From: a virus
Strand: one strand, 5' to 3'
Virus genome (UHGV): UHGV-0122704
Length of the DNA: 43,652 nucleotides
In this document: positions 1 through 43,652 of the stretch, piece by piece
Layout: each line of letters begins with the position of its first letter
How positions within the stretch are numbered: the first letter of the stretch is position 1
The notes under the pieces: generated by a model
The model's database searches: none
What the model saw: the letters and a program-made list of their open reading frames with translations, nothing else
What the model was told of the DNA's origin: nothing
Translations under genes and position numbers: made by a program

Positions 1-686
1 TCCCTATCTATAGGGAGTGCCTAGCTTATGACAACGTACGCTCTGGCTTTAACTGTTCGTACGGTGGTGGCTACGTTTATGACTGCGAGGCTCACGGTAG
101 CCAGAATGGTGTGCGAATCAACGGGGGCCGTGTTAAAGGCGGTCGGTACACGCGCAACTCCAGCTCTCACATCTTCGTCACTAAGGATGTGGCTGAGACA
201 GCGCAGACATCCCTGGAGATTGATGACGTGAGCATGCGCTACGACGGTACCGGAAGAGCTGTGTACTTCCACGGGACTATGGGCATTAACCCTACCATGG
301 TATCTATGTCCAATAATGACATGACCGGTCACGGTGTGTCTTGGGCATTACTGAGTGGTTATACTGTGCAGCCTACGCCTCCGCGCATGTCCAGGAACTT
401 ACTGGACGACACAAGCATTCGCGGAGTGGCAACACTGGTTGCGGGTGAGGCTACGGTCAACGCTCGTGTACGCGGAAACTTTGGCAGCGTAGCTAACTCC
501 TTCAAGTGGGTGTCTGAGGTCAAGTTGACGCGGTTAACCTTTCCTTCTAGTGCTGGGGCCTTGACGGTTACTGGCGTAGCACAGAACCAGGATGTACCTA
601 CACCTAATCCGGACCTAAACAGCTTCGTGATTAGGAGTAGTAACGCAGCGGATGTATCCCAGGTAGCCTGGGAGGTGTATCTCTAA
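1..686 (+). CDS. Tailspike / putative capsule depolymerase, C-terminal part (5'-truncated by window start; probable continuation of 42383..43652)
   Basis: Frame with codons at 3,6,9... is open from base 3 to the TAA at 684..686. It is in phase with the ORF truncated at 43652 if the window ends are joined. Gly/Ser/Thr/Asn/Val-rich sequence typical of beta-helix tailspikes. Confidence 0.6.
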   Translation, partial: PIYRECLAYDNVRSGFNCSYGGGYVYDCEAHGSQNGVRINGGRVKGGRYTRNSSSHIFVTKDVAETAQTSLEIDDVSMRYDGTGRAVYFHGTMGINPTMVSMSNNDMTGHGVSWALLSGYTVQPTPPRMSRNLLDDTSIRGVATLVAGEATVNARVRGNFGSVANSFKWVSEVKLTRLTFPSSAGALTVTGVAQNQDVPTPNPDLNSFVIRSSNAADVSQVAWEVYL

Positions 687-782
687 GTAGCTCCCTGGGG
701 TATCTCTATGGTATCCCGGGGCACTACTTGGGGTGCACGTCTATACCTGGACCTGAAATTTATTAGACTTTAAAATGAGGAT

Positions 783-1244
783 ATGTCTATGAACATCAAA
801 TATGACACAACATCCCCTAGCTGCTTGGTGTGGCTCAAGGGTAGGCGCGCCGGTGCTCCAGCGGGTACCCGCAACACTCGTGGCTACTGGGTGGTACAGG
901 TATCTGGTAGAAAGATACAGGCACACCGCCTCATCTGGGAACTACACAACGGGCCTATTCCAGACGGATATGTGGTGGACCACATCAACCAAAACCCCGG
1001 TGACAACAGATTAGAGAACCTGCGCTTAGCTACGGTTAGCGAAAACAACTGTAACGCACGCAGGTCTAAGCGGGAACATCCTAGGGGTGTATACTACACT
1101 GGCACCTGCTGGCGCGGGGAGTTCTGGAAGGACGGTAAGCGTTACATGAAGAAGCACAGCTCCTACGAAGTTATCTGCAAGTGGGTACTAGAGAAACGTC
1201 AAGAGCAACACAAGGCCTTCACCCCGGGGCAGGTGTATATCTGA
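783..1244 (+). CDS. HNH homing endonuclease (HNH_3-type with AP2-like C-terminal domain)
   Basis: ATG 783 preceded by GAGGA. Motif HRLIWELHNGPIPDGYVVDHINQNPGDNRLENLRLATVSENN is a textbook phage HNH_3 signature; C-terminal GVYYTGTCWRGEFWKDGKRY resembles an AP2 DNA-binding domain. Confidence 0.85.
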   Translation: MSMNIKYDTTSPSCLVWLKGRRAGAPAGTRNTRGYWVVQVSGRKIQAHRLIWELHNGPIPDGYVVDHINQNPGDNRLENLRLATVSENNCNARRSKREHPRGVYYTGTCWRGEFWKDGKRYMKKHSSYEVICKWVLEKRQEQHKAFTPGQVYI

Positions 1245-1605
1245 AACCAAAAATTATTATACTCGCCCTTGAGCCTCCCTCACCCTCAACGACGCCAATT
1301 GCCCCCATAGGGGGTGCCTAGCGCATAAAAGGAGGGGTGGGGTGGGTGCCTAGACGTCTAGACGGCCCTAGGGCGCTCTCTGAGGTGTGGAGCGCCACGG
1401 CAGCTAAGACCGTGGCTATAGCGGAAGCCTCAGAGGGCCTCAGTGGCTCCCTGCGCTGCGCTGGGGCTATCGCTAGTGCTGCCCCACGGCTTGGCCTGTG
1501 CGTGGCACTGAGTGGCTCCTGTGCGCTCTACGGGGCACTAGGGGCTATCCCTGTGCGCTCCCTGTGGGCCGTAGGGGTGCGCTCTGCCTTGCTTATTTTG
1601 CGCGT

Positions 1606-1662
1606 CCATAGTGGGCCCGCCTAGTGCCTGCATTGTGGGGCCATAGTGGGCCTGCCTAGTGC
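1606..1662 (+). repeat. 22-bp direct repeat pair CCATAGTGGGCC(C/T)GCCTAGTGC
   Basis: 1606..1627 and 1641..1662 are identical except for one base. Confidence 0.85.
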
Positions 1663-1858
1663 GCTGTAGTGCGTCACGGTGCTATCCCTAGTATGCACTA
1701 GGCTATCCACTGGCTATCCCTAGTGCTTTACATTGTGCCGATTATATGCTACGCTGCGCGCTCCCCACTAGGGCGCACATCCTCACCCAACACTATCCCG
1801 GCGCTATCTCTTTGCTATCCCCTTGCTCTTACTTTCATTCGAAAGCTGTCATGAAATG

Positions 1859-1875
1859 ATGTTACAGGAGTAGGA
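1859..1875 (+). promoter_or_regulatory. Copy A of conserved motif ATGTTACAGGAGTAGGA (17-mer core)
   Basis: Exact 17-mer also present at 22584..22600 and 34492..34508; lies in the non-coding terminal region about 190 bp upstream of HNH gene 2067. Confidence 0.6.
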
Positions 1876-2066
1876 GGGTTTTAGGGCACTATATACACAC
1901 TACTTACTACTACTCACTAGTAGTCACTAGTATCCCCTAGTAATGCCCTGTATGACTGACCGTAGGGAGGGAAGCATTACCTAGAATCTTGTAACCTCCG
2001 CTCCTATCCCTCCGGGATATCGTCGCTATGGTTACGCTACTAATCACTATGTAAGGAGATATTGTT

Positions 2067-2483
2067 GTGGCTAGAACATTTAAGATTGTGGTTGATAAGG
2101 AAGGTTATCCAGTGATTAATGGTGCTGGGCCTGAGTATGTGAATAAGCGAGGTAAGAGAGACTATAAGACTGTGGCGCTGCATAGGGCCGTGGTTATGGA
2201 TGCTCTGGGAATCACTAGCTACGGTTCTGGCTATCACGTACATCACTGTGACAGTAACCGCCTTAACTGTGACTTCAATAACCTGATACTGGTTAGCGCT
2301 GACACTCACCGGGCCATACACTTAGCACAGATTCAGGAAGGGAGATGCTTCACAAAGGATGAGTTATTGGCTAGTCCTGAGTACGATACTAACTGGCGAG
2401 AGTTCGACGTGACTTATGGGGACTACAATAGTTTACTGCACGCAGACCTTTGGGGGTCTGCTTACTCTTTTTGCTCCCAGTGA
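2067..2483 (+). CDS. HNH endonuclease
   Basis: GTG start 8 nt after AAGGAG (2053..2058). Motif YHVHHCDSNRLNCDFNNLILVSADTHRAIH fits an HNH nuclease core. Confidence 0.75.
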   Translation: MARTFKIVVDKEGYPVINGAGPEYVNKRGKRDYKTVALHRAVVMDALGITSYGSGYHVHHCDSNRLNCDFNNLILVSADTHRAIHLAQIQEGRCFTKDELLASPEYDTNWREFDVTYGDYNSLLHADLWGSAYSFCSQ

Positions 2484-2503
2484 TAAAAAGTTTAAAAAAG
2501 TAC

Positions 2504-2533
2504 TTGCTTCTTTTGGTTCAATAGGGCTATAGT
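2504..2533 (+). promoter_or_regulatory. Candidate sigma70 early promoter (-35 TTGCTT, 18-nt spacer, -10 TATAGT) with A-rich upstream tract
   Basis: TTGCTT 2504..2509, TATAGT 2528..2533, preceded by AAAAAGTTTAAAAAAG; sits in the 600-bp non-coding leader ahead of the early genes. Confidence 0.45.
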
Positions 2534-2635
2534 TCAATCACCGGGAGGCACTGAGGCGCTAACCGGGGCAGAGTCGGGAGATTCAGCCGGATTAAAGCTA
2601 GATAGTGTGAAGGGTTAGACACTCAATAAAAAGAG

Positions 2636-2664
2636 TTGACACCGCGAAGAACATAAGCTAGATT
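2636..2664 (+). promoter_or_regulatory. Candidate sigma70 early promoter (-35 TTGACA, 17-nt spacer, -10 TAGATT)
   Basis: Consensus -35 TTGACA 2636..2641; -10-like TAGATT 2659..2664. Confidence 0.5.
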
Positions 2665-2704
2665 GAATCCCGAAGTAAGCAGTAAGGCAGTAAGAAATAA
2701 ACGC

Positions 2705-2733
2705 TTGACAAGTTCTGATTCACTGAGTAACTT
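2705..2733 (+). promoter_or_regulatory. Candidate sigma70 early promoter (-35 TTGACA, weak -10 TAACTT)
   Basis: Consensus -35 TTGACA 2705..2710; the -10 is poor, so this is the weakest of the three tandem candidates. Confidence 0.35.
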
Positions 2734-3083
2734 AGATAGCGAACAAGGCAAGGATAACCACTCTAGGGCGCAAGGATGTGTGTCCCGTCGGATTAGGCTA
2801 GACGTTAAAAATGACCTCTTAAAGGTTTAGTAGTAAGCTGGTTTGCGGGGAGGCCCAGTACCTTGACTGGTACGTTGACGACCCACCCCTAGACAATCAG
2901 TTAAAGAGTAAACGTGCCGGACGTTATCACCGGGGTTCTGAGACAAACCACACTGTCGAGGCGAGAGCAGCTCGCTCCTCTGAATCGAGGGAACAAGGCG
3001 CGGAGTGTATCCCGCAAAGAGCATATAACATAGCGCAGCAGTAACAAGGTTGCGCTAGATTATGTTCTCTGAGAGGTAAGAGT

Positions 3084-3281
3084 ATGCGCAAATCAAAGCG
3101 TTTAGCATTACGGCGGAATATGCAATTATCACTGAATCCCACCGACGACGTGCCGCTTACTGTGAAGCCTAGCAAACAAGGGTTGAGCAGTGAGCACAGG
3201 GTGAGGGGAAAGCAAAAACAAAAGGGCAGTAGCAGGCAGCCATCTGGATGGCCTACTGTTAACTCCCAATTTGGTCGATAA
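3084..3281 (+). CDS. Hypothetical early protein, small and strongly basic (65 aa)
   Basis: ATG 3084 preceded by GAGAGG; first ORF after the early promoter cluster; Lys/Arg-rich. Confidence 0.5.
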   Translation: MRKSKRLALRRNMQLSLNPTDDVPLTVKPSKQGLSSEHRVRGKQKQKGSSRQPSGWPTVNSQFGR

Positions 3282-3287
3282 TTACAG

Positions 3288-3317
3288 CCTATAGCATCCT
3301 ACGGGGTGCTATGTGAA
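3288..3317 (+). promoter_or_regulatory. Conserved intergenic stem-loop motif, copy 1 (CCTATAGCATCCTACGGGGTGCTATGTGAA)
   Basis: 27/30 identical to 4004..4033. Stem ATAGCA/TGCTAT plus CC/GG around a 4-nt loop; no T-run follows. Confidence 0.6.
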
Positions 3318-3352
3318 GTAATTACCTAAACAACCAATCAAAGAGGTGCATT

Positions 3353-3928
3353 ATGACCCATTCAACTGGTAAAGTATTCAAGCTCACCGCTGCGGGCAGC
3401 ATTCGTAAAGCGCTGGGCGACGTAGTGGAAGCAAAGCGCAACATCACTATTAGCGCGCTCTTCCACGGCCTGATTAGCAGCAACGTTTCCTGGGCTATGG
3501 ATATGCAGCGCAGCGATGCCGCGGACTTCGATATGGTGCTGCGTACGCTGCTGCCTATCAAGTTCAACAAGGAGTCCGGCAAATACGAATTCAACGCGAA
3601 GAAGTGCTATGCGTCTGCTGAGAAGCTGGGCATCGAACTGGACACTATGCGTCTGGACTATAAACAAGCTGACAAGCAGGAGCGCGAAGTAATTGTAGCC
3701 AGCTTCTATAGCTCCTGTATGGCCCTGTACGCTGCCGAAGCGGAGCAGGTAAAGAATGACGCGCTGGATGCCGATGCAGTGCGCTTGCAAGCGCTGGGGC
3801 GCGTTAAAAACGCTATCAAGAAGGCAAAAGAGACTGGTGTAAGCGACGCTGACCTCGTGTATATGCTGGTATCGCAGGGCGTGGATGTACGCGCTGTACT
3901 GGACGCAACTTTGAAGGCGGCGGCATGA
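3353..3928 (+). CDS. Hypothetical early protein (191 aa) with host-optimal codon bias, probably abundantly expressed
   Basis: ATG 3353 preceded by AAGAGG. Strong preference for CTG/CGT/AAC/TTC/ATC codons like the capsid gene. No recognisable domain. Confidence 0.7.
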   Translation: MTHSTGKVFKLTAAGSIRKALGDVVEAKRNITISALFHGLISSNVSWAMDMQRSDAADFDMVLRTLLPIKFNKESGKYEFNAKKCYASAEKLGIELDTMRLDYKQADKQEREVIVASFYSSCMALYAAEAEQVKNDALDADAVRLQALGRVKNAIKKAKETGVSDADLVYMLVSQGVDVRAVLDATLKAAA

Positions 3929-3996
3929 GCGTAGAATTCATGGTTATCATAACGGCGGTGGTGCTGTTATTTGTAGTGGCGGGCGAATATCTCTAG
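3925..3996 (+). CDS. Possible small hydrophobic peptide (23 aa, MSVEFMVIITAVVLLFVVAGEYL)
   Basis: ATGA start/stop overlap with the upstream gene; single predicted TM helix. Too short to support strongly. Confidence 0.3.
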   Translation: MSVEFMVIITAVVLLFVVAGEYL

Positions 3997-4003
3997 TAGC
4001 AAG

Positions 4004-4033
4004 CCTATAGCGTCCTGCGGGGCGCTATGTGAA
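4004..4033 (+). promoter_or_regulatory. Conserved intergenic stem-loop motif, copy 2 (CCTATAGCGTCCTGCGGGGCGCTATGTGAA)
   Basis: Stem ATAGCG/CGCTAT carries a compensatory A-T to G-C change relative to copy 1; lies just upstream of gene 4046. Confidence 0.6.
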
Positions 4034-4045
4034 TGCAACTGGCGT

Positions 4046-4279
4046 ATGGGGTTTCATATGAAAGCAATACTGGTCTATCCGGGCCATGAACTCTGGCCCG
4101 TGTGGTGCAATCGGGTATACGCAGAATACAACTACACTGTGGTCATATTCTCTGACAAAGACACTAATCAGGAATCCCCTTTAGAATTTGTGGATACCTA
4201 CACCGAAATGGCTGCCCGCACTGTGCTGGACGCCGTGAATCTTGGCATTATCAACGACTGGAGACAACTTTATGGTTAA
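4046..4279 (+). CDS. Hypothetical early protein (77 aa; alternative start ATG 4058)
   Basis: ORF in the early gene array; weak RBS, start uncertain. Confidence 0.45.
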   Translation: MGFHMKAILVYPGHELWPVWCNRVYAEYNYTVVIFSDKDTNQESPLEFVDTYTEMAARTVLDAVNLGIINDWRQLYG

Positions 4280-4535
4280 TGTATTCAACATCATTGTGAC
4301 CAGCGCTATGCTGGTGCTGGGCAACGACATAAACAACCCAATCCCATACTGCACTGTGCAGTTGCAGCAACCGGCAACGCAGGAGCCGCAGCCGCGCCCT
4401 GAGTACGACCTATTTGAAGACCCCGAGGGTGGTTGCAAAGAGCTGGGCGCACGTATCCTTGCGGCGGTGCAGGAGCAGTACCAGGACGCTGCGGTAACGC
4501 TCACGGTGGATGGTAAGAGCAATAACGAAATTTGA
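4272..4535 (+). CDS. Hypothetical early protein (87 aa) with hydrophobic N-terminus
   Basis: ATG 4272 preceded by GGAGAC and overlapping the upstream stop; N-terminal VFNIIVTSAMLVLG could be a TM helix. Confidence 0.45.
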   Translation: MVNVFNIIVTSAMLVLGNDINNPIPYCTVQLQQPATQEPQPRPEYDLFEDPEGGCKELGARILAAVQEQYQDAAVTLTVDGKSNNEI

Positions 4536-4544
4536 GGTGGGGGC

Positions 4545-4724
4545 ATGCACGGAAAGAATCCTGAAACGCTGCTGATGCGTAAGCAGCAACCAACAATCGA
4601 CGGGCTGGCGCGGGAGTACAACGCGAAGGCAGCGCTGCGCCAGCACTATGAGAAACAAGCAAAGCGCCTGGGTATGACCCTGCGCGGCTACTGCTTCCGG
4701 TTTAATGTGCGGGGTGTAGTATGA
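4545..4724 (+). CDS. Hypothetical early protein (59 aa)
   Basis: ATG 4545 preceded by GAGGTGGGGG; ATGA overlap with the next gene suggests translational coupling. Confidence 0.45.
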   Translation: MHGKNPETLLMRKQQPTIDGLAREYNAKAALRQHYEKQAKRLGMTLRGYCFRFNVRGVV

Positions 4725-4939
4725 GCAAGCAGGACATTTATGACGTATATAAGCGCCCTAATGGGTTTCTTTACCGGGTACCTCTATTTAGTCCACTGCA
4801 CGCCCTCGCAGAATTCTATGCAGAGGAGACTAGACTGTGGTTGCCGTCCAGTCACACAGTTGGCGGGGTGGTAATGCTAAGTTGTAGCACCCTTGTGGCC
4901 CGCAACGTGGTATTCAAGGATAGCGCATGCTCACAGTAG
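4721..4939 (+). CDS. Hypothetical early protein (72 aa)
   Basis: ATG 4721 in an ATGA overlap with the upstream ORF. Confidence 0.45.
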   Translation: MSKQDIYDVYKRPNGFLYRVPLFSPLHALAEFYAEETRLWLPSSHTVGGVVMLSCSTLVARNVVFKDSACSQ

Positions 4940-5271
4940 ACGAAACAGCGCTGCTGTGCTGGCGTCTGCTGGAAACGCAGGGCAAGTGCGGTTGCACTTG
5001 GGAAACATTCAAAGAGGTTCCTAATGAACTCAAGCAAATCGTGCCAGTTGAGCGTCGATTACTCCGAGTTAGAAAAGAGGATATTGGCACTGTTCTCACA
5101 ACCTATCGAGAGTACACTGAGTCTGCCGCGCGGAAGCTGCAAGAGCACATTGCATTCGATGTGGTTGCAGCACTACGGCGGAATGGATACCGCGGAGCTT
5201 TTAAGCAATTTAGAGCCGCAGTCCGCGCCTATTATAAGCAGCAACAACTCTCCGCGTGGTACGCACGCTGA
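4927..5271 (+). CDS. Hypothetical early protein (114 aa)
   Basis: ATG 4927 preceded by AAGGA; basic, helix-rich sequence. Confidence 0.45.
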   Translation: MLTVDETALLCWRLLETQGKCGCTWETFKEVPNELKQIVPVERRLLRVRKEDIGTVLTTYREYTESAARKLQEHIAFDVVAALRRNGYRGAFKQFRAAVRAYYKQQQLSAWYAR

Positions 5272-5311
5272 ACTCTTAGTGCATGACGAAGTTCTATTAA
5301 CTCGGGAGCAA

Positions 5312-6994
5312 ATGAAAATGCAAGAAACTAACACAGCACCTATCGAATGGAAAGTAGTGTTACCGGAAGGTGCAAACGCACTGCCGATTAAAGAATCAAT
5401 GTATTCCAGCGGTGATTACTGGACCCCGTTCCAGGACTTGCAAATGCAAGGGGAGGACCATCCCCACACTGAGGGTCCGCTGCAGGTGCTTATGGGTCTC
5501 CGCACTGTCAGTGCGCACACTCCAGGCTTAGAGGTGACTATAGGCGGGGCACTGCACCCAGAGTATCGCGAATCAACGATGACGCTCGGCCCGTTGCAAA
5601 AGGTGGACCTGTACCGGTCCGGAACTTTCTGCGAACTCTTTGAACCGGTGCGAATCACCATAGACAGCAAGTTCTGGGAACGCCGCCGCGACTTCTATGA
5701 GGGCGAGGATGTAGTGGTTGAGCGCGTAGTTGCTTGCGTCGAAGAATTCACAGGTTACAAGGTGCACAAGCAGGCCGTGCAGTTATTTGAGCGCATCATG
5801 CTTGCACCAGAAGAGCAGCAGCGCCGCTTATACACTGGCTACGATTACGGCCGCCACACCCGCGATGGCAACTTAGCTGCGCTGCTCATGAAGTTGCACG
5901 GCTTCGTAGTGTCTAGATTCGCCGTGCCTTTGGGCTTTGGTTTCCGCAACGGCGAACCTATCGTGATGCTGGGGCAGCCGCGGATGCACAAGGACTTCGC
6001 AGCAGTTACTGAGTACCGCTGCGTAGAGATGCGCGTAGGTAAGTGGCTCGCTAACTACTACGGAAATGGTGTGGACTTCCGCGATGCTATCGAAGACCTC
6101 AAGGCTATGAACGTAGACCCTACAACGTACCTGTGCAAGACCGAGCAGGAATGGTACGACGCCTACGAGAATGGCCCGGGTAGCTGCATGAGCGGGTACT
6201 CATTTGAGCATAGCTCTGTGCGGACGTACGCTACCACCAGCCACGGGTTGCCGGATAATGGGCTGCGCCTGTTCATCCAGTACACCGGGGAGCTGTTCGG
6301 CGACGATTTCGAAGTGCAGGCACGGGCAATCGTTAACACAGAAACTAACGAGTACGTCCGCGCTTACGGCAACGCTGCGGATGCAATCCTGCGGGGGCAT
6401 GGGTACACCAAAAACATTGAATGTCTCGAAGGGGTAATGCTGGCGCGAATACCGCACCCAACATACAACGGCGCAGTGCTGATGCCATACCTAGATAGCA
6501 GCCAGTGCGGCGTAGATGAGTATGGGGATGATGCCTTTGTAATCCGTGATGCTTATGAGTACGAGGCACAAGACTCAGAAGGATACATCTACGTAGGCAC
6601 TGAGTCTGCTCGGTGCTGCTGCTGTGAATGTCGCTACTCTGTAGATGACATGCAGGAGACCGCAGATGGTGATATGGTCTGCGACGGCTGCGTAGAAGAA
6701 GGGGATTTTGTGTACGTAGTTGGGCGTGATGGTCTGCATAATCGCTGGAGCTGCACCTGGTCTGATTACCACGACGCCTATGTATACGACGAGGACATAG
6801 AGCGCTGCGAAGTAGAGGGTGTAGTGCACGACCAAGAGGAACTGGTGTTTGCACAGGACCGGCAAGTGCTTATTGAGCACGCAGAAGAACACCCAGTGCA
6901 CGGGTTAATTCTCACTGAGCATGCAGCTGATTGCTTGGGAGAGAAGTACCTGGGCAACGATGAAGATGAAGAAGAAGCAGAGGAGGCAGCTTAA
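5312..6994 (+). CDS. Large hypothetical early protein (~560 aa) with a Cys cluster and an acidic C-terminal tail
   Basis: Track ORF 5024..6994 trimmed to ATG 5312 (GGGAG RBS), which avoids overlapping 4927..5271. Contains CCCCECRYSVDD...CDGC and ends NDEDEEEAEEAA. No family recognised. Confidence 0.6.
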   Translation: MKMQETNTAPIEWKVVLPEGANALPIKESMYSSGDYWTPFQDLQMQGEDHPHTEGPLQVLMGLRTVSAHTPGLEVTIGGALHPEYRESTMTLGPLQKVDLYRSGTFCELFEPVRITIDSKFWERRRDFYEGEDVVVERVVACVEEFTGYKVHKQAVQLFERIMLAPEEQQRRLYTGYDYGRHTRDGNLAALLMKLHGFVVSRFAVPLGFGFRNGEPIVMLGQPRMHKDFAAVTEYRCVEMRVGKWLANYYGNGVDFRDAIEDLKAMNVDPTTYLCKTEQEWYDAYENGPGSCMSGYSFEHSSVRTYATTSHGLPDNGLRLFIQYTGELFGDDFEVQARAIVNTETNEYVRAYGNAADAILRGHGYTKNIECLEGVMLARIPHPTYNGAVLMPYLDSSQCGVDEYGDDAFVIRDAYEYEAQDSEGYIYVGTESARCCCCECRYSVDDMQETADGDMVCDGCVEEGDFVYVVGRDGLHNRWSCTWSDYHDAYVYDEDIERCEVEGVVHDQEELVFAQDRQVLIEHAEEHPVHGLILTEHAADCLGEKYLGNDEDEEEAEEAA

Positions 6995-8055
6995 TGTTCT
7001 TGAATCCGCACGGGATTGATATGCAGCTGCTCTTGCAGATACTGCAAACGCACCGGCCTAGCTGGGGTAGCACTAAGTGGTTCGAGCCGCTGCTTATGCA
7101 GTCGCTACAGGCGCTGGGTAGTGGTATGCACTACGTAAAGGACAAGCACGGGAACTACTTCGTGCTGGTGGGGGACTCAGAGCAAAGTGACGTAGCGTTT
7201 ACGTCTCATCTCGACACAGTGGCACGACCAACCAGCGCTGCGCCGGACGTCGGCTGCACTAACAAGGGCGTGCTGTTCGTAAAGAATCCGCAACAAGCTG
7301 ACTGCTTGGGCGCCGACTGCGGCGCCGGTATCTACCTGATGCTGGAGATGCTGCGGCGCGGCGTGCACGGACGCTACTGCTTCTTCGTGGATGAAGAGGT
7401 AGGCTGCGAGGGTAGCGCTGCATCGGTCAAGGATGACTCTGGATTTTGGACTGGGGTCAAGGCGATGATTAGCTTCGACCGCCGCGGCGACGGTATCATT
7501 ACGCATCAAAGGTATATGCGCTGCTGCTCTGACACCTTTGCCAAGACCCTAGCAGAGCGCCTGGGACGCACGGAGCAGCACTTGCAGAAGGGTGTTTATA
7601 CTGACTCGGCTGAGTTCGTTGGCATCATTCCTGAGTGCACCAACGTCGGTGTAGGGTACATGCACGAGCACACCCCGGATGAGGTGCTGGACCTGAACAT
7701 ACTGGGCCAGGTGCTTGAGCGGGTACTACAAGACGGCACGTTCTCGCACCTCCCTATTGAGCGGGACCCGGCAGTAGCAGAGCCAGACCTATGCCAGTGG
7801 CTCGCTGCATCGACGCTCAGTTTACGGCAGCCGTGGGATATGCCGCCGGACGAGGACCCGCAGTTACTGGCCGCGTTCCGGGAAGTATCGCAGCTTTCTA
7901 AACAACAACTGGTTAGCTGGGTACAGGAGAATCCAGAGAAGGCGGCGGAGTACATAATGGTGTTCTCCGATTACGGCTTTAAAGAAGAACTGATTGAACT
8001 AGGCACCCGAGTCGTAGAAGACTGGGGCGGATACGATAATATTGTGGAGGGTTGA
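6994..8055 (+). CDS. Putative Zn-metallopeptidase-like protein (M20/M28/M42-like ligand pattern)
   Basis: Ordered candidate metal ligands HLD (TSHLDTV), D (GADCGAG), EE (FVDEEVG), D (FDRRGDG), H (MHEHT) match the co-catalytic zinc exopeptidase pattern. Motif-level inference only. Confidence 0.5.
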   Translation: MFLNPHGIDMQLLLQILQTHRPSWGSTKWFEPLLMQSLQALGSGMHYVKDKHGNYFVLVGDSEQSDVAFTSHLDTVARPTSAAPDVGCTNKGVLFVKNPQQADCLGADCGAGIYLMLEMLRRGVHGRYCFFVDEEVGCEGSAASVKDDSGFWTGVKAMISFDRRGDGIITHQRYMRCCSDTFAKTLAERLGRTEQHLQKGVYTDSAEFVGIIPECTNVGVGYMHEHTPDEVLDLNILGQVLERVLQDGTFSHLPIERDPAVAEPDLCQWLAASTLSLRQPWDMPPDEDPQLLAAFREVSQLSKQQLVSWVQENPEKAAEYIMVFSDYGFKEELIELGTRVVEDWGGYDNIVEG

Positions 8056-8057
8056 TT

Positions 8058-8504
8058 ATGTCTAAACTTTTTAAAGTAGGTGATAAGGTTCAGCGCATCA
8101 ATAAGATTGAAGGTAAGACCGTGCGCGGCGAGATAGTCACTAAGGGGCCTGGCCTCTATATAGACATCAAGCTAACCGAAGGCGCAGGGATTCATTATGC
8201 CGGGGATATCTATGGCGGCTCTGCCGACTTCTGGCAGCTAATCGAGGAGGCGGACGAGCTGCCACCGGTTCCGTCTAGTGTAGCATATTTAAACACTAAA
8301 CGAGACCCAGGAAACGACCAGCGGCTGGTATTAGAAAAGGACAGCGAGACTAACGAAGGACTACTATACATCGGAATAGTGCCTAGAAAAGGCAGCACCC
8401 GGGCAGAGCGAGAGATTGGTATTAATATGAGCCCCGATTCAGCCCTGCAGTTGGCACATGACATTCGTCGAATGGCTATGAAAGTTAAGCGAGAGATTCA
8501 GTAA
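8058..8504 (+). CDS. Hypothetical protein (148 aa)
   Basis: ATG 8058 preceded by GGAGGG; track start TTG 8052 is a less likely alternative. Confidence 0.5.
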   Translation: MSKLFKVGDKVQRINKIEGKTVRGEIVTKGPGLYIDIKLTEGAGIHYAGDIYGGSADFWQLIEEADELPPVPSSVAYLNTKRDPGNDQRLVLEKDSETNEGLLYIGIVPRKGSTRAEREIGINMSPDSALQLAHDIRRMAMKVKREIQ

Positions 8505-9289
8505 TGGACCAGCCCTGGCTTAGAGCGTGCAAGCGCCTGGCCGTTGGGCAGAGGGCGCGCTTTCGGTGCTGCGGCAGGGACGCCGCCGGGGTGCTCTACA
8601 ATAACCCGGATGCCTGGGAATATTATTGCCACCGCTGCAAACAGGTGGGCAAGGAGCACAAGCAGTACCAGCGCATACAGTTACAGGAAGAGCCGAGGGT
8701 GCAGCCCGCTGCACCTGCAGATGCAATTTGCATTAGCCAAGCGCCTGCGGAAACGCAGAGTTTTATTTACGGATTCCTGACCACAAAGGGAATCATGCCT
8801 GAAATGGTGGAGGATGCAGAATGGAGCAAAGAGAAACAGCGGATAATCTTCCGTGTCGGAAGCGCTGCTCTGGGCCGTGCAGTGCATGCTCGGCAGCAAC
8901 CGAAGTGGGTAATGTACGGCCAGCCAATAGCTTTCGCTGTCGCGGCACCTGCCGTAGCACCGGCTGTAGCTGCGGCCGCGCCTCTAAAGGTCGTGCTCAC
9001 CGAGGACTTACTCTCAGCCCGGAAGATACAGCACGCAGTTACGAGTTACAGTGCATTGAACGTGCAGGCTATAGCTATGCTGGGTACACGCTTGCCCACG
9101 CCGCTGAGGGCTTGGCTGATTCAGAATCGCCCGGAAGTGATTCTGATGCTGGATAATGACCCGGCTGGACATGCTGGGGTAGCAGCGGCGCGCCGAGCAC
9201 TGCGTCCGTTCATGCAGTGCCGTGAGCATTACTTCGCTGCGGACCCGAAGGATGCAGAAATCAAAGAGATTCTGGAGGCTTTACAATGA
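8504..9289 (+). CDS. DNA primase (zinc-ribbon + TOPRIM)
   Basis: N-terminal Cys cluster RFRCCGRD...YYCHRCKQ; TOPRIM-like VILMLDNDPAGHAG with an upstream acidic residue; sits directly before the helicase. Confidence 0.8.
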   Translation: MDQPWLRACKRLAVGQRARFRCCGRDAAGVLYNNPDAWEYYCHRCKQVGKEHKQYQRIQLQEEPRVQPAAPADAICISQAPAETQSFIYGFLTTKGIMPEMVEDAEWSKEKQRIIFRVGSAALGRAVHARQQPKWVMYGQPIAFAVAAPAVAPAVAAAAPLKVVLTEDLLSARKIQHAVTSYSALNVQAIAMLGTRLPTPLRAWLIQNRPEVILMLDNDPAGHAGVAAARRALRPFMQCREHYFAADPKDAEIKEILEALQ

Positions 9290-9480
9290 GTATGGGTATC
9301 TGGGTTTTAATCATGGCGATTAATGGCAGTGCGGTTAGCGACACAGACTTCGCTGCGCTAACCACTCAAGAGTTCACAACGGGGGCCGCCTGCAACAAGG
9401 CGGCCAAGGCGTTCGAAGAGAAGTTTGACACATTCAGGGTGTATACCGCTAAAGCAATCTGTGTTCCTAAGGAGGTTTAA
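9286..9480 (+). CDS. Hypothetical protein (64 aa)
   Basis: ATGA overlap with the primase stop; fills the primase-helicase gap. Confidence 0.45.
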   Translation: MSMGIWVLIMAINGSAVSDTDFAALTTQEFTTGAACNKAAKAFEEKFDTFRVYTAKAICVPKEV

Positions 9481-10761
9481 TTGGACCTAATAGTAGTTAA
9501 GGCAATGTGCACGCAGAAGGTATGGAACCGACTGCGTGAACAGATACCCAAATCCATGCTAGCGCCGGACACAGCTAACCTACTAGACTGGGTGGGGTTG
9601 TACTGGAACACGTACCCGGAGCACCAGGAGGTTCAGTGGGATGCAATGCAGAGCATGCTAAACCTCCGGGCGGGGCACCTGTCCCGGGAAGAGCGGGTAA
9701 TCATGGACGAGCTTATGCGGGGAGTACAAGCCGTGCCACAGGATTCTGTGGTGGGGATTGTCCAGACCCTGAACGAGCTGGCCTACAGCGGGGAGGTAGC
9801 AGCGCTGACGCAGCGCTATCAAGACGGCGAGGAGATTGATTACCTGCTGGAAATGAAGCACCTACAGCGCAAGTACGGTGATGGCGCTGCGGTGCATGAT
9901 TCGCTGCTTGAATGGGAGAGCGGTAGTGTTGACGAGATACTTGCCGCGACTGATGAGAGCGGCGGTCTTAAACTGGGCGTGTTCGAGCAACTCGCTAGCA
10001 ACATCCGAGGTCTACGTGGCGGGGACTGCATCGCAGTGGCTGCTCCTGTGGACTCTGGTAAAACTAGCCTGCTTGCTGCTATTGCTGTGGACTTTGCTGA
10101 GCAGATGCAGCAGCAGCCGGAAGTATACGGGGACCGCCCGATTCTCTGGCTGGTTAACGAGGGTCCGGCGACGCGTACAGTGCCGAGGGTATATCAAGCG
10201 GCGCTGCACTGGACTCTGGCGGAGATTAAGGACCGGCACAGTAAGCAAGAGTTCGTGCCAGCCTACCTCAAGAAAGTAGGCAGGGCTGACCGGATTCGCG
10301 TTAAGGCTGCGCACTCCTTGACGATGGCGCAGATATCCACGCTCATGGAGGAGATGCGCCCCGCGGTAATCATCATTGATATGGTGGCGAATATCCGTGG
10401 CGGTACTATGGAGAGTGAGCACCAGAACCTAGAGGCGAAATGGCAGGAGCTGCGCATCCTTGGGTGCGAGAACGACTGCGCTATCGTAGGGACTATGCAG
10501 CTTTCACTCGAAGGTTACAACATGTTGTTCCCGCCGCTCACCGCTATGAAGCAGAGCAAGATTGGTGTACAGGGTGCCTTGGACTTGGCGATTATGATGG
10601 GATGCTTGGACAGGAACGAGCAGCCGCACATGCAAAACGTCCGTGGTATCAGTACTCCGAAGAACAAGATGGCACTGTCTGGTAAAGAGTCGCTACTGCA
10701 ATTCGAGGTGGGATTCGAGCCGGGTCGTTGCCGCTTTGACGAGGGCCAGATTAACCGGTGA
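9481..10761 (+). CDS. Replicative DNA helicase (DnaB-like / T7 gp4 helicase-domain-like)
   Basis: Walker A AAPVDSGKTSLL and Walker B-like AVIIIDMV. TTG start at 9481 sits 5 nt after a strong AAGGAGG; an in-frame ATG at 9506 is the alternative. Confidence 0.85.
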   Translation: MDLIVVKAMCTQKVWNRLREQIPKSMLAPDTANLLDWVGLYWNTYPEHQEVQWDAMQSMLNLRAGHLSREERVIMDELMRGVQAVPQDSVVGIVQTLNELAYSGEVAALTQRYQDGEEIDYLLEMKHLQRKYGDGAAVHDSLLEWESGSVDEILAATDESGGLKLGVFEQLASNIRGLRGGDCIAVAAPVDSGKTSLLAAIAVDFAEQMQQQPEVYGDRPILWLVNEGPATRTVPRVYQAALHWTLAEIKDRHSKQEFVPAYLKKVGRADRIRVKAAHSLTMAQISTLMEEMRPAVIIIDMVANIRGGTMESEHQNLEAKWQELRILGCENDCAIVGTMQLSLEGYNMLFPPLTAMKQSKIGVQGALDLAIMMGCLDRNEQPHMQNVRGISTPKNKMALSGKESLLQFEVGFEPGRCRFDEGQINR

Positions 10762-10767
10762 CTTCCC

Positions 10768-10790
10768 TAGCGCCTTCTATGAGGGCGCTA
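10768..10790 (+). promoter_or_regulatory. Stem-loop (TAGCGCC / GGCGCTA, 9-nt loop) related to the early hairpin motif
   Basis: Shares GGCGCTATGT with copy 2; lies between the helicase and the small ORF before the DNA polymerase. Confidence 0.45.
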
Positions 10791-10813
10791 TGTAGGTACA
10801 CTAGGAGGCTACT

Positions 10814-10969
10814 ATGCTTAAACCGTCAGACATTAACTACCTCGACGAAGAGGTAATCAAGGCGTACGCTGCGTCTGCAGGTACTTTCCGTAAACGATTC
10901 GCGCTGGACAGCAGCCAGCTGATTGTGCATCTAGCTATCAATAAAGCTCGGAGGGCTAAGTGGAAATGA
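10814..10969 (+). CDS. Hypothetical small protein (51 aa)
   Basis: ATG 10814 preceded by a near-perfect AGGAGG; its stop overlaps the DNA polymerase start in ATGA. Confidence 0.5.
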   Translation: MLKPSDINYLDEEVIKAYAASAGTFRKRFALDSSQLIVHLAINKARRAKWK

Positions 10970-13377
10970 CAACCAGCATAATGCACCTTGACCTGGAGAC
11001 GGAGAACCATGAATATTACGGCTCTAAAGCAAGCCCATACTGCCCTGACAACTATGTTGTTGAGTCCGCATGGCGTATCGACACGACACAGGCTGACGGT
11101 ACTACCACTGTTGGCGCGACTCAATCGGTGCGCTTCAATTCAAGAGCTGATTTCTTGGCGGGAAACAGTGCAGCAGAAGGCTGCCGGTGGTTTCATATCC
11201 CCGAGGATTGCTGGCTTATTGTTGCGCACAACGCAGCCTATGAGATTTCTTGGTTTCTCACGTACCAGCGGCAGCAGTTTGAGGCCTTCCTCAAGCGCGG
11301 TGGCAGGGTGTTCTGCACAATGCACGGGGAATACATCGCCTCGGACTTTCAGAGCATGTATCCGTCTCTGGACGAGACGGCTCCTAAGTACGGTGGTACG
11401 CACAAAGTAGACGGGGTTAAGATTCTATGGGAGCAGGGTGTGTTAACCTCCCAGATCGACCCGATACTGCTGCATGACTACCTGGTTAACGGGGACATCC
11501 CGAACACGGCCCTGTGCTTCTACGGCCAGTGCGCTACGTTCGCCCAGCGCAATCAGATGCAGTACGTGTGGGAACGTATGGATGCCTTGCTAGCTTGGGC
11601 GTACTGCGAGTGGTTCGGCCTGTTCGTGAATATGCCAATTGCACGCAAGAACCAGGAGGAGCAGGAGCAGCGCATCCGTGAGATTAAGCAGGAACTGCAG
11701 CAGTACATCCCGAAGGACTTGCCGGAGACGCTGGACTTCAATTTCGGGTCGGACTTTCATATGTCTGCACTGGTGTACGGCGGGCCTATAAAGTACCGCA
11801 AGAAGGTCCCCTATGACCCTCCGCAGTACGTCAAGGCCGACTACTATAAGTACGAGGACGAAGATGGTGCGCACACCTATATACCTGTACACGACACGCA
11901 CATGCAAGAACTTCAAACGGAAGGCGGATGGTGGCGTGTAGTGACATATCGTGCGGGTAAGAACAAGGGGCTCCCTAAAGTATTCCGCCTCGATACCGAG
12001 GAAGAGAAACTTAAATGGGAAGACGACCTTTACTTCTGCCCGGGCCTAGTGAACATCCAGGAGCTTCCGGAAGTTATCCGGGAGAAGTACGCAGAGCGCG
12101 GGGAGTTCCGACAGGCGCGCACCCTGCAGGATGGCACCCCTGTGTATAGCACCAGCACTGATGCAATGGAGGCGCTGGCTCGCCAAGGGTTCGAGTTCTG
12201 TAAGTTGGTGAACGAACTGGCGGCGCTGGAGAAGGATACCGGCACTTACTATTTGCGAGAAGTACTGGACGCAGGAGGTAATGTAAAAGAGCGGAAGGGG
12301 ATGCTGCAGTATGTAATCCCGGAGCGTCCCGATGGTTCCGGCATCATTCACCACCGGCTGAATACTTGCGCCACCGTAACCGGGCGCTTGAGTAGCTCTA
12401 ACCCGAACCTGCAGAACCTACCCCGCCCGGATGAGGATGGCGACGGTGTGGCTAAATCCAAGGTGAAGCAGGTGTTCACCAGTAGATTCGGGGACAACGG
12501 ACGTATCACTGAGGTTGACTACTCGGCACTGGAAGTGGTTATGTCCTGTGTACACACGGGTGACAAGAAACTGCTGGGACTGCTGCAGAGTGGTACGGAT
12601 ATGCACTGTTACCGCCTAGCTTTCCGCGAGGGATTACCGTATGAAGAAGTATATGAGCGCTGCCACAACAAGAAGCACGAGCTGCATCCGCTTTGGAAGG
12701 CAATGCGTACAGGTATTAAGGCTCCTAGCTTTGCAGCCCAGTATGGCGCTACGGCTAAGGGGATTGCGTTTGCTACTGGATGTACGGTGGAATTTGCACA
12801 GGCTTTCTTGGACAACGAGGCTGCGCTGTTCCCGCAAACAATTGGCTTCCGCGCTGTTGTCAAGGAAGAGGTAGAACGTACCGGTGCGGAGGGGCGCATG
12901 TACCGGGAGCAGGCTGACGACGGCAGCTACCGAATCTACCGCATTGGGACGTGGACCAGCCCAGCCGGTGCCCGCTACAGTTTCCGTCAGAAAGAGCAGT
13001 GGAAAGAGGTTGTGCCTGGGCAGCGTAAGCAGAAGGTAATGGACTACAAGGAAACAGAGATGGCTAACTACTGGTGCCAGGGGGAAGCATTCTTCCTGAT
13101 GGCGGTAGCCGCCGGTATGGTTCTGCGTGCACTCCTGGCCCGTGACTGGTTCGACAATCAGGTGTGCCTGATTACGAACGTGCACGATGCGTTGTATCTG
13201 GACAGCGCCAACCCGGAGGTTGGACGTGAGGCGAGCCTGCTGGTTAAGCAGTGCATGGAGGATGCACCTAAGCGTATTCACCAGCTCTGGCCTAACTACG
13301 GCATCATTGGTGAGGTCCCGTTCCCAGCAGAGGCTGAGATGGGTACGAGTATGTACAGTAAGGAGAAGGTAGAATGA
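10966..13377 (+). CDS. DNA polymerase (family A, T7 gp5-like)
   Basis: N-terminal 3'-5' exo motif MHLDLETEN; polymerase motifs RLNTCATVTGRLSSSNPNLQNLP, K...FAAQYGA and VHDALYLD. ATG 10966 preferred over the track GTG 10960. Confidence 0.95.
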   Translation: MTTSIMHLDLETENHEYYGSKASPYCPDNYVVESAWRIDTTQADGTTTVGATQSVRFNSRADFLAGNSAAEGCRWFHIPEDCWLIVAHNAAYEISWFLTYQRQQFEAFLKRGGRVFCTMHGEYIASDFQSMYPSLDETAPKYGGTHKVDGVKILWEQGVLTSQIDPILLHDYLVNGDIPNTALCFYGQCATFAQRNQMQYVWERMDALLAWAYCEWFGLFVNMPIARKNQEEQEQRIREIKQELQQYIPKDLPETLDFNFGSDFHMSALVYGGPIKYRKKVPYDPPQYVKADYYKYEDEDGAHTYIPVHDTHMQELQTEGGWWRVVTYRAGKNKGLPKVFRLDTEEEKLKWEDDLYFCPGLVNIQELPEVIREKYAERGEFRQARTLQDGTPVYSTSTDAMEALARQGFEFCKLVNELAALEKDTGTYYLREVLDAGGNVKERKGMLQYVIPERPDGSGIIHHRLNTCATVTGRLSSSNPNLQNLPRPDEDGDGVAKSKVKQVFTSRFGDNGRITEVDYSALEVVMSCVHTGDKKLLGLLQSGTDMHCYRLAFREGLPYEEVYERCHNKKHELHPLWKAMRTGIKAPSFAAQYGATAKGIAFATGCTVEFAQAFLDNEAALFPQTIGFRAVVKEEVERTGAEGRMYREQADDGSYRIYRIGTWTSPAGARYSFRQKEQWKEVVPGQRKQKVMDYKETEMANYWCQGEAFFLMAVAAGMVLRALLARDWFDNQVCLITNVHDALYLDSANPEVGREASLLVKQCMEDAPKRIHQLWPNYGIIGEVPFPAEAEMGTSMYSKEKVE

Positions 13378-13595
13378 GTATAAAGTCTGGCAGTGTTGTG
13401 GAGTTGATGGACCTGGGGCCTGAGCCGATAGACCCGCGGTATGCAGCATACTTCGCCCCGGGTACGAGGCACACGGTCATGTTCTTCGACCCGGTTACTG
13501 GGGAGATAGAACTAAGTTATCCTGGACTAGTAGTAAGTAGACCGGGGGATGGTGTTACCTTCTTCCCGGGGGAGTACAAGCTTATCGTGGAATAG
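13374..13595 (+). CDS. Hypothetical protein (73 aa)
   Basis: ATGA overlap with the DNA polymerase stop. Confidence 0.5.
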   Translation: MSIKSGSVVELMDLGPEPIDPRYAAYFAPGTRHTVMFFDPVTGEIELSYPGLVVSRPGDGVTFFPGEYKLIVE

Positions 13596-13717
13596 TGATA
13601 GGTGGACCCTTGGGTGGTGTAGGGGGTTAGGGTAGCATGGAAATACACTGGGGTCAACTAAATAATTAAATAAAATTATTTGTTGACTCTAGCTTGATTC
13701 TGTGATTCACAGAGAAT

Positions 13718-13736
13718 TAATGTGATACGAGTAGGA
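13718..13736 (+). promoter_or_regulatory. Degenerate copy D of the conserved 19-bp motif (TAATGTgatacGAGTAGGA)
   Basis: Shares the 5' block TAATGT and 3' block GAGTAGGA at the same spacing as the three exact copies; about 20 nt upstream of HNH gene 13757 in an AT-rich intergenic region that also holds a TTGACT -35-like hexamer (13683..13688). Confidence 0.45.
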
Positions 13737-13756
13737 ACAACACAAGAGGATACCGA

Positions 13757-14191
13757 ATGTCGATGTGTATTGACCACGGGTATAACAAATGCCTTAACAA
13801 GAACGGATACCGCCGGGCATGGTATAAGCCGACCAGGCGATTGGAGCTGCTGCATCGGGTGGTGTATGCTGAGCATAACGGGCTGGATATAAGGGCGCTG
13901 GCTGGCCTGTCTGTTAGACATACCTGCGATAACCCCAGGTGCATTAACCCTAAGCACTTAGTATTGGGAACGCATATGGATAATATGCGGGACCGTGCAG
14001 AGCGCGGAAGGAACCCAGATGTGCGTGGGGATAGGAACCCAAAAGCGCAGTTAACTTGGGATGCTGTGCAGGATATCAGGGATAACTATATCCCATACAA
14101 GAAAGGTATGCGGCAACACTTTGCTAATAAGTACGGTGTAGGTGTACATGTAATTAGTGACGTAATAAGTAACAGGAGCTGGAATGCCTAA
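13757..14191 (+). CDS. HNH homing endonuclease (HNH_3-type)
   Basis: LHRVVYAEHNG...HTCDNPRCINPKHLVLGTHMDNMRD; RBS AAGAGGA. Confidence 0.85.
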   Translation: MSMCIDHGYNKCLNKNGYRRAWYKPTRRLELLHRVVYAEHNGLDIRALAGLSVRHTCDNPRCINPKHLVLGTHMDNMRDRAERGRNPDVRGDRNPKAQLTWDAVQDIRDNYIPYKKGMRQHFANKYGVGVHVISDVISNRSWNA

Positions 14192-15173
14192 GTTAAACAC
14201 AATAAAGCTATTCACCAAAGAGCAACACATAGATATCTTGAGCAAGCACAGCTCTAACGTGGATGCTGCTGCCGCCTATAATAATCTGGCGGGACTGGAC
14301 GAGCCAGTGGTGTATCGACAGATGGTGAAGTACTGGCGCAGCATATTCCTAGACCACGCTGGGAGCAAGGGTAAGGCAATATCCCACATGAAGGAGGCAC
14401 TAAAGCTCATACAGCCCAGTCCCACTGATGACATCGGCAAAACCTTCGTGCCGGAAGTGTGCCACCGTATTCTCGTAGTTGGGGATTTGCATGCCCCCTA
14501 TACGCACGTAGATGCTATGGCCTTCTTAGAATCTGTGCGAGACGCCTACTGTCCGGACATGGTTGTACAGGTAGGCGACGAGACGGACGGCCACGCTATA
14601 TCATTCCACGAAAGTAACCCGAACCTAGATAGCGCCGGGGTGGAGCTGGAGAAAGCCAAGCTCGTACTGGAGGAGCTGCATGAACTATTCCCGAACCTAC
14701 TGGTTTGCGATTCCAATCACGGCAGTCTGGTTTACCGCAGGGCGAAAGCTCACGGGCTACCAGTGCAATTCATCAAGAAGTACCGAGATATACTTTTCCC
14801 TGAGCATGGTGCCCCGGCGTGGTCTTGGGCTGACGCATGGGTACTCAATACCCCACTTGGCCCGGTTAGATTCCAGCATCAAGTGTCGGGTGACTTCATG
14901 CTCAACGCTAGCCACGAAAGAACCAGCCTTGTCCTTGGTCACGAACATGGTCGCTTTGAGGTGCAATATGCAGCTAGCTCAACAGCTTTGTACTTTGGTG
15001 CGTATGCTGGGTGTCTGATTGACCGTAAGAGCATGGCCTTTGCTTACGGCAGACTCACCCGCAAGAAACCAATCCTGGGTGTGATGGTAATCACCGAGGG
15101 CTGTCCGCAGTTAATCCCGATGCTGCTTGATGATTCCGGAAGGTGGTGTGCAAGAGATAAAACCAAAGACTGA
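14184..15173 (+). CDS. Calcineurin-like metallophosphoesterase (possible nuclease/phosphatase)
   Basis: Ordered motifs GDLHA (D-x-H), GDETDGH (GD-x-x-D), SNHG (N-H) and GHEHG (GH-x-H). Confidence 0.75.
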   Translation: MPKLNTIKLFTKEQHIDILSKHSSNVDAAAAYNNLAGLDEPVVYRQMVKYWRSIFLDHAGSKGKAISHMKEALKLIQPSPTDDIGKTFVPEVCHRILVVGDLHAPYTHVDAMAFLESVRDAYCPDMVVQVGDETDGHAISFHESNPNLDSAGVELEKAKLVLEELHELFPNLLVCDSNHGSLVYRRAKAHGLPVQFIKKYRDILFPEHGAPAWSWADAWVLNTPLGPVRFQHQVSGDFMLNASHERTSLVLGHEHGRFEVQYAASSTALYFGAYAGCLIDRKSMAFAYGRLTRKKPILGVMVITEGCPQLIPMLLDDSGRWCARDKTKD

Positions 15174-15195
15174 TACAGGAAAGAGATTCCGCGGT

Positions 15196-15699
15196 ATGGT
15201 TGTTTATACCTGGGACTGCCCTTACTGTGGCGAGGAGTTTGAGGCGATACGCACTAAGCTATTCAATACCAGTAAGCGCGGCGGCCTTGGTCACTGCGGA
15301 TGTCAAACTAAACTCAGGCAAAGTGAGAAGAATACTGGACGAACTCCGCCTAATAAGCTGGACGACTTAACAGTATCGGCGAATAAGGTATGGGCCTTTA
15401 GCACTAAGTTAGGTAGGAGTATTACTAAGGAAGACGCCAAGGCCTTAGTAAGCGCAGATTGTTATTACTGCGGCGCGCCACCCAGTACCTACCGGGAACT
15501 CGGCAGTGGGAGATGGGCGCGTAAATCCACAGTACCCACTAACGGGATAGACCGGAAGGATTCACGCATTGGGTACCATTTAGACAACTGTGTGCCATGC
15601 TGCCCTACCTGCAACTATATGAAGTCTGACATGCACCACGATGACTTCGTAGGACTGTGCAAACGCATAGCCCTGCATCTGCACGTAAATATCATTTAA
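15196..15699 (+). CDS. Cys-rich HNH-like endonuclease (start uncertain; track start 15127)
   Basis: CPYCGEEF, CGC, CYYCG and YHLDNCVPCCPTCNYMKSDMHHDDF suggest a zinc-binding HNH fold. ATG 15196 chosen to avoid a 45-nt overlap. Confidence 0.5.
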   Translation: MVVYTWDCPYCGEEFEAIRTKLFNTSKRGGLGHCGCQTKLRQSEKNTGRTPPNKLDDLTVSANKVWAFSTKLGRSITKEDAKALVSADCYYCGAPPSTYRELGSGRWARKSTVPTNGIDRKDSRIGYHLDNCVPCCPTCNYMKSDMHHDDFVGLCKRIALHLHVNII

Positions 15700-15720
15700 A
15701 CTAAACGAGGACGTAATTAT

Positions 15721-16509
15721 ATGACTACGAATGTATTGGCATCCCTGAACGCTCTGGTAGACGCAGCAATCGGAACCCAAGATGTAGATATGCGGGAAAC
15801 CGCACAGGGCGGCGCATATGAGGACGTGCTGCTGCCGAAGGGTGAATACTACGGCTACTTCACCGAGTACGTAGAAATCGGTAAGCGCCTGCCGACTAAG
15901 GGTGGCAAGCCGACCGGTAAGCCCGCAGTAGCTAACGTACGCATCGGCATTGTAGTGTTCGGTCCTAACGGCGAAGTGAAGCGTATCCGCCCGTTCCCGA
16001 TGGCTATCAGTAACTTTGAGCGCGCAGGCTTCAAGAAGTTCTTCGACAAGCTCAACTACGACAATAGCATTAAGCATGCAGCACAGCGTCTGGGCCAGGC
16101 CTTCACCTTCCCGATTGATGAGCACACCAGCGCCGCGGGCAAGAAGTCCAACATCGTGGACCTGTCCGGTATCCGCCCGATTCCGAAATTCGACCCGAAC
16201 ACTGGCGAGCCTATCAAGATGCCTGCCATGGATGCCTCTGAGATTAAGCTGTTCCTGTGGAACAACCCAACCAAAGAGACCTGGGATAGCCTGCACATCG
16301 AAGGCACCTTCGACGATGGTAAGAGCAAGAACTGGATTCAGGAGGATATGTACAAGGCTGTAGACTTCCCTGGCAGTGCTCTGGATATTCTGCTGAACGC
16401 TGGCTCGGTTCCTAGTCCGGCAGCTATGCAGGCACCCGCAGCCCCGGCTGCACCAGTGGCCCCTGCAGCCCCTGTGGCGCCAGCAGCACCCGCCGCACCT
16501 CAAGCCTAA
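15721..16509 (+). CDS. Hypothetical protein with Pro/Ala-rich C-terminal repeat; host-like codon bias (possibly an abundant DNA-binding protein)
   Basis: RBS GAGGA; C-terminus APAAPAAPVAPAAPVAPAAPAAPQA; codon usage resembles the capsid gene. Confidence 0.7.
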   Translation: MTTNVLASLNALVDAAIGTQDVDMRETAQGGAYEDVLLPKGEYYGYFTEYVEIGKRLPTKGGKPTGKPAVANVRIGIVVFGPNGEVKRIRPFPMAISNFERAGFKKFFDKLNYDNSIKHAAQRLGQAFTFPIDEHTSAAGKKSNIVDLSGIRPIPKFDPNTGEPIKMPAMDASEIKLFLWNNPTKETWDSLHIEGTFDDGKSKNWIQEDMYKAVDFPGSALDILLNAGSVPSPAAMQAPAAPAAPVAPAAPVAPAAPAAPQA

Positions 16510-16532
16510 TCAACCCTAACCTAAACTAATAC

Positions 16533-16549
16533 GGCCCCTCCTAGGGGCC
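16533..16549 (+). promoter_or_regulatory. GC-rich hairpin (GGCCCCT / AGGGGCC, 3-nt loop) with no T-tract
   Basis: Perfect 7-bp stem in the intergenic gap after gene 15721..16509; could be a processing or pause site. Confidence 0.35.
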
Positions 16550-16562
16550 TTAGAGGAAGCCT

Positions 16563-16817
16563 ATGAACATCATCAAGATTCTCATCAAACTCCTGAGCGC
16601 AGCCTACACAGCAGAAGCTAAACGCGCCGATGCCAAAGCGCAGTTTAACGAGCAGTTGTCAGTTAAATTCGCAGACGACGCAGTGCGTCTGGCCGCTCAA
16701 TCCGAGGCGCGCGTAGAGGCATCCAAGCATAGCAAAGAGTTAGCCGAGGCGTGCGCTTGCCATGCTGATAACCTGCGCGCTAAGCGTGATGAAGTAGCTA
16801 ACTTCCTGGAGGTATAA
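16563..16817 (+). CDS. Hypothetical protein (84 aa)
   Basis: ATG 16563 preceded by AGAGGAAG. Confidence 0.55.
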   Translation: MNIIKILIKLLSAAYTAEAKRADAKAQFNEQLSVKFADDAVRLAAQSEARVEASKHSKELAEACACHADNLRAKRDEVANFLEV

Positions 16818-17096
16818 ATGCGCATAATCACATGGGCCAAAGAACAGTACGCTGTGTTTCTGCTTCTGCGTGCACAGCGTTTGCAGAAGCGAGCAAATGA
16901 CTGGCACCGGGCAGCTAATTCTCACGCACACAGGGCAAGCCTTCTGGGTGCCGAGATTAGCGCACACCGCTATCACTTGACTCGCCAGTGCGCCAAGTCC
17001 CGACGCCGTGCATACGCCCTGGGTGCAGAGGCTACGGCCACTGAGACCAAAGCCCACAATTTCATTTCAAAACACAAATTGAAAGGATTTGACTAA
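16818..17096 (+). CDS. Hypothetical protein (92 aa), basic
   Basis: ATG 16818 preceded by GGAGG. Confidence 0.55.
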   Translation: MRIITWAKEQYAVFLLLRAQRLQKRANDWHRAANSHAHRASLLGAEISAHRYHLTRQCAKSRRRAYALGAEATATETKAHNFISKHKLKGFD

Positions 17097-17470
17097 TGGA
17101 CAAAGTACTAGACGCATACAAGAAACTGGTTCTGGCTGTAGGTTACGTGAACTGTAGCGCCGTTCAAGGTTTCGACAATGGTGACCAGCTCGGCGCTGTG
17201 TACGATGCTCTGGACAAGCTGGCGGCCCTGTACGGCATGGACCTGGAGTTGGCTGCTACCGCCTTCAAGGAGCACAATGACCTGGCGGCACATGCCGATA
17301 AGTTACGGGGTGATGACCTAGTGCTTATCCGCATTGTGGGTACCCTAAGCATCGGGCTGGCGGAGATTGGTTCCTGCATCTACGACGTAGACCAGAGCCT
17401 GCGTACCACGGAAGTAATCGGGGACATGCTTGGCACCGTGTTGGTGCTATCTGAACTGGAGGGTATATAA
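17096..17470 (+). CDS. Hypothetical protein (124 aa), acidic
   Basis: ATG 17096 preceded by AAAGGA. Confidence 0.55.
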   Translation: MDKVLDAYKKLVLAVGYVNCSAVQGFDNGDQLGAVYDALDKLAALYGMDLELAATAFKEHNDLAAHADKLRGDDLVLIRIVGTLSIGLAEIGSCIYDVDQSLRTTEVIGDMLGTVLVLSELEGI

Positions 17471-17631
17471 TGCGTAAATTTATATCCTACATAATTTCAG
17501 TCCCAGCACTGGTACTACTTGCAATCAGCTTGATGCTAATGGCGCTGGCGCTCAGTGTAGCCGGAGGCTCTAAGGGCGTGGCTATGCTGGGCCGTGCAAT
17601 CCATGCTTTTACTGACCACTTAAAGGTGTAG
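17470..17631 (+). CDS. Small membrane protein (53 aa, one TM helix)
   Basis: MRKFISYIISVPALVLLAISLMLMALALSVAGG...; start overlaps the upstream stop. Confidence 0.45.
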   Translation: MRKFISYIISVPALVLLAISLMLMALALSVAGGSKGVAMLGRAIHAFTDHLKV

Positions 17632-17634
17632 AGA

Positions 17635-17796
17635 ATGCGTAACTTCTTTGCAAAATCATTTTACTTCCTGTTAGTAGCCCCGCTAGTGCCTGTAGCTATC
17701 CTGTGCTGGGCATTTGAGAAGGTAGAAAACAGTCAGGCGCCGACCGCCTGGGAATCCTGGGCGCGTAAGTTGACCAAGAAGGTTACGGGGGTCTGA
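17635..17796 (+). CDS. Small membrane protein (53 aa, one TM helix)
   Basis: MRNFFAKSFYFLLVAPLVPVAILCWAF...; same length and M-R-(K/N)-F start as the preceding ORF; stop overlaps the exonuclease start. Confidence 0.45.
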   Translation: MRNFFAKSFYFLLVAPLVPVAILCWAFEKVENSQAPTAWESWARKLTKKVTGV

Positions 17797-18764
17797 TGAT
17801 TATCAACGGGGTTGACTTGTCCCAGCTCGGGGAGCAGTTAGCTCCGCAGAACTCTGGGAAGATTCTGCTGTACGACGCGGATTTCACAGTTTATAAATCT
17901 GCTGCTACAGTGAAACGTTTGGATACCGCGATACGCCGCTTCTATCAGCTGGTGCTTGAGGACATGTTCCTGGTCGGCTGCTCAGAAGCAGTGGCGTATC
18001 TGACGCCTACGGGGTGTGCTAAGTGCCTGCGCTGGCACCTGCCTACGGCTAAGCCGTACCAAGGGAACCGCAATAAGCGTCAGGAGCTGCCACTCAAGGC
18101 ACCGTTGAAGCGGCACCTGATTGAGAACCCGGACCAGTATTCTGAGCATGGCATACAAGTGGTAAGCAGTGACTACTTCGAGGCGGATGACCTGTTCATA
18201 ATGGATTCGTACAGCTTCGGGGACCGTGGAATCCTGATGTCTCAGGACAAGGACTCCTGGCTCAGCCCTATGGCCCGGTTCGATATCCCAACCGGAACCG
18301 TATGGCCTGCCTTGGATAACCCCTTCGGATGGATTAAGTGGGATGATACCCAGGCTATGCCGGTACGAGCGCATGGCACTAAGTTCTTCTGGTGGCAGAT
18401 GCTAGCAGGAGATGACGCAGATAACGTCAAAGGCATCACATTGCTTGATGGGAAGCTCTGTGGGAAGCGAACGGCCTTTGATGCTATCTACCCTATTACC
18501 TCAGAGCAGGACGCCGCAGAATTCGTTGTAGCGGCTTACGCTCGAAACAACCAAGATGTACTCGCAGAGGCAGAATGCCTGTTCCTGCGGCGCTCCCCGT
18601 CAGATTCAGCGTACCTGTATCTGATGTCACTGTTGACTACTCCCAGTCTGCGTGACTGGGTGCATTCGCTGCACGAGTACCATAAACAGCATATACAGTG
18701 GATACAGGAGCACCCAGACAATGGCGAAGATGTCTGCGAAGGAAATGAGCCTGCGGGCGATTGA
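17796..18764 (+). CDS. 5'-3' exonuclease (T7 gp6-like, FEN family)
   Basis: ILLYDADFTVYKSAA, SQDKDSWL and GDDADNVKGI parallel T7 gp6 acidic-cluster motifs. Confidence 0.85.
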   Translation: MIINGVDLSQLGEQLAPQNSGKILLYDADFTVYKSAATVKRLDTAIRRFYQLVLEDMFLVGCSEAVAYLTPTGCAKCLRWHLPTAKPYQGNRNKRQELPLKAPLKRHLIENPDQYSEHGIQVVSSDYFEADDLFIMDSYSFGDRGILMSQDKDSWLSPMARFDIPTGTVWPALDNPFGWIKWDDTQAMPVRAHGTKFFWWQMLAGDDADNVKGITLLDGKLCGKRTAFDAIYPITSEQDAAEFVVAAYARNNQDVLAEAECLFLRRSPSDSAYLYLMSLLTTPSLRDWVHSLHEYHKQHIQWIQEHPDNGEDVCEGNEPAGD

Positions 18765-18921
18765 GTTATACTACGAGGGGAAACATGATGAACTTGAAAC
18801 TATTCTGGTTGCGCTGCGTGAACGAGCACCCAAAACACATCGAAGAACGGTTGAGCATTTGGATTCTCTCATTCACGACAATGCTCTGCTGGATGTAGTG
18901 GGGGAGATTGAACTATGTTAG
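18721..18921 (+). CDS. Hypothetical protein (start uncertain: ATG 18721, 18730 or 18745)
   Basis: ORF overlapping the 3' end of the exonuclease gene; ATG 18745 has the best RBS (AAGGA). Confidence 0.4.
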   Translation: MAKMSAKEMSLRAIELYYEGKHDELETILVALRERAPKTHRRTVEHLDSLIHDNALLDVVGEIELC

Positions 18922-19094
18922 AAATGGGTAGAGAATATACTTTTGAGGATACACAAGACGTGTATATATTGGAACCCGCCCCACAGCAAGGGGTTCAGGT
19001 TAGGTGCACTAACACCGGAGAGGTGATGTCTCCGGCACTGACCGTAGCTCACATACGCTCCGCGCATTTATGGTGGGGGTTCATATACGTATGA
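18915..19094 (+). CDS. Hypothetical protein (59 aa)
   Basis: Its stop overlaps the endonuclease VII start in ATGA. Confidence 0.4.
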   Translation: MLEMGREYTFEDTQDVYILEPAPQQGVQVRCTNTGEVMSPALTVAHIRSAHLWWGFIYV

Positions 19095-19513
19095 GTCTGC
19101 GGAAGATTACACGGGCACAGATTCGCTCCGTGGCAATTAAGCTTGCCAAAGACCAGGGAGGTATCTGCCTCCTTTGTGGCAAACCTTTGGACTTCACAAT
19201 CAAGGGGGTAACTGGTGATTCTGTTGTCGTTGACCACGATCATATTACTGGGCGTATTCGGGGTGCTCTTCATCGCTCGTGCAATGGAGGGGAAGGCAAA
19301 GTGGCATCTGCCGCTGGGCGCTGGATTGTTGGTAGCATGCAATCTTCTGGGGCTATTGCTGAATCTCTACGTAGGGTCGCCGATTACTTAGACCGCGAAC
19401 CTACGGATATGCTATACTATACGCACAAGACGCCGGAAGAATTGGCGCAGGCACAGAAGCTCAAGGCCCGCAAGGCCCGGGCACGACGTAAAGCACGGGA
19501 GACTATTAAATGA
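19091..19513 (+). CDS. DNA endonuclease VII-like (Holliday-junction resolving)
   Basis: CLLCGKPLDF...VVVDHDHITGRIRGALHRSCN matches the T4 endonuclease VII zinc/HNH-like core. Confidence 0.8.
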   Translation: MSLRKITRAQIRSVAIKLAKDQGGICLLCGKPLDFTIKGVTGDSVVVDHDHITGRIRGALHRSCNGGEGKVASAAGRWIVGSMQSSGAIAESLRRVADYLDREPTDMLYYTHKTPEELAQAQKLKARKARARRKARETIK

Positions 19514-19965
19514 GTAATATTAAAGTTGGTGATGTGGTAGTTCGTAAAGCTACGCACGTGTCGGGTGACTGGTCTCGAATCTGCGAGTCTCTTCATATCT
19601 CCCCATACGCCTCCAGGGGGGTGCTTGAGGTTAGTGGCACCACAATTACACTAAGCGGAGACCTAGCTGGCGGTTGGCGCGCGGACTACTTCCATGTAGT
19701 GGGGGAAGTCCCCATAACCAGCACACAAGCGCCCGACGCAGTGAACTCACCCAAGCACTACCAGTTCTTCCCGGACCTGGAGGCAATTGAGGTGATTGCA
19801 CGCAGTATGACGAAAGAGCAGTTCTACGGATACTGCCTGGGGAACCGGCTCAAGTACAGACTGCGCGCCGGGAACAAGGATAAGCTGGAACAAGACATTG
19901 CCAAGTCCGACAAGTACTCAGAACTATACGAGCAACACAGAGGTAAGTGCATTGACGCCAAGTGA
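19510..19965 (+). CDS. Hypothetical protein with DUF3310-like C-terminal motif
   Basis: NSPKHYQFFPDLEAIEVIARSMTKEQFYGYCLGNRLKYRLRAGNKD resembles a widespread phage domain of unknown function, as far as I recall it. Confidence 0.55.
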   Translation: MSNIKVGDVVVRKATHVSGDWSRICESLHISPYASRGVLEVSGTTITLSGDLAGGWRADYFHVVGEVPITSTQAPDAVNSPKHYQFFPDLEAIEVIARSMTKEQFYGYCLGNRLKYRLRAGNKDKLEQDIAKSDKYSELYEQHRGKCIDAK

Positions 19966-20106
19966 GTGGTGCCACGGGATGTGGCAGAAAGCAGTAGAGC
20001 GGGGAGACGAACGCGCCGCTAAAGACTACCTGGAGATGTACAATCTCTGGGTAAGTCGCAATCAGTAGTTAGAAGTACCGGACATAACCAAGGAGACTAA
20101 GCGCCT

Positions 20107-22575
20107 ATGATTAGCGCCCTGAATACGGTTGTAGTACCAGAGGAAGCACTGGTGAAACGCCAGCTGGAGCTTGAAGAGACCTATAAGATTCGCGGAATCG
20201 AGCGGGCACGTAAGCTGATTACGGACGCATTGCAGAACGGTGGGATTATGAACCTGCCGATGACGCAGCGTATGCTCACCTCGGCATATGAGGTGGCCGC
20301 CGCCGCTATCGATGAGATGCGAAATGTAAAAGCCCCGGGCATTGGCGGTAAGTACCGCCGGTTCCTGCGCTTAGTCCCCTTGGATGTCCTGACCACCCTG
20401 AGCCTATGCACAATGTTTGAGGCATTTAGCGTAGCTCCTGGCGAGTCCGCTAGCCGCCGCCAGACTGCACAGGCGGTAATGTCCGCGCTGGGCCGGAACG
20501 TACAATCGGAACTGCTGGCCCTGCAGTTACGCAACGTGGCTCCGGCGTACATGGACCGTGTGTACGAGTACCTTACGGAGCGTAAGACCAAGTCTCCCAC
20601 GCACATCCTGCGTACGCTGCGGGCCAGTGCTGAGAACGTGCACTATGGGCACGAGCCATGGACCAACTCCCAGAATATCTCAGTAGGTCGGCTGCTATGT
20701 GCCGCGGTGTTTGAGACTGGCCTGTTCCAATGGAAGAACTGTAGTGGGAACCTGAGCATGCTCTACCCGGCTGACGATGTTATGGAGGCCTTCCAGAAAC
20801 TGGTAGAGTCCGCTGATACCGTAACCATGAAGCCGCCTATGCTGGTGCCACCGGTACAGCACACCACTATGTGGGATGGCGGGTACCTTACCCCCATCGA
20901 CAATCGCGGGACCTATCACAACTCGCACATCGACCGCGCGCGACTCCGTGAAGTAGCAGAAGCATTCAAGTCCGCGGACGGCATCAAAAAGGCGCTTAAT
21001 AAGGCGCAGGAAACCCCATACCGTATTAATAAGCGCATACTGGAACTGGTGCAAGAAGCACGGGCCCTGGGTATTGGGGTGGGCATGCCCCGCTCAGTAC
21101 CAGAGCCTAAACCGGAGTGGTACTTGGATGGAGTACCAAAAGAGAACTACACCGAAGAAGAACTGGACCGCTTCGGTGAGTGGAAGACGCGCATGTCCCT
21201 ATGGTACAGCGCAGACCGTAAGCGTGTGTCACAACTACGCAGCCTGTTGACCACGCTGGAAATGGCGGAGGAATTCAAAGATGAGAAAGCCCTGTACTTC
21301 CCGACTTGTGTGGACTGGCGCTACCGCCTGTACTTCAAGTCCTCGCTGCATCCCCAAGGTTCTGATTTGCAGAAAGCCCTTCTTGAATTCGGACGTGGCA
21401 AGCCTCTGGGAGAGCGCGGACTTTTCTGGCTTAAAGTGCACGTCGCCACTTGCTTTGGTTATGACAAAACCCTATTCGAAGACCGTGCAGCTTGGGTTGA
21501 TGCGAACTATGCAGAGATTGAGAGGCTCGCGGATTCTCCTCTTGATGCCCCTGCTTTTTCCTCTGCGGATAGCCCCTGGTGCCTGCTGGCCGCCGCTATC
21601 GACTTGGTTAATGCGGTTCGTTCTGGATGCCCAGAAGAGCATATTAGCCGAATCCCAGTTGCTATGGACGCTACAAACTCAGGTGGACAGCATCTCTCAG
21701 CGCTCCTGAGAGACCCTGTGGGCGGACGCTTGACGAACCTGTACTGGGAGGGTAATGATAAGAAAGCGGACCTGTACATGGACGTGAAGCGCCGTACGGA
21801 CGAGAAGGTGATACTGGACCTGGACAAGGAGGATTTCGTTATCCAGAGCACGTACTGGAGAGAGAACGAAATCACCCGCAGCATGACCAAGCGCCCTAGT
21901 ATGACCTACTTCTACAGCGCCACTGTGCGCAGCTGCAGCGACTACATCTTCGAAGGCGCTTGCGCTGAGGGGTACGAGGGTACTGAGACTAACAGTCTGT
22001 GGAACTTGTCATGCTACCTGGCTCCGCGTATGCGCACTGCTATCGAGGAGGCAAACCCAGCCGCAGCCGCAGTTATGGGGTACTTGCAGAACCTCGCTAG
22101 GCGTGTACCGGCAAGCCAGCATCTGCAGTGGTATACGCCGCTGGGTGGGCTCGTAATGAACCGCTACACGCAGCGTGAAGAAGTGCGCGTACGTATTGAC
22201 TGCATGAACCTATCAGCGGTACTGGTACACAACCGGGACTTCAAAACTTGCAACAAGCGCAAGGCAGCCTCCGGGATTGCCCCGAACTTTGTGCATAGCC
22301 TGGACAGTACGCACTTGATGATGGTGCTCTGCGCTGCGGAGGGTCTGGATATTGTGCCTATTCACGACTCGCTGGCTACTCACGCAGCTGACGTTGACGC
22401 TATGCATAGGCACATCCGTGAGCAGTTTGTGCGCCTGTATGAAGAGAATGACCTGCTTGGCGACATTACTCGCGCAGCAGCAGCAGCCGGGGCAGACTTG
22501 ACGGACCTGGACATGCCGGAAGTGGGCACTTTGGACATCCGGCAAGTGCTAGAATCCCCGTTCTTCTTCTGCTAA
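20107..22575 (+). CDS. Single-subunit DNA-dependent RNA polymerase (T7-like)
   Basis: Motif A VAMDATNSGGQHLSALLRD, motif B RSMTKRPSMTYFYSAT and motif C IHDSLATH correspond to the T7 RNAP catalytic motifs; RBS AAGGAGA. Confidence 0.95.
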   Translation: MISALNTVVVPEEALVKRQLELEETYKIRGIERARKLITDALQNGGIMNLPMTQRMLTSAYEVAAAAIDEMRNVKAPGIGGKYRRFLRLVPLDVLTTLSLCTMFEAFSVAPGESASRRQTAQAVMSALGRNVQSELLALQLRNVAPAYMDRVYEYLTERKTKSPTHILRTLRASAENVHYGHEPWTNSQNISVGRLLCAAVFETGLFQWKNCSGNLSMLYPADDVMEAFQKLVESADTVTMKPPMLVPPVQHTTMWDGGYLTPIDNRGTYHNSHIDRARLREVAEAFKSADGIKKALNKAQETPYRINKRILELVQEARALGIGVGMPRSVPEPKPEWYLDGVPKENYTEEELDRFGEWKTRMSLWYSADRKRVSQLRSLLTTLEMAEEFKDEKALYFPTCVDWRYRLYFKSSLHPQGSDLQKALLEFGRGKPLGERGLFWLKVHVATCFGYDKTLFEDRAAWVDANYAEIERLADSPLDAPAFSSADSPWCLLAAAIDLVNAVRSGCPEEHISRIPVAMDATNSGGQHLSALLRDPVGGRLTNLYWEGNDKKADLYMDVKRRTDEKVILDLDKEDFVIQSTYWRENEITRSMTKRPSMTYFYSATVRSCSDYIFEGACAEGYEGTETNSLWNLSCYLAPRMRTAIEEANPAAAAVMGYLQNLARRVPASQHLQWYTPLGGLVMNRYTQREEVRVRIDCMNLSAVLVHNRDFKTCNKRKAASGIAPNFVHSLDSTHLMMVLCAAEGLDIVPIHDSLATHAADVDAMHRHIREQFVRLYEENDLLGDITRAAAAAGADLTDLDMPEVGTLDIRQVLESPFFFC

Positions 22576-22581
22576 AAAATT

Positions 22582-22600
22582 TAATGTTACAGGAGTAGGA
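22582..22600 (+). promoter_or_regulatory. Copy B of conserved 19-bp motif TAATGTTACAGGAGTAGGA, abutting the start codon of gene 22601
   Basis: Exact 19-mer shared with 34490..34508 and 17-mer shared with 1859..1875. Sits between RNAP and the first late gene; its AGGAG doubles as the RBS. Confidence 0.6.
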
Positions 22601-23041
22601 ATGAAGTTAAAACACACTAGTAAAACTTCCGACTACACTCTCAGAGTTCTGTATAAGTCTGACGACATTACGGACGCAGTGAAGCAACTGCATGAACTGG
22701 GCCACGGCATTAGTCGGGGCCTGGCTCCAGAGCAGCACTACTGGAGGGTGCTGGGAAGTATACTGGGTAAACAGTATATACTAGGGGTCTATGACTCCCA
22801 AGGCGACTTAGTCGGTGCTGTCAGCTACTACCCAGAGGCTGTAGAGGACTGTCATTACGTAGAGCCTGTGCTGTATACAGACTTCTTCGTATTGAAACCG
22901 GACAACGGCGCGGCAGTGTCTGTGATTATGCAAGGCCTGCGCGCAATAGCCAAATGCATGCGCGCTGGGCGTATAGCCATTAGCCGGAGTACATCGGATA
23001 ACACGTACAAGACAACTTATCATTTAGTGAGGTCAGAATGA
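22601..23041 (+). CDS. Hypothetical protein (146 aa)
   Basis: First ORF after RNAP, immediately downstream of motif copy B. Confidence 0.6.
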   Translation: MKLKHTSKTSDYTLRVLYKSDDITDAVKQLHELGHGISRGLAPEQHYWRVLGSILGKQYILGVYDSQGDLVGAVSYYPEAVEDCHYVEPVLYTDFFVLKPDNGAAVSVIMQGLRAIAKCMRAGRIAISRSTSDNTYKTTYHLVRSE

Positions 23042-23304
23042 GTGGTGGTAATTTAGGTAAGCTGTTAGGTAAGGCCACGGACATGCTCGGCCTTACTGAC
23101 AACGCAGGATTAGAGGCGCAGCAGCGCTTGGCAGAGCAGCAGGCCAGTGCAGCTAAACAACAGGCTGCCTTAGAGGCTAATAGCGCCGCAGATAACATTG
23201 CTGAGATTGACCCCGCAGGGGCTGCCTCTGAATCTGCAGATGCAATTACGTCTGAGCAGAAGAAACGGCGACAAGCAGGGCAGAGCAATCCTCTGGGCCT
23301 GTAA
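23038..23304 (+). CDS. Hypothetical protein (88 aa), Ala/Gln-rich; possible virion-associated protein
   Basis: ATGA overlap with the upstream gene; lies just before the portal gene. Confidence 0.5.
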   Translation: MSGGNLGKLLGKATDMLGLTDNAGLEAQQRLAEQQASAAKQQAALEANSAADNIAEIDPAGAASESADAITSEQKKRRQAGQSNPLGL

Positions 23305-23313
23305 GGGGGTAGC

Positions 23314-24909
23314 TTGGAACAAAAAGCAACATTAGCAGAACTCTTTAAGAAGGACCAGGACGCAGGTGTATTGGATGCCTCCGAGAAGTTCGCGCAGTGG
23401 ACGCTCAGCACTATCTTTACCCGGGACGATTCCCTGGACGGTAGACGCAGACCGCTAGAGCGTGACTACCAGAGCACCGGCGCGCAGCTGGTCAACACTG
23501 CAGCCACTAAGATTGTAGGGGCACTGTTCCCTCAGGGCACTAGCTTCTTCCGGTTCTCCAAGAGTTCGGACCTGGACGAGTTCATTAGTTCGCTGGGCAG
23601 TGCAGCTACGGCAGAATCTAAGCTGGCTGAGGTTGAGAACACAGCGTCACAGAAAGTATTTGAGAAAGACGGTTATGCTGCGAAGTTGCAAGCTGTGAAG
23701 CTGCTGCTGGTTACAGGTAACGCGTTGGAGTATATTGATGAGCGGACAGGTAAATCCATCGTCTACTCAGTTCGTAACTTTACCGTTCGAAGGGATGGCA
23801 GCGGGAACGTCCTGCGACTCATTATCAGAGAGCGCACAAGCGTCCAGGACCTGCCAGAGGATTTCCAGAACACCTTCTACCGTGACAAAGACCCATACGG
23901 CGACGTTGATATCTACACTGCCGCTTGTCGCAAAGTTAAGCGGACAGAGGAAGGCGTAGAGGTAGTAAGCTACGAGGTGTATCAAGAAGCCGATGGACAC
24001 CGTATCGGGGACAGCAGCACCTATCCGGAGCTGGAGCTCCCCTACAACGTGCTGGTGTGGAACCTTGTTAGTGGCGAGCACTACGGGCGCGGCTTGGTAG
24101 AGGACTACGCTGGGGACTTTGCCCGATTATCGGTACTGTCGGAAGCACTGACTAACTACGAGGTCGAAGCCTCTCGGCTGATTCCACTAGTAGATTCTAG
24201 TTCTGGCCTGGATGTGGACGAGTTCTCTACGGCGGAGACCGGGGAGGCCGTGCAGGTGGGCGGCGGTGGTTCCAACGGAAACACTAAGTCTCCTGTCACT
24301 GCTTACGAGGGCGGCTCTGCCCAGAAGATTCAGTGGATTGCCAGCAACATCCAGATGCTCGAACAGAAACTGTCTCGTGCGTTTATGTACACCGGCAACT
24401 CCCGGCAGGGTGAGCGTGTCACGGCTTATGAGATTCGCCAGAACGCCAAAGAGGCGGAAGCCGCTATGGGTGGTGGGTTCAGTATCCTGAGCGACACCTG
24501 GCTGCGTAAGCTGGCGTACCTGTACACTGCACTGGTGTACCCTCGCTTTAAGTTGTACCTCAGCGAAGGCGTGGTGAGCATCAACGTTACAGTAGGTACC
24601 TCTGCGCTGGCTAAGGCCGCAGCAGCGGACAAGCTGTTAGAGGCGGCACAGTCCATGCAGCTGGCTATCCCGGTGCTTGAGCAGATTACTCCGCGCTTCA
24701 ACAAGGATGCGTGTGTAGACTGGTACTTCGACGCCTATGGTATCGTCAGCGAGCCGTTCATGTACACCGAAGAGCAGCTGCAGCAGAAGCAACAGGTTCA
24801 AGATGCGTCTGCCGATGTATCCGCAGGTGCAGCACAGGACCAACTCCAGGGCTTGACAGCAGCGGACCCGACAGTAGCAGGTAAGCAGCTGGGCTTATTA
24901 CCAAGTTAA
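23314..24909 (+). CDS. Portal (head-tail connector) protein
   Basis: LLLVTGNALEYID, RDGSGNVLRLIIRE, LPEDF and GNSRQGERVTAYEIR...GGGFSILS parallel T7 gp8 blocks. Only possible start is TTG 23314 after the in-frame stop at 23302..23304. Confidence 0.9.
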   Translation: MEQKATLAELFKKDQDAGVLDASEKFAQWTLSTIFTRDDSLDGRRRPLERDYQSTGAQLVNTAATKIVGALFPQGTSFFRFSKSSDLDEFISSLGSAATAESKLAEVENTASQKVFEKDGYAAKLQAVKLLLVTGNALEYIDERTGKSIVYSVRNFTVRRDGSGNVLRLIIRERTSVQDLPEDFQNTFYRDKDPYGDVDIYTAACRKVKRTEEGVEVVSYEVYQEADGHRIGDSSTYPELELPYNVLVWNLVSGEHYGRGLVEDYAGDFARLSVLSEALTNYEVEASRLIPLVDSSSGLDVDEFSTAETGEAVQVGGGGSNGNTKSPVTAYEGGSAQKIQWIASNIQMLEQKLSRAFMYTGNSRQGERVTAYEIRQNAKEAEAAMGGGFSILSDTWLRKLAYLYTALVYPRFKLYLSEGVVSINVTVGTSALAKAAAADKLLEAAQSMQLAIPVLEQITPRFNKDACVDWYFDAYGIVSEPFMYTEEQLQQKQQVQDASADVSAGAAQDQLQGLTAADPTVAGKQLGLLPS

Positions 24910-24923
24910 CAACAGAGGCATAG

Positions 24924-25766
24924 ATGGATAACGTAGAAAACGGTCAAAACGTAGAAACTACACAGGTAGAGAACCAAGGTGGTCCTAAGATTCCGGGCCT
25001 AGGTGCTCCCCTTAGCGCCCCGAACAATCAAGGCGTGCAGGATGCACAGACACCTACCCAGCAGCAACAGGGCAAAGATTCCCCTGACCCTGCTAAGATT
25101 CCTCTGGATATCGAAGCCCTAAAAGCGGCCCTGGATAAGGGTGGCGATAGCGCTAAAGAGCAGCCCCAGGAGCTGGCTAAGACTGGCAACCCGACGATTG
25201 ACGCCGGTGTAGCTATGTTGCAGAAAGTCTCTGGGTTAACTGACTCTGATATGGTGCGGGCACTTGGTAAGGCCCTGGAGTACCAGGACCCTAACCTAAT
25301 CGATACGGCCTTCATTAAGGAACGTTTCGGCGAGCACGCTGCTTATGCAGAGCTGCTGGCCAAGGCGTACCTGGAAGACCAGGTTGGCCAAGCCACCAAA
25401 GCAGTACAGGAAGCTTACGATATCGTGGGTGGTAAGGAGAACTGGGAGGTAGCAGCGCAGCTGTTTAATTCCAAGGCCCCTGAACCTCTGCGTAACGCAG
25501 CTCGTGTACTCGCTAACTCGGGTGAGCTCAAGCAGGCCGCTGAGTTGGTAGCAAGCTTCTGCCGGGATATGGGTCTTATCAAGACACAGAACCCAATGGT
25601 ACGCGGTGTAGCCAGCAACAATGCACTATCTGCTGCGGAATTCCGCGCAGAGTACACCAAACTCCGTCAGGAAGCGGGCAACCGTAGCTTGGCATCCCCA
25701 CAGTTCAGTCAACGTTATAACGATTTGCTCGCACGCCGTGAAGCCGGTAAGCGCGTAGGTCTTTAA
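24924..25766 (+). CDS. Capsid assembly (scaffolding) protein
   Basis: Position between portal and capsid; acidic, low-complexity 280-aa protein. Confidence 0.7.
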   Translation: MDNVENGQNVETTQVENQGGPKIPGLGAPLSAPNNQGVQDAQTPTQQQQGKDSPDPAKIPLDIEALKAALDKGGDSAKEQPQELAKTGNPTIDAGVAMLQKVSGLTDSDMVRALGKALEYQDPNLIDTAFIKERFGEHAAYAELLAKAYLEDQVGQATKAVQEAYDIVGGKENWEVAAQLFNSKAPEPLRNAARVLANSGELKQAAELVASFCRDMGLIKTQNPMVRGVASNNALSAAEFRAEYTKLRQEAGNRSLASPQFSQRYNDLLARREAGKRVGL

Positions 25767-25791
25767 TCTCATTTAAAAGGAAAAGTAAGAT

Positions 25792-26811
25792 ATGGCAGAT
25801 ACTATCTATAAAAGCGCCCTGACCCGAGCCCATTGGGGCGGCGCGGCATCTGATGTAGACATTCACCTGGAAGTGTATCAGAATGAAGTAGACACCCGCT
25901 TCCAGTACCAGGCTCTGTTCCTGGGCCTATCCAGCCAGCGCTCTATCAGCGGTTCCAATACCTACCGTATTGACCGCCTGAACACCTCTTCGGTGAAGGG
26001 TCGTCGCTCTGGCGAGGCGCTGGATAGCACCCCGGTCCGTAACGATAAGATGATTATCGTGGTGGATACGGTGCTGTATATCCGTAACCCGATTGACTAC
26101 CAGGATGACTGGACCGGTCCGGACTTCCTGACTGAGATGGGCCAGAACAACGGCTCGGAGTTCGCGGAGACCTTCGACCAGGCGCACCTGATTCAGCTCA
26201 TCAAGGGCCGCTCCTGGGTTGCTCCGGAGCACCTTAAACCGGCATTCAACGACGGTATCGAAGTGGGTGCCTCTATCCTGGTTCCGGGCACCACTACCGC
26301 CACGCAGCTGACCCAGGCTGAGATGGAAGCGAACGCCATGAACATCAACCTGGCCCACAAGGCTGGTATTGATGAGCTCATCAAGCGTAAGACTCCGCTG
26401 GCGGACATGATTACCCTGGTGGATGTCGATACCTATTCGCGTCTGCTGGAGCATCCGAAGCTCCTGAACCTGGACTTTGGTGCATCCAACAACGACGGTT
26501 ACAAAGACCGCCGTGTAGTGAAGATGAACGGAGTGCCTGTAGTAGAGTGCACTGAGTTCCCGACCGCTGCTGGTACGCACCCGCTGGGCTCTGCTTACAC
26601 CGTCACCCCTGACGACGCGCTGTGCCGTATGGTGACTTTCAGCAAGTCCAAGACCCTGGTGACTGTTGAGGCCAAGCCGTTCACCTCCCGTATCTGGGAC
26701 GATACGCGCGAGTTCAGCAACGTACTGGACTGCTACGCGATGTACAACATCGGCCTGCGTCGTCCAGACACCGCTGCAGTGACCAAGTTCACCCTCACCA
26801 CCAAGTCCTAA
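25792..26811 (+). CDS. Major capsid protein (T7 gp10-like)
   Basis: Size, position, C-terminal YAMYNIGLRRPDTAAVTKF block resembling T7 gp10, and strongly host-optimised codon usage. Confidence 0.9.
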   Translation: MADTIYKSALTRAHWGGAASDVDIHLEVYQNEVDTRFQYQALFLGLSSQRSISGSNTYRIDRLNTSSVKGRRSGEALDSTPVRNDKMIIVVDTVLYIRNPIDYQDDWTGPDFLTEMGQNNGSEFAETFDQAHLIQLIKGRSWVAPEHLKPAFNDGIEVGASILVPGTTTATQLTQAEMEANAMNINLAHKAGIDELIKRKTPLADMITLVDVDTYSRLLEHPKLLNLDFGASNNDGYKDRRVVKMNGVPVVECTEFPTAAGTHPLGSAYTVTPDDALCRMVTFSKSKTLVTVEAKPFTSRIWDDTREFSNVLDCYAMYNIGLRRPDTAAVTKFTLTTKS

Positions 26812-26822
26812 TTGGAGGTTCA

Positions 26823-27005
26823 ATGGCAGTAATCGCTACGTTCGGTCTGGAGACTCTCCAGGCCAATGCAGCTCAGCGGGAGGCGGTTAAGGCCGCCACC
26901 GATGTAGCGAAGAACATCCAGGTGGCTTCGGTTGAATCTGGCCGCAAGGCTACCAAGAAAACCCGTAAGGCGGCTGACGCAGCCGCTGATACTACGGAAG
27001 AGTAA
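26823..27005 (+). CDS. Hypothetical small protein after the capsid gene (60 aa)
   Basis: ATG 26823 preceded by TGGAGG. Confidence 0.5.
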   Translation: MAVIATFGLETLQANAAQREAVKAATDVAKNIQVASVESGRKATKKTRKAADAAADTTEE

Positions 27006-27054
27006 ACAGTTAACGGCAATTGAACCTGCCTAGTTCCGTTTGATGAGGAAACCT

Positions 27055-27387
27055 ATGAAAGATATCCGTAACATTATAACCGGTATGACCCGCATGGAGG
27101 CCATAACCCAAGGTGGTGTAGAGTACGGCACAGAGGTGTGGCACAAACGCTGCACTGGGGACAGTACAGCCAATGCTCTGCGCATCATCTCAGAGGCCAT
27201 GTTAAAGCAGGCTGTACCTGTTAGGGTTGAGCAGTACGTAGTAAGCGGCACCCACACCCGGGAACCTAAGCACGTGTTTGATTTGTGCCGATATCTGGTG
27301 GATGTTATGGGTCTTCGGGGTTTTACGTTTAACGCAGCAGCTAGAACTGTTGAGTGTAACGTGTTCGAGCCTGTTAACAAACAGTAA
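27055..27387 (+). CDS. Hypothetical protein (110 aa)
   Basis: ATG 27055 after GAGGAA; track start 27040/27043 has no RBS. Followed directly by the intrinsic terminator. Confidence 0.5.
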   Translation: MKDIRNIITGMTRMEAITQGGVEYGTEVWHKRCTGDSTANALRIISEAMLKQAVPVRVEQYVVSGTHTREPKHVFDLCRYLVDVMGLRGFTFNAAARTVECNVFEPVNKQ

Positions 27388-27392
27388 TACGC

Positions 27393-27429
27393 GCCCCTGG
27401 TGCCTTCGGGTGCCAGGGGCTTTTTTTTT
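27393..27429 (+). terminator. Rho-independent terminator (12-bp stem, UUCG tetraloop, T9 tract)
   Basis: GCCCCTGGTGCC-TTCG-GGTGCCAGGGGC followed by TTTTTTTTT; stem includes two G-U wobble pairs. Confidence 0.85.
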
Positions 27430-27474
27430 GTCCCTGTCTTAAGGGTCCAAGGGGTCTTTAATAGAGGAACAAAT

Positions 27475-28035
27475 ATGAGAGAATTAGACGCTGTGAACCT
27501 GACGCTGGAAGCCCTGGGGGAGTCCCGCGTTATGGACATCAACACCAGCAACCCAAGCGCTGGGTTAGCTCGCTCTGCGCTTGCGCGCAATCGGCGCGGG
27601 CTGCTCAGCACAGGGTTCTGGTTTAACGTGGTCGAGCGTGAAGTTGCCCCTACTGCTGACGGCTTTATTAAAGTGCCGTGGAACCAACTGGCCGTGTACG
27701 ATGCTGGCTCTGACTCCAAATACGGGGTCCGTGATGGGAACCTGTACGACCTTATGGAGCAGAACCAGTACTTCGACAGCTCCGTTAAGCTCAAAATAGT
27801 CCTGGACTTGGACTTTGAGGACCTGCCGGAGCATGCGGCTATGTGGGTGGCTAACTACACCACTGCACAGGTGTATCTAAACGACCTGGGCGGCGACAGT
27901 AACTACGCTAATTACGCACAGGAAGCTGAGCGCTACAAGAGCATGGTGCTGCGTGAGCATCTGCGCAACCAGAGATTCAGCACCAGCAAGACCCGCTTTG
28001 CTCGTAGAATCCGCCGCGCTCGTTTTATGGTTTAA
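27475..28035 (+). CDS. Tail tubular protein A (T7 gp11-like)
   Basis: ATG 27475 with RBS AGAGGAA; the track start 27400 lies inside the terminator. LEALGESRV and GFWFN blocks parallel T7 gp11. Confidence 0.8.
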   Translation: MRELDAVNLTLEALGESRVMDINTSNPSAGLARSALARNRRGLLSTGFWFNVVEREVAPTADGFIKVPWNQLAVYDAGSDSKYGVRDGNLYDLMEQNQYFDSSVKLKIVLDLDFEDLPEHAAMWVANYTTAQVYLNDLGGDSNYANYAQEAERYKSMVLREHLRNQRFSTSKTRFARRIRRARFMV

Positions 28036-28044
28036 GGAGAGGTT

Positions 28045-30405
28045 ATGGCGCAATCATTAGAAGGTACTATTCAGAGCTTGCTGCAGGGCGTTTCCCAGCA
28101 GGTTCCGAGAGAGCGCCAACCAGGACAACTGGGGGCGCAGCTGAACATGCTCAGCGACCCGGTTTCCGGTATCCGCCGCAGACCCCCGGGTGAGATTGTC
28201 TGGGAAAGCACGATTGATAATCCAGGGCTTGATTCCCTGTTCACTGAATACGTAGAGCGTGGAACTGACGGTAGGCACCTGCTGATTAACACCAGCAACG
28301 GTAACTGGTGGTTACTGGCTAAGAATGGAAAGACCATCCTTAACTCCGGAAACGACCCGTACTTTATTACCGCCGTGGGTCAGACCTCTTTGCAGACCGC
28401 GAGTATTGCTGGACTGACTTATATCCTGAATACGGAGATGGCCCCGAACACAACCGTGGACAATACGGGGCGTATTGACCCAGGCACCACTGGGTTCTTC
28501 TACGTTAAATCTGCAGCATTCCAGAAACGCTGGAACGTCACTGTTACATCTGCCGGGGTAGATTACTCCGGGGACTACACCGCCCCAGCTGCTGGCAGTA
28601 CCAGTGGTAACGCTGAGGAGGTATCAGGTGCCTACGTTGCTCAGCAGCTGCGAGACTCTCTTGTAGCGAATGGATTGCCAGCTGGGAACGTTAGCGTACG
28701 CGGCGCATACTTGTTCTTCTATGGGTTGAGCAACTGTGTGGTATCCTCCGACGCTGGCGATACTTATGCTGGGGTATCCAACCAGTCTCGTGTAGACCAG
28801 GAGCAGGACCTACCTGCACAGCTCCCAGCGCAAGCTGACGGGGCGATGTGTCGTGTAGGTACAGCCTCGTCTGAGACAGCGTGGTACCAGTTCAGCTACA
28901 GCACCCGCACCTGGTCTGAGGTGGGAGCGTACGGCAGCATCACCAAGATTACGAACATGCCCCGAGAGCTTGCTGCAGATGACAACATTATTGCGCGGGA
29001 TTGGGAGGGGCGTTTAGCTGGTAACGACGACAATAACAGCGACCCCGGATTCGTGGAGAATGGATACATCACCGGCATTGCAGCTTTCCAGGGCCGCTTG
29101 GTTCTGCTTAGTGGTAGCTCCGTGGATATGTCTGCCTCAGGTCTGTACCAGCGCTTCTACCGCTCCACTGTGACGTCTCTGCTGGATACGGACCGTATCA
29201 GCATTAGCTCTGCGTCTGCACAGGATTCTGTGTATCGTACCGCTGTGCAGTTCAACCGGGACTTGGTCCTGTTTGCTAACAGCATGCAGGCGGTTGTGCC
29301 GGGTTCAGCGGTACTCACCCCCACTAACGCAAGTATTAGCATCACCAGCACCTACGAGTGTGATAGCCGTGTGACTCCGGTAATGGCGGGGCAGACGGTA
29401 ATCTACCCGAATAAGCGCAACAACAGCTACGCGGGTATACTGGAGCTAATCCCATCACCATATACTGCGGCGCAGTACACTACGCAGGACGCCACGGTGC
29501 ACCTGCCGCGGTACATTCCCGGCAGGGTATTGCAGATGCAAAACTCCAGTGTCACCAATATGGCCTTCTCACGAATGTCCGGAGAGCGAAATAACCTGCT
29601 GGTCTATGAGTTTATGTGGGGTGGGAGTGATGGTACTAAGATGCAAGCGTCGTGGCATAAATGGACGTTCCCATATCCAATCCTGAGCGTGCAGGCGCTG
29701 GAGGATGAGGTGTTCTTGTATATGCAAGGGCCCAGTCCCAGCAACAAGCTTTTGATTGTGTCTATGGACCCGCGTGAAGGTTATCAGCTGGGTTCGGAGT
29801 ACCGCGAAGCCTACTCGGATTTGCAGAAGCAAGTTCAAGTGCAGGATGGGGTGTTTACTGTTCCGGCGGTACTGCGCCCCGTCGGGTGGGCTGACAACTA
29901 CAAGGAAGAGCTTATCCTAACGTACTTGCCCAGCAACCCTATGGGGCCTACTGAGGTTGGCATCAAGGAGATTGCCGGGGAGAACACCCTGCGGGTTGTG
30001 CGTGGTGTACCTGATGGCACCTACGTAATTGGGAGACGCTACCGCAGTACGTTCACTCTAACTACGCCTATTCTACGGGACCAGAATGACAAGCTAGTGG
30101 GAAGTGGGCACGTGCGCCTGCTGCGCCTGGACGTAGCAGTACGTAACTCTGGGCACTTCGATGTACAGGTACTAGACACCCCACGGGACGTCAACTGGGG
30201 TGGGGAACTAACCGGTATCTTGATGAACTCAAAGGAGCTAACGCTTGGGCAGGCCCTGCGTATGGACTTGGCTACGATTACCGTGCCGTGCCGTACTAAC
30301 GCAGACACAACCGAGGTGACGTTATTTACTGAGGGTTCTATGGAACTGAACGTGCTGGATATCTCGTATATCCTGCGCTACAACCAACGCAGACGGAGAA
30401 TTTAA
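28045..30405 (+). CDS. Tail tubular protein B (T7 gp12-like)
   Basis: 786 aa directly after tail tube A; RBS AAGGAGAGG. Confidence 0.8.
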   Translation: MAQSLEGTIQSLLQGVSQQVPRERQPGQLGAQLNMLSDPVSGIRRRPPGEIVWESTIDNPGLDSLFTEYVERGTDGRHLLINTSNGNWWLLAKNGKTILNSGNDPYFITAVGQTSLQTASIAGLTYILNTEMAPNTTVDNTGRIDPGTTGFFYVKSAAFQKRWNVTVTSAGVDYSGDYTAPAAGSTSGNAEEVSGAYVAQQLRDSLVANGLPAGNVSVRGAYLFFYGLSNCVVSSDAGDTYAGVSNQSRVDQEQDLPAQLPAQADGAMCRVGTASSETAWYQFSYSTRTWSEVGAYGSITKITNMPRELAADDNIIARDWEGRLAGNDDNNSDPGFVENGYITGIAAFQGRLVLLSGSSVDMSASGLYQRFYRSTVTSLLDTDRISISSASAQDSVYRTAVQFNRDLVLFANSMQAVVPGSAVLTPTNASISITSTYECDSRVTPVMAGQTVIYPNKRNNSYAGILELIPSPYTAAQYTTQDATVHLPRYIPGRVLQMQNSSVTNMAFSRMSGERNNLLVYEFMWGGSDGTKMQASWHKWTFPYPILSVQALEDEVFLYMQGPSPSNKLLIVSMDPREGYQLGSEYREAYSDLQKQVQVQDGVFTVPAVLRPVGWADNYKEELILTYLPSNPMGPTEVGIKEIAGENTLRVVRGVPDGTYVIGRRYRSTFTLTTPILRDQNDKLVGSGHVRLLRLDVAVRNSGHFDVQVLDTPRDVNWGGELTGILMNSKELTLGQALRMDLATITVPCRTNADTTEVTLFTEGSMELNVLDISYILRYNQRRRRI

Positions 30406-30406
30406 T

Positions 30407-30994
30407 ATGTGGTGGATGGTTGCGGCCATGGCCGCTAAGGCCGTTCTGGGGCAGAGTGCTCAGATTGAAGTGTCCAAGGCCAGGAACAAGGCTGTGATTC
30501 AACAGACAGCCAAACAGTTAAACGATATAGCGCTGCAGCGTGCACAGTCCAGGGACAGGACTGAGGTATCCCTGTTTAACATCCAGCAGCAGAAACTGCA
30601 GGCGCAGAGCCAAGTAGTACTGCAGGCAGCAGCCTCTGGCACTATGGGGGCCTCTGTTAAAGACGCCGTAGCCACCGTGAACACAGTAGCAGGGCGACAA
30701 GAGGCTAGCGTACGGGACCAGCAGGCAACCCAGGAAGAGGGCTTCCGGCTAATGACGGACAAGGCTGTGGATAGTGGTCTGGCTAACATGGACATGGAGG
30801 ACCCGTACGATAACATGTTTAACTCGTTGCTAAGTGTTGGGGCATCTGCCGTTGGGCAGTACGCCGGTAACGCTGCGTCATCTTCTGACTCTGGCGGCTC
30901 ATCCCCTGGTAGCGGTGCGTCGGCTACACAGAACACGGCATCCTCCTATGACTTATGGGGGAGTAAGGGTAACAGCTCAGTTCATACCTGGTAA
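30407..30994 (+). CDS. Internal virion protein (T7 gp14-like)
   Basis: 195 aa at the position of T7 gp13/gp14; hydrophobic N-terminus. Confidence 0.65.
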   Translation: MWWMVAAMAAKAVLGQSAQIEVSKARNKAVIQQTAKQLNDIALQRAQSRDRTEVSLFNIQQQKLQAQSQVVLQAAASGTMGASVKDAVATVNTVAGRQEASVRDQQATQEEGFRLMTDKAVDSGLANMDMEDPYDNMFNSLLSVGASAVGQYAGNAASSSDSGGSSPGSGASATQNTASSYDLWGSKGNSSVHTW

Positions 30995-31011
30995 CTTAAG
31001 AGGAATATTAA

Positions 31012-33696
31012 ATGCCTGTGATTCAACCCAATAGACAGGGGCTAAATGTCGGTGGCGTACAATTGCAGGCCAACGATGTTAGCTTGCCGTCAACGGTGAG
31101 TGAGGTATCTGTTGATACCTCCAAAGCAAAACGTCTAGCCGCCCTGTCTGGGTTTGTGCAGGACTTCGGCGTAGGCTTTGACGAGGCAGTAAAAGAGAAC
31201 GCCGCAGCCGCCACAGTGCGCGGCGCGATGGATGCTCAGGGTGCGGTGGACGCGATGGCCTCCAAGGACGAGGCTGTACAGAAGCAGAACATCTTCGTAC
31301 GTGAAGCCTACCAGGATGGCTACGTATCCGCTGCTGCATACGACTCGCTAGCCAAGTGGCGCACAGACAGTATCGCCCGGGCTAAGAAAGCTGCCGAGTC
31401 CGGGTTGACTGACGAGGAGTTCCAGCAGCAGGAGCAAGAGCACGTCCAGTCTATGTCGGACAAGCTCGGTATGTATCTACCGGATATGTCCAAGCAGTCC
31501 GCTACCACCATACTGCAGCAGCTCCGTGCTACCAGCATGGCGAACTATACAGCCTTCCAGAAAGGTCGAGCTGCGTTTGCCCTGGCGCAGGCTGACCGTG
31601 CCCTAGACCGCGGCCTTAGCTCGTCCAGTGATGAGTTCTATCAGCGCCTACAAGCAGGGCAGGGTGCCGCTGCGCAGATGTCTATCAAGACCGGCTTAGA
31701 CAGCATCCTGGCTGCTGAGCACCTGGATAAGAGCAAAAAGCTTGACCGGGCCAAGCAGTATTTGGTCAGCGTAGCGCAGCAGACGCAGGACCCGCTGGTA
31801 ATCAACCAGCTGCAAGAAATGGCCACTAAGGAACTTGGTGTCAACTCCGTAGATGTCAACGCGGCGCTATATCAGGAGTTCAAGCGTGCTGGTGCTCAGA
31901 TTGAGACCCAAGCCCGTTTCGAAATCTCTGATGCAATCCAGTCCCTTGAAGGGCAGACCCCAGAGCAGCAGGAACAGACTATGGCGCATATTCGTAGTCG
32001 TGTCATTGAGCTGTCTGCATCTGATGTGCTCAGCGCTGGCACCAGTATGGAGTTCTGGAACAAGGCCCAGACCATCCGCGAGAAGGCAGCGGACACCCAG
32101 GCATTGCGCACAGCAATCACTGGGAATATGCCAAGCTCTACTTTAGCAGGCATGTTCAAAGGGGACTTAGATAAGGCGCGTACTCAGCTGCTCAAGAGCT
32201 TTCCGGACACCCCGGAAGGGAACCTGCAGTTGCTGGCATACGGGAGCAACAGCAAGGATGCGTGGGCAGTCAACGAGGCGCACAAGCGTATGTCTTCGGA
32301 CATGGCACGTACGCTGACTACGCTGGACCAGCTCGGTGAGGATGGCGAGGTTTCCCGCGAGAACGTCAACAGCATCAACTTGTGGGCACAGGCTTATAGC
32401 ACCAGTACGGACTTAGGTAAGATGGCCCTGCTGTCTGAGGTCCCGTCCGAGTGGCAGGGGGTGGTGCAGAAAGCTATTGCACAAAACCCAAGCAATGCCA
32501 GCAATACTATCTTGGACGACCTGCGCCGCCAGGCGCGTAACAAGGCCAGTGGGCGCTACAGCAATATCCAGAGTAACCCCACGGACAAGATGGTAGACCC
32601 TAGCGGTACCAGCAACTGGTTCAGTTTCTTTGGCGATGCCGACGCTCAGCGCCAGGAAGCGCGCGCTGCTATGGAGGAGGAGTACCGTTATACGTACAGC
32701 CGCAACCCAGAATCTCTGGTGGGTAAAGATGCCGAGGACATCAACACGATGCTAAAGGGTAACATCCAAGCCCGTAAGCTAGAGCTGGAAATTGCCGGTA
32801 CGCCGAGGCACGTGTATCTGCCTGCCGGAACCTCTCTGCAGTCTATCATGGGCGACTACAAGGGCGACCAGGAGCAGTTCAAGGCTACTCTGCAACAGCA
32901 GATTCAAAACCAAGTCCAGGCCATCACCGACCCCAGCAACATGGAACGTGTAGTGGTGCAGGCTGCCACAGCGGGCAACGCGGGTCAGAACATGACCGTA
33001 ACCGTGTTCGACAAGAAGGGCACATTCCAGACTATGTCTGTGAACCTCCGTGACGTTCAGGCTACTGCGCAGGCTGCGTACGATTCGGCACTGGCTGGGG
33101 ATATGAAGATTGGCAGCGAGCAAGTGGGCGTACGTCCTGCCACCTTCTACGACCACGACAATGGGCGCGCTGTCAGCGTACAGGTCAACGGTCGTAACGC
33201 GGTGGGGCTGGAACCATCGCTGTTTAGTGACATCCTCGCCACCACTATGAAGTTCGAAGGGTTCCGAGAAGGCAAGGGCAAGGGTAGCGTAGGCTTCGGT
33301 CTGCACGTTAACTCGGGCATGCCTGTCCCTCAGAAAGTAACCATTGACGACGGTATCAGTATCCTTAAATCCTCTATGGAGAGGCAGTACGTTCCGAACG
33401 TGCAGAAGCAACTCAAGGGGCAGGGTTTGAATGCCTCCGATGAGGCGTTAAAGGTTATGGTGGACCTGAACTATCACGGTGGTAACGGTAGCTCTGGTCC
33501 TGTAGCAGAGGCGATGGCACAGGTACGTAAGGCTGCCAAGTCCCCGGTGGGGGCGTATCAGTATCCTGTATCTGAGGCCCAGGGTAGGGCTTGGCAAGCG
33601 CTGAGGAATACCCCGGCGTACAAGCAGGCCCAACCTGAGCGTAAGAAGTACCTGGAACAAAACCTACGTGATTGGCTCTTTGAGGCAACACACTAA
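31012..33696 (+). CDS. Internal virion protein (gp15-like) with possible C-terminal lysozyme-like domain
   Basis: 894 aa; C-terminal MKFEGFREGKGKGSVGFGLH loosely resembles the E-G...G-x-G-H lysozyme block. Size matches the phiKMV-type internal virion protein with a peptidoglycan hydrolase domain (from memory). Confidence 0.7.
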   Translation: MPVIQPNRQGLNVGGVQLQANDVSLPSTVSEVSVDTSKAKRLAALSGFVQDFGVGFDEAVKENAAAATVRGAMDAQGAVDAMASKDEAVQKQNIFVREAYQDGYVSAAAYDSLAKWRTDSIARAKKAAESGLTDEEFQQQEQEHVQSMSDKLGMYLPDMSKQSATTILQQLRATSMANYTAFQKGRAAFALAQADRALDRGLSSSSDEFYQRLQAGQGAAAQMSIKTGLDSILAAEHLDKSKKLDRAKQYLVSVAQQTQDPLVINQLQEMATKELGVNSVDVNAALYQEFKRAGAQIETQARFEISDAIQSLEGQTPEQQEQTMAHIRSRVIELSASDVLSAGTSMEFWNKAQTIREKAADTQALRTAITGNMPSSTLAGMFKGDLDKARTQLLKSFPDTPEGNLQLLAYGSNSKDAWAVNEAHKRMSSDMARTLTTLDQLGEDGEVSRENVNSINLWAQAYSTSTDLGKMALLSEVPSEWQGVVQKAIAQNPSNASNTILDDLRRQARNKASGRYSNIQSNPTDKMVDPSGTSNWFSFFGDADAQRQEARAAMEEEYRYTYSRNPESLVGKDAEDINTMLKGNIQARKLELEIAGTPRHVYLPAGTSLQSIMGDYKGDQEQFKATLQQQIQNQVQAITDPSNMERVVVQAATAGNAGQNMTVTVFDKKGTFQTMSVNLRDVQATAQAAYDSALAGDMKIGSEQVGVRPATFYDHDNGRAVSVQVNGRNAVGLEPSLFSDILATTMKFEGFREGKGKGSVGFGLHVNSGMPVPQKVTIDDGISILKSSMERQYVPNVQKQLKGQGLNASDEALKVMVDLNYHGGNGSSGPVAEAMAQVRKAAKSPVGAYQYPVSEAQGRAWQALRNTPAYKQAQPERKKYLEQNLRDWLFEATH

Positions 33697-33746
33697 CTAG
33701 AGGCCCTCCGGGGCCTCCCCTTATCAAAATTCTTTTAGGAGATATT

Positions 33747-36700
33747 ATGGCTCAGTTTCTGAACCAAGAACCGAATCCACAGGAAAAGGATTCTGCTAAG
33801 GGCGCAACACTTAAACCTGCGCCTGAGCGCGTAGATTGGAACGATGCCGGAGACAACGGCTTAAACGCACTGGAGCGTGCCTCCTTACTGGCGCAGGCCA
33901 AGACCCCAGCTACTACAGCCGGGGAGAGCTTTGCGTCTGGTATGGGTAACAGCATCATCGCCGCAGCTATCCGTAAGGCCTCTGCCCCGGCATTTGACCG
34001 GGACCAGAACTTTAACGCCAAGCAGACTCTGAGCAGCGATACCAGGGCTAAGCTGTATGCTCCGAATCAGGAAGAGATTGAGTACCTGCACGACTCTGTA
34101 TCGGTCGAGGATTACAACTACCGCATGCAGCAGATGCTTGAGCAACGCAACCGTGACCGCTTAATGGCTGACAACACGGTAGCCGGGTTCGCGGGTATGT
34201 TGGTGGGTGATTCTCCGTTCATCCTGGCCCCGATGTCTGCCGCTGGTATTGCTGGCCGCGCAGGCTTAGCTGCACGGACTGCTATCCGCGCTGCTGACGT
34301 AGGCTCCGCATTCTATGCGCAGGACCAACTGGGCCAGTCTGCTGCGGTAACTGCACTGGTAGCGGGCGTAGCTGGGTTGGACCAGCTCTGGGATATGTCT
34401 AGGGCTGCTAAAGCTGCTGCTAAGGCTCGTACTGGGCGTGAGCCTATGTTCGACCCAGAAGCGCCTACAACTCGTACAGCGAGGGACGCTAATGTTACAG
34501 GAGTAGGAGAGGGAGAGGAAATCCTTACTAAGACACTGGATGAAAGCATCCAAGTATCTAGAAACAATACCGCCTCCGTGAACATGAAAGCACAGCACGT
34601 AGTTCAGTTCTTGAAGAAGTCCGAACACTTAACAGCAGGCCAGAAGGCTATTCTGGACACGCTGGGCGATGCTGTAAATGACATTGATTTTAAACTGGTA
34701 GCAGGCTCCGCAAACCGCAGCCGCTACACTTACGCACAGCAAGATTTAGCTAAGCGTGGAGAGGTGTCTCTACGCGCACCTAAGCGAGCTAATGGCAGCA
34801 CATGGACTACAGCAGGGGACGCACTGCGTGCTATGGATGCAGACACAAGCAGGGTAGCCGTGCACGAACTGATTCATGCCGCCACTGCGCGCGCCGTTGA
34901 CAGTAACCCAGAGATTGCTAAGCGCCTGGATGAAGTGCGCGCTGTTATTGCAGCGGACTCCACCTTGACGCCGCGTATGCGGTATTACGCTAGTAATGTG
35001 CACGAGATGCTGGCAGGCTTAGGTGACAGCCCTGAGTGGGTTGAGCATCTGGCGCGGACGAAATCCCCAACCGGTAAGAGCATGCTCCGCCAACTGGGCG
35101 AGTACATCATGAATGCCCTGGGCATCAAGGCCAAAGGTTCTGCCTTGGAAGATGTCTTGGATGCGTACGAGGACGCCGTTAAGTGGACAGCTAAGGATTA
35201 TGCAGACCAAGCCCAGGGCTTCCGTAGTGAAGCCTTCCAGGACCTGGCGGGCAGCACTACCCTAAACGAGGCTAAGGGTGCCCAAGCTATGCTGGATGGC
35301 GCTAAGAAGAAGCTCTCTACTATGTTTGCCCTGTACGATAACATCGCTCAAGGCAATGAAGACTTGGCTAAACTGCTAGTGTCGGATGCGTCCGCAGTAG
35401 GCGGCCGTCGCCCGTCTGTAGTGGACTTCAAGCGCAACCTCACTTTGGAGATGGACGCCAGCGCTAGCGTAGTGGAAGACGCTATCCTGGGCGCGTTGAA
35501 GGATAAGGGTGTAGGTTTCTCTGAGCGCTTCTTCCATCGGAGCAAGTTCCGCGCTGAGCGGGCTGCACTGGAAGACCGCCTGAGCAAGTACCTGGATGCT
35601 GCCTACAGTGCTGATGTAAACGGCCGAGCTGTTCCCGTACCGGATGCAGAGATTGCCCCACTGGTTGACGCCTATCGCCGCTCTGGCTGGGCAGGCAAGT
35701 GGCACGAGCATATGCTCAATGCTGGTCTAGTGGATGATGGTGCGTTGGTTAAATCCGATTACTACTTCCCGCGTCAGTACAGCTACGACAAGATGCGCCA
35801 AGGTATTGCGCAGGGTAACACTCTGGACGACTACCGCGCCCTGTTCAGGTCCGCCCTGCGGGACGTGTACCCGAGCATGGAGTCAGAGGTAGTGCAGCGT
35901 GTTGCAAAGGAGATGGTTGACGGTATCTACAACGGCCGTGCAGGGCAGTCCGGCCCGATGTGGAAGCAGCTGATTAACGGCATGGGTAACGACGAGGTCG
36001 TTATGGCTATGCGTAGCGCTGGTGTAGATGAATCTGCAATCCAGAGTTTCCTGGCTGGTAACGTACGCGAATCCGGTAGCACATCCCCTGCGCGGAACCT
36101 GCGTCAGCGTACTCGGTTCAACATGGACAAAGAGTATCTGGTGAACGGTAAGAGCATGCGCATGCAGGACCTGATGGATACTGATGTAGCCAAGGTTATG
36201 CACGGGTACACTAACCGTATGTCTGGGCGTGTAGGCATGGCCTATGCAGGCGTACAGGACCTGGGCCAGCTAGCTAAGATGATTGATGAGTCTAAGCACG
36301 CACTGGCGGATTCCGCTAAGTGGGAGAAGACAGTCAATGACACCATCGACTTTATCCTGGGTGGGGCGCCTGCTGACGCCGGACAGCTTCCGGATTTGCT
36401 GCGTGCAGCCGGGAACATGGCTAACGCCACCATGCTTAAGAACTCCGGCCTGTATCAGCTGACTGACACTGCCCTGGCTATGAAGGAGTTCGGTATGGCT
36501 AGAGTGCTGCGTAGTATGCGTGACCAGCCTTGGTTCAAGGAAGGTGCCGTAGCTATCAAGACTCCGGATATGGCTACCCGTCTAGACACTGTACTGCGAG
36601 GTAATATCCAGAAGGAGATGCGCTTCCGCTGGTTGAATACGTACGCCGACGATAACCTGGACCTGACCCGTCAGGCCTCTTGGTTCAATGTAACCCAGAA

Positions 36701-37445
36701 CGTTGGGCAGGCTGCGCGTCACGTCAACGGTATGAGCATGGTGCACCGGCTGCAGGTTAACCTGAACTCCGGCATTGTGGCGGATGAGCTTACCCAGATG
36801 TTCAAGGGTGATGCTGCGGCGTTTAAGCGTCTGGAGCGTTTCGGGCTTACCCGCGACGTTGCTGACCGTGCCATCGCTGCCAACAAAGCCAACCCGGGCG
36901 CCATGTTCCAGCCGGACCTGCAAATGCAAGTTGAGGTTGTAGGGACGCGTATGATGGACTACCTGGTACAGCAGGTTCGTACTGGAGAGACCTCACACTT
37001 TGCACAGTTCAACCCTATCGGCAAAGTCATTGTAGGGTACCAGAGCTTCGCACTGGCCGCCACTAACAAGATTCTGCGTAGGGAGCTGAGCGACGCTGGG
37101 TGGATTGGCGTAGCCCATATTATGGCGTATCAATTCCCGCTGATGCTACTGGCTACTATGGCTAAGCACGGTATGGATGGGAAGGACGTAGACACCCAGA
37201 AACTCATCGGTGAGTCCGTGATGGGTATGAGTGCCATTGGCGGTGTATCCTTACTACAGGATATCTTCCTGGGGGATTCTCCCCGTCACTCATTGGCATC
37301 TATGGGTTACGTCACAGGACTACTTGGGGCTGTGCAGGACCTGGCTACCGGTAATATGGATATCAAGACCTTCACTAAGCAGGTGCCGTTAATCCAGGAA
37401 TTCGCACCTACGCGAGCTATCATCAATAACTTCGGAGACGATTAA
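33747..37445 (+). CDS. Internal virion (core / ejectosome) protein, gp16-like
   Basis: 1232 aa, the largest ORF, at the position of T7 gp16; RBS AGGAG. Confidence 0.75.
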   Translation: MAQFLNQEPNPQEKDSAKGATLKPAPERVDWNDAGDNGLNALERASLLAQAKTPATTAGESFASGMGNSIIAAAIRKASAPAFDRDQNFNAKQTLSSDTRAKLYAPNQEEIEYLHDSVSVEDYNYRMQQMLEQRNRDRLMADNTVAGFAGMLVGDSPFILAPMSAAGIAGRAGLAARTAIRAADVGSAFYAQDQLGQSAAVTALVAGVAGLDQLWDMSRAAKAAAKARTGREPMFDPEAPTTRTARDANVTGVGEGEEILTKTLDESIQVSRNNTASVNMKAQHVVQFLKKSEHLTAGQKAILDTLGDAVNDIDFKLVAGSANRSRYTYAQQDLAKRGEVSLRAPKRANGSTWTTAGDALRAMDADTSRVAVHELIHAATARAVDSNPEIAKRLDEVRAVIAADSTLTPRMRYYASNVHEMLAGLGDSPEWVEHLARTKSPTGKSMLRQLGEYIMNALGIKAKGSALEDVLDAYEDAVKWTAKDYADQAQGFRSEAFQDLAGSTTLNEAKGAQAMLDGAKKKLSTMFALYDNIAQGNEDLAKLLVSDASAVGGRRPSVVDFKRNLTLEMDASASVVEDAILGALKDKGVGFSERFFHRSKFRAERAALEDRLSKYLDAAYSADVNGRAVPVPDAEIAPLVDAYRRSGWAGKWHEHMLNAGLVDDGALVKSDYYFPRQYSYDKMRQGIAQGNTLDDYRALFRSALRDVYPSMESEVVQRVAKEMVDGIYNGRAGQSGPMWKQLINGMGNDEVVMAMRSAGVDESAIQSFLAGNVRESGSTSPARNLRQRTRFNMDKEYLVNGKSMRMQDLMDTDVAKVMHGYTNRMSGRVGMAYAGVQDLGQLAKMIDESKHALADSAKWEKTVNDTIDFILGGAPADAGQLPDLLRAAGNMANATMLKNSGLYQLTDTALAMKEFGMARVLRSMRDQPWFKEGAVAIKTPDMATRLDTVLRGNIQKEMRFRWLNTYADDNLDLTRQASWFNVTQNVGQAARHVNGMSMVHRLQVNLNSGIVADELTQMFKGDAAAFKRLERFGLTRDVADRAIAANKANPGAMFQPDLQMQVEVVGTRMMDYLVQQVRTGETSHFAQFNPIGKVIVGYQSFALAATNKILRRELSDAGWIGVAHIMAYQFPLMLLATMAKHGMDGKDVDTQKLIGESVMGMSAIGGVSLLQDIFLGDSPRHSLASMGYVTGLLGAVQDLATGNMDIKTFTKQVPLIQEFAPTRAIINNFGDD
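34490..34508 (+). promoter_or_regulatory. Copy C of conserved 19-bp motif TAATGTTACAGGAGTAGGA, inside the gp16-like gene
   Basis: Exact 19-mer identical to 22582..22600; lies in-frame within the coding sequence (encodes ...ANVTGVGEGEE...). Confidence 0.6.
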
Positions 37446-37446
37446 T

Positions 37447-38403
37447 ATGGCATACAGCTGGCAAGAACAAATCAAGCCAGCTGGTACCCAGGATATCCAG
37501 TGCGATATTGAATATTTGGACAAGTCCTATATTCATGTATACCTAGACGGTGTGGAAACCACTGGGTACACCTGGACCAGCTCTACTAATATCAGGCTTA
37601 ATTCGGCCTTAGCGGCAAGCACTACTGTGCTACTAATCCGTAAGACAGAGCGAGAGTATCTGTACATTGAGTTCGCCAGTGGTTCTCCGTTCATTGAGGT
37701 AAACGTAGACTCCCAAAACACGCAGTTCCTGCACCTTGCGCAGGAACTAGTGGAGGGCCGGGCTATACCCGGATTCTATGGCGCTATCAGCATGAACGGG
37801 TACCGGATAACCAACTTAGCCAACCCAATCAGTGCCCAAGATGCCGCCACTAAGGCTTATGTAGATGCCGCCGATGCCTTACTAGGACAGCGCATTGACG
37901 CAGAGCATTCGGGGTGGGTATCCGCTGTACAGGCCGAAGCCGTTACACGGAAGGCAGCAGATGACGCGCTGAGTGCCCGTACCTCCGCCTTGGAGAACAC
38001 CTTTATAAGCGGTGTAGAGACGGTAAGCTACCCGTGGAGCACGGTCCTGGCCACTGATACGGACGAAGTAACTCCAGGCTTAGCCTTCACTAAGGCTGTA
38101 GTAGAGGTTAACGGGGTTGGGCAGATTCGTGGCTACAGTTTCGATATTGTAGATAATACCATACTGTTTGCAGAGACCTTACCTGCAGGCACTATTGTAG
38201 CCGCTCGGCTGGGGGTTGATGTAACTGCGGGGGACGGTTTTGCTACGCAAGCATCCCTAGATTACTTAGCCGACTCTTTGGGAGATTTGGCGTATCTGGA
38301 CAAGGCTGCAGCTGTATCCAACGCAACCGGCACCGGGGATGTAGTGGCTAAATTTAACGCACTGCTGGCAGCGCTACGCACCAGTGGGGTGCTGTCTACA
38401 TGA
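37447..38403 (+). CDS. Tail fibre / adaptor protein with T7 gp17-like N-terminal domain
   Basis: MNGYRITNLANPISAQDAATKAYVD parallels T7 gp17 GRRIVNLANAVDDRDAVPFGQL. At 318 aa it is short, consistent with an anchor for a second receptor-binding protein. Confidence 0.8.
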   Translation: MAYSWQEQIKPAGTQDIQCDIEYLDKSYIHVYLDGVETTGYTWTSSTNIRLNSALAASTTVLLIRKTEREYLYIEFASGSPFIEVNVDSQNTQFLHLAQELVEGRAIPGFYGAISMNGYRITNLANPISAQDAATKAYVDAADALLGQRIDAEHSGWVSAVQAEAVTRKAADDALSARTSALENTFISGVETVSYPWSTVLATDTDEVTPGLAFTKAVVEVNGVGQIRGYSFDIVDNTILFAETLPAGTIVAARLGVDVTAGDGFATQASLDYLADSLGDLAYLDKAAAVSNATGTGDVVAKFNALLAALRTSGVLST

Positions 38404-38415
38404 TAGGAGAAGAGC

Positions 38416-38718
38416 ATGGCAGGGGCAGCTAAACGCAGTCGCCTCTCGGAGCTGCACCGTATGTTCACCGAGGCCTTGATTGAAGAAATCAAGCAGTCTA
38501 AGGAAGATGAGGTGCCGCTCCCCGCAGCAGATAAATCGGTCATTGCTAAGTTCTTGAAGGATAACGACATCACCGCGGACGCAGATTCCGAGGAGATGCA
38601 GGACCTTCGTGACGAATTCGATGACGAGCTAGCGGCGCGCAGAGAGGCGCGTAAGCAAGAGATTCTAAATAAAGTTGGTGGTTCAGACTCTGAGGACTTA
38701 CTAGAAGGAATTGTCTAA
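38416..38718 (+). CDS. Terminase small subunit (T7 gp18-like)
   Basis: 100-aa acidic protein directly upstream of the large terminase; RBS AGGAGAAG. Confidence 0.7.
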   Translation: MAGAAKRSRLSELHRMFTEALIEEIKQSKEDEVPLPAADKSVIAKFLKDNDITADADSEEMQDLRDEFDDELAARREARKQEILNKVGGSDSEDLLEGIV

Positions 38719-40574
38719 TGGTATCGGTGAAGACTGCGCGAAGACTGCGCATGCTCAACCAGAAACTTACTGGTTATAGTGCGAATCCGCGCAGTATTCC
38801 CAAAGAGGAGCGCGAGGATATCGCGATGATGATGGCCGCGGCGCTAAGCGACTTCCGGGAATTCGCGTACATCGGTATGCGGTTCCTGGGCTTTACGCTC
38901 ACGGACATGCAGGCCGACATTGCAGAGTACATGCAGAAGGGCCCCCGGAAGCGCATGGTGGCCGCGCAGCGTGGTGAGGCTAAGTCTACACTAGCTGCAC
39001 TGTACGCCGTCTGGAGGCTCATCCAGGACCAATCCTGCCGTATCCTGATTGTGTCCGGTGCAGAGAAGCAGGCGTCCGACGTAGCGAACTTAATCATTCG
39101 TATGATTGAGACATGGCCGCTGCTGTGCTATTTGAAGGCTGATCCTACTCGTGGGGACCGTACTTCATTCGAAGGTTATGACGTACACTGTGACCTCAAG
39201 CCGCTGGAGAAATCCGCCAGCGTAGCCTGTGTAGGTATCACTGCATCCCTGCAGGGTAAGCGCGCGGACCTGCTGATTCCGGATGATATCGAGACCACCA
39301 AGAATGGTTTAACGCAAACCCAGCGTGAGCAGCTGCTGATGATTTCTAAAGACTTCGCGGCTATCTGTACGCACGGGGATACGCTGTACCTGGGTACACC
39401 ACAGACCAAGGACAGTATCTATAAAACCCTGCCGGGACGTGGCTTCGAGGTCCGCGTGTGGCCCGGGCGCATTCCGTCTGTTGAAATGGAAGAGCGATAT
39501 GGAAGTACACTTGCTCCTTATATCCTGGAGCTTATTGAGCGCGGCTATAAACGCACCGGCTTCGGAGTCGACGGAACGCTAGGCGAGAGCACGGACACCG
39601 GGCGCTATGACGAGGATGCGCTGATTGAGAAGGAGCTGGACTTTGGTCCGGAAGGCTTCCAGCTGCAGTACATGCTCGACACCACCCTGTCCGACCAAAT
39701 GCGTACGCGCATCAAGCTATCGGATATGCTGGTTTACTCTGGCAGCCAGGATTCCTCCCCGGAGACGTTCTCCTACATTGCGGACCGCAGGTACCTGTAC
39801 CAGCACGAGCATGAGGGGATTATGGGTCAGCAGATGTACTTCCCGGCATTCTACGGGGACATGCACCTGCCGTACCAGCATAAGGTACTGGTGGTGGACC
39901 CGGCTGGTTGTGGTGGGGACGAAGTGTCCTACGCTGCTGGAGGTGCTGCGAACTCGTACATTCACCTATTCTCCGTAGGCGGATTCCAAGGAGGTATCAG
40001 CGAAGAGAACATTGATAAACTGATTGACCTGTGTGTAGAGTTGGACATCCCGGATATGGTGGTGGAGAGCAATATGGGGCACGGTACCGTGTCTATGCTT
40101 ATCCTGAACCGATTACGTGAGCGGCGTCTCGCCGGTATCGGTGTAAGGGACCTGAATAACTCCACGCAGAAAGAGCGTCGTATCATCGACACAATCAGCC
40201 CAGTTACTCGTCGCCATCGCCTGATAGTGCATGAGCGTGCTATTCACGACGATATCAGTACCTGTATGGCATATTCCCGCGATAGGCGTTGGCTGTACTC
40301 TGCGTTCGCGCAGTTGTCCGGTATCACGTACGACCGCGGTAGCCTTGCGAAGGATGACCGGGCAGACGCAATCGCCATGATGGTGGCTACGCTGAATGGG
40401 CATCTGGTGGAAGATGAGAAAGTGGTGGCTGAGCGTGAGTCTGAGAAGATGGCTCGGGCCTTCATTGAGAACCCACTGGATTGGGCACAGAGCAAAGTGT
40501 CTAAGGGCCTTCGTGGTGTAGCTGCTCGGCTACATAACCGGGGCAGAGGTAAACAACATAGAGGAAGAAGATAA
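38718..40574 (+). CDS. Terminase large subunit (T7 gp19-like)
   Basis: 618 aa at the gp19 position; call is by synteny and size. Confidence 0.8.
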   Translation: MVSVKTARRLRMLNQKLTGYSANPRSIPKEEREDIAMMMAAALSDFREFAYIGMRFLGFTLTDMQADIAEYMQKGPRKRMVAAQRGEAKSTLAALYAVWRLIQDQSCRILIVSGAEKQASDVANLIIRMIETWPLLCYLKADPTRGDRTSFEGYDVHCDLKPLEKSASVACVGITASLQGKRADLLIPDDIETTKNGLTQTQREQLLMISKDFAAICTHGDTLYLGTPQTKDSIYKTLPGRGFEVRVWPGRIPSVEMEERYGSTLAPYILELIERGYKRTGFGVDGTLGESTDTGRYDEDALIEKELDFGPEGFQLQYMLDTTLSDQMRTRIKLSDMLVYSGSQDSSPETFSYIADRRYLYQHEHEGIMGQQMYFPAFYGDMHLPYQHKVLVVDPAGCGGDEVSYAAGGAANSYIHLFSVGGFQGGISEENIDKLIDLCVELDIPDMVVESNMGHGTVSMLILNRLRERRLAGIGVRDLNNSTQKERRIIDTISPVTRRHRLIVHERAIHDDISTCMAYSRDRRWLYSAFAQLSGITYDRGSLAKDDRADAIAMMVATLNGHLVEDEKVVAERESEKMARAFIENPLDWAQSKVSKGLRGVAARLHNRGRGKQHRGRR

Positions 40575-40948
40575 TGGCATCAATCATCGCAGCTAAAACT
40601 GCGGACGTCCAGTACGCCATTGTAGGCACGTGCCAGAACCTGGAGAAGCAGGTGCAGCCGGACTACAACGTAGGCTTCGTAGGTACGACTGCCCTGACTA
40701 AGCTGAACGCGTTCTTCACGTACATGCAGTCCCAGGGCTATACGGCTACCCGTGCCGGTACAGCCTTTAAGGATGACGGTACGCTGCAGGCGCGCCTGTT
40801 CAGCATGCTGTCACAGCTCTCTAAGACCGGCTACGTTGCCCTTACAGGTACAGGTATGCCGCTCGGTGAGGGCTCCGGTACAGCGTTTGATGATTCGTTC
40901 ACTGCACTGCAGAGTGCATTCGTAGCCGCCACTGATGCGGCAGAATAA
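40574..40948 (+). CDS. Hypothetical protein (124 aa)
   Basis: Start overlaps the terminase stop; soluble Thr/Ala/Gly-rich protein. Confidence 0.55.
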   Translation: MASIIAAKTADVQYAIVGTCQNLEKQVQPDYNVGFVGTTALTKLNAFFTYMQSQGYTATRAGTAFKDDGTLQARLFSMLSQLSKTGYVALTGTGMPLGEGSGTAFDDSFTALQSAFVAATDAAE

Positions 40949-40959
40949 GGAGAGTACAC

Positions 40960-41142
40960 ATGGCAATTGCAAAAGCAACCTCAGCGCAACAGCAGGAGCT
41001 GTTGCGTCAGCTGAACATTCTCGGTAAGGACCTGTATGCTATCCTTACGCAGCCGCAGAACGTGGCCCAGACTGGTGCTGCCTTCGATACCAAGATTGCT
41101 GCGCTTGAAGCCGCGGTGGCCGCAGTGGAGGCTGCTAGCTAA
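40960..41142 (+). CDS. Hypothetical protein (60 aa)
   Basis: RBS AAGGAGAG; Ala/Gln-rich, helical. Confidence 0.5.
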   Translation: MAIAKATSAQQQELLRQLNILGKDLYAILTQPQNVAQTGAAFDTKIAALEAAVAAVEAAS

Positions 41143-41546
41143 TGCGTAAACTGGTCGCTGGGTTGCTGCTCGCGGTTACTCTGACTGGTTGCTCGGCGAC
41201 CTCTGCACTCACCGGCTTAGTTGGTTCTAAGCCGGATGTATCTGCTCAGGTTGGTGCCGAGAACACCAAACAAACCGTTGGCTTGAATAACAAGGTGGAC
41301 TCCAGCACCACCAACAAAACTGATGTACAGGATTCTAACGTAGGCACTTTGGACACGTCCAGTAAGAAGCAGGTGCAAACTATTAGCACCGGGACAATCC
41401 AGGCAGAACGCCTGCAGGTGGTTAACAATGATAGTTACAGTCTTATCCTCGCCGGATTAGCTGGGGCCAGTATTCCTCTGGTCTTCCTAGTGGTCATTCT
41501 GGTGATTCGTAAGCTGTTCAGGAAGAAGGGGCAGCAGGATGATTAA
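41142..41546 (+). CDS. Putative unimolecular spanin (N-terminal lipoprotein signal + C-terminal TMD)
   Basis: N-terminus MRKLVAGLLLAVTLTGCS has a signal peptide with lipobox LTGC; C-terminus LILAGLAGASIPLVFLVVILVIRKLFRKK is a TM helix with a basic tail. Sits in the lysis cassette. Confidence 0.7.
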   Translation: MRKLVAGLLLAVTLTGCSATSALTGLVGSKPDVSAQVGAENTKQTVGLNNKVDSSTTNKTDVQDSNVGTLDTSSKKQVQTISTGTIQAERLQVVNNDSYSLILAGLAGASIPLVFLVVILVIRKLFRKKGQQDD

Positions 41547-41790
41547 GGTGGGAGACATGGTTGGAGCAGACATCGCTACCCGGGCAGGTGCAGCAGTTAC
41601 CGGCGCTACGGTATCAGGAGGTTGGTTGGCAGAGTTAATGAGCTGGAACTGGAGCACTATCAGCTTCATCACTGCGACGGTGTGCGCAGTGTTAACCCTG
41701 GCGTGGAATGCGTATTACAAGCGACGTACATTCAAGCTCCTAGAGGAGCAGGCACGTAAGGGGACTATTAAATATGAGTTTAAGGACTAA
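41539..41790 (+). CDS. Holin (two predicted TMDs; pinholin-like)
   Basis: 83 aa with two hydrophobic segments (AAVTGATVSGGWLAELM and STISFITATVCAVLTLAWNAYY) and a charged C-terminus; immediately upstream of the endolysin. Alternative start ATG 41557. Confidence 0.7.
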   Translation: MIKVGDMVGADIATRAGAAVTGATVSGGWLAELMSWNWSTISFITATVCAVLTLAWNAYYKRRTFKLLEEQARKGTIKYEFKD

Positions 41791-42382
41791 GGTTGTGGCG
41801 GCCCTTACGGGGGCCACCATGCTCGGCGGCGCTATCACTGGAGTGATTAAGCATAACGAAGGTCTAAGCCTCCCCGCCTATAGGGACAGTGCCGGTGTCC
41901 CTACCATCTGCTATGGCGAGACAAAGGGCGTCAAGATGGGCCAGAGAGCCACGCTGAGCGATTGTCAGAAGCAACTGATACAATCAGCAGGGGAACACGC
42001 AAAAGCCCTTGACGGGCTTCCTATGCAGCTCTCTGATGTAGCTCTGGTTGGGTCTATAGACTTTATTTATAACGTAGGAGTAGCTGGCTTCAACGGCAGC
42101 TCCGTGAAGCGGCATCTCAAGAACCTGGATTACGCAGCAGCTGGAAAGGCCGTACTGGACTGGCGCTATATTAGCAAGTACCAGCAGAAATCCCCGGGCA
42201 TCGGTTGGGTGTACAAGGGTAGCAACCGCTGGACCTTCGACTGTTCTCAGTATATTAACGGGCAGCGCAATAAAGTGTGCTGGGGCCTATGGGGGCGCAG
42301 ACAGTGGCAGAGCAAGGCCATTGGGAATCAGTATAAGAATGTAAATGCTGCGGTGGCAGCTCTTACTAAGACCGGAGGATAA
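41774..42382 (+). CDS. Endolysin, GH24 (T4-lysozyme-like) muramidase with N-terminal SAR domain
   Basis: Gly/Ala-rich weakly hydrophobic N-terminus VVAALTGATMLGGAITGVI followed by catalytic E-x8-D-x5-T (NEGLSLPAYRDSAGVPTICYGET). Confidence 0.85.
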   Translation: MSLRTKVVAALTGATMLGGAITGVIKHNEGLSLPAYRDSAGVPTICYGETKGVKMGQRATLSDCQKQLIQSAGEHAKALDGLPMQLSDVALVGSIDFIYNVGVAGFNGSSVKRHLKNLDYAAAGKAVLDWRYISKYQQKSPGIGWVYKGSNRWTFDCSQYINGQRNKVCWGLWGRRQWQSKAIGNQYKNVNAAVAALTKTGG

Positions 42383-43652
42383 ATGGCGTTAATTAGATTA
42401 GTAGCTCCAGAGCGGGTATTCTCCGACTTGGCGAGCATGGTAGCATATCCAAACTTTCAGGTGCAGGACAAGATTATCCTACTGGGCAGTGGTGGTGGGG
42501 ATTTCACCTTTACTACTGCTGCGTCGGTAGTAGATAACGGGACTGTGTTTGCTGTGCCCGGTGGGTATCTGCTCCGTAAATTCACGGGCCCGGCATACAG
42601 CTCCTGGTTCAGCAATTGGGCAGGCATAGTCACGTTCATGAGCGCGCCTAATAGGCACCTGGTTGTGGACACAGTCCTGCAGGCCACGAGTGTGCTCAAC
42701 ATCAAAAGCAACTCTACGCTAGAGTTTACCGATACCGGAAGAATCCTACCGGACGCTGCGGTTGCGCGTCAGGTGCTTAATATTATCGGCGCGGCACCAT
42801 CGGCGTTCGTACCGTTAGCGGCGGACGCTGCGGCGGGCAGCAAAGTCATTACGGTGGCTGCTGGTGCTTTGTCTGTGGTAAAAGGTACGTACTTGTATCT
42901 TCGCTCTAACAAGCTATGCGACGGTGGGCCTAACACCTACGGGGTAAAGATTTCCCAGATTAGGAAAGTGGTGGGTGTTAGCACCTCCGGTGGCGTCACC
43001 AGCATTCGGCTGGATAAAGCGCTGCACTATAACTACTACCTGTCTGATGCTGCGGAAGTAGGTATCCCGACAATGGTGGAGAACGTAACCTTAGTATCCC
43101 CGTACATCAACGAGTTCGGCTACGACGATTTGAACCGGTTCTTTACTATCGGTATCTCTGCCAACTTTGCCGCGGACTTGCACATCCAGGACGGGGTTAT
43201 TATTGGCAACAAACGCCCAGGGGCTTCTGATATAGAAGGGCGTAGCGCTATCAAGTTCAATAACTGCGTAGACAGCACCGTTAAGGGTACGTACTTCTAC
43301 AACATCGGATGGTACGGGGTAGAGGTGCTCGGCTGCTCAGAGGACACGGAAGTACACGATATCCACGCTATGGACGTACGCCACGCAATCTCTTTGAACT
43401 GGCAGAGCACTGCAGACGGGGACAAGTGGGGAGAGCCTATCGAGTTCTTAGGCGTTAACTGCGAAGCCTACAGCACAACCCATGCTGGATTTGATACTCA
43501 CGACATTGGTAAGCGTGTGAAGTTCGTTCGCTGCGTTTCGTACGACAGTGCTGACGATGGGTTCCAAGCGCGCACTAACGGGGTAGAGTACTTGAACTGT
43601 CGAGCTTACCGTGCAGCTCTGGACGGGTTCGCCTCCAACACCGGTGTAGCCT
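42383..43652 (+). CDS. Tailspike / putative capsule depolymerase, N-terminal part (3'-truncated by window end; probably continues at 1..686)
   Basis: ATG 42383 directly after the endolysin stop; no stop codon before the window end. N-terminus lacks a T7 gp17-like adaptor domain. Confidence 0.75.
   Translation, partial: MALIRLVAPERVFSDLASMVAYPNFQVQDKIILLGSGGGDFTFTTAASVVDNGTVFAVPGGYLLRKFTGPAYSSWFSNWAGIVTFMSAPNRHLVVDTVLQATSVLNIKSNSTLEFTDTGRILPDAAVARQVLNIIGAAPSAFVPLAADAAAGSKVITVAAGALSVVKGTYLYLRSNKLCDGGPNTYGVKISQIRKVVGVSTSGGVTSIRLDKALHYNYYLSDAAEVGIPTMVENVTLVSPYINEFGYDDLNRFFTIGISANFAADLHIQDGVIIGNKRPGASDIEGRSAIKFNNCVDSTVKGTYFYNIGWYGVEVLGCSEDTEVHDIHAMDVRHAISLNWQSTADGDKWGEPIEFLGVNCEAYSTTHAGFDTHDIGKRVKFVRCVSYDSADDGFQARTNGVEYLNCRAYRAALDGFASNTGVA

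What the first reader, a model, noticed from the sequence alone, without database searches (positions are those of the whole stretch)
6994..8055. Phage-encoded protein with a co-catalytic zinc peptidase-like ligand pattern
Ordered candidate ligands HLD, D, EE, D and H (TSHLDTV, GADCGAG, FVDEEVG, FDRRGDG, MHEHT) match the M20/M28/M42 exopeptidase arrangement. A metallopeptidase in a podovirus early region is unusual and could target a host protein. This is a by-eye motif match and may be a false positive.
Basis: inference. Interest (0 to 1): 0.55.

Follow-up and report, generated by a model that had tools for sequence, protein, structure and literature searches.

The report
Known phage zinc peptidase, conserved partner
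The gene really does encode a two-metal (zinc-type) peptidase-like enzyme, but it is the already-annotated "putative peptidase" of KP34-like Klebsiella phages; the less ordinary point is that it almost always travels with one uncharacterised neighbouring gene.

Summary
ORF 6994-8055 (+) encodes 353 aa with all five quoted motifs. The window is a complete KP34-like (Drulisvirus) podovirus genome, and this ORF is the orthologue of KP34 gp11, annotated "putative peptidase" since 2011.

Evidence that it is a clan MH (M20/M28/M42) enzyme:
- Pfam M28 scores just above its threshold.
- PHROG 4191 "peptidase" matches at E = 3e-155.
- A family profile hits PepT-like M20 tripeptidases at 1e-14.
- H72, D74, D108, E134, E135, D162 and H226 are kept in all 126 homologues (one is gapped at H72/D74).
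- dN/dS is 0.04-0.08.

It is a bare catalytic domain. It has no M20 lid and no M42 insert, and it carries a poorly modelled C-terminal extension.

The claim that it is "unusual" is wrong: it is a conserved gene in at least three podovirus genera. I found no experimental work on its function.

One thing I did not find described in the literature I could search: an uncharacterised upstream gene sits next to the peptidase in most divergent phage lineages, in either gene order, and on two plasmids. That gene encodes a zinc-ribbon protein with weak GNAT-like fold similarity and an acidic tail that very often ends in -AA.

Verdict: already known, modest interest.

The parts
6994..8055 (+). Peptidase CDS, 353 aa plus stop; orthologue of KP34 gp11 'putative peptidase'
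   Evidence: It is 93-94% identical in nucleotides and up to 97.7% in amino acids to Drulisvirus records. PHROG 4191 matches at E = 3e-155.
6980..6996 (+). Ribosome-binding site GAGGAGG (6980-6986), upstream stop TAA (6992-6994) and overlapping ATG start (6994-6996)
   Evidence: sequence read directly. The same overlap is annotated in KP34: gp10 ends and gp11 starts at 5497.
6994..7779 (+). Clan MH catalytic domain (about residues 1-262), with no M20 lid and no M42 insert
7207..7215 (+). H72-L-D74: first metal ligand His and the conserved Asp of the HxD motif
   Evidence: Conserved in 125 of 126 sequences, with one gap. Aligns to HMD in the PepT-like structures 3gb0 and 3rza.
7315..7317 (+). 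D108: predicted bridging metal ligand (GAD motif)
   Evidence: Conserved 126/126. Aligns to LGADDKAG of the PepT-like proteins.
7393..7398 (+). E134 (predicted general base) and E135 (metal ligand)
   Evidence: Both conserved 126/126. They align to the GEE motif of 3gb0 and 3rza and the QEE motif of TET1.
7477..7482 (+). D162 (predicted fourth metal ligand, at the end of a beta-strand) and the family-invariant R163
   Evidence: Both conserved 126/126. Strand 157-164 is in the model. The register against TET1 is ambiguous by 2-3 residues.
7669..7671 (+). H226: fifth metal ligand (H-T-x-x-E motif, with E230)
   Evidence: Conserved 126/126. Aligns to the His of 'GYEEIHT' in PepT-like 3gb0.
7780..8052 (+). 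C-terminal extension (about residues 263-353), helical and poorly modelled. It contains the helix LVSWVQENPEKAAEYI, which recurs in distant homologues
   Evidence: pLDDT is 36-74. The motif is aligned in L012 and L011 peptidases and in P0085, P0063 and P0105.
5024..6994 (+). Upstream partner gene (KP34 gp10-like, 656 aa as listed; the true start is possibly ATG 5312 or 5318). Function unknown. Its stop overlaps the peptidase start.
   Evidence: PHROG 6980, function unknown; no Pfam, PDB, PADLOC or NCBIfam hit. Adjacent to peptidase homologues in most divergent loci.
6614..6691 (+). Partner zinc-ribbon-like Cys4 (C531, C534, C553, C556)
   Evidence: Conserved in 94-98% of 65 diverse family members.
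6953..6991 (+). Partner acidic C-terminal tail GNDEDEEEAEEAA, ending in -AA
   Evidence: 47 of 134 family representatives (clustered at 50% identity) end in -AA, against 0.74 expected.
8058..8504 (+). Downstream gene (KP34 gp12-like, about 148 aa, function unknown). It probably starts 2 nt after the peptidase stop.
   Evidence: GGAGG at 8047-8051, ATG at 8058. Conserved in KP34 and PhiM1.

Best explanation
The ORF encodes a cytoplasmic two-metal (zinc-type) hydrolase of peptidase clan MH. It is the orthologue of KP34 gp11. It is made from the host-RNA-polymerase-transcribed left arm of the genome, in one tightly packed gene run with the upstream partner gene and the downstream small gene, just before the primase and helicase genes. 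By analogy with M20, M28 and M42 enzymes, H72, D108, E135, D162 and H226 would hold two metal ions that activate a bridging water, and E134 would act as the general base. That assignment is inferred from alignment, not measured. The protein is a bare catalytic domain with no lid, and its nearest relatives (PepT-like tripeptidases, M42 TET and M28 aminopeptidases) all remove N-terminal residues. The most likely chemistry is therefore exopeptidase trimming of peptide or protein N-termini at an open active site. Because one uncharacterised gene is its neighbour in most lineages, I infer that the peptidase works with or on that partner protein rather than as a free-standing housekeeping enzyme. 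Shown here: homology, fold, conservation of catalytic residues, purifying selection and conserved gene neighbourhood. Inferred: metal identity, exopeptidase polarity, substrate and physical coupling to the partner.
For: Family membership:
- Pfam M28 is above threshold, and 46 of 73 family members hit M28, 5 hit M20 and 3 hit M42.
- PHROG 4191 'peptidase' matches at 3e-155.
- The family profile hits PDB PepT-like 3rza and 3gb0 at about 1e-14 and TET1 at 6e-6.

Fold:
- Foldseek top hit is 3gb0 at 1.4e-11.

Intact active site: all seven catalytic-set residues, plus R163, D204, N217 and E230, are conserved in 126 sequences. These include Thermus, Bacillus and Cellulophaga phage homologues.

Selection: dN/dS is 0.04-0.08 against other Drulisvirus genes.

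Expression context:
- The gene lies upstream of the phage RNA polymerase gene (20107-22575) and the primase.
- TAATG overlap and a ribosome-binding site are present.
- The PhiM1 paper places the orthologue in the early region.
- Homologues in Thermus P23-45-like and Bacillus Sophrita phages also sit among early-type genes, near a non-virion RNA polymerase and an ocr-like gene.

Partner linkage:
- A partner gene is found in 30 of 42 diverse IMG/VR loci (28 adjacent, 2 nearby), and 4 of the 12 misses are cut at a contig edge.
- 19 of 26 peptidase clusters have it.
- It occurs in both gene orders.
- 6 of 6 loci chosen by the partner also carry the peptidase.
- The pair is on two plasmids.
Against: - No biochemical or genetic data exist for any family member in the searchable literature.
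- The Pfam M28 score is marginal (23.0 against 21.3) and covers only the N-terminal half.
- The register of D162 against the M42 fourth ligand is uncertain by 2-3 residues.
- The partner is absent next to Thermus, Bacillus and many Bacteroidota homologues, so the enzyme can function without it.
Confidence: 0.6

Rival explanations
1. It is a non-peptide amidohydrolase or deacylase, like the M20 enzymes ArgE, DapE or LysK. It would remove an acyl or aminoacyl group from a small molecule or a modified protein side chain, possibly a product made or carried by the GNAT-like, zinc-ribbon partner.
Against: Sequence profiles are clearly closest to PepT-like tripeptidases (1e-14) and next to M42 and M28 aminopeptidases. 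M20 deacylases use the lid or dimerisation domain for substrate binding and catalysis, and that domain is absent here. The GNAT similarity of the partner is weak and has no sequence support.
Confidence: 0.17
2. It is a carboxypeptidase or tail-processing enzyme whose substrate is the conserved acidic C-terminal tail of the neighbouring partner protein. That tail very often ends in -AA. Trimming it could activate or stabilise the partner, for example by removing a ClpX-type -AA degron.
For: The partner tails are non-alignable yet acidic, and 47 of 134 end in -AA against 0.74 expected; 70 of 134 end in A. The two genes are translationally coupled and adjacent in most lineages. R163 is invariant next to the fourth ligand and could bind a carboxylate (inference). 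Clan MH includes carboxypeptidases such as CPG2.
Against: No direct evidence of interaction. Tail endings differ between groups: -EE or -DE in Vibrio phages and aromatic residues in the marine group. Partner-less peptidases exist. The nearest relatives are aminopeptidases.
Confidence: 0.1
3. It is a general peptide-scavenging enzyme, an auxiliary metabolic gene. It would degrade host oligopeptides to amino acids to feed phage protein synthesis and would have no specific target.
For: The closest cellular relatives (PepT, TET, M28 aminopeptidases) are broad peptide-degrading enzymes. The family is abundant in marine phage contigs next to genes such as PhoH and thymidylate synthase.
Against: It does not explain the conserved pairing with one specific uncharacterised gene in either gene order, or the pair's presence on plasmids. 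It also does not explain the consistent early or leading-type position. Hosts already encode many such peptidases (general knowledge).
Confidence: 0.1
4. It is a chance motif match or a catalytically dead scaffold protein.
For: The bare ordered ligand pattern occurs in 6.5% of composition-matched shuffles. The Pfam score is marginal.
Confidence: 0.03

Closest known systems
KP34 gp11 (YP_003347662) and its orthologues in Drulisvirus, Phimunavirus (PhiM1 gp10) and Maculvirus (VP93-like); PHROG 4191 'peptidase'
   Same: Same gene. Identity to Drulisvirus records is 93-94% in nucleotides and up to 97.7% in amino acids. The position is the same, between the gp10-like gene and the primase. The start/stop overlap is the same.
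   Different: Nothing material. The window protein is 353 aa against 348 aa in KP34. None of these orthologues has been characterised experimentally in the literature I could search.
M20B PepT-like tripeptidases (TIGR01883; PDB 3gb0 from Bacillus cereus, 3rza from Staphylococcus aureus)
   Different: The M20 lid or dimerisation domain, about 110-140 aa inserted between the fourth and fifth ligands, is absent: only 64 residues separate D162 and H226. The score against TIGR01883 is far below its cut-off (16.6 against 274 bits). Family-specific motifs ITHQ...RCCSD and PECTN replace the lid region.
M42 TET aminopeptidases (PhTET1 2cf4; YpdE-like 1ylo; 3cpx)
   Different: The PDZ-like insertion domain between the first His and the bridging Asp, which drives dodecamer assembly in TET enzymes, is missing: only 36 residues separate H72 and D108.
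M28 aminopeptidases (Aeromonas/Vibrio AAP 1rtq, Streptomyces SGAP 1cp7; Pfam PF04389)
   Same: Both have a single-domain architecture without a lid and the ligand order H, D, E, D, H with Asp as fourth ligand. This is the Pfam family that most members hit (46/73).
LysW / LysK amino-group carrier system (M20 hydrolase acting on the acidic C-terminus of a zinc-ribbon carrier protein)
   Same: Loose analogy only. A clan MH hydrolase is encoded next to a protein with a Cys4 zinc ribbon and a very acidic C-terminal tail. There is a weak NCBIfam hit to LysK at E = 0.074.
   Different: The partner is about 560-656 aa rather than about 54 aa. No ATP-grasp ligase was seen in the neighbourhoods examined. 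The tail ends in -AA rather than a C-terminal Glu. The analogy rests on my own knowledge and was not tested.

Membership tests
Peptidase clan MH (M20/M28/M42 co-catalytic metallopeptidases) | Alpha/beta catalytic domain fold shared by M20, M28 and M42 enzymes | tested here: met
   [not shown]
Peptidase clan MH (M20/M28/M42 co-catalytic metallopeptidases) | Five metal ligands in the order His, Asp (bridging), Glu, Asp/Glu, His | tested here: met
   H72, D108, E135, D162 and H226 are kept in all 126 homologues (H72 gapped in one) and align to the corresponding motifs of 3gb0, 3rza and TET1.
Peptidase clan MH (M20/M28/M42 co-catalytic metallopeptidases) | General-base Glu immediately before the ligand Glu (EE), and Asp two residues after the first His (HxD) | tested here: met
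   E134 is conserved 126/126 and D74 125/126, with one gap.
Peptidase clan MH (M20/M28/M42 co-catalytic metallopeptidases) | Metal-dependent hydrolase activity | not testable with these tools
   Needs purified protein. No published assay was found.
M20 (PepT, DapE, CPG2 and relatives) | Lid or dimerisation domain inserted between the fourth and fifth metal ligands | tested here: not met
   [not shown]
M42 (TET / FrvX aminopeptidases) | PDZ-like domain inserted between the first His ligand and the bridging Asp | tested here: not met
   Only 36 residues (a beta-hairpin) separate H72 and D108. Only 3 of 73 members hit Pfam M42.
M28 (Pfam PF04389 / InterPro IPR007484) | Score above the curated Pfam gathering threshold | tested here: met
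   23.0 bits against 21.3, but only for residues 58-167 matched to profile positions 6-98 of 193. 46 of 73 family members match at E <= 0.01. Met only marginally.
M28 (Pfam PF04389 / InterPro IPR007484) | Single catalytic domain with Asp as the fourth ligand | tested here: met
   [not shown]
PHROG 4191 / KP34 gp11 orthologous group | Full-length profile match and conserved genomic position | tested here: met
   E = 2.9e-155 over residues 6-352 matched to profile positions 1-342 of 342. The gene order is the same as in KP34, PhiM1 and FE11.
Known anti-phage defence components (PADLOC) | Match to any PADLOC model | tested here: not met
   No hits for the peptidase, the partner or the downstream protein.

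The most novel reading that the evidence does not exclude
The peptidase and its neighbour form a two-gene mobile module, expressed early, that I did not find described in the literature I could search. It occurs in phages of several families and on a few plasmids. In this reading the lid-less clan MH enzyme acts on or together with the partner. The partner has a GNAT-like core with invariant S-C, R, Y and Y-x-D residues, a Cys4 zinc ribbon and an acidic tail. That tail is under selection to end in -AA, or in an aromatic residue in marine phages. Concrete versions are trimming of the partner's tail (control of a C-degron or SSB-like tail), LysW/LysK-like carrier chemistry, or combined remodelling of protein termini to redirect host proteins to Clp proteases as a host-takeover or counter-defence step.
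Probability: 0.25. Interest if true: 0.7.

Novelty: already known. Interest (0 to 1): 0.3.

Why it matters
The finding as stated adds nothing new. The gene has been annotated as a putative (M28) peptidase in KP34-like, PhiM1-like and VP93-like phages for over a decade.

It matters in two modest ways. First, this is one of the few early-region genes of therapeutic Klebsiella podoviruses with a predictable chemistry, yet nobody appears to have tested what it does. The catalytic residues listed here give clean mutagenesis targets.

Second, the peptidase is tied to one uncharacterised partner protein across very divergent phages and on two plasmids. Many members of that partner family carry a strongly selected acidic -AA C-terminus. 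This turns 'a stray peptidase' into a defined two-gene system that can be tested directly by co-expression, mass spectrometry of protein termini, and deletion in phages plated on hosts with different defence or Clp backgrounds.

Tried and rejected
- **Chance motif:** rejected by profile, fold and conservation evidence.
- **Strict M20 or M42 membership:** rejected because the lid and the PDZ-like insert are absent.
- **Defence-system component:** no PADLOC hits.
- **Typical plasmid leading-region gene:** homologues occur in only 7 of 72,556 plasmid records, and the leading-region anti-defence paper does not mention a peptidase.
- **Partner-peptidase fusion (Rosetta stone):** none among 390 retrieved proteins.
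- **Literature:** nine full-text searches found annotations only, no functional study.
- **Technical dead ends:**
  - The afdb50 fold library was unavailable.
  - The search for related loci could not use the partner alignment, which was too divergent.
  - Model coordinates are not exposed to the Python sandbox, so metal-site distances and pocket geometry could not be measured.
- **Family-specific cysteines:** C177, C178 and C215 are conserved in the core family but replaced in Thermus, Bacillus and Cellulophaga phage homologues. They are therefore not essential to catalysis.
Full report
**What is at the coordinates.**
- ORF 6994-8055 (+) is an ATG-started reading frame of 353 aa.
- The ATG shares its A with the TAA stop of the upstream gene (TAATG). 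It is preceded by GAGGAGG at 6980-6986.
- The next gene most likely starts at ATG 8058, 2 nt after the peptidase stop, behind GGAGG.
- The three genes therefore form one tightly packed, probably translationally coupled run.

**What the window is.**
- Megablast of the ORF finds 244 phage records, and 242 of them cover at least 80% of it.
- Almost all are Klebsiella phages of the KP34 type (Autographiviridae, Slopekvirinae, Drulisvirus), at 90-95% nucleotide identity. Most annotate the gene as 'peptidase' or 'putative peptidase'.
- The window has the phiKMV-like layout: small left-end genes, primase, DnaB-like helicase, DNA polymerase, exonuclease, the phage RNA polymerase at 20107-22575, then structural genes.
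- The ORF is the orthologue of KP34 gp11 and sits in the same position, between gp10 and the primase.
- The original KP34 paper lists gp11 as 'putative peptidase' (PMC3082699). The Kp34likevirus paper lists it among proteins conserved in the genus (PMC4411677). The Phimunavirus paper states that, of six conserved early-region ORFs, the only one with an assignable function is a peptidase, IPR007484 (PMC6115819).

**Is the ligand pattern more than chance?**
- On its own, barely. A loose regular expression for the ordered ligands matches 6.5% of shuffles of this protein. A stricter clan-MH-style pattern matches none of 20,000.
- Homology settles it:
  - Pfam Peptidase_M28 scores 23.0 bits against a gathering score of 21.3, on the N-terminal half only.
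  - PHROG 4191 'peptidase' matches end to end at E = 2.9e-155.
  - The single sequence finds Peptidase T (3gb0) in the PDB at E = 0.0015.
  - A profile of 73 diverse homologues finds the PepT-like M20 tripeptidases 3rza and 3gb0 at about 1e-14 and the M42 peptidase TET1 at 6e-6.
- In an alignment of 126 sequences, the following residues are kept in every sequence: H72, D74, D108, E134, E135, D162, R163, D204, N217, H226 and E230. One sequence has a gap at H72 and D74. The alignment includes annotated homologues from Thermus P23-45-like, Bacillus Sophrita, Cellulophaga Calle_1, Vibrio FE11 and Pectobacterium PhiM1 phages.
- In MHEHT the ligand is H226; H224 is not conserved.
- The gene is under strong purifying selection, with dN/dS of 0.04-0.08 against four other Drulisvirus genes.

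**Fold.**
- An AlphaFold2 model built on the 73-sequence alignment has mean pLDDT 82.5 and pTM 0.80. Residues 1-260 are mostly above 90, and the region after residue 263 is poorly modelled.
- Foldseek against the PDB returns 214 hits at E <= 1e-3. The 50 listed are almost all M20, M42 or M28 enzymes, led by PepT 3gb0 at 1.4e-11.

**How it differs from the textbook families.**
- The protein is a minimal catalytic domain.
- Only 64 residues separate the fourth ligand (D162) from the fifth (H226). The model shows a short beta-alpha-beta segment there, so the M20 lid or dimerisation domain is absent.
- Only 36 residues, a hairpin, separate H72 from D108, so the M42 PDZ-like insert is absent too.
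- The N-terminal half is most like PepT (SHLDTV, then a hairpin, then LGADDKAG). The C-terminal half aligns almost without gaps to M42 TET1.
- Pfam assigns most members to M28 (46/73), a few to M20 (5) and a few to M42 (3).
- Family-specific conserved motifs occupy the place where the lid would be: ITHQ(172), RCCS(176-179) and PECTN(213-217). The cysteines are replaced in the most distant phage homologues, so they are not catalytic essentials.
- A C-terminal extension of about 90 residues is variable between lineages. It contains the helix LVSWVQENPEKAAEYI, which recurs in very distant homologues.

**Distribution.**
- The large protein database holds 1,702 homologues at E <= 1e-3. Many lie on 40-45 kb podovirus-sized contigs, and many come from marine metagenomes.
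- Among annotated phages, tblastn finds the family in the following:
  - Drulisvirus.
  - Pectobacterium and Dickeya Phimunavirus.
  - Vibrio Maculvirus.
  - More distantly, Thermus P23-45-like, large Bacillus siphoviruses and Cellulophaga phages.
- In the Thermus phage the gene lies near the non-virion RNA polymerase and host-RNAP-inhibitor genes. In Bacillus phage Sophrita it lies one gene downstream of an ocr-like anti-restriction gene. These are early-type contexts again.
- It is rare in plasmids, at 7 of 72,556 records.
- A motif-seeded scan of 185,579 species genomes found only 24 loci. Several are short, partner-less forms of about 260 aa in Bacteroidota.

**The neighbour.** The most informative result came from the surroundings.
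- The upstream gene (5024-6994; KP34 gp10-like; PHROG 6980, unknown function) has no Pfam, NCBIfam, PADLOC or PDB sequence match.
- A homologous large gene sits directly upstream of the peptidase in Vibrio phage FE11 (BLASTP 4e-36) and in PhiM1.
- An exhaustive search against 1.84 billion representatives found 301 clusters. They share residues of about 320-580 of the window protein.
- In 65 diverse members, S387, C388, R434, Y448, Y489 and D491 are invariant. A Cys4 set (C531, C534, C553, C556) is conserved at 94-98%.
- I built an HMM of this core and searched ORFs of loci retrieved through the peptidase. The results:
  - After two iterations, the partner is present in 30 of 42 non-Drulisvirus IMG/VR loci (28 adjacent to the peptidase, 2 nearby).
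  - Four of the 12 misses are cut at a contig edge.
  - In most groups it abuts the peptidase immediately upstream.
  - In a marine group and in Cellulophaga phage Calle_1 it lies immediately downstream.
  - By peptidase clusters at 60% identity, 19 of 26 have it.
- In the reverse direction, all six loci retrieved through partner representatives carry a peptidase homologue. It is adjacent in five and three small ORFs away in the sixth. Some of these loci are in non-podovirus contexts with NinX, DUF932, ArdA-type anti-restriction or SNF2 helicase genes.
- The pair is also on plasmids:
  - Sphingopyxis conjugative plasmid pMC4 carries it between a ParB-like gene and a toprim gene.
  - Methylobacterium plasmid pVL1_2 carries two tandem pairs, preceded by a third partner-like ORF that runs off the edge of the retrieved stretch.
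- No fusion of the two was found.
- Adjacency that survives gene-order inversion and transfer between element types is good evidence of a functional link. The link is not obligatory: Thermus, Bacillus and Bacteroidota homologues lack the partner.

**Features of the partner.**
- Its AlphaFold2 model is confident for residues 290-640.
- The segment R446-A-Y448-G449-N-A451, at a strand-to-helix junction, fits the GNAT CoA-binding motif. That is an inference from memory of the motif, without sequence-profile support.
- The C-terminal tails are not alignable, yet they are acidic, with a median net charge of -5 in the last 30 residues.
- 47 of 134 full-length cluster representatives end in -AA, where 0.74 are expected (binomial p of about 2e-70). 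70 of 134 end in A.
- The marine downstream-type partners mostly end in an aromatic residue after an acidic run: EEEEY, DDDQY, DDDEF, NNDW.
- The window protein ends GNDEDEEEAEEAA.
- From general knowledge, a C-terminal -AA recalls the ClpX-recognised end of the ssrA tag. Acidic tails ending in an aromatic residue recall SSB and T7 gp2.5 interaction tails. Neither link was tested.

**Mechanism and alternatives.**
- Best supported: an early-expressed, cytoplasmic, two-metal clan MH hydrolase with a complete catalytic set.
- It is most probably an exopeptidase of the aminopeptidase type, because its closest relatives are aminopeptidases and its active site lacks a lid.
- It is functionally coupled to the partner.
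- The alternatives are:
  - a non-peptide deacylase (DapE, ArgE or LysK-like);
  - a carboxypeptidase that trims the partner's tail;
  - a general peptide scavenger;
  - a dead scaffold.
- The last is effectively excluded. The others cannot be separated without biochemistry. Fold similarity to deacylases and carboxypeptidases is almost as high as to PepT.

**Literature and novelty.** Nine full-text searches and five papers gave only annotations and no functional data. The finding as written is therefore already known, as a long-standing annotation that is correct at the fold level. I found no description of the conserved partner-peptidase module, or of the selected -AA tail, in the searchable library. 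They are recorded as side observations and as the basis of the 'novel case'.

**Limits.**
- Model coordinates could not be read, so metal-site geometry was not measured.
- The D162 register against M42 is uncertain by 2-3 residues.
- HMM iterations were run on small local ORF sets. First-round E-values for the marine downstream group were only 1e-4 to 1e-9, though they strengthened to about 1e-31 to 1e-45 on iteration.
- The genome and IMG/VR scans were seeded by two peptide motifs and so under-sample divergent members.

Noticed in passing
window 5024-6994 (+), and loci L003, L005, L006, L011, L012, L049-L094: An uncharacterised gene family (KP34 gp10-like, PHROG 6980) lies next to the peptidase in most divergent phage lineages, and the two occur in either gene order. 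The partner was found in 30 of 42 loci retrieved through the peptidase (28 adjacent, 2 nearby). All 6 loci retrieved through the partner also carry the peptidase. This looks like a two-gene module that I did not find described in the searchable literature.
   Followed up: yes
window 6953-6991 (partner C-terminus), and representatives P0241-P0390: The partner family's C-terminal tails cannot be aligned, yet they are acidic. 47 of 134 cluster representatives end in -AA, against 0.74 expected (p of about 2e-70), and 70 of 134 end in A. Marine variants mostly end in an aromatic residue after an acidic run.
   Followed up: partly
[not shown]
   Followed up: partly
window 4927-5318: As listed, the partner ORF (ATG 5024) overlaps the conserved 114-aa gp9-like ORF (4927-5271) by 248 nt; KP34 is annotated the same way. 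A start at ATG 5312 or 5318, behind GGGAG at 5304-5308, would remove the overlap. That start also matches the PhiM1 layout and many gene calls of 557-561 aa, and it fits the low model confidence of residues 1-100.
   Followed up: partly
L096 (Sphingopyxis plasmid pMC4) 4363-6927; L095 (Methylobacterium plasmid pVL1_2) 1-8617: The partner-peptidase pair also occurs on plasmids. On pMC4 it lies between a ParB-like gene and a toprim gene, near HEPN and Abi genes. On pVL1_2 there are two tandem pairs, preceded by a third partner-like ORF that runs off the start of the retrieved stretch. The family is otherwise rare on plasmids, at 7 of 72,556 records.
   Followed up: partly
L092 1927-4960; L012 294-3531: In metagenomic contigs that do not look like Autographiviridae, the pair sits beside an ArdA-type anti-restriction gene and an SNF2 helicase (L092), or beside NinX and DUF932 genes (L012). 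This hints at an early or establishment-phase role.
   Followed up: no
L009 7059-9080: In a marine contig of about 57 kb, a peptidase homologue lies 544 nt downstream of a RimB-like (PF05618) gene, with one 186-aa ORF between them. Thymidylate synthase and family-B DNA polymerase genes are nearby. No partner gene was detected there.
   Followed up: no
L099, L101, L104, L107, L108, L111 (Bacteroidota and relatives): Bacterial genomes carry short forms of the peptidase, about 260 aa, with the catalytic domain only. Some are duplicated, and they lack the partner. This is consistent with the C-terminal extension being linked to the partner.
   Followed up: no
window 8052-8504 (+): The downstream gene of about 148 aa (KP34 gp12-like, PHROG 4317, function unknown) probably starts at ATG 8058, 2 nt after the peptidase stop. 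It is conserved in KP34 and PhiM1.
   Followed up: no
window 13757-14191 (+): An HNH homing-endonuclease-like ORF lies after the DNA polymerase gene. Some related phages carry an HNH gene inserted between the partner and the peptidase, as in records VLCpiA1g and P12L.
   Followed up: no

What the first reader, a model, noticed from the sequence alone, without database searches (positions are those of the whole stretch)
5312..6994. Large early protein with a tetra-cysteine cluster and a poly-acidic C-terminal tail
At about 560 aa it is unusually large for an early gene of unknown function. It contains CCCCECRYSVDDMQETADGDMVCDGC, a likely metal-binding site, and ends NDEDEEEAEEAA. Acidic tails mediate protein-protein docking in T7 replication proteins and DNA mimicry elsewhere. 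The true start is ambiguous: the track begins at 5024, overlapping the previous ORF, and 5312 is my choice.
Basis: seen in the sequence. Interest (0 to 1): 0.5.

Follow-up and report, generated by a model that had tools for sequence, protein, structure and literature searches.

The report
Unknown phage protein paired with peptidase
The ORF is a real early gene of a KP34-like Klebsiella phage; its function is unknown, but it belongs to a large undescribed phage protein family that always sits immediately upstream of a metallopeptidase-like gene, so the two probably work together.

Summary
The window is a Drulisvirus (KP34-like Klebsiella podophage). The ORF, the cysteine cluster and the acidic tail are all real.

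- **Start:** most likely ATG 5318 (558 aa), not 5312 or 5024. Over the overlap with the upstream gene, the 5024 frame shows no protein-level selection.
- **Cysteines:** only Cys1 and Cys4 of "CCCC", plus the "CDGC" pair, are conserved. Together they form a CxxC-x18-CxxC zinc ribbon.
- **Partner gene:** in 56 of 56 distant loci the gene co-occurs with a homolog of the downstream M28-like "peptidase", and in 54 it lies directly upstream. The peptidase metal and catalytic residues are invariant.
- **Tail:** the poly-acidic run is specific to this lineage. About 40% of the family ends in -Ala-Ala-COOH, often ...LALAA, which resembles the ssrA tag.

Best reading: the non-peptidase half of an uncharacterised two-protein early phage module. 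The DNA-mimic and T7-style docking ideas are not supported. The function remains inferred.

The parts
5305..5308 (+). Shine-Dalgarno-like GGAG, 9 nt upstream of ATG 5318
   Evidence: Present in all 9 aligned Drulisvirus relatives.
5318..6994 (+). Best-supported coding sequence of the target protein (558 aa plus TAA stop)
   Evidence: ATG conserved in 8 of 9 relatives. The 558-aa length equals that of RefSeq Kp2 gp11. Codon-position variability supports coding only downstream of about 5318.
5318..5701 (+). N-terminal region (aa 1-128): fast-evolving, two sequence variants within the genus, predicted with low confidence
   Evidence: Mean pairwise identity 44% against 77% for the core. pLDDT is below 50 over most of it. 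See the alignment.
5702..6607 (+). Conserved region (aa 129-430): helical part followed by an alpha/beta core shared by the whole family
   Evidence: pLDDT mostly 80-98. The family-wide matched region is about aa 185-475.
6173..6190 (+). GPGSCM motif (aa 286-291) with invariant Ser289-Cys290 and near-invariant Met291
   Evidence: Ser and Cys are invariant in 61 and in 71 diverse members; Met is invariant in the 71 and at least 90% conserved in the 61.
6359..6376 (+). RAYGNA (aa 348-353) at a strand-helix junction. Tyr350 is invariant and Gly351 nearly so. It resembles GNAT motif A (R/Q-x-x-G-x-G/A).
   Evidence: The resemblance to motif A is my own reading, not a tested match.
6482..6496 (+). 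MPYLD (aa 389-393) with invariant Tyr391 and Asp393
6614..6691 (+). Cysteine cluster. The conserved four-Cys zinc ribbon is C433, C436, C455 and C458 (CxxC-x18-CxxC). C434, C435 and C438 are lineage-specific extras.
   Evidence: The four Cys are at least 90% conserved in 61 members. Short beta strands with pLDDT 88-95. Weak LIM/RING profile hits only.
6692..6952 (+). Beta-hairpin-rich C-terminal region (aa 459-545), very acidic (the wider 431-545 stretch has 29 D+E against 7 K+R). Distant homologs carry further CxxC pairs here, so it looks like a degenerate zinc-ribbon/LIM-like array.
   Evidence: Ten short strands, pLDDT above 90. Charge counts. Extra Cys pairs seen in homolog sequences. LIM-like fold hits.
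6956..6991 (+). Acidic tail NDEDEEEAEEAA ending in -Ala-Ala-COOH
   Evidence: The tail is conserved in Drulisvirus and always ends EAA. A terminal AA is found in 49 of 150 family representatives and 24 of 51 locus copies, against 43 of 798 other ORFs.
6980..6986 (+). GAGGAGG, the ribosome-binding site of the downstream peptidase gene, embedded in the tail codons
   Evidence: Read directly from the sequence. Stop and start overlap as TAATG at 6992-6996.
6994..8055 (+). Partner gene: M28-like (MH-clan) metallopeptidase homolog, 353 aa
   Evidence: Pfam M28 scores 23.0 bits against a cut-off of 21.3. 22 of 31 relatives hit M28. A profile hit to Peptidase T has E 5.5e-10. H72, D108, E134, E135, D162 and H226 are invariant. 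It is adjacent to the target homolog in 54 of 56 loci.
4927..5271 (+). Upstream 114-aa gene (context only). Its frame, not the 5024 frame, is under selection in the overlap.
5013..5026 (+). AGAGG-N6-ATG(5024): the alternative start of the 656-aa frame, lying inside an invariant nucleotide block (4999-5021 plus 5024-5033)
   Evidence: Its function is unexplained.

Best explanation
The gene encodes a 558-aa early protein, called X here. X is the non-peptidase half of a conserved two-gene phage module: X followed by an M28-like (MH-clan) metallo-exopeptidase.

**Shown**
- X is a four-part protein:
  1. a fast-evolving, probably disordered N-terminus;
  2. a conserved alpha/beta core with invariant Ser-Cys, Arg, Tyr, Tyr and Asp;
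  3. a four-Cys zinc ribbon that leads a beta-hairpin array;
  4. a C-terminal tail that ends in Ala-Ala.
- The X and peptidase genes are adjacent and often translationally coupled in very diverse phages. Nothing else in the neighbourhood is conserved.
- The peptidase keeps all its metal and catalytic residues.

**Inferred**
- The two proteins act together early in infection, either as a complex or as two consecutive steps, on a host or phage protein, peptide or small-molecule substrate.
- X supplies a second catalytic or ligand-binding pocket, possibly a GNAT-like acyl- or aminoacyl-transferase site centred on the Ser-Cys loop.
- The variable N-terminus and the zinc-ribbon array supply target recognition.
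- The -AA-COOH end acts as an ssrA-like signal recognised by ClpXP-type proteases, which would limit the module's lifetime. In this phage the acidic residues before it also encode the peptidase gene's ribosome-binding site.
For: - **Real, conserved gene.** 239 Drulisvirus records. 282 clusters at 50% identity.
- **Start at 5318.**
- **Domain layout.** AF2 model with pLDDT above 90 for 297 residues. Invariant S, C, R, Y, Y, D and the four conserved Cys.
- **Module.** The X homolog and the M28-like homolog co-occur in 56 of 56 loci. These are 7 metagenome assemblies and 49 IMG/VR viral contigs of 12-84 kb. In 54 of 56 the peptidase gene is immediately downstream on the same strand. No other ORF cluster is shared by more than 13 loci. 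PhiM1-like phages carry the same pair (PMC6115819).
- **Peptidase looks active.** H72, D74, D108, E134, E135, D162 and H226 are invariant. Pfam M28 and a PepT profile hit.
- **Tail.** AA-COOH in 24 of 51 targets against 43 of 798 other ORFs (Fisher p = 2e-15). It persists where the partner gene starts 9-833 nt downstream. Many tails read ...LALAA, LELAA, IAA or VAA. The partner protein also ends in AA in 11 of 48 cases.
- **Mostly in phages.** 49 viral loci against 2 loci in 185,579 species genomes, though the two scans used overlapping but not identical patterns.
Against: - No experiment or direct computation shows that the two proteins interact.
- This protein's own tail ends EAA, not LAA. 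Part of it is constrained by the downstream ribosome-binding site, so the degron reading rests on the family pattern.
- No substrate can be named.
- In fHe-Kpn01, a related phage, the three proteins confirmed toxic in E. coli were small ones of 69, 182 and 146 aa (PMC7291057). That argues against a grossly toxic activity, if this gene was among the 22 tested; I did not check.
Confidence: 0.45

Rival explanations
1. X is not an enzyme. It is a regulator, a pro-domain-like inhibitor, or a substrate or carrier of the peptidase. For example, the invariant Cys could cap the active-site zinc as a "cysteine switch". Alternatively, the free acidic C-terminus could sit in the exopeptidase active site, in the way the zinc-ribbon carrier LysW pairs with the M20 hydrolase LysK.
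For: - Obligate adjacency to the peptidase gene.
- An invariant Ser-Cys in a loop.
- A conserved free -AA C-terminus.
- A zinc ribbon plus an acidic tail, as in LysW (from my own knowledge).
- A weak NCBIfam hit of the partner to [LysW]-lysine hydrolase, E = 0.074 and not significant.
Against: - X is ten times the size of LysW, and no ATP-grasp ligase is conserved nearby.
- Six invariant polar and aromatic residues spread over 100 residues look more like a pocket than a plug.
- The partner protein itself often ends in AA, which fits a shared degron better than a tail-in-active-site model.
Confidence: 0.15
2. X is a DNA mimic or anti-restriction decoy, like Ocr or ArdA. Its negative surface would bind host DNA-binding defence proteins.
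For: - Early gene.
- pI 4.5, with 101 acidic against 45 basic residues and a net charge of -0.10 per residue. The family mean is -0.067.
- One database record calls a relative "putative DNA mimic protein".
Against: - No sequence or fold similarity to any solved mimic.
- It is far larger than known mimics.
- It has a conserved core with invariant Ser-Cys/Arg/Tyr/Asp and a strictly linked metallopeptidase, neither of which a mimic needs.
- The partner protein is acidic too, so acidity is not specific to X.
Confidence: 0.08
3. X is a replisome accessory protein. Its acidic tail would dock onto the phage DNA polymerase or helicase, as the tails of T7 gp2.5 and gp4 do.
For: - The gene lies just upstream of the primase, helicase and DNA polymerase genes.
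- The acidic tail is conserved within Drulisvirus.
- Distant homologs also sit in early or replication regions.
Against: - The tail ends in Ala-Ala, not the C-terminal aromatic residue that T7 tails need (from my own knowledge).
- Many distant homologs have non-acidic tails.
- The only conserved neighbour is the peptidase, not any replication gene.
- No OB-fold or helicase similarity.
Confidence: 0.07
4. A longer 656-aa isoform is made from ATG 5024, overlapping the upstream gene, in addition to or instead of the 558-aa form.
For: - The frame is open from 4940 in 8 of 9 diverged relatives.
- Codon-shuffling of the upstream gene keeps that frame open in only 0.1-0.4% of trials.
- AGAGG-N6-ATG lies in a nucleotide block that is invariant in all 9 relatives.
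- Many gene callers and PHROG 6980 use the long form.
- 2019KP1 lacks both downstream ATGs.
Against: - No protein-level selection on that frame in the overlap: 50% identity against 52% for the null frame.
- The 5272-5311 link varies at all codon positions.
- Long open +1 runs do occur by chance in this genome: 6 of 500 runs are at least 100 codons.
- Kpn13 has a 2-nt deletion that breaks the frame.
- The 2019KP1 record also looks frameshifted further down the gene, so its quality is doubtful.
Confidence: 0.12

Closest known systems
PHROG 6980 and PHROG 13313 (phage orthologous groups, both "unknown function")
   Same: Full-length match to 6980 (1369 bits, 1-655 of 655). The core matches 13313 (E = 1.5e-11). 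All 61 diverse relatives hit 6980.
   Different: These groups carry no function, structure or partner information. The 6980 profile includes the unsupported 96-aa N-terminal extension.
GNAT-fold acyl/aminoacyl transferases (acetyltransferases, FemA, ATE1)
Four-cysteine zinc ribbons and LIM-type double zinc fingers
   Same: CxxC-x18-CxxC on short beta hairpins. Weak profile and fold hits to LIM and RING proteins.
   Different: It is one module inside a 558-aa protein. The downstream repeats have lost their cysteines in this phage. E-values are not significant (0.017 or higher).
ssrA degradation tag (…YALAA-COOH) and ClpX C-motif-1 degrons
   Same: A free C-terminal Ala-Ala preceded by Leu, Ile, Val or Glu in about 40% of family members, with several tails reading …LALAA.
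   Different: It is encoded in the gene rather than added by tmRNA. This phage has EAA after an acidic run. Recognition by ClpXP is untested.
Acidic C-terminal tails of T7 gp2.5 and gp4
   Same: A short run of Asp and Glu at the extreme C-terminus of an early or replication-region protein.
   Different: No terminal aromatic residue, no OB-fold or helicase domain, and acidity is not conserved across the family.
MH-clan metallopeptidases (M28 aminopeptidases, M20 Peptidase T, M42 TET), for the partner gene
   Same: Pfam M28 scores above its threshold. There is a profile hit to PepT. The His/Asp/Glu-Glu/Asp/His ligand set is invariant.
   Different: About 30% identity or less to any characterised enzyme. 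It has an extra C-terminal region of about 100 aa. It is strictly linked to X, which no characterised M28 enzyme is, as far as I know.

Membership tests
Four-Cys zinc ribbon | Two CxxC pairs separated by about 15-25 residues | tested here: met
   C433-x2-C436 ... C455-x2-C458, with a spacing of 18.
Four-Cys zinc ribbon | All four cysteines conserved across homologs | tested here: met
   At least 90% conserved in 61 diverse members. The extra Cys of the "CCCC" run are not conserved.
Four-Cys zinc ribbon | Cysteines on beta-hairpin knuckles in a confident model | tested here: met
   Short strands at 432-434, 441-443, 447-450 and 455-457, with pLDDT 88-95.
Four-Cys zinc ribbon | Binds zinc | not testable with these tools
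   Needs metal analysis of purified protein.
GNAT acyltransferase superfamily | Significant sequence match to a GNAT model | tested here: not met
   No Pfam or NCBIfam hit for the protein, for 132 relatives against Pfam, or for 61 against NCBIfam.
GNAT acyltransferase superfamily | GNAT fold (b1-a1-a2-b2-b3-b4-a3-b5-a4-b6) | tested here: inconclusive
GNAT acyltransferase superfamily | Motif A (Q/R-x-x-G-x-G/A) between b4 and a3 | tested here: inconclusive
   RAYGNA is at the right place in this protein, but across the family only Tyr-Gly is conserved.
GNAT acyltransferase superfamily | Acyl-CoA or aminoacyl-tRNA dependent transfer activity | not testable with these tools
   Needs a biochemical assay.
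T7 gp2.5/gp4-type acidic docking tail | Acidic run at the extreme C-terminus | tested here: met
   NDEDEEEAEEAA.
T7 gp2.5/gp4-type acidic docking tail | C-terminal aromatic residue required for polymerase binding (from knowledge of T7) | tested here: not met
   The protein ends in Ala-Ala. All Drulisvirus relatives with an intact tail end in EAA.
T7 gp2.5/gp4-type acidic docking tail | Attached to an SSB (OB-fold) or helicase body | tested here: not met
DNA-mimic anti-restriction proteins (Ocr, ArdA) | Sequence or fold similarity to a known mimic | tested here: not met
DNA-mimic anti-restriction proteins (Ocr, ArdA) | Very high negative charge density patterned like DNA | tested here: inconclusive
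   Net charge is -0.10 per residue. That is acidic but lower than I recall for Ocr. The surface pattern could not be examined.
ssrA-like C-terminal degron (ClpX C-motif 1) | Free C-terminal Ala-Ala, usually after a non-polar residue | tested here: inconclusive
   Across the family, AA occurs in 24 of 51 against 43 of 798 background ORFs, with L, I, V or E at position -3. This protein has E at -3 and overlaps a ribosome-binding site.
ssrA-like C-terminal degron (ClpX C-motif 1) | ClpXP- or ClpAP-dependent turnover | not testable with these tools
   Needs stability assays in clp mutants.
MH-clan (M28-like) metallopeptidase, partner gene 6994-8055 | Match to the Pfam M28 model above its gathering score | tested here: met
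   23.0 bits against 21.3. 22 of 31 relatives match.
MH-clan (M28-like) metallopeptidase, partner gene 6994-8055 | His, Asp, Glu-Glu, Asp, His metal and catalytic residues | tested here: met
   H72, D108, E134, E135, D162 and H226 are invariant in 31 relatives and at least 95% conserved in 56.
LysW-type amino-group carrier protein | Small zinc-ribbon protein (about 54 aa) with a C-terminal Glu, used with an ATP-grasp ligase | tested here: not met
   X is 558 aa and ends in Ala. No ligase gene is conserved nearby.

The most novel reading that the evidence does not exclude
X plus the M28-like peptidase is a previously undescribed, widespread enzyme system of lytic phages for host takeover or counter-defence. 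One example would be an acyl- or aminoacyl-transferase working with an aminopeptidase to rewrite the N-termini of host proteins or degrade a host peptide signal. Both components would carry ssrA-like -AA ends so that host ClpXP clears them after the early phase.
Probability: 0.12. Interest if true: 0.85.

Novelty: new variant of a known kind. Interest (0 to 1): 0.55.

Why it matters
This is one of the largest conserved genes of unknown function in Drulisvirus and PhiM1-like phages, groups that are being developed for therapy against Klebsiella and for use against plant pathogens.

The analysis turns an anonymous ORF into a testable two-component system:
- it belongs to a family of at least 282 sequence clusters;
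- its core has no Pfam model and no solved relative;
- it is locked to an apparently active metallopeptidase.

That gives clear handles for experiments: the point mutants, the partner protein, and the -AA tail. If the pair proves to be a host-modifying or counter-defence enzyme system, it would apply to many unrelated lytic phages at once.

Tried and rejected
**Searches with no useful hit**
- Pfam, NCBIfam and PADLOC scans of the protein: nothing. Also nothing for 132 relatives against Pfam and 61 against NCBIfam.
- PDB sequence and profile searches: only non-significant zinc-finger hits.
- Foldseek against the PDB: nothing significant.
- Foldseek against BFVD: only uncharacterised family members, plus weak local hits to an \"amidoligase\", a LIM protein and an N-acetyltransferase. 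I read these as matches to the zinc-ribbon array or as noise.
- A recollection that the SCM motif might be PcfJ-like was not borne out. There is no Pfam hit, and a BFVD \"PcfJ like\" hit has probability 0.06.
- Source names for 10 distant clusters: none.
- Literature searches for Drulisvirus early genes, KP34 peptidase and phage M28: no functional study found.

- The AFDB50 fold library was not available.
- A family-wide pattern scan with the 61-sequence alignment failed because it was too diverse. It was redone with a 10-sequence subset.
- Fused-chain AF2 of peptidase + linker + X: two MAFFT alignments were misaligned (A4 and A5).

**Other negative results**
- A sigma-70 promoter and terminator scan of 4600-8200 gave nothing above the shuffled expectation.
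- Only 2 loci were found in bacterial genomes, both Mesorhizobium.
Full report
**What the window is.** The 43.6-kb window is a Drulisvirus, a KP34-like Klebsiella podophage of the Autographiviridae, subfamily Slopekvirinae. A megablast of 4900-7100 finds 239 phage records, 228 of them Klebsiella phages, mostly at 80-90% identity. In RefSeq relatives the gene order is: small early genes, a 114-aa gene, this gene, a "peptidase", then primase and helicase. The window has the same order.

**Checking the observation.** The open frame 5024..6994 exists. It contains CCCCECRYSVDDMQETADGDMVCDGC (6614-6691) and ends NDEDEEEAEEAA (6956-6991).

**The start codon.** I aligned the window with eight relatives that range from about 72% to 90% nucleotide identity.
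- ATG 5318 is present in 8 of 9 sequences. It lies 9 nt after a GGAG that is present in all 9.
- ATG 5312 is present in only 3 of 9 and lies 3 nt after that GGAG.
- RefSeq Kp2 gp11 is 558 aa, the length given by a start at 5318.

For the long form starting at 5024, I looked at which sites vary in the overlap 5024-5268.
- Variable sites number 35, 28 and 66 at codon positions 1, 2 and 3 of the upstream gene. That is the pattern expected if only the upstream gene is coding there.
- Mean amino-acid identity is 75% in the upstream gene's frame. It is 50% in the 5024 frame, the same as the 52% of the unused third frame.
- The 40-nt link 5272-5311 varies at nearly every position.

So the 558-aa product from 5318 is the best-supported one.

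One oddity remains. The 5024 frame stays open in 8 of 9 relatives. Random synonymous recoding of the upstream gene keeps it open in only 0.1-0.4% of trials. AGAGG-N6-ATG(5024) also sits in a nucleotide block that is invariant in all nine sequences. However, long open +1 runs do occur elsewhere in this genome: 6 of 500 runs are at least 100 codons. I therefore give the long isoform about 12%.

**The cysteines and the tail in relatives.** Within Drulisvirus the "CCCC" run varies: CFCVDC, CACIEC, C-CACC. In 61 diverse family members, only four Cys are at least 90% conserved. In 558-aa numbering they are C433, C436, C455 and C458, which gives CxxC-x18-CxxC. AF2 places them on short hairpins with pLDDT 88-95. 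The acidic tail is conserved in character within the genus and always ends EAA.

**What family it belongs to.**
- The protein has no Pfam, NCBIfam or PADLOC match and no PDB sequence match.
- It matches PHROG 6980 over its full length and PHROG 13313 over its core. Both are "unknown function".
- An exhaustive HMMER search of 1.84 billion cluster representatives found 282 clusters with E of 1e-3 or better. The shared region is about aa 235-475.
- None of 132 diverse members hits any Pfam model, and none of the 61 also scanned hits NCBIfam.
- Invariant residues in 558-aa numbering are Ser289, Cys290, Arg336, Tyr350, Tyr391 and Asp393. They lie in the motifs GPxSCM, ARAxVN, YVRxYG and MPYxDG.
- Cultured phages with the family include Shigella phage Buco, Vibrio phage DE17, Pectobacterium phages Nobby and CB5, a Pseudomonas putida phage, Caulobacter phage Lullwater, and Bradyrhizobium and Rhizobium phages. 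In all of them it is annotated as uncharacterised.

**Structure.** An AF2 model built on the 61-sequence alignment has mean pLDDT 78.
- Residues 130-555 are confident, with 297 residues above 90.
- Residues 1-130 are mostly below 50. That N-terminal part is also the fastest-evolving: 44% mean identity within the genus against 77% for the core. It occurs in two distinct variants.
- Foldseek against the PDB gives nothing better than E = 0.19.
- The order of strands and helices across aa 272-395 resembles the GNAT order. RAYGNA sits where GNAT motif A would be. But helix alpha4 is missing and only Tyr-Gly of that stretch is conserved.

I treat "GNAT-like" as a lead, not a classification.

The C-terminal 115 residues form many short hairpins and are very acidic (29 D+E against 7 K+R). 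Distant homologs carry extra CxxC pairs there, and the weak fold hits are to LIM-type proteins. So this region looks like a partly degenerate zinc-ribbon array.

**The main new result: an obligate partner.** The downstream gene (6994-8055) overlaps the target's stop codon as TAATG, and its ribosome-binding site GAGGAGG lies inside the tail codons.
- It passes the Pfam M28 threshold.
- Its family profile hits Peptidase T at E = 5.5e-10.
- H72, D74, D108, E134, E135, D162 and H226, the MH-clan metal and catalytic set, are invariant.

I then looked at distant homologs of the target, at 20-30% identity. There were 7 metagenome contigs and 49 IMG/VR viral contigs of 12-84 kb.
- All 56 loci encode a homolog of this peptidase-like protein.
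- In 54 of them it is immediately downstream on the same strand.
- Clustering all ORFs in these loci shows that no other gene is shared by more than 13 loci.
- PhiM1-like Pectobacterium phages have the same pair among their core early genes (PMC6115819).
- A pattern scan of 185,579 species genomes found only two loci, both Mesorhizobium. The module therefore looks mainly phage-borne. That scan used only one of the two patterns, in a slightly longer form, so the two counts are not strictly comparable.

**The tail, re-read.**
- Among 150 family representatives, 49 end in Ala-Ala.
- Among dereplicated locus copies the figure is 24 of 51, against 43 of 798 other same-strand ORFs (Fisher p = 2e-15).
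- Many tails read ...LALAA...LELAA...IAA or ...VAA. From general knowledge, this resembles the ssrA tag end that ClpX recognises.
- Where the partner start overlaps the stop codon, "E-A-A-stop" (GAG GCN GCN TAA TG) also creates a well-spaced GAGG ribosome-binding site. Part of the signal could therefore be translational.
- But AA also occurs in at least 13 distinct loci where the partner gene starts 9-833 nt downstream.
- The partner protein itself ends in AA in 11 of 48 cases.

So the poly-acidic run is a lineage feature, partly shaped by the downstream ribosome-binding site. The terminal Ala-Ala is the family feature.

**Interpretation.** The shown facts are a multi-domain protein with an invariant polar pocket, a zinc ribbon, strict linkage to an apparently active metallo-exopeptidase, and an ssrA-like end. 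They fit best with a two-protein early module that acts on a host or phage substrate and is probably short-lived. The remaining steps are inferences: physical complex, transferase chemistry, target recognition by the N-terminus and zinc-ribbon array, and ClpXP clearance.

**Rivals.**
- **Regulator, substrate or carrier of the peptidase** (about 0.15). The cysteine-switch and LysW analogies are attractive. However, X is large, no ligase is conserved nearby, and the partner shares the AA end.
- **DNA mimic** (about 0.08). X is acidic, and one record is labelled that way. But there is no similarity to any mimic, and a mimic needs neither a conserved pocket nor a peptidase.
- **T7-style replisome docking** (about 0.07). 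The position fits, but the terminal residue and the family-wide pattern do not.
- **Long isoform from 5024** (about 0.12).

**Other evidence.** In the related phage fHe-Kpn01, 22 proteins of unknown function were screened for toxicity in E. coli. The three confirmed as toxic were small, at 69, 182 and 146 aa (PMC7291057). I did not confirm that this gene was among the 22 tested. I found no functional study of this gene or its partner.

**Novelty and score.** The gene is already deposited hundreds of times as "hypothetical protein". What I could not find in any database label or paper searched is the family-level picture:
- a core not covered by Pfam and with no solved relative;
- the obligate M28-like partner;
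- the conserved zinc ribbon;
- the -AA terminus.

I rate it a new variant of a known kind: a zinc-ribbon accessory or enzyme partnered with an MH-clan peptidase. There is a 12% case that it is a new phage enzyme system. Interest is 0.55. It is a solid, widely distributed and testable unknown, but no mechanism has been demonstrated.

Noticed in passing
window 4999-5033 (inside the 114-aa gene 4927-5271): A block of 23 + 10 nt (4999-5021 and 5024-5033) is invariant in all 9 diverged Drulisvirus sequences, even at third codon positions. It contains AGAGG-N6-ATG(5024). The +1 frame stays open across almost the whole upstream gene in 8 of 9 relatives, yet shows no amino-acid conservation. The cause is unexplained. 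It could be an internal initiation site, an RNA element or a promoter for the phage polymerase.
   Followed up: partly
L002 (phiBO1E) 3031-3519; also SRD2021, Dlv622 and RCIP0014: Some relatives carry an HNH homing endonuclease inserted at the very start of the 114-aa upstream gene. The first 40 nt of that gene are duplicated at the insertion site.
   Followed up: no
window 6994-8055: The "peptidase" has a complete MH-clan metal and catalytic residue set, plus further invariant residues (R21, D204, E214-C215, N217, E230). Its C-terminal region of about 100 aa is variable. It is as widespread as the target and more conserved.
   Followed up: partly
L009-L064, C-termini of the peptidase homologs: The partner proteins also end in Ala-Ala more often than background: 11 of 48 against 43 of 798. 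Both module proteins may therefore share a C-terminal signal.
   Followed up: partly
window 5318-5701 and the same region in L001-L008: The first 128 residues or so of the target occur in two very different sequence variants within the genus. Conserved islands include SSGDYW and GPL..VD. This suggests recombination or rapid evolution of a specificity region.
   Followed up: partly
L003 (2019KP1) and L005 (Kpn13): These two deposited genomes have frameshift-like disruptions in this gene or the upstream gene: a 2-nt deletion in Kpn13, and an out-of-frame stretch through the zinc ribbon plus loss of both ATGs in 2019KP1. Sequencing errors are a possible cause.
   Followed up: no
L012 7132-8367; L015 5421-6513: Distant module-carrying contigs also encode DUF2201 (VWA-like), an Rv2179c-like exonuclease and Nmad5 nearby. 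None of these is consistently linked to the module.
   Followed up: no

What the first reader, a model, noticed from the sequence alone, without database searches (positions are those of the whole stretch)
13683..13736. Degenerate motif copy and AT-rich promoter-like region immediately upstream of an HNH homing endonuclease
Two motif copies (1859 and 13718) lie upstream of HNH endonuclease genes (2067 and 13757). This could mean the HNH genes are inserted next to a conserved regulatory site, or that an HNH enzyme recognises or nicks the motif, as HNH nickases do in some other phages.
Basis: inference. Interest (0 to 1): 0.55.

Follow-up and report, generated by a model that had tools for sequence, protein, structure and literature searches.

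The report
Conserved variant phage promoter, HNH passenger
The "degenerate motif" is a fixed, genus-wide variant of this Klebsiella phage's own RNA-polymerase promoter sitting in a conserved control region, and the HNH endonuclease gene behind it is one of several optional selfish genes that have landed there, not an enzyme that acts on the motif.

Summary
The window is a KP34-like Klebsiella phage (Drulisvirus). The motif is the KP34 RNA-polymerase "strong promoter" T(A/G)ATGTTACAGGAGTA, proven experimentally by Lu et al. 2019. The window has three canonical copies (1857, 22582, 34490) and one 3-mismatch copy at 13718-13733.

That copy is not decaying. It is identical in 50 of 51 Drulisvirus loci, and the one exception changes only the A/G position that also differs between proven promoters. 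It stays constant even though the strong promoters occur in two dialects.

The matching intergenic region in four other lineages (Buco, phiKDA1-like, L085, Micant) carries a variant of that lineage's own promoter. Each is preceded by a TTGAC box 51-52 nt upstream of the predicted start.

The gene downstream varies:
- 39 of 51 loci have none, so the promoter leads straight into the phosphoesterase gene.
- 7 have a gp5.5-like gene, 3 have HNH-B and 2 have HNH-A (the type in this window).
- In 5 of the 39, a third HNH replaces the AT-rich palindrome upstream.

KpV475 has all four motif copies and no HNH gene. The only nick mapped in a congener lies elsewhere. "HNH inserted next to a regulatory site" is supported; "HNH nicks the motif" is not. 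Promoter activity of the variant is untested.

The parts
13374..13595 (+). Small conserved ORF (73 aa, KP34 gp21 homologue) overlapping the end of the DNA polymerase gene. It is the upstream border of the control region.
   Evidence: ORF list. phrog_6862 at E 4.8e-40, function unknown. Annotated in KP34, KpV71 and K25PH129C1. Only 33% of its columns are invariant across 32 relatives.
13596..13637 (+). G-rich conserved non-coding block directly after the gp21 stop codon.
   Evidence: 38 of 42 columns are invariant in 32 sequences, but 21 of these were the search anchor, so the figure is biased. Function unknown.
13648..13692 (.). AT-rich imperfect palindrome (CTGGGGTCAAC-T-AAATAATT ... AATTATTT-GTTGACTCTAG). 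It is dispensable in some relatives.
   Evidence: The DNA fold is -10.4 kcal/mol, z = -7.3 against shuffles. G+C is 26%. The core is invariant with no compensatory changes. It is replaced by an HNH_3 gene in 5 of 51 loci while everything from TTGACT onward is kept.
13683..13707 (+). TTGACT - 12 nt - TGTGATT box. TTGACT starts 51 nt upstream of the predicted transcription start.
   Evidence: The pattern is unique in the window. The same architecture and the same 51-52 nt spacing occur in Buco, phiKDA1-like phages, L085 and Micant. It is not a consensus sigma-70 promoter. Function unexplained.
13708..13714 (+). Variable spacer between the box and the promoter-like 16-mer.
   Evidence: 0 of 7 columns are invariant in 32 relatives. 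This shows that the flanking invariance is selective and not due to a lack of divergence.
13718..13733 (+). Variant copy (V) of the KP34-type RNA-polymerase promoter, TAATGTGATACGAGTA. It differs from the strong promoter at -10 (T>G), -8 (C>T) and -6 (G>C). The predicted +1 is G13734, followed by GA as in the strong copies.
   Evidence: 13 of 16 match plus 3 of 3 initiating bases. 16 of 16 columns are invariant in 32 unique relatives. It is exact in 50 of 51 independently sampled loci, and the 51st has A>G at -15, the position that differs between the proven S1 and S2 promoters. Orthologous sites in other genera match their own promoters. Transcription from it has not been tested.
13744..13749 (+). 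Ribosome-binding site AAGAGG, shared by whichever gene occupies the slot.
   Evidence: Homology among genomes with an empty slot, gp22, HNH-A or HNH-B runs through AACAACAyAAGAG and diverges just before the start codon.
13757..14191 (+). HNH-A: a free-standing HNH (His-Me finger) endonuclease gene of 144 aa. It is optional cargo inserted between the promoter/RBS and the phosphoesterase start codon.
   Evidence: Pfam HNH_3 at 2.1e-9 and PF05551 at 1.9e-6. phrog_6254. Present in 17 of 255 matching GenBank phage records and 2 of 51 IMG/VR loci. Its 3' end overlaps the new ATG of the next gene.
14184..15173 (+). Metallo-phosphoesterase gene. This is the gene that the variant promoter heads in most relatives.
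   Evidence: phrog_221 at 7e-106 and Pfam Metallophos. It starts with TTG directly behind V in 39 of 51 loci, and with ATG when cargo is present. The alleles of HNH-A carriers are 97-100% identical to each other but at most 86% identical to the rest.
1857..1872 (+). Strong promoter copy of S2 type (TGATGTTACAGGAGTA), in the left-end leader.
   Evidence: Identical to KP34 nt 475-490, shown active in vitro.
2067..2483 (+). Second optional HNH gene, inserted in the variable leader about 195 nt downstream of S2.
   Evidence: Pfam HNH_3. Present in 22 of 245 related records. Alignment with KP34 and fHe-Kpn01 shows an insertion into a poorly conserved stretch, with conserved sequence resuming at its 3' end.
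783..1244 (+). Third HNH gene, located after the tailspike gene. No motif copy is nearby.
   Evidence: Pfam HNH_3 at 3.9e-22. The nearest motif copy is 613 nt downstream.
22582..22597 (+). Strong promoter copy of S1 type, directly after the RNA polymerase gene.
   Evidence: Exact match to KP34 22197-22212, whose start site was mapped by 5'-RACE.
34490..34505 (+). Strong promoter copy of S1 type, inside the internal-virion-protein gene.
   Evidence: Exact match to KP34 33721-33736.
20107..22575 (+). Single-subunit RNA polymerase, the enzyme expected to read the motif.
   Evidence: 97.4% identical to KP34 RNAP, with the KP34-type SAVL at residues 703-706. The 'weak promoter' W lies at 22528-22547 with 1 mismatch.

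Best explanation
Positions 13718-13733 are a fourth promoter for the phage's own single-subunit RNA polymerase. It is an evolutionarily fixed variant of the KP34 'strong promoter', probably weaker or differently regulated, and comparable to a class II promoter of T7.

It is the downstream half of a conserved composite control region (TTGACT box, 12 nt, TGTGA, spacer, promoter). This region heads the second block of DNA-metabolism genes, from the phosphoesterase to the RNA polymerase gene itself.

The HNH gene at 13757-14191 is a free-standing homing-endonuclease-type selfish gene. It has inserted between this promoter/RBS and the phosphoesterase start codon, so it is transcribed and translated from signals it did not bring. 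It has no functional relation to the motif as a substrate. Intergenic regions that carry promoters are simply among the few places in this tightly packed genome where such genes can land and be expressed.

Shown: the identity of the motif family, the conservation, the cargo-slot behaviour, and independence from HNH genes. Inferred: that the variant copy actually initiates transcription, and its relative strength.
For: Motif identity
- The motif equals T(A/G)ATGTTACAGGAGTA, shown by in-vitro transcription and 5'-RACE to be the KP34 RNAP promoter (PMC6834552).
- The window's RNAP is 97.4% identical to KP34's.

Properties of the variant copy (V)
- It matches 13 of 16 positions plus the GGA start, and lies on the sense strand in an intergenic region 21-23 nt before a start codon.
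- It is the best genome-wide match after the three canonical copies.

Selective conservation
- 16 of 16 columns are invariant, against 33% in the adjacent CDS and 0 of 7 in the adjacent spacer.
- It is exact in 50 of 51 loci sampled through the neighbouring protein. The only change is at -15 A/G, a position where both bases were shown to work.

Covariation between genera: the orthologous intergenic region carries each lineage's own promoter 3' half.
- Buco: CACGGTATAGTA, 15 of 18 identical to its post-RNAP promoter, 0 of 178 null segments as good.
- L085: ACTATAAGATAA, 15 of 18, 0 of 166 null segments as good.
- L120: CACGTATAG, 15 of 18, 4 of 180 null segments as good.
- Micant: ACACGCTTAG.AGAAC.

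Cargo slot
- Among 51 loci: 34 empty, 5 empty with HNH-C inserted upstream, 7 gp22, 3 HNH-B, 2 HNH-A.
- The homology break is at the RBS/start codon.
- The phosphoesterase alleles of HNH-A carriers look co-converted.

Independence from HNH genes
- KpV475 has four motif copies and no HNH gene.
- KP34, phiKDA1 and Buco HNH genes lie at other loci.
Against: - No experiment shows initiation at V. Lu et al. reported only three strong copies plus one weak promoter, and the post-polymerase region was not among the tested templates described in the sections read.
- The three substitutions (-10, -8, -6) fall where T7-type polymerases read specificity (established knowledge of T7 RNAP), so activity could be very low.
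- V does not follow the within-genus promoter dialects. ACAGG occurs in 21 loci and ACCGG in 25, and in the genomes compared the dialect goes with RNAP residues 703-706 (SAVL in KP34 and this window, TIMR in fHe-Kpn01). V is more conserved than the proven promoters, which hints at an additional or different constraint.
- The phiKDA1 V/S match alone is not significant (14 of 18, 27 of 180 null segments as good).
- No comparable site was found in the Proteus/Providencia lineage.
- LUZ19 cappable-seq found no phage promoter in the corresponding region of a phiKMV-type phage.
Confidence: 0.6

Rival explanations
1. The region is primarily a DNA-level element such as a replication origin. A phage promoter next to an AT-rich, easily melted palindrome resembles the T7 primary origin (phi1.1A/B promoters plus an AT-rich region). 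On this view V is conserved because transcription from it, or polymerase binding to it, activates initiation of replication rather than gene expression.
For: - There is an AT-rich 45-nt palindrome (26% G+C, fold z = -7.3) directly upstream of V.
- The composite architecture and fixed spacing are conserved across genera.
- V is more conserved than the proven expression promoters.
- The T7 origin architecture is cited from established knowledge, not tested here.
Against: - The AT-rich palindrome is replaced by an HNH gene in 5 of 51 loci, so it is dispensable.
- In T7 the AT-rich region lies downstream of the promoters; here it lies upstream.
- Cumulative GC skew is monotonic and uninformative.
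- There is no experimental origin mapping for any KP34-like phage in the papers searched.
Confidence: 0.15
2. The conserved block is a binding site for host RNA polymerase or a regulator. It could be an atypical extended -10 sigma-70 promoter, or a factor-dependent site. V would be conserved as part of that composite site rather than as a stand-alone phage-polymerase promoter.
For: - TTGAC(T/A), then 14 nt, then TG at the spacing of an extended -10 promoter, occurs in the four lineages where the spacing was checked, and the same TTGAC-12 nt-box layout occurs in L085.
- The pattern is unique in the window.
- The KpV475 depositors annotated a host-type promoter in this intergenic region.
- Middle genes upstream of the RNAP gene must initially be transcribed by host polymerase (inference from gene order).
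Against: - The putative -10 hexamers (TTCACA, AACAGG, AACTGC, GTTGCC) lack the key A-11 and T-7, and in Drulisvirus they fall in the most variable stretch.
- The consensus scan finds nothing above chance.
- This model does not explain why the promoter half tracks each lineage's own RNAP promoter.
Confidence: 0.12
3. V and its flanks are conserved mainly as a recombination linker. On this view it is a boundary sequence that allows exchange of the variable cassette behind it, maintained by frequent homologous recombination rather than by a transcriptional function.
For: - Four different fillings of the slot share the same left boundary.
- The alleles flanking HNH-A look co-converted.
Against: - Recombination linkers do not require base-perfect invariance of a 25-nt core next to a 7-nt hypervariable spacer.
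- The model does not explain the similarity to each lineage's own promoter.
Confidence: 0.07
4. An HNH enzyme of the phage recognises or nicks the motif. This is the first reader's second alternative, by analogy with HNH nickases and with the localized nicks of T5 and phiKMV-like phages.
For: - Two of the three HNH genes in this window lie downstream of a motif copy.
- HNH_3 enzymes include known nicking homing endonucleases such as I-HmuI (established knowledge).
- The promoter core is the reverse complement of the phiKMV nick consensus: GGAGTAGG, or CCGGAGTAGG in the ACCGG dialect, against CCTA/CTCCGG.
- The third phikF77 nick lies in the intergenic region after the polymerase gene and a small ORF.
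Against: - KpV475 has all four copies and no HNH gene.
- The motif is invariant whichever HNH type is present, or none.
- KP34's four HNH genes, and the phiKDA1 and Buco homologues of HNH-A, lie at motif-free loci.
- fHe-Kpn01 shows one nick only, at nt 7873, not at its motif copies at 483, 13775, 22074 and 33614.
- The phiKMV motif lies on the sense strand, the opposite orientation, and is not the mapped LUZ19 promoter.
Confidence: 0.04
5. The copy at 13718 is a chance match or a decaying relic of a former promoter, with no present function.
For: It has three mismatches to the consensus, and it was not reported by the study that defined the promoter.
Against: - The expected number of matches with 3 or fewer mismatches is 0.21 per genome on both strands.
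- The copy is base-perfect in 50 of 51 loci while neighbouring sequence varies.
- Orthologous sites exist in other genera.
Confidence: 0.02

Closest known systems
KP34 RNA polymerase 'strong promoter' T(A/G)ATGTTACAGGAGTA (Lu et al. 2019, Front Microbiol, PMC6834552)
   Same: Same phage genus and near-identical polymerase (97.4%). The window's copies at 1857, 22582 and 34490 are exact matches at the same genomic positions as KP34 475, 22197 and 33721. The 13718 copy shares -16..-11, -9, -7, -5..-1 and the GGA start.
   Different: The 13718 copy carries fixed substitutions at -10, -8 and -6. It was not reported or tested in that work. It is preceded by a conserved TTGAC box that the strong copies lack, and it does not follow the ACAGG/ACCGG dialects of the strong copies.
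Class II (weaker, DNA-metabolism) promoters of phage T7
   Same: A non-consensus promoter for the phage's own polymerase placed ahead of DNA-metabolism genes, alongside consensus promoters ahead of the structural genes. This is an analogy of function drawn from established T7 knowledge.
   Different: The RNAP gene here lies downstream of the site, so the arrangement would be auto-stimulatory. There is a single such site rather than about ten. Nothing is known about its strength or regulation.
Free-standing HNH homing endonuclease genes of T-odd/T-even and T7-like phages (e.g. I-HmuI-type HNH_3 enzymes; T4 seg/mob genes)
   Same: A small HNH_3 ORF, present or absent among near-identical genomes at one precise intergenic point. 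It borrows neighbouring expression signals, and its flanks look co-converted.
   Different: No target site or cleavage has been demonstrated. At 144 aa it lacks the long C-terminal DNA-binding modules of I-HmuI. There is no sequence match to any solved structure.
Localized single-strand nicks of phiKMV-like Pseudomonas phages (Kulakov et al. 2009; consensus CGACxxxxxCCTA/CTCCGG)
   Same: Four copies of a short motif on one strand, one of them in the intergenic region after the DNA polymerase gene and a small ORF. There is 8-10 nt of sequence identity to the reverse complement of the KP34-type promoter core.
   Different: The orientation relative to the genes is opposite. The LUZ19 polymerase promoter mapped by cappable-seq is a different sequence. 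The only nick mapped in a Drulisvirus is elsewhere. No nickase is known, and HNH genes are not required for the motif.
T7 primary origin of replication (phi1.1A/1.1B promoters plus AT-rich region)
   Same: A phage-polymerase promoter adjacent to a strongly AT-rich, meltable segment within the DNA-metabolism region.
   Different: The AT-rich segment is upstream rather than downstream of the promoter, and it is dispensable in 5 of 51 relatives. There are no replication data.

Membership tests
KP34-type single-subunit RNAP strong promoter | 16-nt consensus T(A/G)ATGTTACAGGAGTA | tested here: inconclusive
   The 13718 copy matches 13 of 16, differing at -10, -8 and -6. The other three window copies match 16 of 16 or carry the allowed A/G. 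Lu 2019 showed that removing the first 2 nt already weakens the promoter, but internal substitutions were not tested.
KP34-type single-subunit RNAP strong promoter | Initiation at the G immediately after ...GAGTA (GG start) | tested here: met
   GAGTA|GGA is identical in all four copies. This is sequence only; the start site itself was not mapped.
KP34-type single-subunit RNAP strong promoter | Cognate polymerase encoded in the same genome | tested here: met
   ORF 20107-22575 is 97.4% identical to KP34 RNAP and has the same residues 703-706.
KP34-type single-subunit RNAP strong promoter | Sense orientation, upstream of genes | tested here: met
   It is on the + strand, intergenic, and 21-23 nt before the next start codon.
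KP34-type single-subunit RNAP strong promoter | Directs transcription by the purified polymerase or in infected cells | not testable with these tools
   No transcript-start data for any Drulisvirus were found in the literature searches.
KP34-type single-subunit RNAP strong promoter | Co-evolution with the polymerase's promoter across lineages | tested here: met
   Between genera, the orthologous site carries each lineage's own promoter 3' half. Within the genus it does not follow the ACAGG/ACCGG dialects.
Free-standing HNH homing endonuclease gene | HNH / His-Me finger catalytic domain | tested here: met
   HNH_3 at 37.3 bits (cut-off 24.8) and PF05551 at 28.5 bits (cut-off 27).
Free-standing HNH homing endonuclease gene | Sporadic presence or absence at one precise locus among close relatives | tested here: met
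   Present in 17 of 255 GenBank records and 2 of 51 IMG/VR loci. The slot is empty in 39 of 51.
Free-standing HNH homing endonuclease gene | Co-conversion of flanking markers | tested here: met
   Phosphoesterase alleles of HNH-A carriers are 97-100% identical to the window's, while all others are 66-86% identical. This is suggestive, not proof of homing.
Free-standing HNH homing endonuclease gene | Site-specific cleavage of the endonuclease-free allele | not testable with these tools
   This requires enzyme assays or mixed infections.
Localized phage DNA nick site (T5 / phiKMV type) | Physically mapped, ligase-repairable nick at the motif | not testable with these tools
   Published data for the congener fHe-Kpn01 show a single extra PhageTerm peak and S1-nuclease-sensitive site at nt 7873. 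Its motif copies are at 483, 13775, 22074 and 33614.
Localized phage DNA nick site (T5 / phiKMV type) | Dependence on a phage-encoded nickase (here proposed: HNH) | tested here: not met
   KpV475 has the four motif copies but no annotated HNH gene and no tblastn hit to 14 HNH proteins.
Sigma-70 host promoter | -35 and -10 hexamers with 16-18 nt spacing, including A at position 2 and T at position 6 of the -10 | tested here: not met
   There is no site within 13683-13736. One 9/12 site lies at 13638-13666, not above the shuffle expectation. TTGACT plus 17 nt lands on TTCACA, in the variable stretch.
T7-type primary replication origin | Phage promoter followed by an AT-rich region that is required for function | tested here: not met
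   The AT-rich palindrome is upstream of the promoter, and an HNH gene replaces it in 5 of 51 relatives. Initiation itself cannot be tested here.

The most novel reading that the evidence does not exclude
The 'degenerate' copy may be the core of a roughly 70-bp composite control element that has not been described. The element consists of a TTGAC box, 12 nt, a TGTGA/TGAAAC box, and then a deliberately off-consensus promoter whose predicted start lies 51-52 nt from the TTGAC box.

It has kept its position and architecture across at least five genus-level lineages of KP34-related phages, while its promoter half co-evolves with each lineage's polymerase. It is held more constant than the proven strong promoters.

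Such an element could be a factor-dependent switch that hands the DNA-metabolism/RNAP operon from host to phage polymerase, giving auto-amplification of the RNAP gene. Alternatively it could be the still-unknown replication origin of this phage group.
Probability: 0.3. Interest if true: 0.6.

Novelty: new variant of a known kind. Interest (0 to 1): 0.4.

Why it matters
KP34-type polymerase is being developed as an in-vitro transcription enzyme, and Drulisvirus phages are leading Klebsiella therapy candidates, yet their transcription map rests on three strong promoters and one weak one.

A fourth, naturally off-consensus site that is more conserved than the strong ones would do three things:
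- It would give a ready-made natural promoter variant for dissecting what this polymerase reads at -10, -8 and -6.
- It would explain how the genes between the DNA polymerase and the RNA polymerase are boosted once the phage enzyme appears.
- It would mark a safe, naturally used cargo slot directly behind a promoter and RBS. The slot is filled by four different genes in nature, which could be useful for phage engineering.

The work also removes a tempting but unsupported link between HNH genes and the motif. Most of the finding itself (a known promoter plus selfish HNH insertions) is ordinary biology.

Tried and rejected
- Sigma-70 reading of the 'AT-rich promoter-like region'. The consensus scan gives nothing above chance, and manual placement of -10 hexamers behind TTGACT fails.
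- Structural RNA. There is no Rfam match at E <= 1 in 13400-13900. The RNA fold of the intergenic region is dominated by the AT palindrome.
- Covariation in the palindrome. The stem is simply invariant with no compensatory pairs, so structure and sequence constraint cannot be separated.
- Replication-origin signal. Cumulative GC skew rises monotonically and is uninformative.
- Structure-based hint for nickase versus double-strand cutter. HNH-A has no sequence match in the PDB at E <= 1.
- Link to phiKMV nicks. I first assumed the nick consensus lay on the template strand in promoter orientation. The phikF77 record shows it on the sense strand, and LUZ19's mapped promoter is a different sequence. 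The idea that nick sites are promoters is therefore rejected, and the 8-10 nt reverse-complement identity remains unexplained.
- phikF77 ORF21, downstream of nick 3, does not look like a phosphoesterase on inspection of its translation (no comparison was run), so the synteny appears positional only.
- Literature. No paper in the library contains the variant sequence. No Drulisvirus transcript-start map was found; one broad search was wasted. A genome-mining study predicts 467 KP34-like promoters in 135 genomes, about 3.5 per genome, which might include V, but its supplements are not held. The LIMElight paper is not held.
- Proteus/Providencia relatives (RNAP about 50% identical). No recognisable TTGAC box or V equivalent was found.
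Full report
**What the window is**

Megablast of 10000-22000 finds 279 phage records, almost all Klebsiella phages of the KP34 group. The best is RCIP0106 at 95.4% identity. Gene order is the phiKMV/KP34 type: DNA polymerase, small ORF, phosphoesterase, exonuclease, endonuclease VII, RNA polymerase, then structural genes. The record is circularly permuted, so the true left end lies near 1400-1900.

**The observation**

The repeat finder returns one family of four 19-nt copies, all on the + strand:
- 1857 TGATGTTACAGGAGTAGGA
- 13718 TAATGTGATACGAGTAGGA
- 22582 and 34490 TAATGTTACAGGAGTAGGA

Allowing three mismatches to the 16-mer gives exactly these four hits against 0.21 expected. The next best site in the genome has five mismatches in 19. 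The stretch upstream of 13718 is AT-rich, 26% G+C against 54% for the genome.

Two qualifications apply. The 1857 copy is about 195 nt from the 2067 gene rather than adjacent to it. And the 'promoter-like' look of 13683-13717 does not amount to a sigma-70 promoter: the scan finds nothing inside it and nothing above chance nearby.

**What the motif is**

A full-text search for the sequence leads to Lu et al. 2019 (PMC6834552). Using purified KP34 RNA polymerase, run-off transcription and 5'-RACE, they defined 5'-T(A/G)ATGTTACAGGAGTA-3' as the KP34 'strong promoter'. Its copies lie at KP34 nt 475, 22197 and 33721, and initiation is at the following G.

The window's copies at 1857, 22582 and 34490 are those three promoters at the same relative positions. 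Its polymerase is 97.4% identical to KP34's. The 'weak promoter' from the same paper is also present at 22528 with one mismatch.

The copy at 13718 differs at -10 (T>G), -8 (C>T) and -6 (G>C), and that paper does not report it. No paper in the library contains its sequence.

**The variant copy is fixed, not decaying**

I collected relatives in two independent ways:
- an exact anchor in the G-rich block upstream, giving 30 IMG/VR loci;
- homology to the downstream phosphoesterase protein, giving 80 loci with 10-kb flanks, 51 of them Drulisvirus.

In 32 unique sequences, the 16-mer is invariant at 16 of 16 columns and 13715-13739 at 24 of 25. By comparison, the adjacent gp21 coding sequence is invariant at 33% of columns, and the 7-nt spacer just upstream (13708-13714) at none.

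In the second, unbiased set the 19-mer is exact in 50 of 51 loci. The one exception has A>G at -15, the position that differs between the two strong promoters Lu et al. found equally active.

The proven strong promoters are less constant. 21 loci use ...TTACAGGAGTA and 25 use ...TTACCGGAGTA. In the three genomes compared, the dialect goes with RNAP residues 703-706: SAVL in KP34 and this window, TIMR in fHe-Kpn01. The variant copy is the same in both groups.

**The same site exists in other genera and tracks their promoters**

In each case below, the intergenic region ahead of the phosphoesterase gene contains a sequence whose 3' half equals that phage's own promoter, as seen after its RNAP gene.

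| Lineage (RNAP identity) | Site ahead of phosphoesterase | Own post-RNAP promoter |
|---|---|---|
| Shigella phage Buco (66%) | GAATTCCACGGTATAGTA | GTGTTACACGGTATAGTA |
| L120 (65%, phiKDA1-like) | TAGAAGTAACACGTATAG | TAGAGGTTGCACGTATAG |
| L085 (61%) | AAACATACTATAAGATAA | AGTCACACTATAAGATAA |
| Erwinia phage Micant (59%) | ATTAGAAGTACACGCTTAGAAGAAC | TTTAGAGTAACACGCTTAGGAGAAC |

Against random 450-nt segments of the same locus, the 15-of-18 matches are reached 0 of 178 times (Buco), 0 of 166 times (L085) and 4 of 180 times (L120). phiKDA1 itself is not significant at 14 of 18 (27 of 180).

In every case the differences from the strong promoter cluster in the upstream, specificity half. 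The lineages also share a TTGAC(T/A) box, 12 nt, then a TGTGA/TATGAAAC-type box. TTGAC starts 51-52 nt before the predicted start in the four lineages where I counted it (Drulisvirus, Buco, phiKDA1, Micant). This pattern occurs once in the window. The Proteus/Providencia relatives show nothing comparable.

**What sits behind and in front of the site**

Most relatives align with the window only up to 13748, 9 nt before the HNH start codon. Junction alignments show shared sequence through AACAACAyAAGAG(AG) and divergence just before the start codon.

Among the 51 Drulisvirus loci:
- 34 have the phosphoesterase gene directly behind the site, starting with TTG.
- 5 more are also empty downstream, but the AT-rich palindrome upstream is replaced by a third HNH_3 gene whose stop codon lies in the TTGACT box.
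- 7 carry the KP34 gp22 ('gp5.5-like') gene.
- 3 carry HNH-B, which is 39% identical to the window's enzyme.
- 2 carry HNH-A, the window's type.

When cargo is present, the phosphoesterase gene acquires an ATG overlapping the cargo's 3' end. Phosphoesterase alleles of HNH-A carriers are 97-100% identical to each other and at most 86% identical to all others. That is the pattern expected from co-conversion during homing. In GenBank, HNH-A is present in 17 of 255 matching records.

The 2067 HNH is likewise optional, present in 22 of 245 records. It sits in a poorly conserved part of the leader, well downstream of S2.

**Is the motif an HNH substrate?**

The distribution says no.
- KpV475 has the four copies at 505, 12190, 20473 and 32003. 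It has no annotated HNH gene and no tblastn match to 14 HNH proteins from this group.
- KP34 has four HNH genes (gp19, 24, 31, 36), none next to a copy.
- The closest homologues of HNH-A outside the genus, phiKDA1 gp22 and Buco gp18 at about 43% identity, lie just upstream of the DNA polymerase gene.
- fHe-Kpn01's only HNH lies between the RNAP gene and the S1 promoter, on the other side of a promoter.
- For that phage, PhageTerm and S1 nuclease revealed one nick, at nt 7873. None was found at its motif copies (PMC7291057).

One possibility remains: as a homing enzyme, HNH-A might recognise a site spanning the insertion junction in empty-slot genomes, and that site could overlap the invariant sequence. 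Only an enzyme assay can settle this.

**The resemblance to phiKMV nick sites**

The promoter core, GGAGTAGG (CCGGAGTAGG in the ACCGG dialect), is the exact reverse complement of the phiKMV-group nick consensus CCTA/CTCCGG. The third phikF77 nick lies in the intergenic region after the DNA polymerase gene and a small ORF.

However, the phikF77 motif is on the sense strand, so it has the opposite orientation. The LUZ19 polymerase promoter mapped by ONT-cappable-seq is GgtTATGTCACacACAnnGG, not the nick motif (PMC10914365). I therefore do not build on this resemblance and record it as unexplained.

**How it most likely works**

Shown:
- The motif family is the phage polymerase's promoter.
- The 13718 copy is under strong purifying selection and has orthologues that follow each lineage's promoter.
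- The HNH gene is optional cargo using the site's RBS.

Inferred:
- The copy is a functional but off-consensus promoter.
- From G13734 it drives the block from the phosphoesterase gene to the RNAP gene once some polymerase has been made from host-initiated transcripts.
- This is analogous to the weaker class II promoters of T7 (established T7 knowledge, not tested here).
- Whatever gene sits in the slot becomes the first gene of that transcript.

I put this at 0.6. The main doubts are the untested substitutions at -10 and -8, the failure to follow the within-genus dialects, and the conserved TTGAC box, which suggests an additional partner.

The rivals are an origin-like DNA element (0.15), a host-polymerase or regulator site (0.12), a recombination linker (0.07), an HNH substrate (0.04) and a relic (0.02).

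**Novelty and verdict**

The following are not found in the papers I could search:
- a fourth, fixed, off-consensus promoter-like site;
- its conservation across genera within a composite TTGAC-box element;
- its use as a recurrent cargo slot.

I rate the finding a new variant of a known kind, with interest 0.4.

Noticed in passing
window 3286-3317 and 4002-4033: Two copies of a 32-nt repeat, AGCCTATAGC[A/G]TCCT[A/G]CGGGG[T/C]GCTATGTGAA, which contains an inverted repeat. This is the 'putative phage promoter' of Eriksson 2015. Lu 2019 found that KP34 RNAP does not transcribe from it, so its function is still open.
   Followed up: partly
window 8676-8728 (homologous to fHe-Kpn01 L034 7836-7890): The position homologous to the only nick mapped in a Drulisvirus (fHe-Kpn01 nt 7873, ctctgca|cctgcagatgcaattt) lies inside the primase gene. 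It is 37 nt downstream of the start of a conserved 12-of-16 promoter-like sequence, TACAGTTACAGGAAGA. The segment CTGCAGATGCAATT recurs at 23225 and, degenerate, at 36909.
   Followed up: partly
window 13683-13707; L037 13059-13083; L038 about 11596; L040 about 3505; L085, L087, L120: A TTGAC(T/A) box, 12 nt, then TGTGATT / TGTGAAAC / TATGAAAC is conserved across genera at a fixed 51-52 nt from the predicted start. In phiKDA1-like phages, L087 and L085, the intervening bases form a hairpin with compensatory changes. It looks like a -35 box plus an extended -10 'TG' without a usable -10 hexamer. Function unknown.
   Followed up: partly
strong promoter copies in L034, L012, L014, L022, L032 and 25 of the loci L043-L122; RNAP residues 703-706: Drulisvirus strong promoters come in two dialects...GTTACAGGAGTA and ...GTTACCGGAGTA (often also TGAAG for TGATG). 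In KP34 and this window the ACAGG dialect goes with RNAP residues SAVL at 703-706, and in fHe-Kpn01 the ACCGG dialect goes with TIMR. This is a natural polymerase/promoter co-variation at about -7 and -13.
   Followed up: partly
L039 (phikF77) 2811, 6386, 14327, 24659 versus window promoter copies: The phiKMV-group nick consensus CCTACTCCGG is the exact reverse complement of the KP34-type promoter core (-8 to +2) in the ACCGG dialect. The third phikF77 nick occupies the intergenic region after the DNA polymerase gene and a small ORF. The orientation is opposite, and the LUZ19 promoter is a different sequence, so the meaning is unclear.
   Followed up: partly
window 13596-13637: A G-rich block (GGTGGACCCTTGGGTGGTGTAGGGGGTTAGGGTAGCA) directly after the gp21 stop codon is nearly invariant across the genus. 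Part of it (AGGGTGTTAGGGTA) is also in Buco.
   Followed up: no
window 14184 (phosphoesterase start) and relatives: The phosphoesterase gene starts with TTG in genomes where it directly follows the variant promoter. It starts with ATG, overlapping the preceding gene's end, whenever cargo (HNH-A, HNH-B or gp22) is inserted.
   Followed up: yes
L034 21593-22092 (fHe-Kpn01): That phage's only HNH gene is inserted between the RNAP stop codon and the S1 promoter (22074). Together with three HNH types around the variant promoter, this suggests promoter-bearing intergenic regions are recurrent landing sites for HNH genes.
   Followed up: partly
window 2442-2461: A terminator-like hairpin, GCAGACCTTTGGGGGTCTGC followed by a T-rich tail, lies inside the 3' end of the 2067-2483 HNH ORF, upstream of the conserved early host promoters (TTGACA-17-TAGATT at 2636-2664).
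   Followed up: no
window 1337-1760: A G+C-rich non-coding region full of short direct repeats (e.g. 1598-1627 / 1633-1662, and the reiterated CTATCCCT / TAGTGC). It corresponds to the terminal-repeat and left-end region of KP34-like genomes, collapsed to one copy in this permuted record.
   Followed up: no

Follow-up and report, generated by a model that had tools for sequence, protein, structure and literature searches.

[quoted passage not shown] The conserved SSB-Ct hexapeptide, DDDIPF, is the part through which SSBs enter into protein interactions (PMC5872125). Acidic tails are also found in DUF669 proteins, and the genomes that encode these lack other SSBs (Kazlauskas et al. 2016, PMC4889955). 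The closest described relatives of the protein studied here are gp21 of phages LUZ19 and phiKMV and g26 of phage fHe-Kpn01. Among the early or late-early phage proteins seen on 2D gels, LUZ19 Gp21 was one of the two most abundant. Its expression from a single copy stops the growth of P. aeruginosa, with transcription and translation lowered by 20-25% and DNA synthesis unchanged, and the authors were unable to predict its function (Lavigne et al. 2013, PMC3604761). The 277 AA long g26, a direct Drulisvirus orthologue, had no HHpred hit and was found by LC-MS/MS in preparations of particles, together with RNA polymerase, exonuclease, endonuclease VII, peptidase and metallophosphoesterase. The toxic Gp22 of fHe-Kpn01 is a nucleotidyltransferase and thus a different gene, and the name gp21 in a 2026 preprint on a phiKMV ligase and in the RAZR paper refers to proteins of other phages, which are irrelevant here.

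The window, i.e. the whole stretch of 43,652 nucleotides that was analyzed, is essentially the whole, circularly permuted genome of a Drulisvirus, a KP34-like Klebsiella podophage. It begins within a tail-fibre gene, as the ORF 111-686 matches just the C-terminal 190 positions of PHROG 18512 (tail fibre), and the 43.6 kb therefore represent a permuted complete genome and not a fragment. The region of the gene studied here is 97% identical at the nucleotide level to Klebsiella phage RCIP0044, and close matches to it were found in 250 phage records. The gene order is of the phiKMV type: primase (8504-9289), helicase (9481-10761), DNA polymerase (10960-13377) and exonuclease (17796-18764) are followed by endonuclease VII, an RNA polymerase in a late position and the structural genes, the first two being a Toprim primase and a DnaB-like helicase. 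Within this order, the gene at 15721-16509 is likely to encode the replicative SSB of the phage, an abundant OB-fold protein that would coat ssDNA at forks and recombination intermediates. The gene and its surroundings comprise the following features:

15707-15711, + strand: Shine-Dalgarno sequence GAGGA, read from the sequence, 9 nt before the ATG
15721-16509, + strand: probable phage SSB coding sequence, 262 AA, from the ORF list, with ATG start and TAA stop
15721-15837, + strand: N-terminal helix (AA 5-19) and acidic linker with the phi-D-M...G-G motif, net charge about -5
15841-16158, + strand: predicted OB-fold domain (AA 41-146), basic and rich in aromatics, from the model
16168-16416, + strand: acidic C-terminal subdomain (AA 150-232), from conserved columns and model helices
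16417-16506, + strand: uncharged Pro/Ala tail (AA 233-262), from composition, spacing and a pLDDT of 53-68
16432-16503, + strand: array of eight Ala-Pro-x units (AA 238-261) with perfect period-3 prolines
16533-16549, + strand: GC-rich hairpin GGCCCCT-CCT-AGGGGCC with a 7-bp stem, 24 nt past the stop codon

By orthology, the coding sequence corresponds to phiKMV/LUZ19 gp21 and fHe-Kpn01 g26 (PHROG 862, CDD PHA02030), with which it shares the core, the genomic slot and an uncharged tail of hydrophobic residues and proline, LUZ19 gp21 having the longer tail (~95 AA, Ala/Val/Pro/Gln). The match to PHROG 862, which is described as 'unknown function', spans the full length (E = 1.1e-80, residues 6-260 against positions 4-268 of the 276 in the profile), and BLASTP aligns residues 19-228 with LUZ19 gp21 at 36% identity (E = 2e-40). 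Profile searches of the protein against Pfam, NCBIfam and PDB sequences returned no match. A 307-AA antisense ORF (15580-16503, - strand) covers nearly the whole gene and looks like the shadow of a codon-biased gene on the + strand.

The slot between the DNA polymerase and the 5'-3' exonuclease is shared by the window, AttikonH5 and LUZ19, and it recurs in a chromosomal element of Pannonibacter and in a 43-kb contig binned with a Pedobacter MAG, where the homologues have strongly acidic tails. The phiKMV-like block in Pannonibacter sp. SL95 (NZ_JAPPRC010000006.1, 722376-739032; locus L005) lies inside a 1.5-Mb bacterial contig and holds genes for helicase, DNA polymerase, the SSB homologue, exonuclease, endonuclease VII, a single-subunit RNA polymerase and portal, so this alphaproteobacterium may carry an integrated prophage of the T7 supergroup. 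Among the early and middle ORFs of the window, PHROG scans named no other SSB, and six-frame searches of the window with T7 gp2.5, N4 SSB and E. coli SSB as probes were empty, phmmer being used for the E. coli probe. The GenBank record of AttikonH5 calls the orthologue 'single strand DNA binding protein', the only such label in the 31.3 kb that were examined. The gene combines a high abundance of the product, as expected from codon bias and LUZ19 proteomics, with a location in the replication module, and it is the sole SSB candidate beside the phage's own replisome.

Since the gene lies directly upstream of the exonuclease and endonuclease VII block, its main role could alternatively be in recombination, as an annealing or mediator protein working with these two nucleases, while fork coating would be secondary or left to the host SSB. 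T7 gp2.5, according to the annotation of the T7 record, unites SSB and annealing activities. Nevertheless, a predominantly recombinational role is improbable, because the predicted structure is unlike the Rad52/Redbeta, RecT, Erf and Sak4 folds and because very high abundance better suits a stoichiometric coating protein. A contribution to recombination is in any case compatible with a replicative SSB.

The surroundings of the gene contain further elements. Four HNH-type endonuclease ORFs are present in the window (783-1244, 2067-2483, 13757-14191 and 15127-15699). The last of these adjoins the gene studied here at a position where AttikonH5 has a small membrane-protein gene instead, which suggests a homing-endonuclease insertion beside the SSB gene. 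A 19-nt motif, TAATGTTACAGGAGTAGGA, occurs at 1857-1875, 13718-13736, 22582-22600 and 34490-34508 with 84-100% identity. Two of its copies sit just 5' of ORF starts (the HNH endonuclease at 13757 and the ORF at 22601), and the copy at 13718 is preceded by an AT-rich stretch with a TTGACT box. The motif may be part of a promoter/RBS cassette or of mobile HNH genes. The phiKMV nick-site consensus was not enriched in the window, with 6 matches against 3.7 expected.

An AlphaFold2 model of the protein was built on an alignment of 61 sequences and reached a mean pLDDT of 86.7, with values mostly above 90 for residues 40 to about 225. It contains a five-stranded OB barrel (b1 41-56, b2 70-80, b3 86-89, b4 127-136 and b5 142-146) with a helix between strands 3 and 4 (103-111), followed by the helices of the C-terminal subdomain (185-190, 205-211 and 220-226). 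The OB segment has a pI of 9.84, and 14 of its 113 residues are aromatic. The segments flanking this basic part are acidic, and the pattern is kept family-wide. In the N-terminal segment, D23, G30 and G31 are invariant in the family alignment A2. Members with Pro/Ala tails retain D23 in 94% and the GG pair in 96% of cases, and the motif appears stricter in them, although this trend is weak and confounded by relatedness. The most conserved part of the family is the C-terminal subdomain (F178, P183, W188, N204, Q207, G218 and S219; alignments A1, A2 and A4), whose median net charge is -4 to -6.

OB folds are functionally promiscuous. The best structural matches of the model are ssDNA binders such as PrgE, RPA70, LEF-3 and PriB. 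Foldseek against the PDB found nothing at E <= 1e-3, the top-ranked matches being PriB, SsbB and mitochondrial SSB. Among predicted viral structures (BFVD), 77 matches were obtained at E <= 1e-3, mostly to uncharacterized phage proteins but including Xp10 37L, a DUF669 protein (E = 1e-5), and a protein named SSB.

The model also bears on the NCBIfam name 'phage replication initiation protein, NGO0469 family', which would make the protein a replication initiator or a primase-like protein. Distant family members do match the corresponding NF046043 over the OB region (P0343 with 2.2e-10 and P0378 with 7e-10), but such members reach only 18-40 bits against a cutoff of 75 bits, and the protein encoded in the window has no match to it. 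The name itself is based on a BLAST match from 2007 to a nanovirus Rep, with 26% identity over 109 AA. As Rep/HUH, primase and AAA+ features are all missing from the model and the genome already has its own primase and helicase, an initiator function is extremely unlikely.

The comparison with characterized SSBs shows similarities in architecture and gene context. Like T7 gp2.5, the protein is in the range of about 230-260 AA, has one OB fold in the model and a C-terminal tail that is predicted to be flexible, is probably very abundant, and is encoded in the replication block of a T7-like podophage with its own primase, helicase and DNA polymerase. Unlike T7 gp2.5, it has no acidic, aromatic-ended C-terminal tail. 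Neither the protein nor about 200 family members had a Pfam hit to the gp2.5 family (PF21265 SBB_T7 or PF10991 Enc34_ssDNA-bd), whereas T7 gp2.5 itself, used as a positive control, matches PF21265 with 1.1e-89. In hhalign comparisons with T7 gp2.5, both for the single sequence and for the family (A2 against A3), the probability was 0.1-0.2%. With E. coli-type SSBs, the protein shares the succession of an OB core and a low-complexity, Pro-rich C-terminal region that is predicted to be disordered, and several of its homologues end in DDDIPF/Y/W. It differs from them in that the core has no sequence similarity, N- and C-terminal subdomains are added and the acidic tip is missing. No SSB model of Pfam was matched by the family members scanned.

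N4 SSB and DUF669, which have been proposed to be diverged OB-fold SSBs and are portrayed much like the present family by Kazlauskas et al. 2016, are similar in being phage-specific and not linked by sequence to classical OB folds, and N4 SSB is of comparable length (265 AA). Here, hhalign gave a probability of 0.2% for both the single sequence and the family alignment A6, and the best N4 SSB alignment ran co-linearly through the OB region without reaching significance. No family member matched DUF669 in Pfam, and the BFVD fold match described above is the sole link. From these comparisons, the family is not demonstrably related to N4 SSB or DUF669 and appears, by sequence, to be separate from T7 gp2.5, N4 SSB and E. 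coli SSB alike. PrgE of pCF10 (PDB 8s4s), an atypical OB-fold SSB that binds dsDNA as well as ssDNA, is 6% identical to the protein and, with 128 AA, lacks the C-terminal subdomain and the tail.

The family itself is large. A core profile without the tail matched 982 representative clusters, of which 692 had E <= 1e-10, the best 150 of the 982 clusters being those that were examined for links to DUF669 or NGO0469. Homologues are present in about 1,000 phage records, with hosts ranging from Klebsiella to Rhizobium and Nostoc, and among the matches listed all are podophages of 40-46 kb. Pfam searches with 61 and 143 family members gave scattered sub-threshold matches, none of which were to SSB or DUF669. 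Some database labels of homologues proved to be wrong. 'Large tegument protein', a term for herpesvirus proteins of the UL36 type that stands in many GenBank records, has no Pfam, PHROG or NCBIfam support and is confined to the low-complexity, Pro/Ala-tailed proteins of these phages. It probably arose via low-complexity Pro/Ala similarity. 'Fe-S oxidoreductase', found in some GenBank records, is contradicted by a protein that contains no cysteine at all and no Pfam enzyme domain.

The C-terminus of the protein, PAAMQAPAAPAAPVAPAAPVAPAAPAAPQA, ends in APQA, and the tail (AA 233-262) consists of 16 alanines, nine prolines, two valines, two glutamines and one methionine. The tail contains no D, E, K or R, in agreement with the earlier note, in which the acidic tail of T7 gp2.5 had been reported as lacking. 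The same note had described a P-A-A-P-x-A repeat; the low-complexity C-terminus is real, but its true unit is the tripeptide Ala-Pro-x. All distances between prolines are 3 or 6, and the seven pairs of prolines three residues apart, against 2.2 expected, were matched by 11 of 200,000 composition-preserving shuffles. A proline at every third residue would fit a polyproline-II helix, and the tail is predicted from the model to be disordered or extended. At the DNA level, the repeat is an imperfect tandem for which Tandem Repeats Finder reported an 18-nt period (2.8 copies, score 58) and, in the same search, a 27-nt period at 16431-16493 (score 70). The array has eight triplets, compared to 13-14 in close relatives that are 78-94% identical. 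It is thus 18 AA or six triplets shorter, which indicates that the triplet copy number drifts. Differences by whole triplets are consistent with slippage or recombination inside the array.

Tails of this kind prevail in the family. Among 264 members, 175 have uncharged Pro/Ala(/Val)-rich tails, 50 have acidic tails and 39 fall into a mixed class of other tails. In the Pro/Ala class, a proline spacing of 3 is enriched 2.0-fold while spacings of 1 and 2 are reduced to about 0.3-fold. Position -3 is a proline in 116 of 177 tails, and the register runs to the C-terminal end. The acidic tails include several that end in DDDIPF (P0343 ...LGDFDDDIPF, P0359 ...GDDDIPF and P0297 ...ELDDDIPF) or in similar sequences (P0327 ...DDDIPY, P0257 ...DDDIPW and P0116 ...DDEFDDIPY). 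Proteins with such tails match the core over the full length with E-values of 1e-44 to 1e-82. The occurrence of acidic tails in 50 of the 264 members strengthens the interpretation as an SSB. One idea was that the DDDIPF versions belong to phages depending on the replisome of the host. This was rejected, since the homologues from cultured phages are all from podophages of 40-46 kb and all four loci that were read encode their own polymerase beside the gene.

Nineteen of the tails, from the acidic and the 'other' class, end in a sequence resembling D-P-L-A-x-L-G-L. This tip was seen in P0378, P0355, P0383, P0367 and the Pannonibacter locus (L005 7905-8855), i.e. in Rhizobium-type phages and related metagenomic sequences. 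To our knowledge, no interaction motif of such a form has been described. Some of the Pro-rich tails contain an embedded DVPFDGG.

The codon usage of the gene was also analyzed. The earlier note had proposed a capsid-like codon usage that implied very high expression, and had suggested a codon adaptation index (CAI) per gene as a check. With weights from an E. coli table, the CAI of the gene is 0.458, which is rank 4 among 56 ORFs, compared to 0.537 for the capsid gene and 0.20-0.26 for the upstream neighbors. In a score referenced to the capsid gene, it is second among 40 genes and first behind the capsid gene itself. When synonymous codons were resampled from the remaining genome, none of 5000 resamples attained the observed score (z = 5.7), so that the proposed similarity holds. 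Regarding the individual codons that had been named, CTG (fraction of 0.87 against 0.46 genome-wide), TTC, AAC and ATC are enriched, but CGT (0.25 against 0.27) and CCG (0.44 against 0.40) are not enriched over genome-wide usage. Enrichment was also found for GGC, which had not been listed. The bias is carried by the core, with a codon adaptiveness of 0.71 compared to 0.47 in the tail, where the codons for Ala and Pro are mixed. High codon scores were also observed for the early ORF 3353-3928 (191 AA, PHROG 5277), whose CAI of 0.476 and capsid-referenced score of 0.668 are as high as those of the gene studied here. It is flanked by two copies of a 32-nt element (3286-3317 and 4002-4033, 91% identical) holding an inverted repeat, and it probably encodes a further early protein of very high abundance, from a transcript with boundaries of its own.

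Very high expression is backed by experiment for the homologues, because LUZ19 Gp21 is abundant on 2D gels and fHe-Kpn01 g26 was seen by LC-MS/MS. Directly upstream of LUZ19 gp21, a phage-specific promoter is annotated. In the window, the ribosome-binding site of the gene is a good one. The gap to the upstream HNH ORF, which ends at 15699, is 21 nt and therefore leaves no room for a promoter, and scans for sigma-70 promoters and intrinsic terminators around the gene were at background level. The hairpin at 16533-16549 occurs once in the window, and it and its flanks are near-identical in AttikonH5 although the neighboring coding DNA has diverged. It may be a candidate terminator or an mRNA-stabilizing stem, a function put forward with caution since a U-run is missing and the fold has a z-score of only -1.26. 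The ORF that directly follows (16563-16817) is also codon-optimized, with a CAI of 0.448, and the orthologues of this ORF and of 16818-17096 in fHe-Kpn01, g27 and g28, were detected by LC-MS/MS. For this reason, the gene may be the first in a series encoding abundant small proteins.

The detection of g26 in purified particles of fHe-Kpn01, together with the label 'structural protein' given to the homologue of Pectobacterium phage PPWS1 and the 'large tegument protein' entries in GenBank, could alternatively point to a virion-associated protein that is structural or ejected. This is very unlikely, as the non-structural enzymes in the same preparation point to carry-over of abundant proteins, and the gene lies within the replication module, upstream of the RNA polymerase, with LUZ19 Gp21 being late-early. 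Another possibility is that the protein mainly acts as a host-takeover effector and not in phage replication. In this case, an abundant OB-fold protein would dampen transcription and translation in the host by binding RNA or a host protein. The toxicity of LUZ19 Gp21 hit transcription and translation and not replication. Overexpression toxicity is common for nucleic-acid-coating proteins, though, and does not discriminate between an effector and an SSB. The slot between polymerase and exonuclease is fixed across phyla, and homologues carry the SSB-Ct hexapeptide DDDIPF in genomes that have no other SSB. An effector function is therefore unlikely. An SSB had also been the guess of the earlier note, as an example of an abundant DNA-metabolism protein, and this guess is supported indirectly by an OB-fold model matching ssDNA binders, by the DDDIPF-tipped homologues, by the conserved slot and by the lack of another SSB.

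As a replicative SSB, the protein would be produced very abundantly during the middle phase of infection. The OB domain (AA 41-146), basic and rich in aromatic residues, would coat the ssDNA that is exposed by the primase, helicase and DNA polymerase of the phage, and would probably also cover the recombination intermediates of the adjacent exonuclease and endonuclease VII. ssDNA binding by this protein is proposed on the basis of fold, homologues and gene context. The acidic N-terminal segment and the acidic C-terminal subdomain would flank the OB fold, and the tail would be a modular, fast-evolving appendage that is the counterpart of the interaction tail of other SSBs. The acidic DDDIPF-tipped tails of other clades presumably act as such interaction tails do. 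In the clade of the window, the Ala-Pro-x array is most plausibly an extended arm of the polyproline-II type, which would contact a phage partner or set the spacing and cooperativity on ssDNA. All of these tail functions are inferred. Unlike acidic tails, an uncharged tail is unable to mimic DNA, a role that might be taken by the acidic N-terminal phi-D-M...G-G segment. More specifically, it is conceivable, but doubtful, that the Ala-Pro-x tail takes over the function of the acidic SSB tail: a polyproline-II arm in a fixed register, with Pro at -3, that links the SSB to the replisome or drives self-assembly on ssDNA via proline and hydrophobic recognition and not via electrostatics. If this is true, one SSB core has changed between at least three tail types, comprising the acidic DDDIPF-type tip, the D-P-L-A-x-L-G-L tip and the hydrophobic-Pro repeats, with the DVPFDGG-containing Pro-rich tails as intermediates, which would constitute a natural experiment.

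The phiKMV-, KP34- and Fri1-like podophages belong to the most widely used therapeutic and model phages of Pseudomonas, Klebsiella and Acinetobacter, and most of their records list no SSB. Naming this gene would close the last obvious gap in their replisome and would correct the misleading labels 'large tegument protein' and 'Fe-S oxidoreductase', which recur among the roughly 1,000 records with a homologue. It would also offer an explanation for the abundant and toxic Gp21 of LUZ19. Judging from the model and the family comparison, the gene most likely represents an SSB-like OB-fold family outside the characterized SSB families, with a non-acidic proline-repeat tail. An SSB family in which most members have uncharged, period-3 proline tails while relatives end in DDDIPF would be a tractable system for studying the function of SSB tails, and would equally be suited to studies of how the contacts between SSBs and the replisome evolve.

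Follow-up and report, generated by a model that had tools for sequence, protein, structure and literature searches.

Two separate families of predicted small membrane proteins, one core and one optional, encoded upstream of the exonuclease gene in KP34-like Klebsiella phages

Two adjacent ORFs upstream of an exonuclease gene

The stretch of DNA analysed in this work, referred to below as the window (UHGV virus genome UHGV-0122704; 43,652 nucleotides), carries all its genes on the + strand. Comparison with GenBank of the 3 kb surrounding the locus described below revealed 90-98% identity to about 250 Klebsiella phages (259 records matched), and the taxonomy of the matched phages, where given, was Autographiviridae, Slopekvirinae, genus Drulisvirus (KP34-like). 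Judged by its sequence, the window is the genome of a KP34-like Drulisvirus Klebsiella phage.

An initial annotation of the window had described two adjacent ORFs of 53 aa, each with one hydrophobic helix, located upstream of a 5′-3′ exonuclease gene and translationally coupled to the neighbouring genes. The existence and position of both ORFs, designated here A and B, were confirmed from the sequence and from the ORF list, and their translations are MRKFISYIISVPALVLLAISLMLMALALSVAGGSKGVAMLGRAIHAFTDHLKV (A) and MRNFFAKSFYFLLVAPLVPVAILCWAFEKVENSQAPTAWESWARKLTKKVTGV (B). The genes and translation signals of the locus are the following:

17096..17470, + strand: gene of a 124-aa core protein (phrog_6607), upstream neighbour; its stop overlaps the start of A
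17458..17463, + strand: Shine-Dalgarno sequence GGAGGG, 6 nt 5′ of the ATG of A, within the end of the 124-aa gene (from the sequence)
17470..17631, + strand: ORF A, predicted 53-aa accessory small membrane protein, phrog_17815 (from the ORF list, PHROG and pN/pS)
17623..17628, + strand: Shine-Dalgarno-like sequence AAGGTG, 6 nt 5′ of the ATG of B, within the end of A (from the sequence)
17635..17796, + strand: ORF B, core gene, 'B' allele of phrog_7652, predicted small membrane protein of 53 aa (from the ORF list, PHROG and pN/pS)
17796..18764, + strand: gene of a 5′-3′ exonuclease of 322 aa (phrog_107), downstream neighbour; its ATG overlaps the stop of B

The downstream gene product matched phrog_107 with E=2.5e-70 and an exonuclease is also annotated in the records of relatives, in agreement with the location originally described. 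Regarding translational coupling, the ATG of A overlaps by 1 nt the stop codon of the 124-aa gene (TAATG, 17468-17472), the ATG of the exonuclease gene overlaps by 1 nt the stop codon of B (TGATG, 17794-17798), and a gap of 3 nt separates A from B. Since stop/start overlaps are the rule throughout the surrounding gene block, the coupling of A and B is real but not distinctive.

The strong promoter of the KP34 RNA polymerase (RNAP) has been published as T(A/G)ATGTTACAGGAGTA (PMC6834552). In the window, this promoter was found only at sites 1857, 22582 and 34490, and the RNAP gene, at 20107-22575, closes a long early/middle unit. This distribution of strong promoters places A and B within that early/middle (DNA-metabolism) unit of transcription. 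The search for promoters and terminators flanking A and B gave none above shuffle expectation, and an Rfam search of the window resulted in 0 matches.

The same annotation had considered both ORFs easily missed. This view could not be maintained: the GenBank entries of relatives annotate both A and B as CDS for hypothetical proteins, and both have a place in PHROG families. A matched phrog_17815 with E=1.2e-32 (residues 1-53 to positions 1-53 of the 53-position profile), and B matched phrog_7652 over its full length with E=1.2e-29. The same phrog_7652 profile was matched by B′, an alternative form of B described below (E=3.2e-33), and by the distant member P0039 (E=5.2e-16). Both ORFs were thus already catalogued, as hypothetical proteins or members of PHROG families without function, and one homologue had been assayed. 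Profile searches of Pfam, NCBIfam and PDB revealed no characterised protein resembling the A or B family, and in the published literature we found no function assigned to either family and no data on A.

To study the occurrence and conservation of these genes, 64 related loci were taken from IMG/VR and GenBank, and the ORFs that separate the 124-aa gene from the exonuclease gene were all typed. A lack of conservation in relatives had been put forward as grounds for discarding the two ORFs; on the contrary, across these loci A and B were conserved in frame and length and were under purifying selection: in codon alignments, pooled pN/pS was 0.275 in A, and the two alleles of the B family gave 0.253 (B) and 0.184 (B′). 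A similar value (0.24) was obtained for a soluble neighbour, ORF X.

Predicted membrane insertion and structure

As the signature of a single-pass transmembrane (TM) protein, we looked for a single helix, 19 or more residues long and with a Kyte-Doolittle value above approximately 1.6, whose hydrophobicity was kept across the family. Such a helix was found in the A, B and B′ families, with family means of the best 19-residue Kyte-Doolittle value (KD19) of 2.2-2.6 and family minima of 2.43 (A), 1.89 (B) and 1.94 (B′). Of the 56 + strand ORFs of the window, no more than three had KD19 values above 2.2, namely A, B and the u-spanin. The structural features of the two proteins, as derived from hydrophobicity and from AlphaFold2 (AF2) models, are the following:

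17506..17562, + strand: hydrophobic core of A, aa 13-31 (best KD19, 2.67; inside the AF2 helix of aa 2-32)
17569..17625, + strand: predicted amphipathic C-terminal helix of A, aa 34-52 (AF2 helix 34-52; hydrophobic moment)
17659..17715, + strand: hydrophobic segment of B, aa 9-27 (best KD19, 2.27; AF2 helices)
17737..17787, + strand: predicted Trp-/Lys-rich amphipathic C-terminal helix of B, aa 35-51 (AF2; hydrophobic moment)

The single hydrophobic helix attributed to each ORF is therefore upheld by the KD19 values, with which the AlphaFold2 helices agree. Models were built from the family alignments. That of A showed helices at residues 2-32 and 34-52, with a mean pLDDT of 82.4, and the alignment of this family contains a conserved small-xxx-small-xxx-small pattern formed by A25, S or G at position 29, and G33. 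The model of B (pLDDT 81.6) showed helices at residues 2-14, 17-32 and 35-51 with a break at P16; within its hydrophobic segment, P16 and P19 are invariant (a PLxP kink motif), and C24-W25 are mostly conserved. The hydrophobic moment of the C-terminal helix was 0.52 in A, 0.50 in B and 0.66 in B′, values reached by 0.3%, 0.9% and less than 1% of shuffles, respectively. Topology according to the positive-inside rule was equivocal: 1-2 K/R residues were counted in the N-terminal flank vs 3-7.5 in the C-terminal tail, and B and B′ gave conflicting results.

In both models, the predicted N-terminal helix has sufficient length to cross the inner membrane, and a short amphipathic helix forms the C-terminus. 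A and B are very probably real, expressed small membrane proteins, and on the basis of these predictions their location is probably the inner membrane.

Distribution of the two families and search for linked genes

The slot adjoining the exonuclease gene holds a B-family member of 52-55 aa in 64 of the 64 loci. This member is either B or the form B′, MLYVSRAIYVALILPLIPLAGLCYLGDKLSKAKWAERWVNWADKKARDITGR, which is about 30% identical to the B protein of the window. The two forms have in common the pattern Y..L..PLxP...LC(W/Y)..(D/E)K......W...A.K, and residues L13, P16, P19, W39 and A43 are invariant across B, B′ and the distant members. B′ was the more frequent form in the typed genomes (44 vs 17 with B) and also in GenBank, where 166 records with B′ and 83 with B together made up nearly all of the 259 region-matching records. 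On the other hand, A was present in 14 of the 64 loci and in 82 GenBank records; about one genome in three carries it, between the 124-aa gene and B. ORF X, which encodes a soluble 65-aa protein (phrog_7840), lies between A and B in 27 of the 64 loci and is absent from the window. In some genomes, an HNH endonuclease gene sits between B′ and the exonuclease gene, so that the general gene order can be written as 124-aa gene – [A] – [X] – B or B′ – [HNH] – exonuclease. Among the typed loci, A, X and B/B′ occurred in every combination but one, A plus B′ without X, which was seen only in the GenBank phage PQ5104. These mosaic gene combinations indicate that the locus is a small mosaic hot spot. 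Altogether, the data show that the genus has B (phrog_7652) as a core gene, with two ancient alleles that recombine freely with respect to all other genes, and that A (phrog_17815) is an optional cassette.

When 1.84 billion representative proteins were searched exhaustively with an HMM of the B family, only 4 further matches were obtained, which corresponded to 3 small B-like proteins and 1 spurious repeat protein. Two of the three B-like proteins were traced to metagenomic phage contigs in which the exonuclease is 65% identical, and the 124-aa gene 40-46% identical, to those of the window. The B-like ORFs of these contigs (51-54 aa) occupy the same slot and overlap the start of the exonuclease gene by 4 nt. 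Word-indexed searches gave matches only in contigs the size of Drulisvirus genomes. Single-TM ORFs of 63 and 66 aa were found in the same slot in Shigella phage Buco (Bucovirus) and Cronobacter phage Peggy, respectively, neither with a PHROG match; that of Buco showed a weak resemblance to A, with an hhalign probability of 55% across the TM helix. The Peggy ORF contains an 'LPGLC' motif reminiscent of B. No small TM ORF was present in the slot of relatives with exonucleases 43-53% identical (phiKMV-like phages and others), which invalidates the presence of a small TM ORF before the exonuclease gene as a rule for all phiKMV-like phages. The presence of such ORFs in Buco and Peggy and their absence from phiKMV-like phages indicate that a very small predicted membrane protein encoded in this slot is a feature of the KP34/Buco clade.

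A member of the B family was included in the screening of hypothetical proteins of Drulisvirus fHe-Kpn01 by Spruit et al. (PMC7291057). Gene g30 of this phage (53 aa, 16815-16976) lies directly 5′ of the exonuclease gene g31 (PMC7291057). Its product was 100% identical to SU503_27, the SU503 sequence having been checked against the published primers, and this Gp30/SU503_27 protein is a B-family member 62% identical to the B protein of the window. Gp30 was not detected in the virion proteome of fHe-Kpn01, and its relative transformation efficiency in E. coli was 1.03 ± 0.21 (Table S5), a value obtained with a different B allele and with protein expression unconfirmed (PMC7291057). From this single published test, the B family appears to be non-structural and non-toxic. 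The HHpred match of Gp30 to the ArcB TM segment (PMC7291057) merely reflects the presence of a TM helix.

Alleles that work together should stay together, and on this premise we carried out a genome-wide linkage scan in which about 50 IMG/VR genomes were tiled with three extra sets of loci and 44 genes were tested against three traits: the B/B′ allele, the presence of A and the presence of X. Across these 44 genes and about 50 genomes, no gene tracked B/B′, A or X, the immediate neighbours included. The maximum Cramér's V for the 124-aa gene and the exonuclease gene was 0.43-0.44, with Fst-like values of 0.00-0.06; this lack of association in the flanking genes indicates that the cassette is fully uncoupled from its neighbours by recombination.

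The sole outlier of the scan was the gene at 33747-37445, which encodes an internal virion (ejectosome) protein of 1232 aa; its Fst-like value was 0.40 and its permutation p approximately 0.001. The signal came from one divergent allele class present in 5 genomes (4 with B and 1 with B′). As an exclusion protein might track the ejectosome, this outlier was followed up in GenBank, where 16 distinct phages with the divergent ejectosome allele comprised 5 with B and 11 with B′, that is, 31% B compared with a baseline of 33%. The association was not replicated, and the closeness of these two values indicates that it is not real.

In descriptive terms, the new observations are that A and B belong to separate families, one core and the other accessory, that B/B′ is dimorphic, that the slot is conserved in sister genera, and that no linked partner gene was found.

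Possible functions and comparison with known systems

A and B are real, unrelated genes, B a core gene and A a cassette. The best overall explanation of these data, in which our confidence is somewhat short of even, is that the products of these genes serve as non-lytic inner-membrane adaptors. According to this proposal, both proteins would insert into the host inner membrane in the middle phase of infection and act there as small non-lytic TM adaptors, binding a membrane-embedded partner by helix packing in the manner of small membrane proteins of bacteria and of exclusion proteins of phages. The envelope of the infected cell would be conditioned in this way, for example by blocking the entry of DNA from competing phages (superinfection exclusion); alternatively, a host membrane protein might be silenced.

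Such an envelope-conditioning or exclusion-type role is putative, and we regard it as possible but doubtful, although more likely than the other roles considered; superinfection exclusion or an effect on the host membrane had also been suggested in the initial annotation. It is favoured by the non-lytic and non-structural character of the proteins, the deep allelic dimorphism and the cassette-like gain and loss; pore formation and DNA metabolism itself are less likely roles. Deep dimorphism together with presence/absence polymorphism, amid genes that are 92-99% identical, is typical of genes for interaction with hosts or competitors, and is suggestive here. The absence of Gp30 from virions and its lack of toxicity fit a non-lytic effector and prove nothing. 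Searches of Pfam, NCBIfam and PDB for exclusion families gave no match for A or B. The fixed position next to the exonuclease gene is unexplained by an envelope role and may reflect the general collinearity of these genomes.

A more specific proposal, which we consider rather improbable, is that B/B′ is a genus-wide two-allele inner-membrane protein of 'immunity type', acting either in the competition among Drulisvirus phages that infect the same cell, by exclusion with two specificity classes, or in the physical coupling of the recombination exonuclease to the membrane. Either reading, if true, would define a new functional class among the small membrane proteins encoded by core genes of phiKMV-like therapeutic phages. 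In that case, A and ORF X (65 aa) would represent optional cassettes added at this hot spot.

Among the alternatives to the adaptor reading, B might be a membrane tether or organiser for recombination or replication, whose basic, Trp-rich cytoplasmic tail recruits the co-translated exonuclease or DNA. The gene lies within the DNA-metabolism block, and a B or B-like TM ORF is found directly 5′ of the exonuclease gene, overlapping its start, even where the exonuclease is only 65% identical; the count of 5.5-7.5 K/R in the whole C-terminal tail vs 1-2 in the N-terminus also favours a cytoplasmic C-terminus. However, B and B′, at 30% identity, pair freely and without covariation with exonucleases that are 92-99% identical (Fst-like 0.06, maximum Cramér's V 0.44), the exonuclease is retained in phiKMV-like relatives that have no small TM ORF, and in some genomes the HNH endonuclease gene comes between B′ and the exonuclease gene. 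In addition, the stop/start overlaps are general in the block, and the tail of B comprises only about 26 aa and no DNA-binding domain. These data make a tethering role unlikely.

We also considered that A and/or B could modulate the timing of lysis, either as antiholin-like partners of the pinholin/SAR-endolysin system or by stabilising the membrane potential until late in infection. KP34-like phages possess a pinholin together with a SAR endolysin, the latter being released in dependence on the energised state of the membrane (PMC4411677). The layout of A and B, a TM helix and an amphipathic helix, is similar to that of small holin/antiholin-type proteins, and the B homologue was non-toxic alone, as an antiholin would be. 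On the other hand, about 23 kb separate A and B from the lysis cassette (40.9-42.4 kb), and their transcription class is another; they are unlike the holin, spanin and endolysin of the phage itself, the Pfam search gave no holin or antiholin match, and the B/B′ alleles were unlinked to those of the holin, spanin and endolysin (V 0.18-0.41). A function in lysis timing is accordingly quite unlikely.

A comparably low probability was assigned to A being a Sec-type precursor, in which residues 1-31/33 would form a cleavable signal peptide and release an amphipathic peptide of about 20 aa to the periplasm. In its favour, A has an MRK n-region, a hydrophobic core and a stretch of small residues, (S/G)-V-(A/V)-G-G, and the GenBank record of phage Pone names its A homologue 'putative secreted protein'. 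A Sec signal was taken to require an h-region of about 7-15 aa followed by small residues at -3 and -1. The core of about 24 residues in A far exceeds the usual signal-peptide h-regions and is TM-anchor-like. As to candidate cleavage sites, V-(A/V)-G|G is possible and S-V-A is not conserved, and many members of the family have Val at -1 of the AXA-like site that fits best.

It is highly unlikely that the peptides are functionless, the ORFs being only translational-coupling spacers for the exonuclease start or recently arisen. Packing is tight, with stop/start overlaps, and the last codons of B (ACG GGG GTC TGA) double as the ribosome-binding region of the exonuclease gene, so that C-terminal conservation could be partly at the nucleotide level. 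Selection data disfavour this explanation: amino-acid purifying selection extends along the whole length of the proteins (pN/pS 0.18-0.28), the hydrophobic helix, PLxP and W...A.K are kept in alleles with about 30% identity and in distant phage contigs, and A is absent from some genomes without disturbing the coupling.

Finally, the origin of A and B as paralogues, by tandem duplication of a single ancestral gene for a small membrane protein, implied by their initial description as a tandem pair and suggested by their equal length, M-R-(K/N)-F start, TM plus amphipathic-helix layout and a weak pairwise score of 27 that only 9 of 500 shuffles reached, was effectively refuted and retains next to no probability, since hhalign of the two profiles aligned only 'MR' (probability 0.9%), the proteins fall in different PHROGs, B is core whereas A is accessory, and B′, with 52 aa and a MLYV start, indicates that length and start are not family traits. 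The lack of homology and the different distributions imply that the common length and M-R-x-F start are a coincidence or a generic feature of N-terminal anchors.

Regarding the relevance of the locus, the result is mainly a tidying of annotation, with two separate ORFan families, a core dimorphic B and an accessory A. Few candidates for Klebsiella pneumoniae therapy are isolated as often as Drulisvirus phages, and every one of these has a B-family gene, a third of them also A. If exclusion or envelope alteration were true, it would influence the joint behaviour of related phages in cocktails and would bear on the safe deletion of 'hypothetical' genes in engineered phages.

When A and B are compared with known systems, the direct homologues are phrog_17815 for A and fHe-Kpn01 Gp30/phrog_7652 for B, with the same length, the same slot and full-length HMM matches. 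The toxins Hok and TisB and the class III holins are similar to A and B in size, in having one TM helix and in their charged C-terminus; they differ in that the B homologue is non-toxic and that A and B lie outside the lysis cassette and are unlike the holin of the phage. Proteins p16.7 and p1 of phi29 are small, N-terminally anchored membrane proteins that organise phage DNA replication and are encoded among replication genes. The N-terminal membrane anchor and the gene location among DNA-replication genes are thus common ground with B. However, p16.7 has a DNA-binding dimerisation domain of about 70 aa, whereas the 26-aa tail of B contains no recognisable domain, and neither homology to these proteins nor covariation with the exonuclease was found for B.

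The superinfection-exclusion proteins Imm and Sp of the virulent phage T4 (83-97 aa) are small, non-structural and non-toxic, are made before the late genes and act at the inner membrane. A and B would resemble them as small, apparently non-structural membrane proteins made before late genes, and differ in being smaller, in having no Pfam match or sequence similarity to them, and in that the B alleles do not track those of the ejectosome; we know of no exclusion phenotype for any Drulisvirus gene. MgrB, AcrZ, MgtS and MgtR are single-pass, non-toxic proteins of 30-50 aa in which the TM helix binds a larger membrane protein and modulates it. These are chromosomal and not phage genes and have no sequence relation to A or B, but it is their mode of action that we favour as the model of how A and B may work.

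Genes of the hot spot upstream of the exonuclease

Among the 64 related loci typed, 27 were found to carry ORF X, which was noted as a third optional cassette within the hot spot that holds A and B, the accessory and core 53-aa ORFs. ORF X is flanked on its 5′ side by A or the 124-aa gene and on its 3′ side by B or its diverged allele B′, and showed a pN/pS of 0.24. The window is devoid of this ORF, whose expected site there would lie between positions 17631 and 17635.

Features of the hot spot in related loci
L001:2635-2832, ORF X (phage SU552A gp27), soluble protein of 65-67 aa, phrog_7840
L040:2508-3014 and L041:2508-3014, HNH endonuclease of 168 aa between B′ and the exonuclease, phrog_99 (E=1e-48)
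L155:1614-1805, Shigella phage Buco gp27, 63-aa single-TM ORF in the pre-exonuclease slot
L154:1304-1504, Cronobacter phage Peggy gp260, 66-aa single-TM ORF in the pre-exonuclease slot

In two relatives (L040 and L041) an HNH endonuclease gene is inserted 5′ of the exonuclease gene, and the first 12 residues of its 168-aa product repeat the exonuclease N-terminus (MIINGVDLSQLG), a pattern reminiscent of a homing endonuclease that has acquired the start of its target by copying. An insert of about 420 nt, containing only short ORF remnants, was found at the B′/exonuclease junction in KP34 and a few other phages.

In the sister genera, the Buco ORF weakly resembles A and the Peggy ORF contains a B-like 'LPGLC' motif; neither matched any PHROG. 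These sequences suggest that small membrane proteins repeatedly refill the pre-exonuclease slot.

Other variable genes of the window

17096-17470, + strand, 124-aa core protein upstream of A, phrog_6607
15127-15699, + strand, Cys-rich HNH-like ORF of 190 aa
33747-37445, + strand, internal virion/ejectosome protein of 1232 aa

Two allele classes were likewise distinguished for the 124-aa protein and its homologues, one sharing about 80% identity with the protein of the window and the other 93-100%; these classes assort independently of B/B′. The ejectosome protein presents one sharply divergent allele class, carried by 5 IMG/VR contigs and 16 GenBank phages (AltoGao and F19 among them) whose genomes are otherwise closely related. 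In the N-terminal half this class shares only 46-70% identity with the other alleles, whereas identity among its members is 97-100%; the class is not linked to the B/B′ allele.

The 190-aa ORF overlaps the 3′ end of a 329-aa gene (14184-15173). Full-length tblastn matches (≥80% coverage) were obtained in only two sequences, one of them probably the window itself, among 70 related contigs plus the window. This ORF is probably a mobile homing endonuclease restricted to the phage lineage of the window.

Promoters for the KP34 RNA polymerase

The published strong promoter of the KP34 RNAP is T(A/G)ATGTTACAGGAGTA (PMC6834552), and three matches were located:

1857-1872, + strand, early region, one mismatch, exact match to the published S2 variant
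22582-22597, + strand, directly 3′ of the RNAP gene, exact
34490-34505, + strand, within the ejectosome gene, exact

The promoter layout reported for KP34 is the same as that of these three sites (PMC6834552).

What the first reader, a model, noticed from the sequence alone, without database searches (positions are those of the whole stretch)
22582..22600. Conserved 19-bp motif TAATGTTACAGGAGTAGGA in three exact copies plus one degenerate copy: candidate phage promoter or site-specific nick site
The 17-mer ATGTTACAGGAGTAGGA occurs exactly at 1859..1875, 22584..22600 and 34492..34508; the last two share the full 19-mer. A fourth copy at 13718..13736 keeps both flanking blocks (TAATGT and GAGTAGGA) at the same spacing. 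By rough estimate, about 0.05 exact 17-mer pairs are expected by chance in 43.6 kb, so a triple is far beyond chance. The copies sit at key boundaries: the terminal non-coding region, directly before the first late gene after RNAP, upstream of an HNH endonuclease, and inside the gp16-like gene. The complementary strand reads TCCTACTCCTG. From memory and unverified, phiKMV-like Pseudomonas phages carry strand-specific nicks at a motif containing CCTACTCC; if that recollection is right, this phage may carry equivalent nick sites.
Basis: partly seen in the sequence, partly recalled or inferred. Interest (0 to 1): 0.8.

Follow-up and report, generated by a model that had tools for sequence, protein, structure and literature searches.

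The report
Known KP34-type phage RNA polymerase promoters
The repeated 19-base motif is the already characterised strong promoter of the KP34-like Klebsiella phage RNA polymerase, at the same three genome positions as in phage KP34, so it is real and functional but ordinary.

Summary
ATGTTACAGGAGTAGGA occurs exactly at 1859, 22584 and 34492, and a 3-mismatch copy lies at 13720 (0.09 matches expected by chance). The window is a Drulisvirus, a KP34-like Klebsiella podophage.

Lu et al. 2019 (PMC6834552) defined the KP34 RNA polymerase strong promoter as 5'-T(A/G)ATGTTACAGGAGTA-3', using 5'-RACE and in vitro transcription. Initiation is at the G that follows the motif. KP34 has copies at nt 475, 22197 and 33721. 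The three window copies are identical to these and lie at the orthologous positions.

Motif-independent comparison with about 60 relatives adds support:
- The intragenic copy is constrained beyond what the protein needs.
- Its one variable base (-7, A or C) always matches the -7 base of the copy after the polymerase gene.
- That base tracks three polymerase specificity-loop residues (SAxL versus TIxR).

The nick-site idea is not supported. The phiKMV core CCTACTCC is present only as the reverse complement, and the CGAC block is absent. The positions match phiKMV promoters rather than phiKMV nick sites. In the relative fHe-Kpn01, the only nick found was elsewhere.

The 13718 copy is nearly invariant across the genus and does not follow the -7 switch. 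It is probably a separate, untested promoter class. Verdict: already known, low interest.

The parts
22582..22600 (+). Strong promoter of S1 type (TAATGTTACAGGAGTA, positions -16 to -1) plus GGA (+1 to +3). The predicted start is G22598. It begins 7 nt after the RNA polymerase stop codon and directly abuts ATG 22601.
   Evidence: Identical to KP34 nt 22197-22215, where 5'-RACE put the start at nt 22213 and in vitro transcription confirmed activity. The orthologous position is shown. The site is present in all 59 evaluable IMG/VR relatives chosen through the polymerase protein, plus the window.
34490..34508 (+). Strong promoter of S1 type inside the gp16-like internal core protein gene. The predicted start is G34506.
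   Evidence: Identical to KP34 nt 33721-33739. Across 36 distinct relatives, the 19-nt window has 1 variable column against a median of 7. Six of 7 third-codon positions are invariant, against 25% outside the motif.
1857..1875 (+). Strong promoter of S2 type (TGATGTTACAGGAGTA) plus GGA, in the non-coding region near the left end. The predicted start is G1873. Its position is analogous to T7 phiOL.
   Evidence: Identical to KP34 nt 475-493. S2 was as active as S1 in vitro. The left end is mapped.
13718..13736 (+). Variant promoter-like element TAATGTGATACGAGTA+GGA, with mismatches at -10, -8 and -6. The predicted start is G13734. A conserved leader with a Shine-Dalgarno sequence follows, then ATG 13757.
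   Evidence: Present in 56 of 57 evaluable relatives: 55 are identical over all 19 nt and one has TGATGT. This holds regardless of the -7 allele of the strong promoters and of what is inserted nearby. The conserved block runs from about -18 to +19. Lu et al. 2019 did not report it. Its function is inferred, not shown.
22528..22547 (+). Homologue of the KP34 weak promoter W (ACTTTGGACATCCGGCAAGT, 1 mismatch), inside the 3' end of the polymerase gene.
   Evidence: KP34 W is ACTTTGGACATCCGTCAAGT at nt 22144-22163, and it is weakly active in vitro. The G variant is the commonest among relatives.
20107..22575 (+). Cognate single-subunit RNA polymerase (822 aa). Residues S703, A704 and L706 belong to the allele that goes with A at promoter position -7.
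   Evidence: PF00940 and PF14700. The region 20000-24000 is about 94% identical in DNA to that of other drulisviruses. Residues 703, 704 and 706 split 30:30 in perfect step with the -7 base.

Best explanation
The three exact copies are strong promoters for the phage's own T7-like single-subunit RNA polymerase. The polymerase binds the 16 bp T(A/G)ATGTTACAGGAGTA. It starts RNA at the G immediately downstream (G1873, G22598, G34506) and transcribes rightward, in the same direction as all the genes. One promoter sits near the left end, like T7 phiOL. One sits directly behind the polymerase gene and opens late transcription. One sits inside the gp16-like gene and reinforces transcription of the distal late genes. 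The copy at 13718 is most likely a weaker or differently regulated promoter for the genes after the DNA polymerase. Shown in KP34 by others: the sequence, the start site and in vitro activity. Shown here: identity, orthologous positions, DNA-level constraint, and co-variation with the polymerase. Inferred: activity in this particular phage, and any activity of the 13718 copy.
For: 1. Lu et al. 2019 (PMC6834552) defined 5'-T(A/G)ATGTTACAGGAGTA-3' as the KP34 strong promoter. They used 5'-RACE (start at nt 22213) and run-off transcription. KP34 has copies at nt 475-490, 22197-22212 and 33721-33736. The shared 14-mer alone was much weaker.
2. The window copies are identical, and their flanks align with the KP34, KP-Rio/2015 and fHe-Kpn01 copies.
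3. The window encodes the cognate polymerase.
4. Loci chosen through neighbouring proteins, independently of the motif, show the polymerase-downstream copy in all 60 evaluable genomes.
5. The intragenic copy has 1 variable column in 19 against a median of 7. Six of 7 synonymous positions are frozen, against 25% of those outside the motif.
6. The one variable base (-7, A or C) is the same at the polymerase-downstream and gp16 copies in 36 of 36 contigs that hold both. It partitions perfectly with polymerase residues 703, 704 and 706 (S,A,L versus T,I,R; 30 versus 30). By ungapped spacing from the conserved NFVH motif, these residues align with the T7 specificity loop at 757, 758 and 760 (inference from T7 knowledge).
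7. This is not simple clade structure. None of the other 716 variable columns in 1.8 kb around the gp16 copy partitions with the allele, and segments up to 99.6% identical carry different alleles.
8. phiKMV carries its LUZ19-type promoter core TATGTCAC at 20492 and 20678 (just after its polymerase gene), at 34956 (inside its gp16-like gp37) and at 727 (left end, antisense). That is the same layout.
9. A 2025 genome survey already predicted 467 KP34-like promoters in 135 genomes.
Against: No transcription data exist for this phage itself. At 22582 the predicted transcript would have only a 3-nt leader before ATG 22601, so that promoter cannot supply a Shine-Dalgarno sequence for the first downstream gene. 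The 13718 copy differs at -10, -8 and -6, the region where T7-type polymerases read specificity. It also does not follow the -7 switch, so its use by the same polymerase is uncertain. Activity of the intragenic copy in vivo has not been reported in the papers I could read.
Confidence: 0.93

Rival explanations
1. The copies are recognition sites of a phiKMV-like nickase, and packaged DNA carries single-strand breaks in the minus (template) strand within TCCTA/CTCCTG. This could hold instead of, or in addition to, promoter function.
For: The reverse complement of promoter positions -7 to +3 is CCTACTCCTG. In relatives with C at -7, such as fHe-Kpn01, it is CCTACTCCGG, which matches the phiKMV nick core 10 of 10. 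The analytic chance of such a match is roughly 2e-5 to 1e-4. There are four sites, all on one strand, as in phiKMV and LUZ19. One nick is known in a drulisvirus.
Against: In phiKMV the consensus lies on the same strand as the genes (6314, 13986, 24128). Here it lies on the opposite strand. The CGAC-N5 half of the consensus is absent at all four sites (sequences). One copy is intragenic, whereas the LUZ19 copies are described as intergenic. The positions match phiKMV promoters, not its nick sites. In fHe-Kpn01, which has the perfect 10-mer three times, PhageTerm and S1 nuclease pointed to a single nick at nt 7873, away from every copy. The co-variation with polymerase residues is explained by promoter function.
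Confidence: 0.04
2. The motif is a translation signal: the AGGAG it contains serves as a Shine-Dalgarno sequence for the downstream gene.
For: At 22582 the AGGAG lies 6 nt before ATG 22601. It could act as a ribosome-binding site on RNA that reads through from upstream.
Against: The copy at 1857 has no ORF start nearby. The copy at 34490 is in-frame coding sequence, Ala-Asn-Val-Thr-Gly-Val-Gly. A 5-nt Shine-Dalgarno sequence does not explain 16-19 invariant bases or the co-variation with the polymerase.
Confidence: 0.02
3. The copies are a chance repeat, a relic of duplication, or the footprint of a mobile element, and have no function.
For: HNH homing endonuclease genes are inserted next to two of the sites in various relatives.
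Against: Shuffles give 0.09 expected matches. The flanks of the copies are unrelated to one another. The sites are fixed at orthologous positions across about 60 genomes whether or not an HNH gene is present. Synonymous positions are frozen.
Confidence: 0.01

Closest known systems
KP34 RNA polymerase strong promoters S1 and S2 (Lu et al. 2019, Front Microbiol 10:2487, PMC6834552)
   Same: The 16-nt sequence is identical: TAATGTTACAGGAGTA twice and TGATGTTACAGGAGTA once. The +1 to +3 bases are the same GGA. The three genome positions are the same. The weak promoter W in the 3' end of the polymerase gene is also present, and the polymerase is closely related.
   Different: Nothing of substance differs. 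W has one substitution (T to G). The phage is a different drulisvirus (about 94% identical to its best database hits over 20000-24000). An HNH gene follows the 13718 element here.
LUZ19/phiKMV phage-specific promoters (5'-GgtTATGTCACacACAnnGG-3'; Putzeys et al. 2024, PMC10914365)
   Same: The upstream half is homologous (TATGTCACA versus AATGTTACA). The layout is the same: directly after the polymerase gene, inside the gp16-like gene, and near the left end.
   Different: The downstream half differs (CACAnnGG versus GGAGTAGG). The left-end copy is antisense in LUZ19 and phiKMV but sense here. phiKMV has two copies after its polymerase gene.
phiKMV-group localized nick consensus 5'-CGACNNNNNCCTA/CTCCGG-3' (Kulakov et al. 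2009, as quoted in PMC3517423, 10.1101/619015, PMC4482731 and PMC3604761)
   Same: They share the 8-10 nt core CCTACTCC(G/T)G. There are about four copies per genome, all on one strand.
   Different: The orientation relative to the genes is opposite. There is no CGAC-N5 block. One copy is intragenic. The genome positions differ. No physical nick has been reported at these sites in a drulisvirus.
T7 promoters (class III consensus, class II variants, and phiOL at the left end)
   Same: The logic is the same: a short (under 25 bp) promoter read by a single-subunit polymerase, a G start, a promoter near the left end, and specificity-loop residues that co-vary with bases around -8.
   Different: There are only 3-4 copies instead of 17-18. 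The sequence is unrelated apart from the initial TAAT. The polymerase gene lies at the end of the middle region rather than in the early region.

Membership tests
KP34-type (Drulisvirus) strong promoter for the phage single-subunit RNA polymerase | 16-nt sequence 5'-T(A/G)ATGTTACAGGAGTA-3' | tested here: met
   Exact at 1857-1872 (G at position 2), 22582-22597 and 34490-34505.
KP34-type (Drulisvirus) strong promoter for the phage single-subunit RNA polymerase | Initiating G immediately 3' of the 16-mer | tested here: met
   GGA follows all three copies and also the 13718 variant. This is a sequence-level check only. KP34 starts at nt 22213, which is the first G.
KP34-type (Drulisvirus) strong promoter for the phage single-subunit RNA polymerase | Cognate KP34-like polymerase encoded in the same genome | tested here: met
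   ORF 20107-22575 matches PF00940 (E 6.6e-90). The C-terminal 200 aa are 91-100% identical to those of Drulisvirus contigs. The KP34-type specificity-loop allele S703/A704/L706 is present.
KP34-type (Drulisvirus) strong promoter for the phage single-subunit RNA polymerase | Positions orthologous to KP34 nt 475, 22197 and 33721, in the same orientation as the genes | tested here: met
   The flanks align with KP34, KP-Rio/2015 and fHe-Kpn01 at all three sites. All copies are on the + strand, as are the genes.
KP34-type (Drulisvirus) strong promoter for the phage single-subunit RNA polymerase | Transcription actually initiates there with this phage's polymerase | not testable with these tools
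   This needs 5'-RACE, cappable-seq or in vitro transcription. It has been shown only for KP34.
phiKMV-type localized nick site | Full consensus 5'-CGAC-N5-CCTACTCCGG-3' | tested here: not met
   There are no matches on either strand in the window, KP-Rio/2015, fHe-Kpn01 or KP34. phiKMV has three. Only the core CCTACTCC(T)G is present.
phiKMV-type localized nick site | Consensus on the same strand as the gene sense strand, in intergenic DNA | tested here: not met
   In phiKMV the sites are on the + strand, as are its genes. In the window they are on the - strand. The copy at 34490 is intragenic.
phiKMV-type localized nick site | Ligatable single-strand break (3'-OH and 5'-P) in virion DNA at the motif | not testable with these tools
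   Indirect evidence only. In fHe-Kpn01, PhageTerm and S1 nuclease indicated one nick at nt 7873, not at 483, 13775, 22074 or 33614.
Weaker or middle-class promoter of the same polymerase (for the 13718 copy only) | Conserved promoter-like sequence with a G start and a downstream leader and gene, recognised by the phage polymerase | tested here: inconclusive
   The element is near-invariant in 56 of 57 relatives, and a conserved leader with a Shine-Dalgarno sequence precedes varying downstream genes. However, it has 3 mismatches at -10, -8 and -6 and does not co-vary with the polymerase allele. No transcription data exist.

The most novel reading that the evidence does not exclude
The initiation half of the Drulisvirus strong promoter (GGAGTAGG, or CCGGAGTAGG in half of the genus) is also the recognition core of a phiKMV-like nicking activity that acts on the template strand 2-3 nt upstream of the start site. 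If so, these promoters would double as low-frequency nick sites, and the unexplained phiKMV nicks would be mechanistically linked to phage promoter architecture. A more modest new reading concerns the invariant 13718 element, which has a conserved AT-rich inverted repeat upstream. It may be a separate promoter class, or a promoter coupled to a replication origin, that is read independently of the specificity-loop allele.
Probability: 0.05. Interest if true: 0.6.

Novelty: already known. Interest (0 to 1): 0.12.

Why it matters
For this window it matters little. The motif marks the phage polymerase promoters, which helps with correct annotation of transcription units and with phage engineering or in vitro transcription, but the element was defined experimentally in 2019 and surveyed across genomes in 2025.

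Two by-products may be worth a small experiment:
- The natural -7 A/C switch is coupled to polymerase residues 703, 704 and 706. This would give a ready-made orthogonal polymerase-promoter pair within one genus.
- The element after the DNA polymerase gene is near-invariant and does not co-vary with the polymerase. Nobody appears to have tested it.

Tried and rejected
1. Kulakov et al. 2009 and the LIMElight paper could not be read. The phiKMV nick consensus and its strand were therefore taken from four papers that quote it and from the phiKMV record itself. 'Non-coding strand' in those papers appears to mean the non-template strand, because the consensus as written is on the + strand of NC_005045. 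This is my reading and is not verified.
2. The supplement of the 2025 promoter survey is not held. I could not check whether the 13718 copy is among its predictions.
3. The putative promoter of Eriksson et al. 2015 (AGCCTATAGCG...) is a different motif. It gave no transcription in vitro and is not relevant to this finding.
4. KpnP polymerase comes from a T7-like Klebsiella phage, not a drulisvirus, so it is irrelevant.
5. A sigma-70 scan and an Rfam search around 13718 gave nothing that explains the element.
6. The reverse complements of the phiKMV nick sites share only the 10-mer with the KP34-type promoter, not the upstream TAATGTTAC half. They are therefore not antisense KP34-type promoters.
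7. Literature searches for Drulisvirus transcriptomics or nicks found nothing beyond fHe-Kpn01.
8. The first viral-contig scan selected loci by the motif itself. I did not use it for conservation statistics. The protein-anchored loci were used instead.

Full report
**Observation.** The 17-mer ATGTTACAGGAGTAGGA is present exactly at 1859, 22584 and 34492 on the + strand. A copy with three mismatches lies at 13720. Dinucleotide-preserving shuffles give 0.09 matches on average, and none of 100 shuffles reaches four. With the pattern TAATGT-N5-GAGTAGGA, the copies at 22582, 34490 and 13718 match fully, and 1857 reads TGATGT. An alignment of the four sites shows that only the motif is shared and the flanks are unrelated. 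The copies are therefore not part of a larger duplication.

- ORF 20107-22575 is a single-subunit RNA polymerase.
- ORF 13757-14191 is an HNH endonuclease.
- The site at 34490 lies inside the 1232-aa ORF 33747-37445, which relatives annotate as internal core protein.
- The site at 1857 is non-coding and lies about 580 nt to the right of the position that aligns with the KP34 left end.

**What the window is.** Region 20000-24000 matches about 250 phage records, nearly all Klebsiella phages of the genus Drulisvirus (KP34-like). The best hits are about 94% identical.

**What the motif is.** Lu et al. 2019 (PMC6834552) purified the KP34 RNA polymerase. They showed that the earlier bioinformatic promoter prediction of Eriksson et al. 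2015 does not support transcription. By 5'-RACE they mapped the major start to KP34 nt 22213, directly behind the polymerase gene. They defined the strong promoter as 5'-T(A/G)ATGTTACAGGAGTA-3'. KP34 carries TAATGT... at 22197-22212 and 33721-33736, and TGATGT... at 475-490. Both versions were equally active in run-off transcription, whereas the shared 14-mer alone was much weaker.

A mismatch scan of the window, KP34, KP-Rio/2015 and fHe-Kpn01 reproduces the published KP34 coordinates. It shows that the three window copies are identical to the KP34 promoters, including the GGA at +1 to +3, and that their flanks align. The predicted starts are therefore G1873, G22598 and G34506. The KP34 weak promoter W (ACTTTGGACATCCGTCAAGT, inside the 3' end of the polymerase gene) is also present, at 22528-22547, with one substitution. 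A 2025 survey had already predicted 467 KP34-like promoters in 135 genomes. The element is therefore known both experimentally and at genus scale.

**Independent support from relatives.** To avoid selecting relatives by the motif itself, I fetched IMG/VR loci through three neighbouring protein segments: gp16-like, the C-terminus of the DNA polymerase, and the C-terminus of the RNA polymerase.
- *Constraint inside the gp16-like gene.* Across 36 distinct sequences, the 19-nt motif window has one variable column against a median of seven. Only 4 of 581 windows are as low. Six of its seven third-codon positions are invariant, against 25% of third positions outside the motif. This is constraint on the DNA beyond what the protein needs.
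- *Concerted change between copies.* The single variable column is promoter position -7, which is A or C (ACA and ACC, both Thr). In all 36 contigs where both copies could be read, the -7 base is the same at the polymerase-downstream copy and at the gp16 copy: 13 are A/A, 23 are C/C and none is discordant.
- *Co-variation with the polymerase.* Among 60 polymerases, the -7 base partitions perfectly with three residues: S703/A704/L706 with A, and T703/I704/R706 with C, 30 each. Counting back without gaps from the conserved GIAPNFVH motif, these residues align with T7 positions 757, 758 and 760 in the specificity loop, which reads the -8 region of the T7 promoter. This last step is an inference from T7 structural knowledge. 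It is consistent with the two specificity-loop subgroups noted by Eriksson et al..
- *Not simple clade structure.* Of the other 716 variable columns in the 1.8 kb around the gp16 copy, none partitions with the allele. Segments up to 99.6% identical carry different alleles, and 6 of 36 sequences have a nearest neighbour with the other allele. The linkage between a base 12 kb away and the polymerase allele is thus maintained against recombination, as expected for a promoter and its polymerase.

**Comparison with phiKMV.** ONT-cappable-seq of LUZ19 defined the phiKMV-group promoter as GgtTATGTCACacACAnnGG. Two copies lie after the polymerase gene, one lies in the structural region and one is antisense at the left end. 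The authors noted the agreement with KP34. In the phiKMV record the core TATGTCAC is at 20492 and 20678 (the polymerase gene ends at 20485), at 34956 (inside gp37, the gp16-like gene) and at 727 on the minus strand. The Drulisvirus copies are therefore positional counterparts of the phiKMV promoters, and their upstream halves are similar (AATGTTACA versus TATGTCACA).

**The nick hypothesis.** phiKMV-like phages carry nicks in 5'-CGACNNNNNCCTA/CTCCGG-3', and LUZ19 has the intergenic motif CCTACTCCGG at four positions. The reverse complement of the Drulisvirus promoter from -7 to +3 is CCTACTCCTG. In the C-allele half of the genus, fHe-Kpn01 included, it is CCTACTCCGG, a 10 of 10 match. I estimate the chance of that at roughly 2e-5 to 1e-4, and I cannot explain it.

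Every other defining feature fails:
- The full consensus is absent.
- The CGAC block is missing at all four sites.
- In phiKMV the consensus is on the gene-sense strand (6314, 13986, 24128; these coincide with features once annotated as putative phage promoters). Here it is on the opposite strand.
- One copy is intragenic.
- The positions correspond to phiKMV promoters, not to its nick sites.
- The only physical data for a drulisvirus argue against it. In fHe-Kpn01, PhageTerm and S1 nuclease indicated a single nick at nt 7873, whereas its motif copies are at 483, 13775, 22074 and 33614.

Low-frequency nicks cannot be excluded in silico. I put this reading at about 4-5%.

**The fourth copy.** TAATGTGATACGAGTAGGA at 13718 differs from S1 at -10, -8 and -6. 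It is not a decaying copy:
- It is present in 56 of 57 evaluable Drulisvirus-like contigs. Fifty-five are identical over all 19 nt and one has TGATGT.
- This holds whatever is inserted between it and the DNA polymerase gene. The distance from the end of the polymerase query is 343, about 680-720, or about 800-880 nt.
- It also holds whichever of three alternative genes follows it.
- The conserved block runs from about -18 to +19 and includes a Shine-Dalgarno-like AAGAGAG. That arrangement suits a promoter with a leader.
- It keeps A at -7 in genomes whose strong promoters and polymerase have switched to the C allele. It is absent from more distant relatives.

Lu et al. do not mention it. My best guess is that it is a weaker or differently read promoter for the genes after the DNA polymerase. 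I give this about 50%. It might instead be a binding site of another kind. A conserved AT-rich inverted repeat lies about 25 nt upstream of it. Rfam and a sigma-70 scan gave nothing relevant.

**Verdict.** The nick half is not supported. Novelty: already known. Interest: low.

Noticed in passing
window 8696-8729 and 23217-23248: The one nick reported in a drulisvirus (fHe-Kpn01 nt 7873, PMC7291057) falls in CTCTGCA|CCTGCAGATGCAATT inside the primase gene, which corresponds to window position about 8713. A second copy of CTGCAGATGCAATT with similar flanks (CCTCTGAATCTGCAGATGCAATT) lies at about 23234. Both copies are conserved in KP34 and fHe-Kpn01. This may be the real Drulisvirus nick motif. 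A bare 14-mer repeat is not rare by chance in 43 kb.
   Followed up: partly
window 13648-13692: A conserved AT-rich inverted repeat (GTCAACTAAATAATT / AATTATTTGTTGAC) lies about 25 nt upstream of the 13718 promoter-like element, in the intergenic region after the DNA polymerase module. It is conserved in all 54 distinct relatives aligned. It is a candidate replication origin or protein-binding site.
   Followed up: partly
window 22598-22603: The predicted start G22598 is only 3 nt before ATG 22601, as in KP34 (start at 22213, gene 38 at 22216). RNA made from this promoter would therefore be nearly leaderless for the first late ORF. The promoter's own AGGAG could serve as a Shine-Dalgarno sequence only on read-through transcripts.
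   Followed up: no
window 20107-22575 (residues 703-706) and relatives L233-L293: Two polymerase alleles, SAxL and TIxR, split the genus 30:30. They track the promoter -7 base (A or C) perfectly, even at the copy 12 kb away and despite a mosaic background. This is a natural, possibly orthogonal, polymerase-promoter pair.
   Followed up: yes
window 13757-14191; relatives L233-L293 and L163-L221: HNH endonuclease genes and other cargo are inserted at variable places right next to the promoters. In some relatives, 355 or about 490 nt lie between the polymerase stop codon and the S1 promoter (an HNH gene in fHe-Kpn01). Three alternative genes follow the 13718 element, and in this window that gene is an HNH.
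   Followed up: partly
window 1-1344: The window is a permuted genome. KP34 nt 1-69 align to window 1277-1344. A stretch of the KP34 right end that includes the start of its right terminal repeat aligns to 1226-1344. The physical left end is therefore near 1277, and the first 1.3 kb or so belong to the right end.
   Followed up: partly
L294-L296 (IMG/VR contigs whose polymerase is 41% identical): Three distant relatives share TGATGTCACGGGTAGTGGA 130-590 nt downstream of their polymerase gene. This is probably the homologous promoter of another genus, intermediate between the KP34 and LUZ19 types.
   Followed up: no
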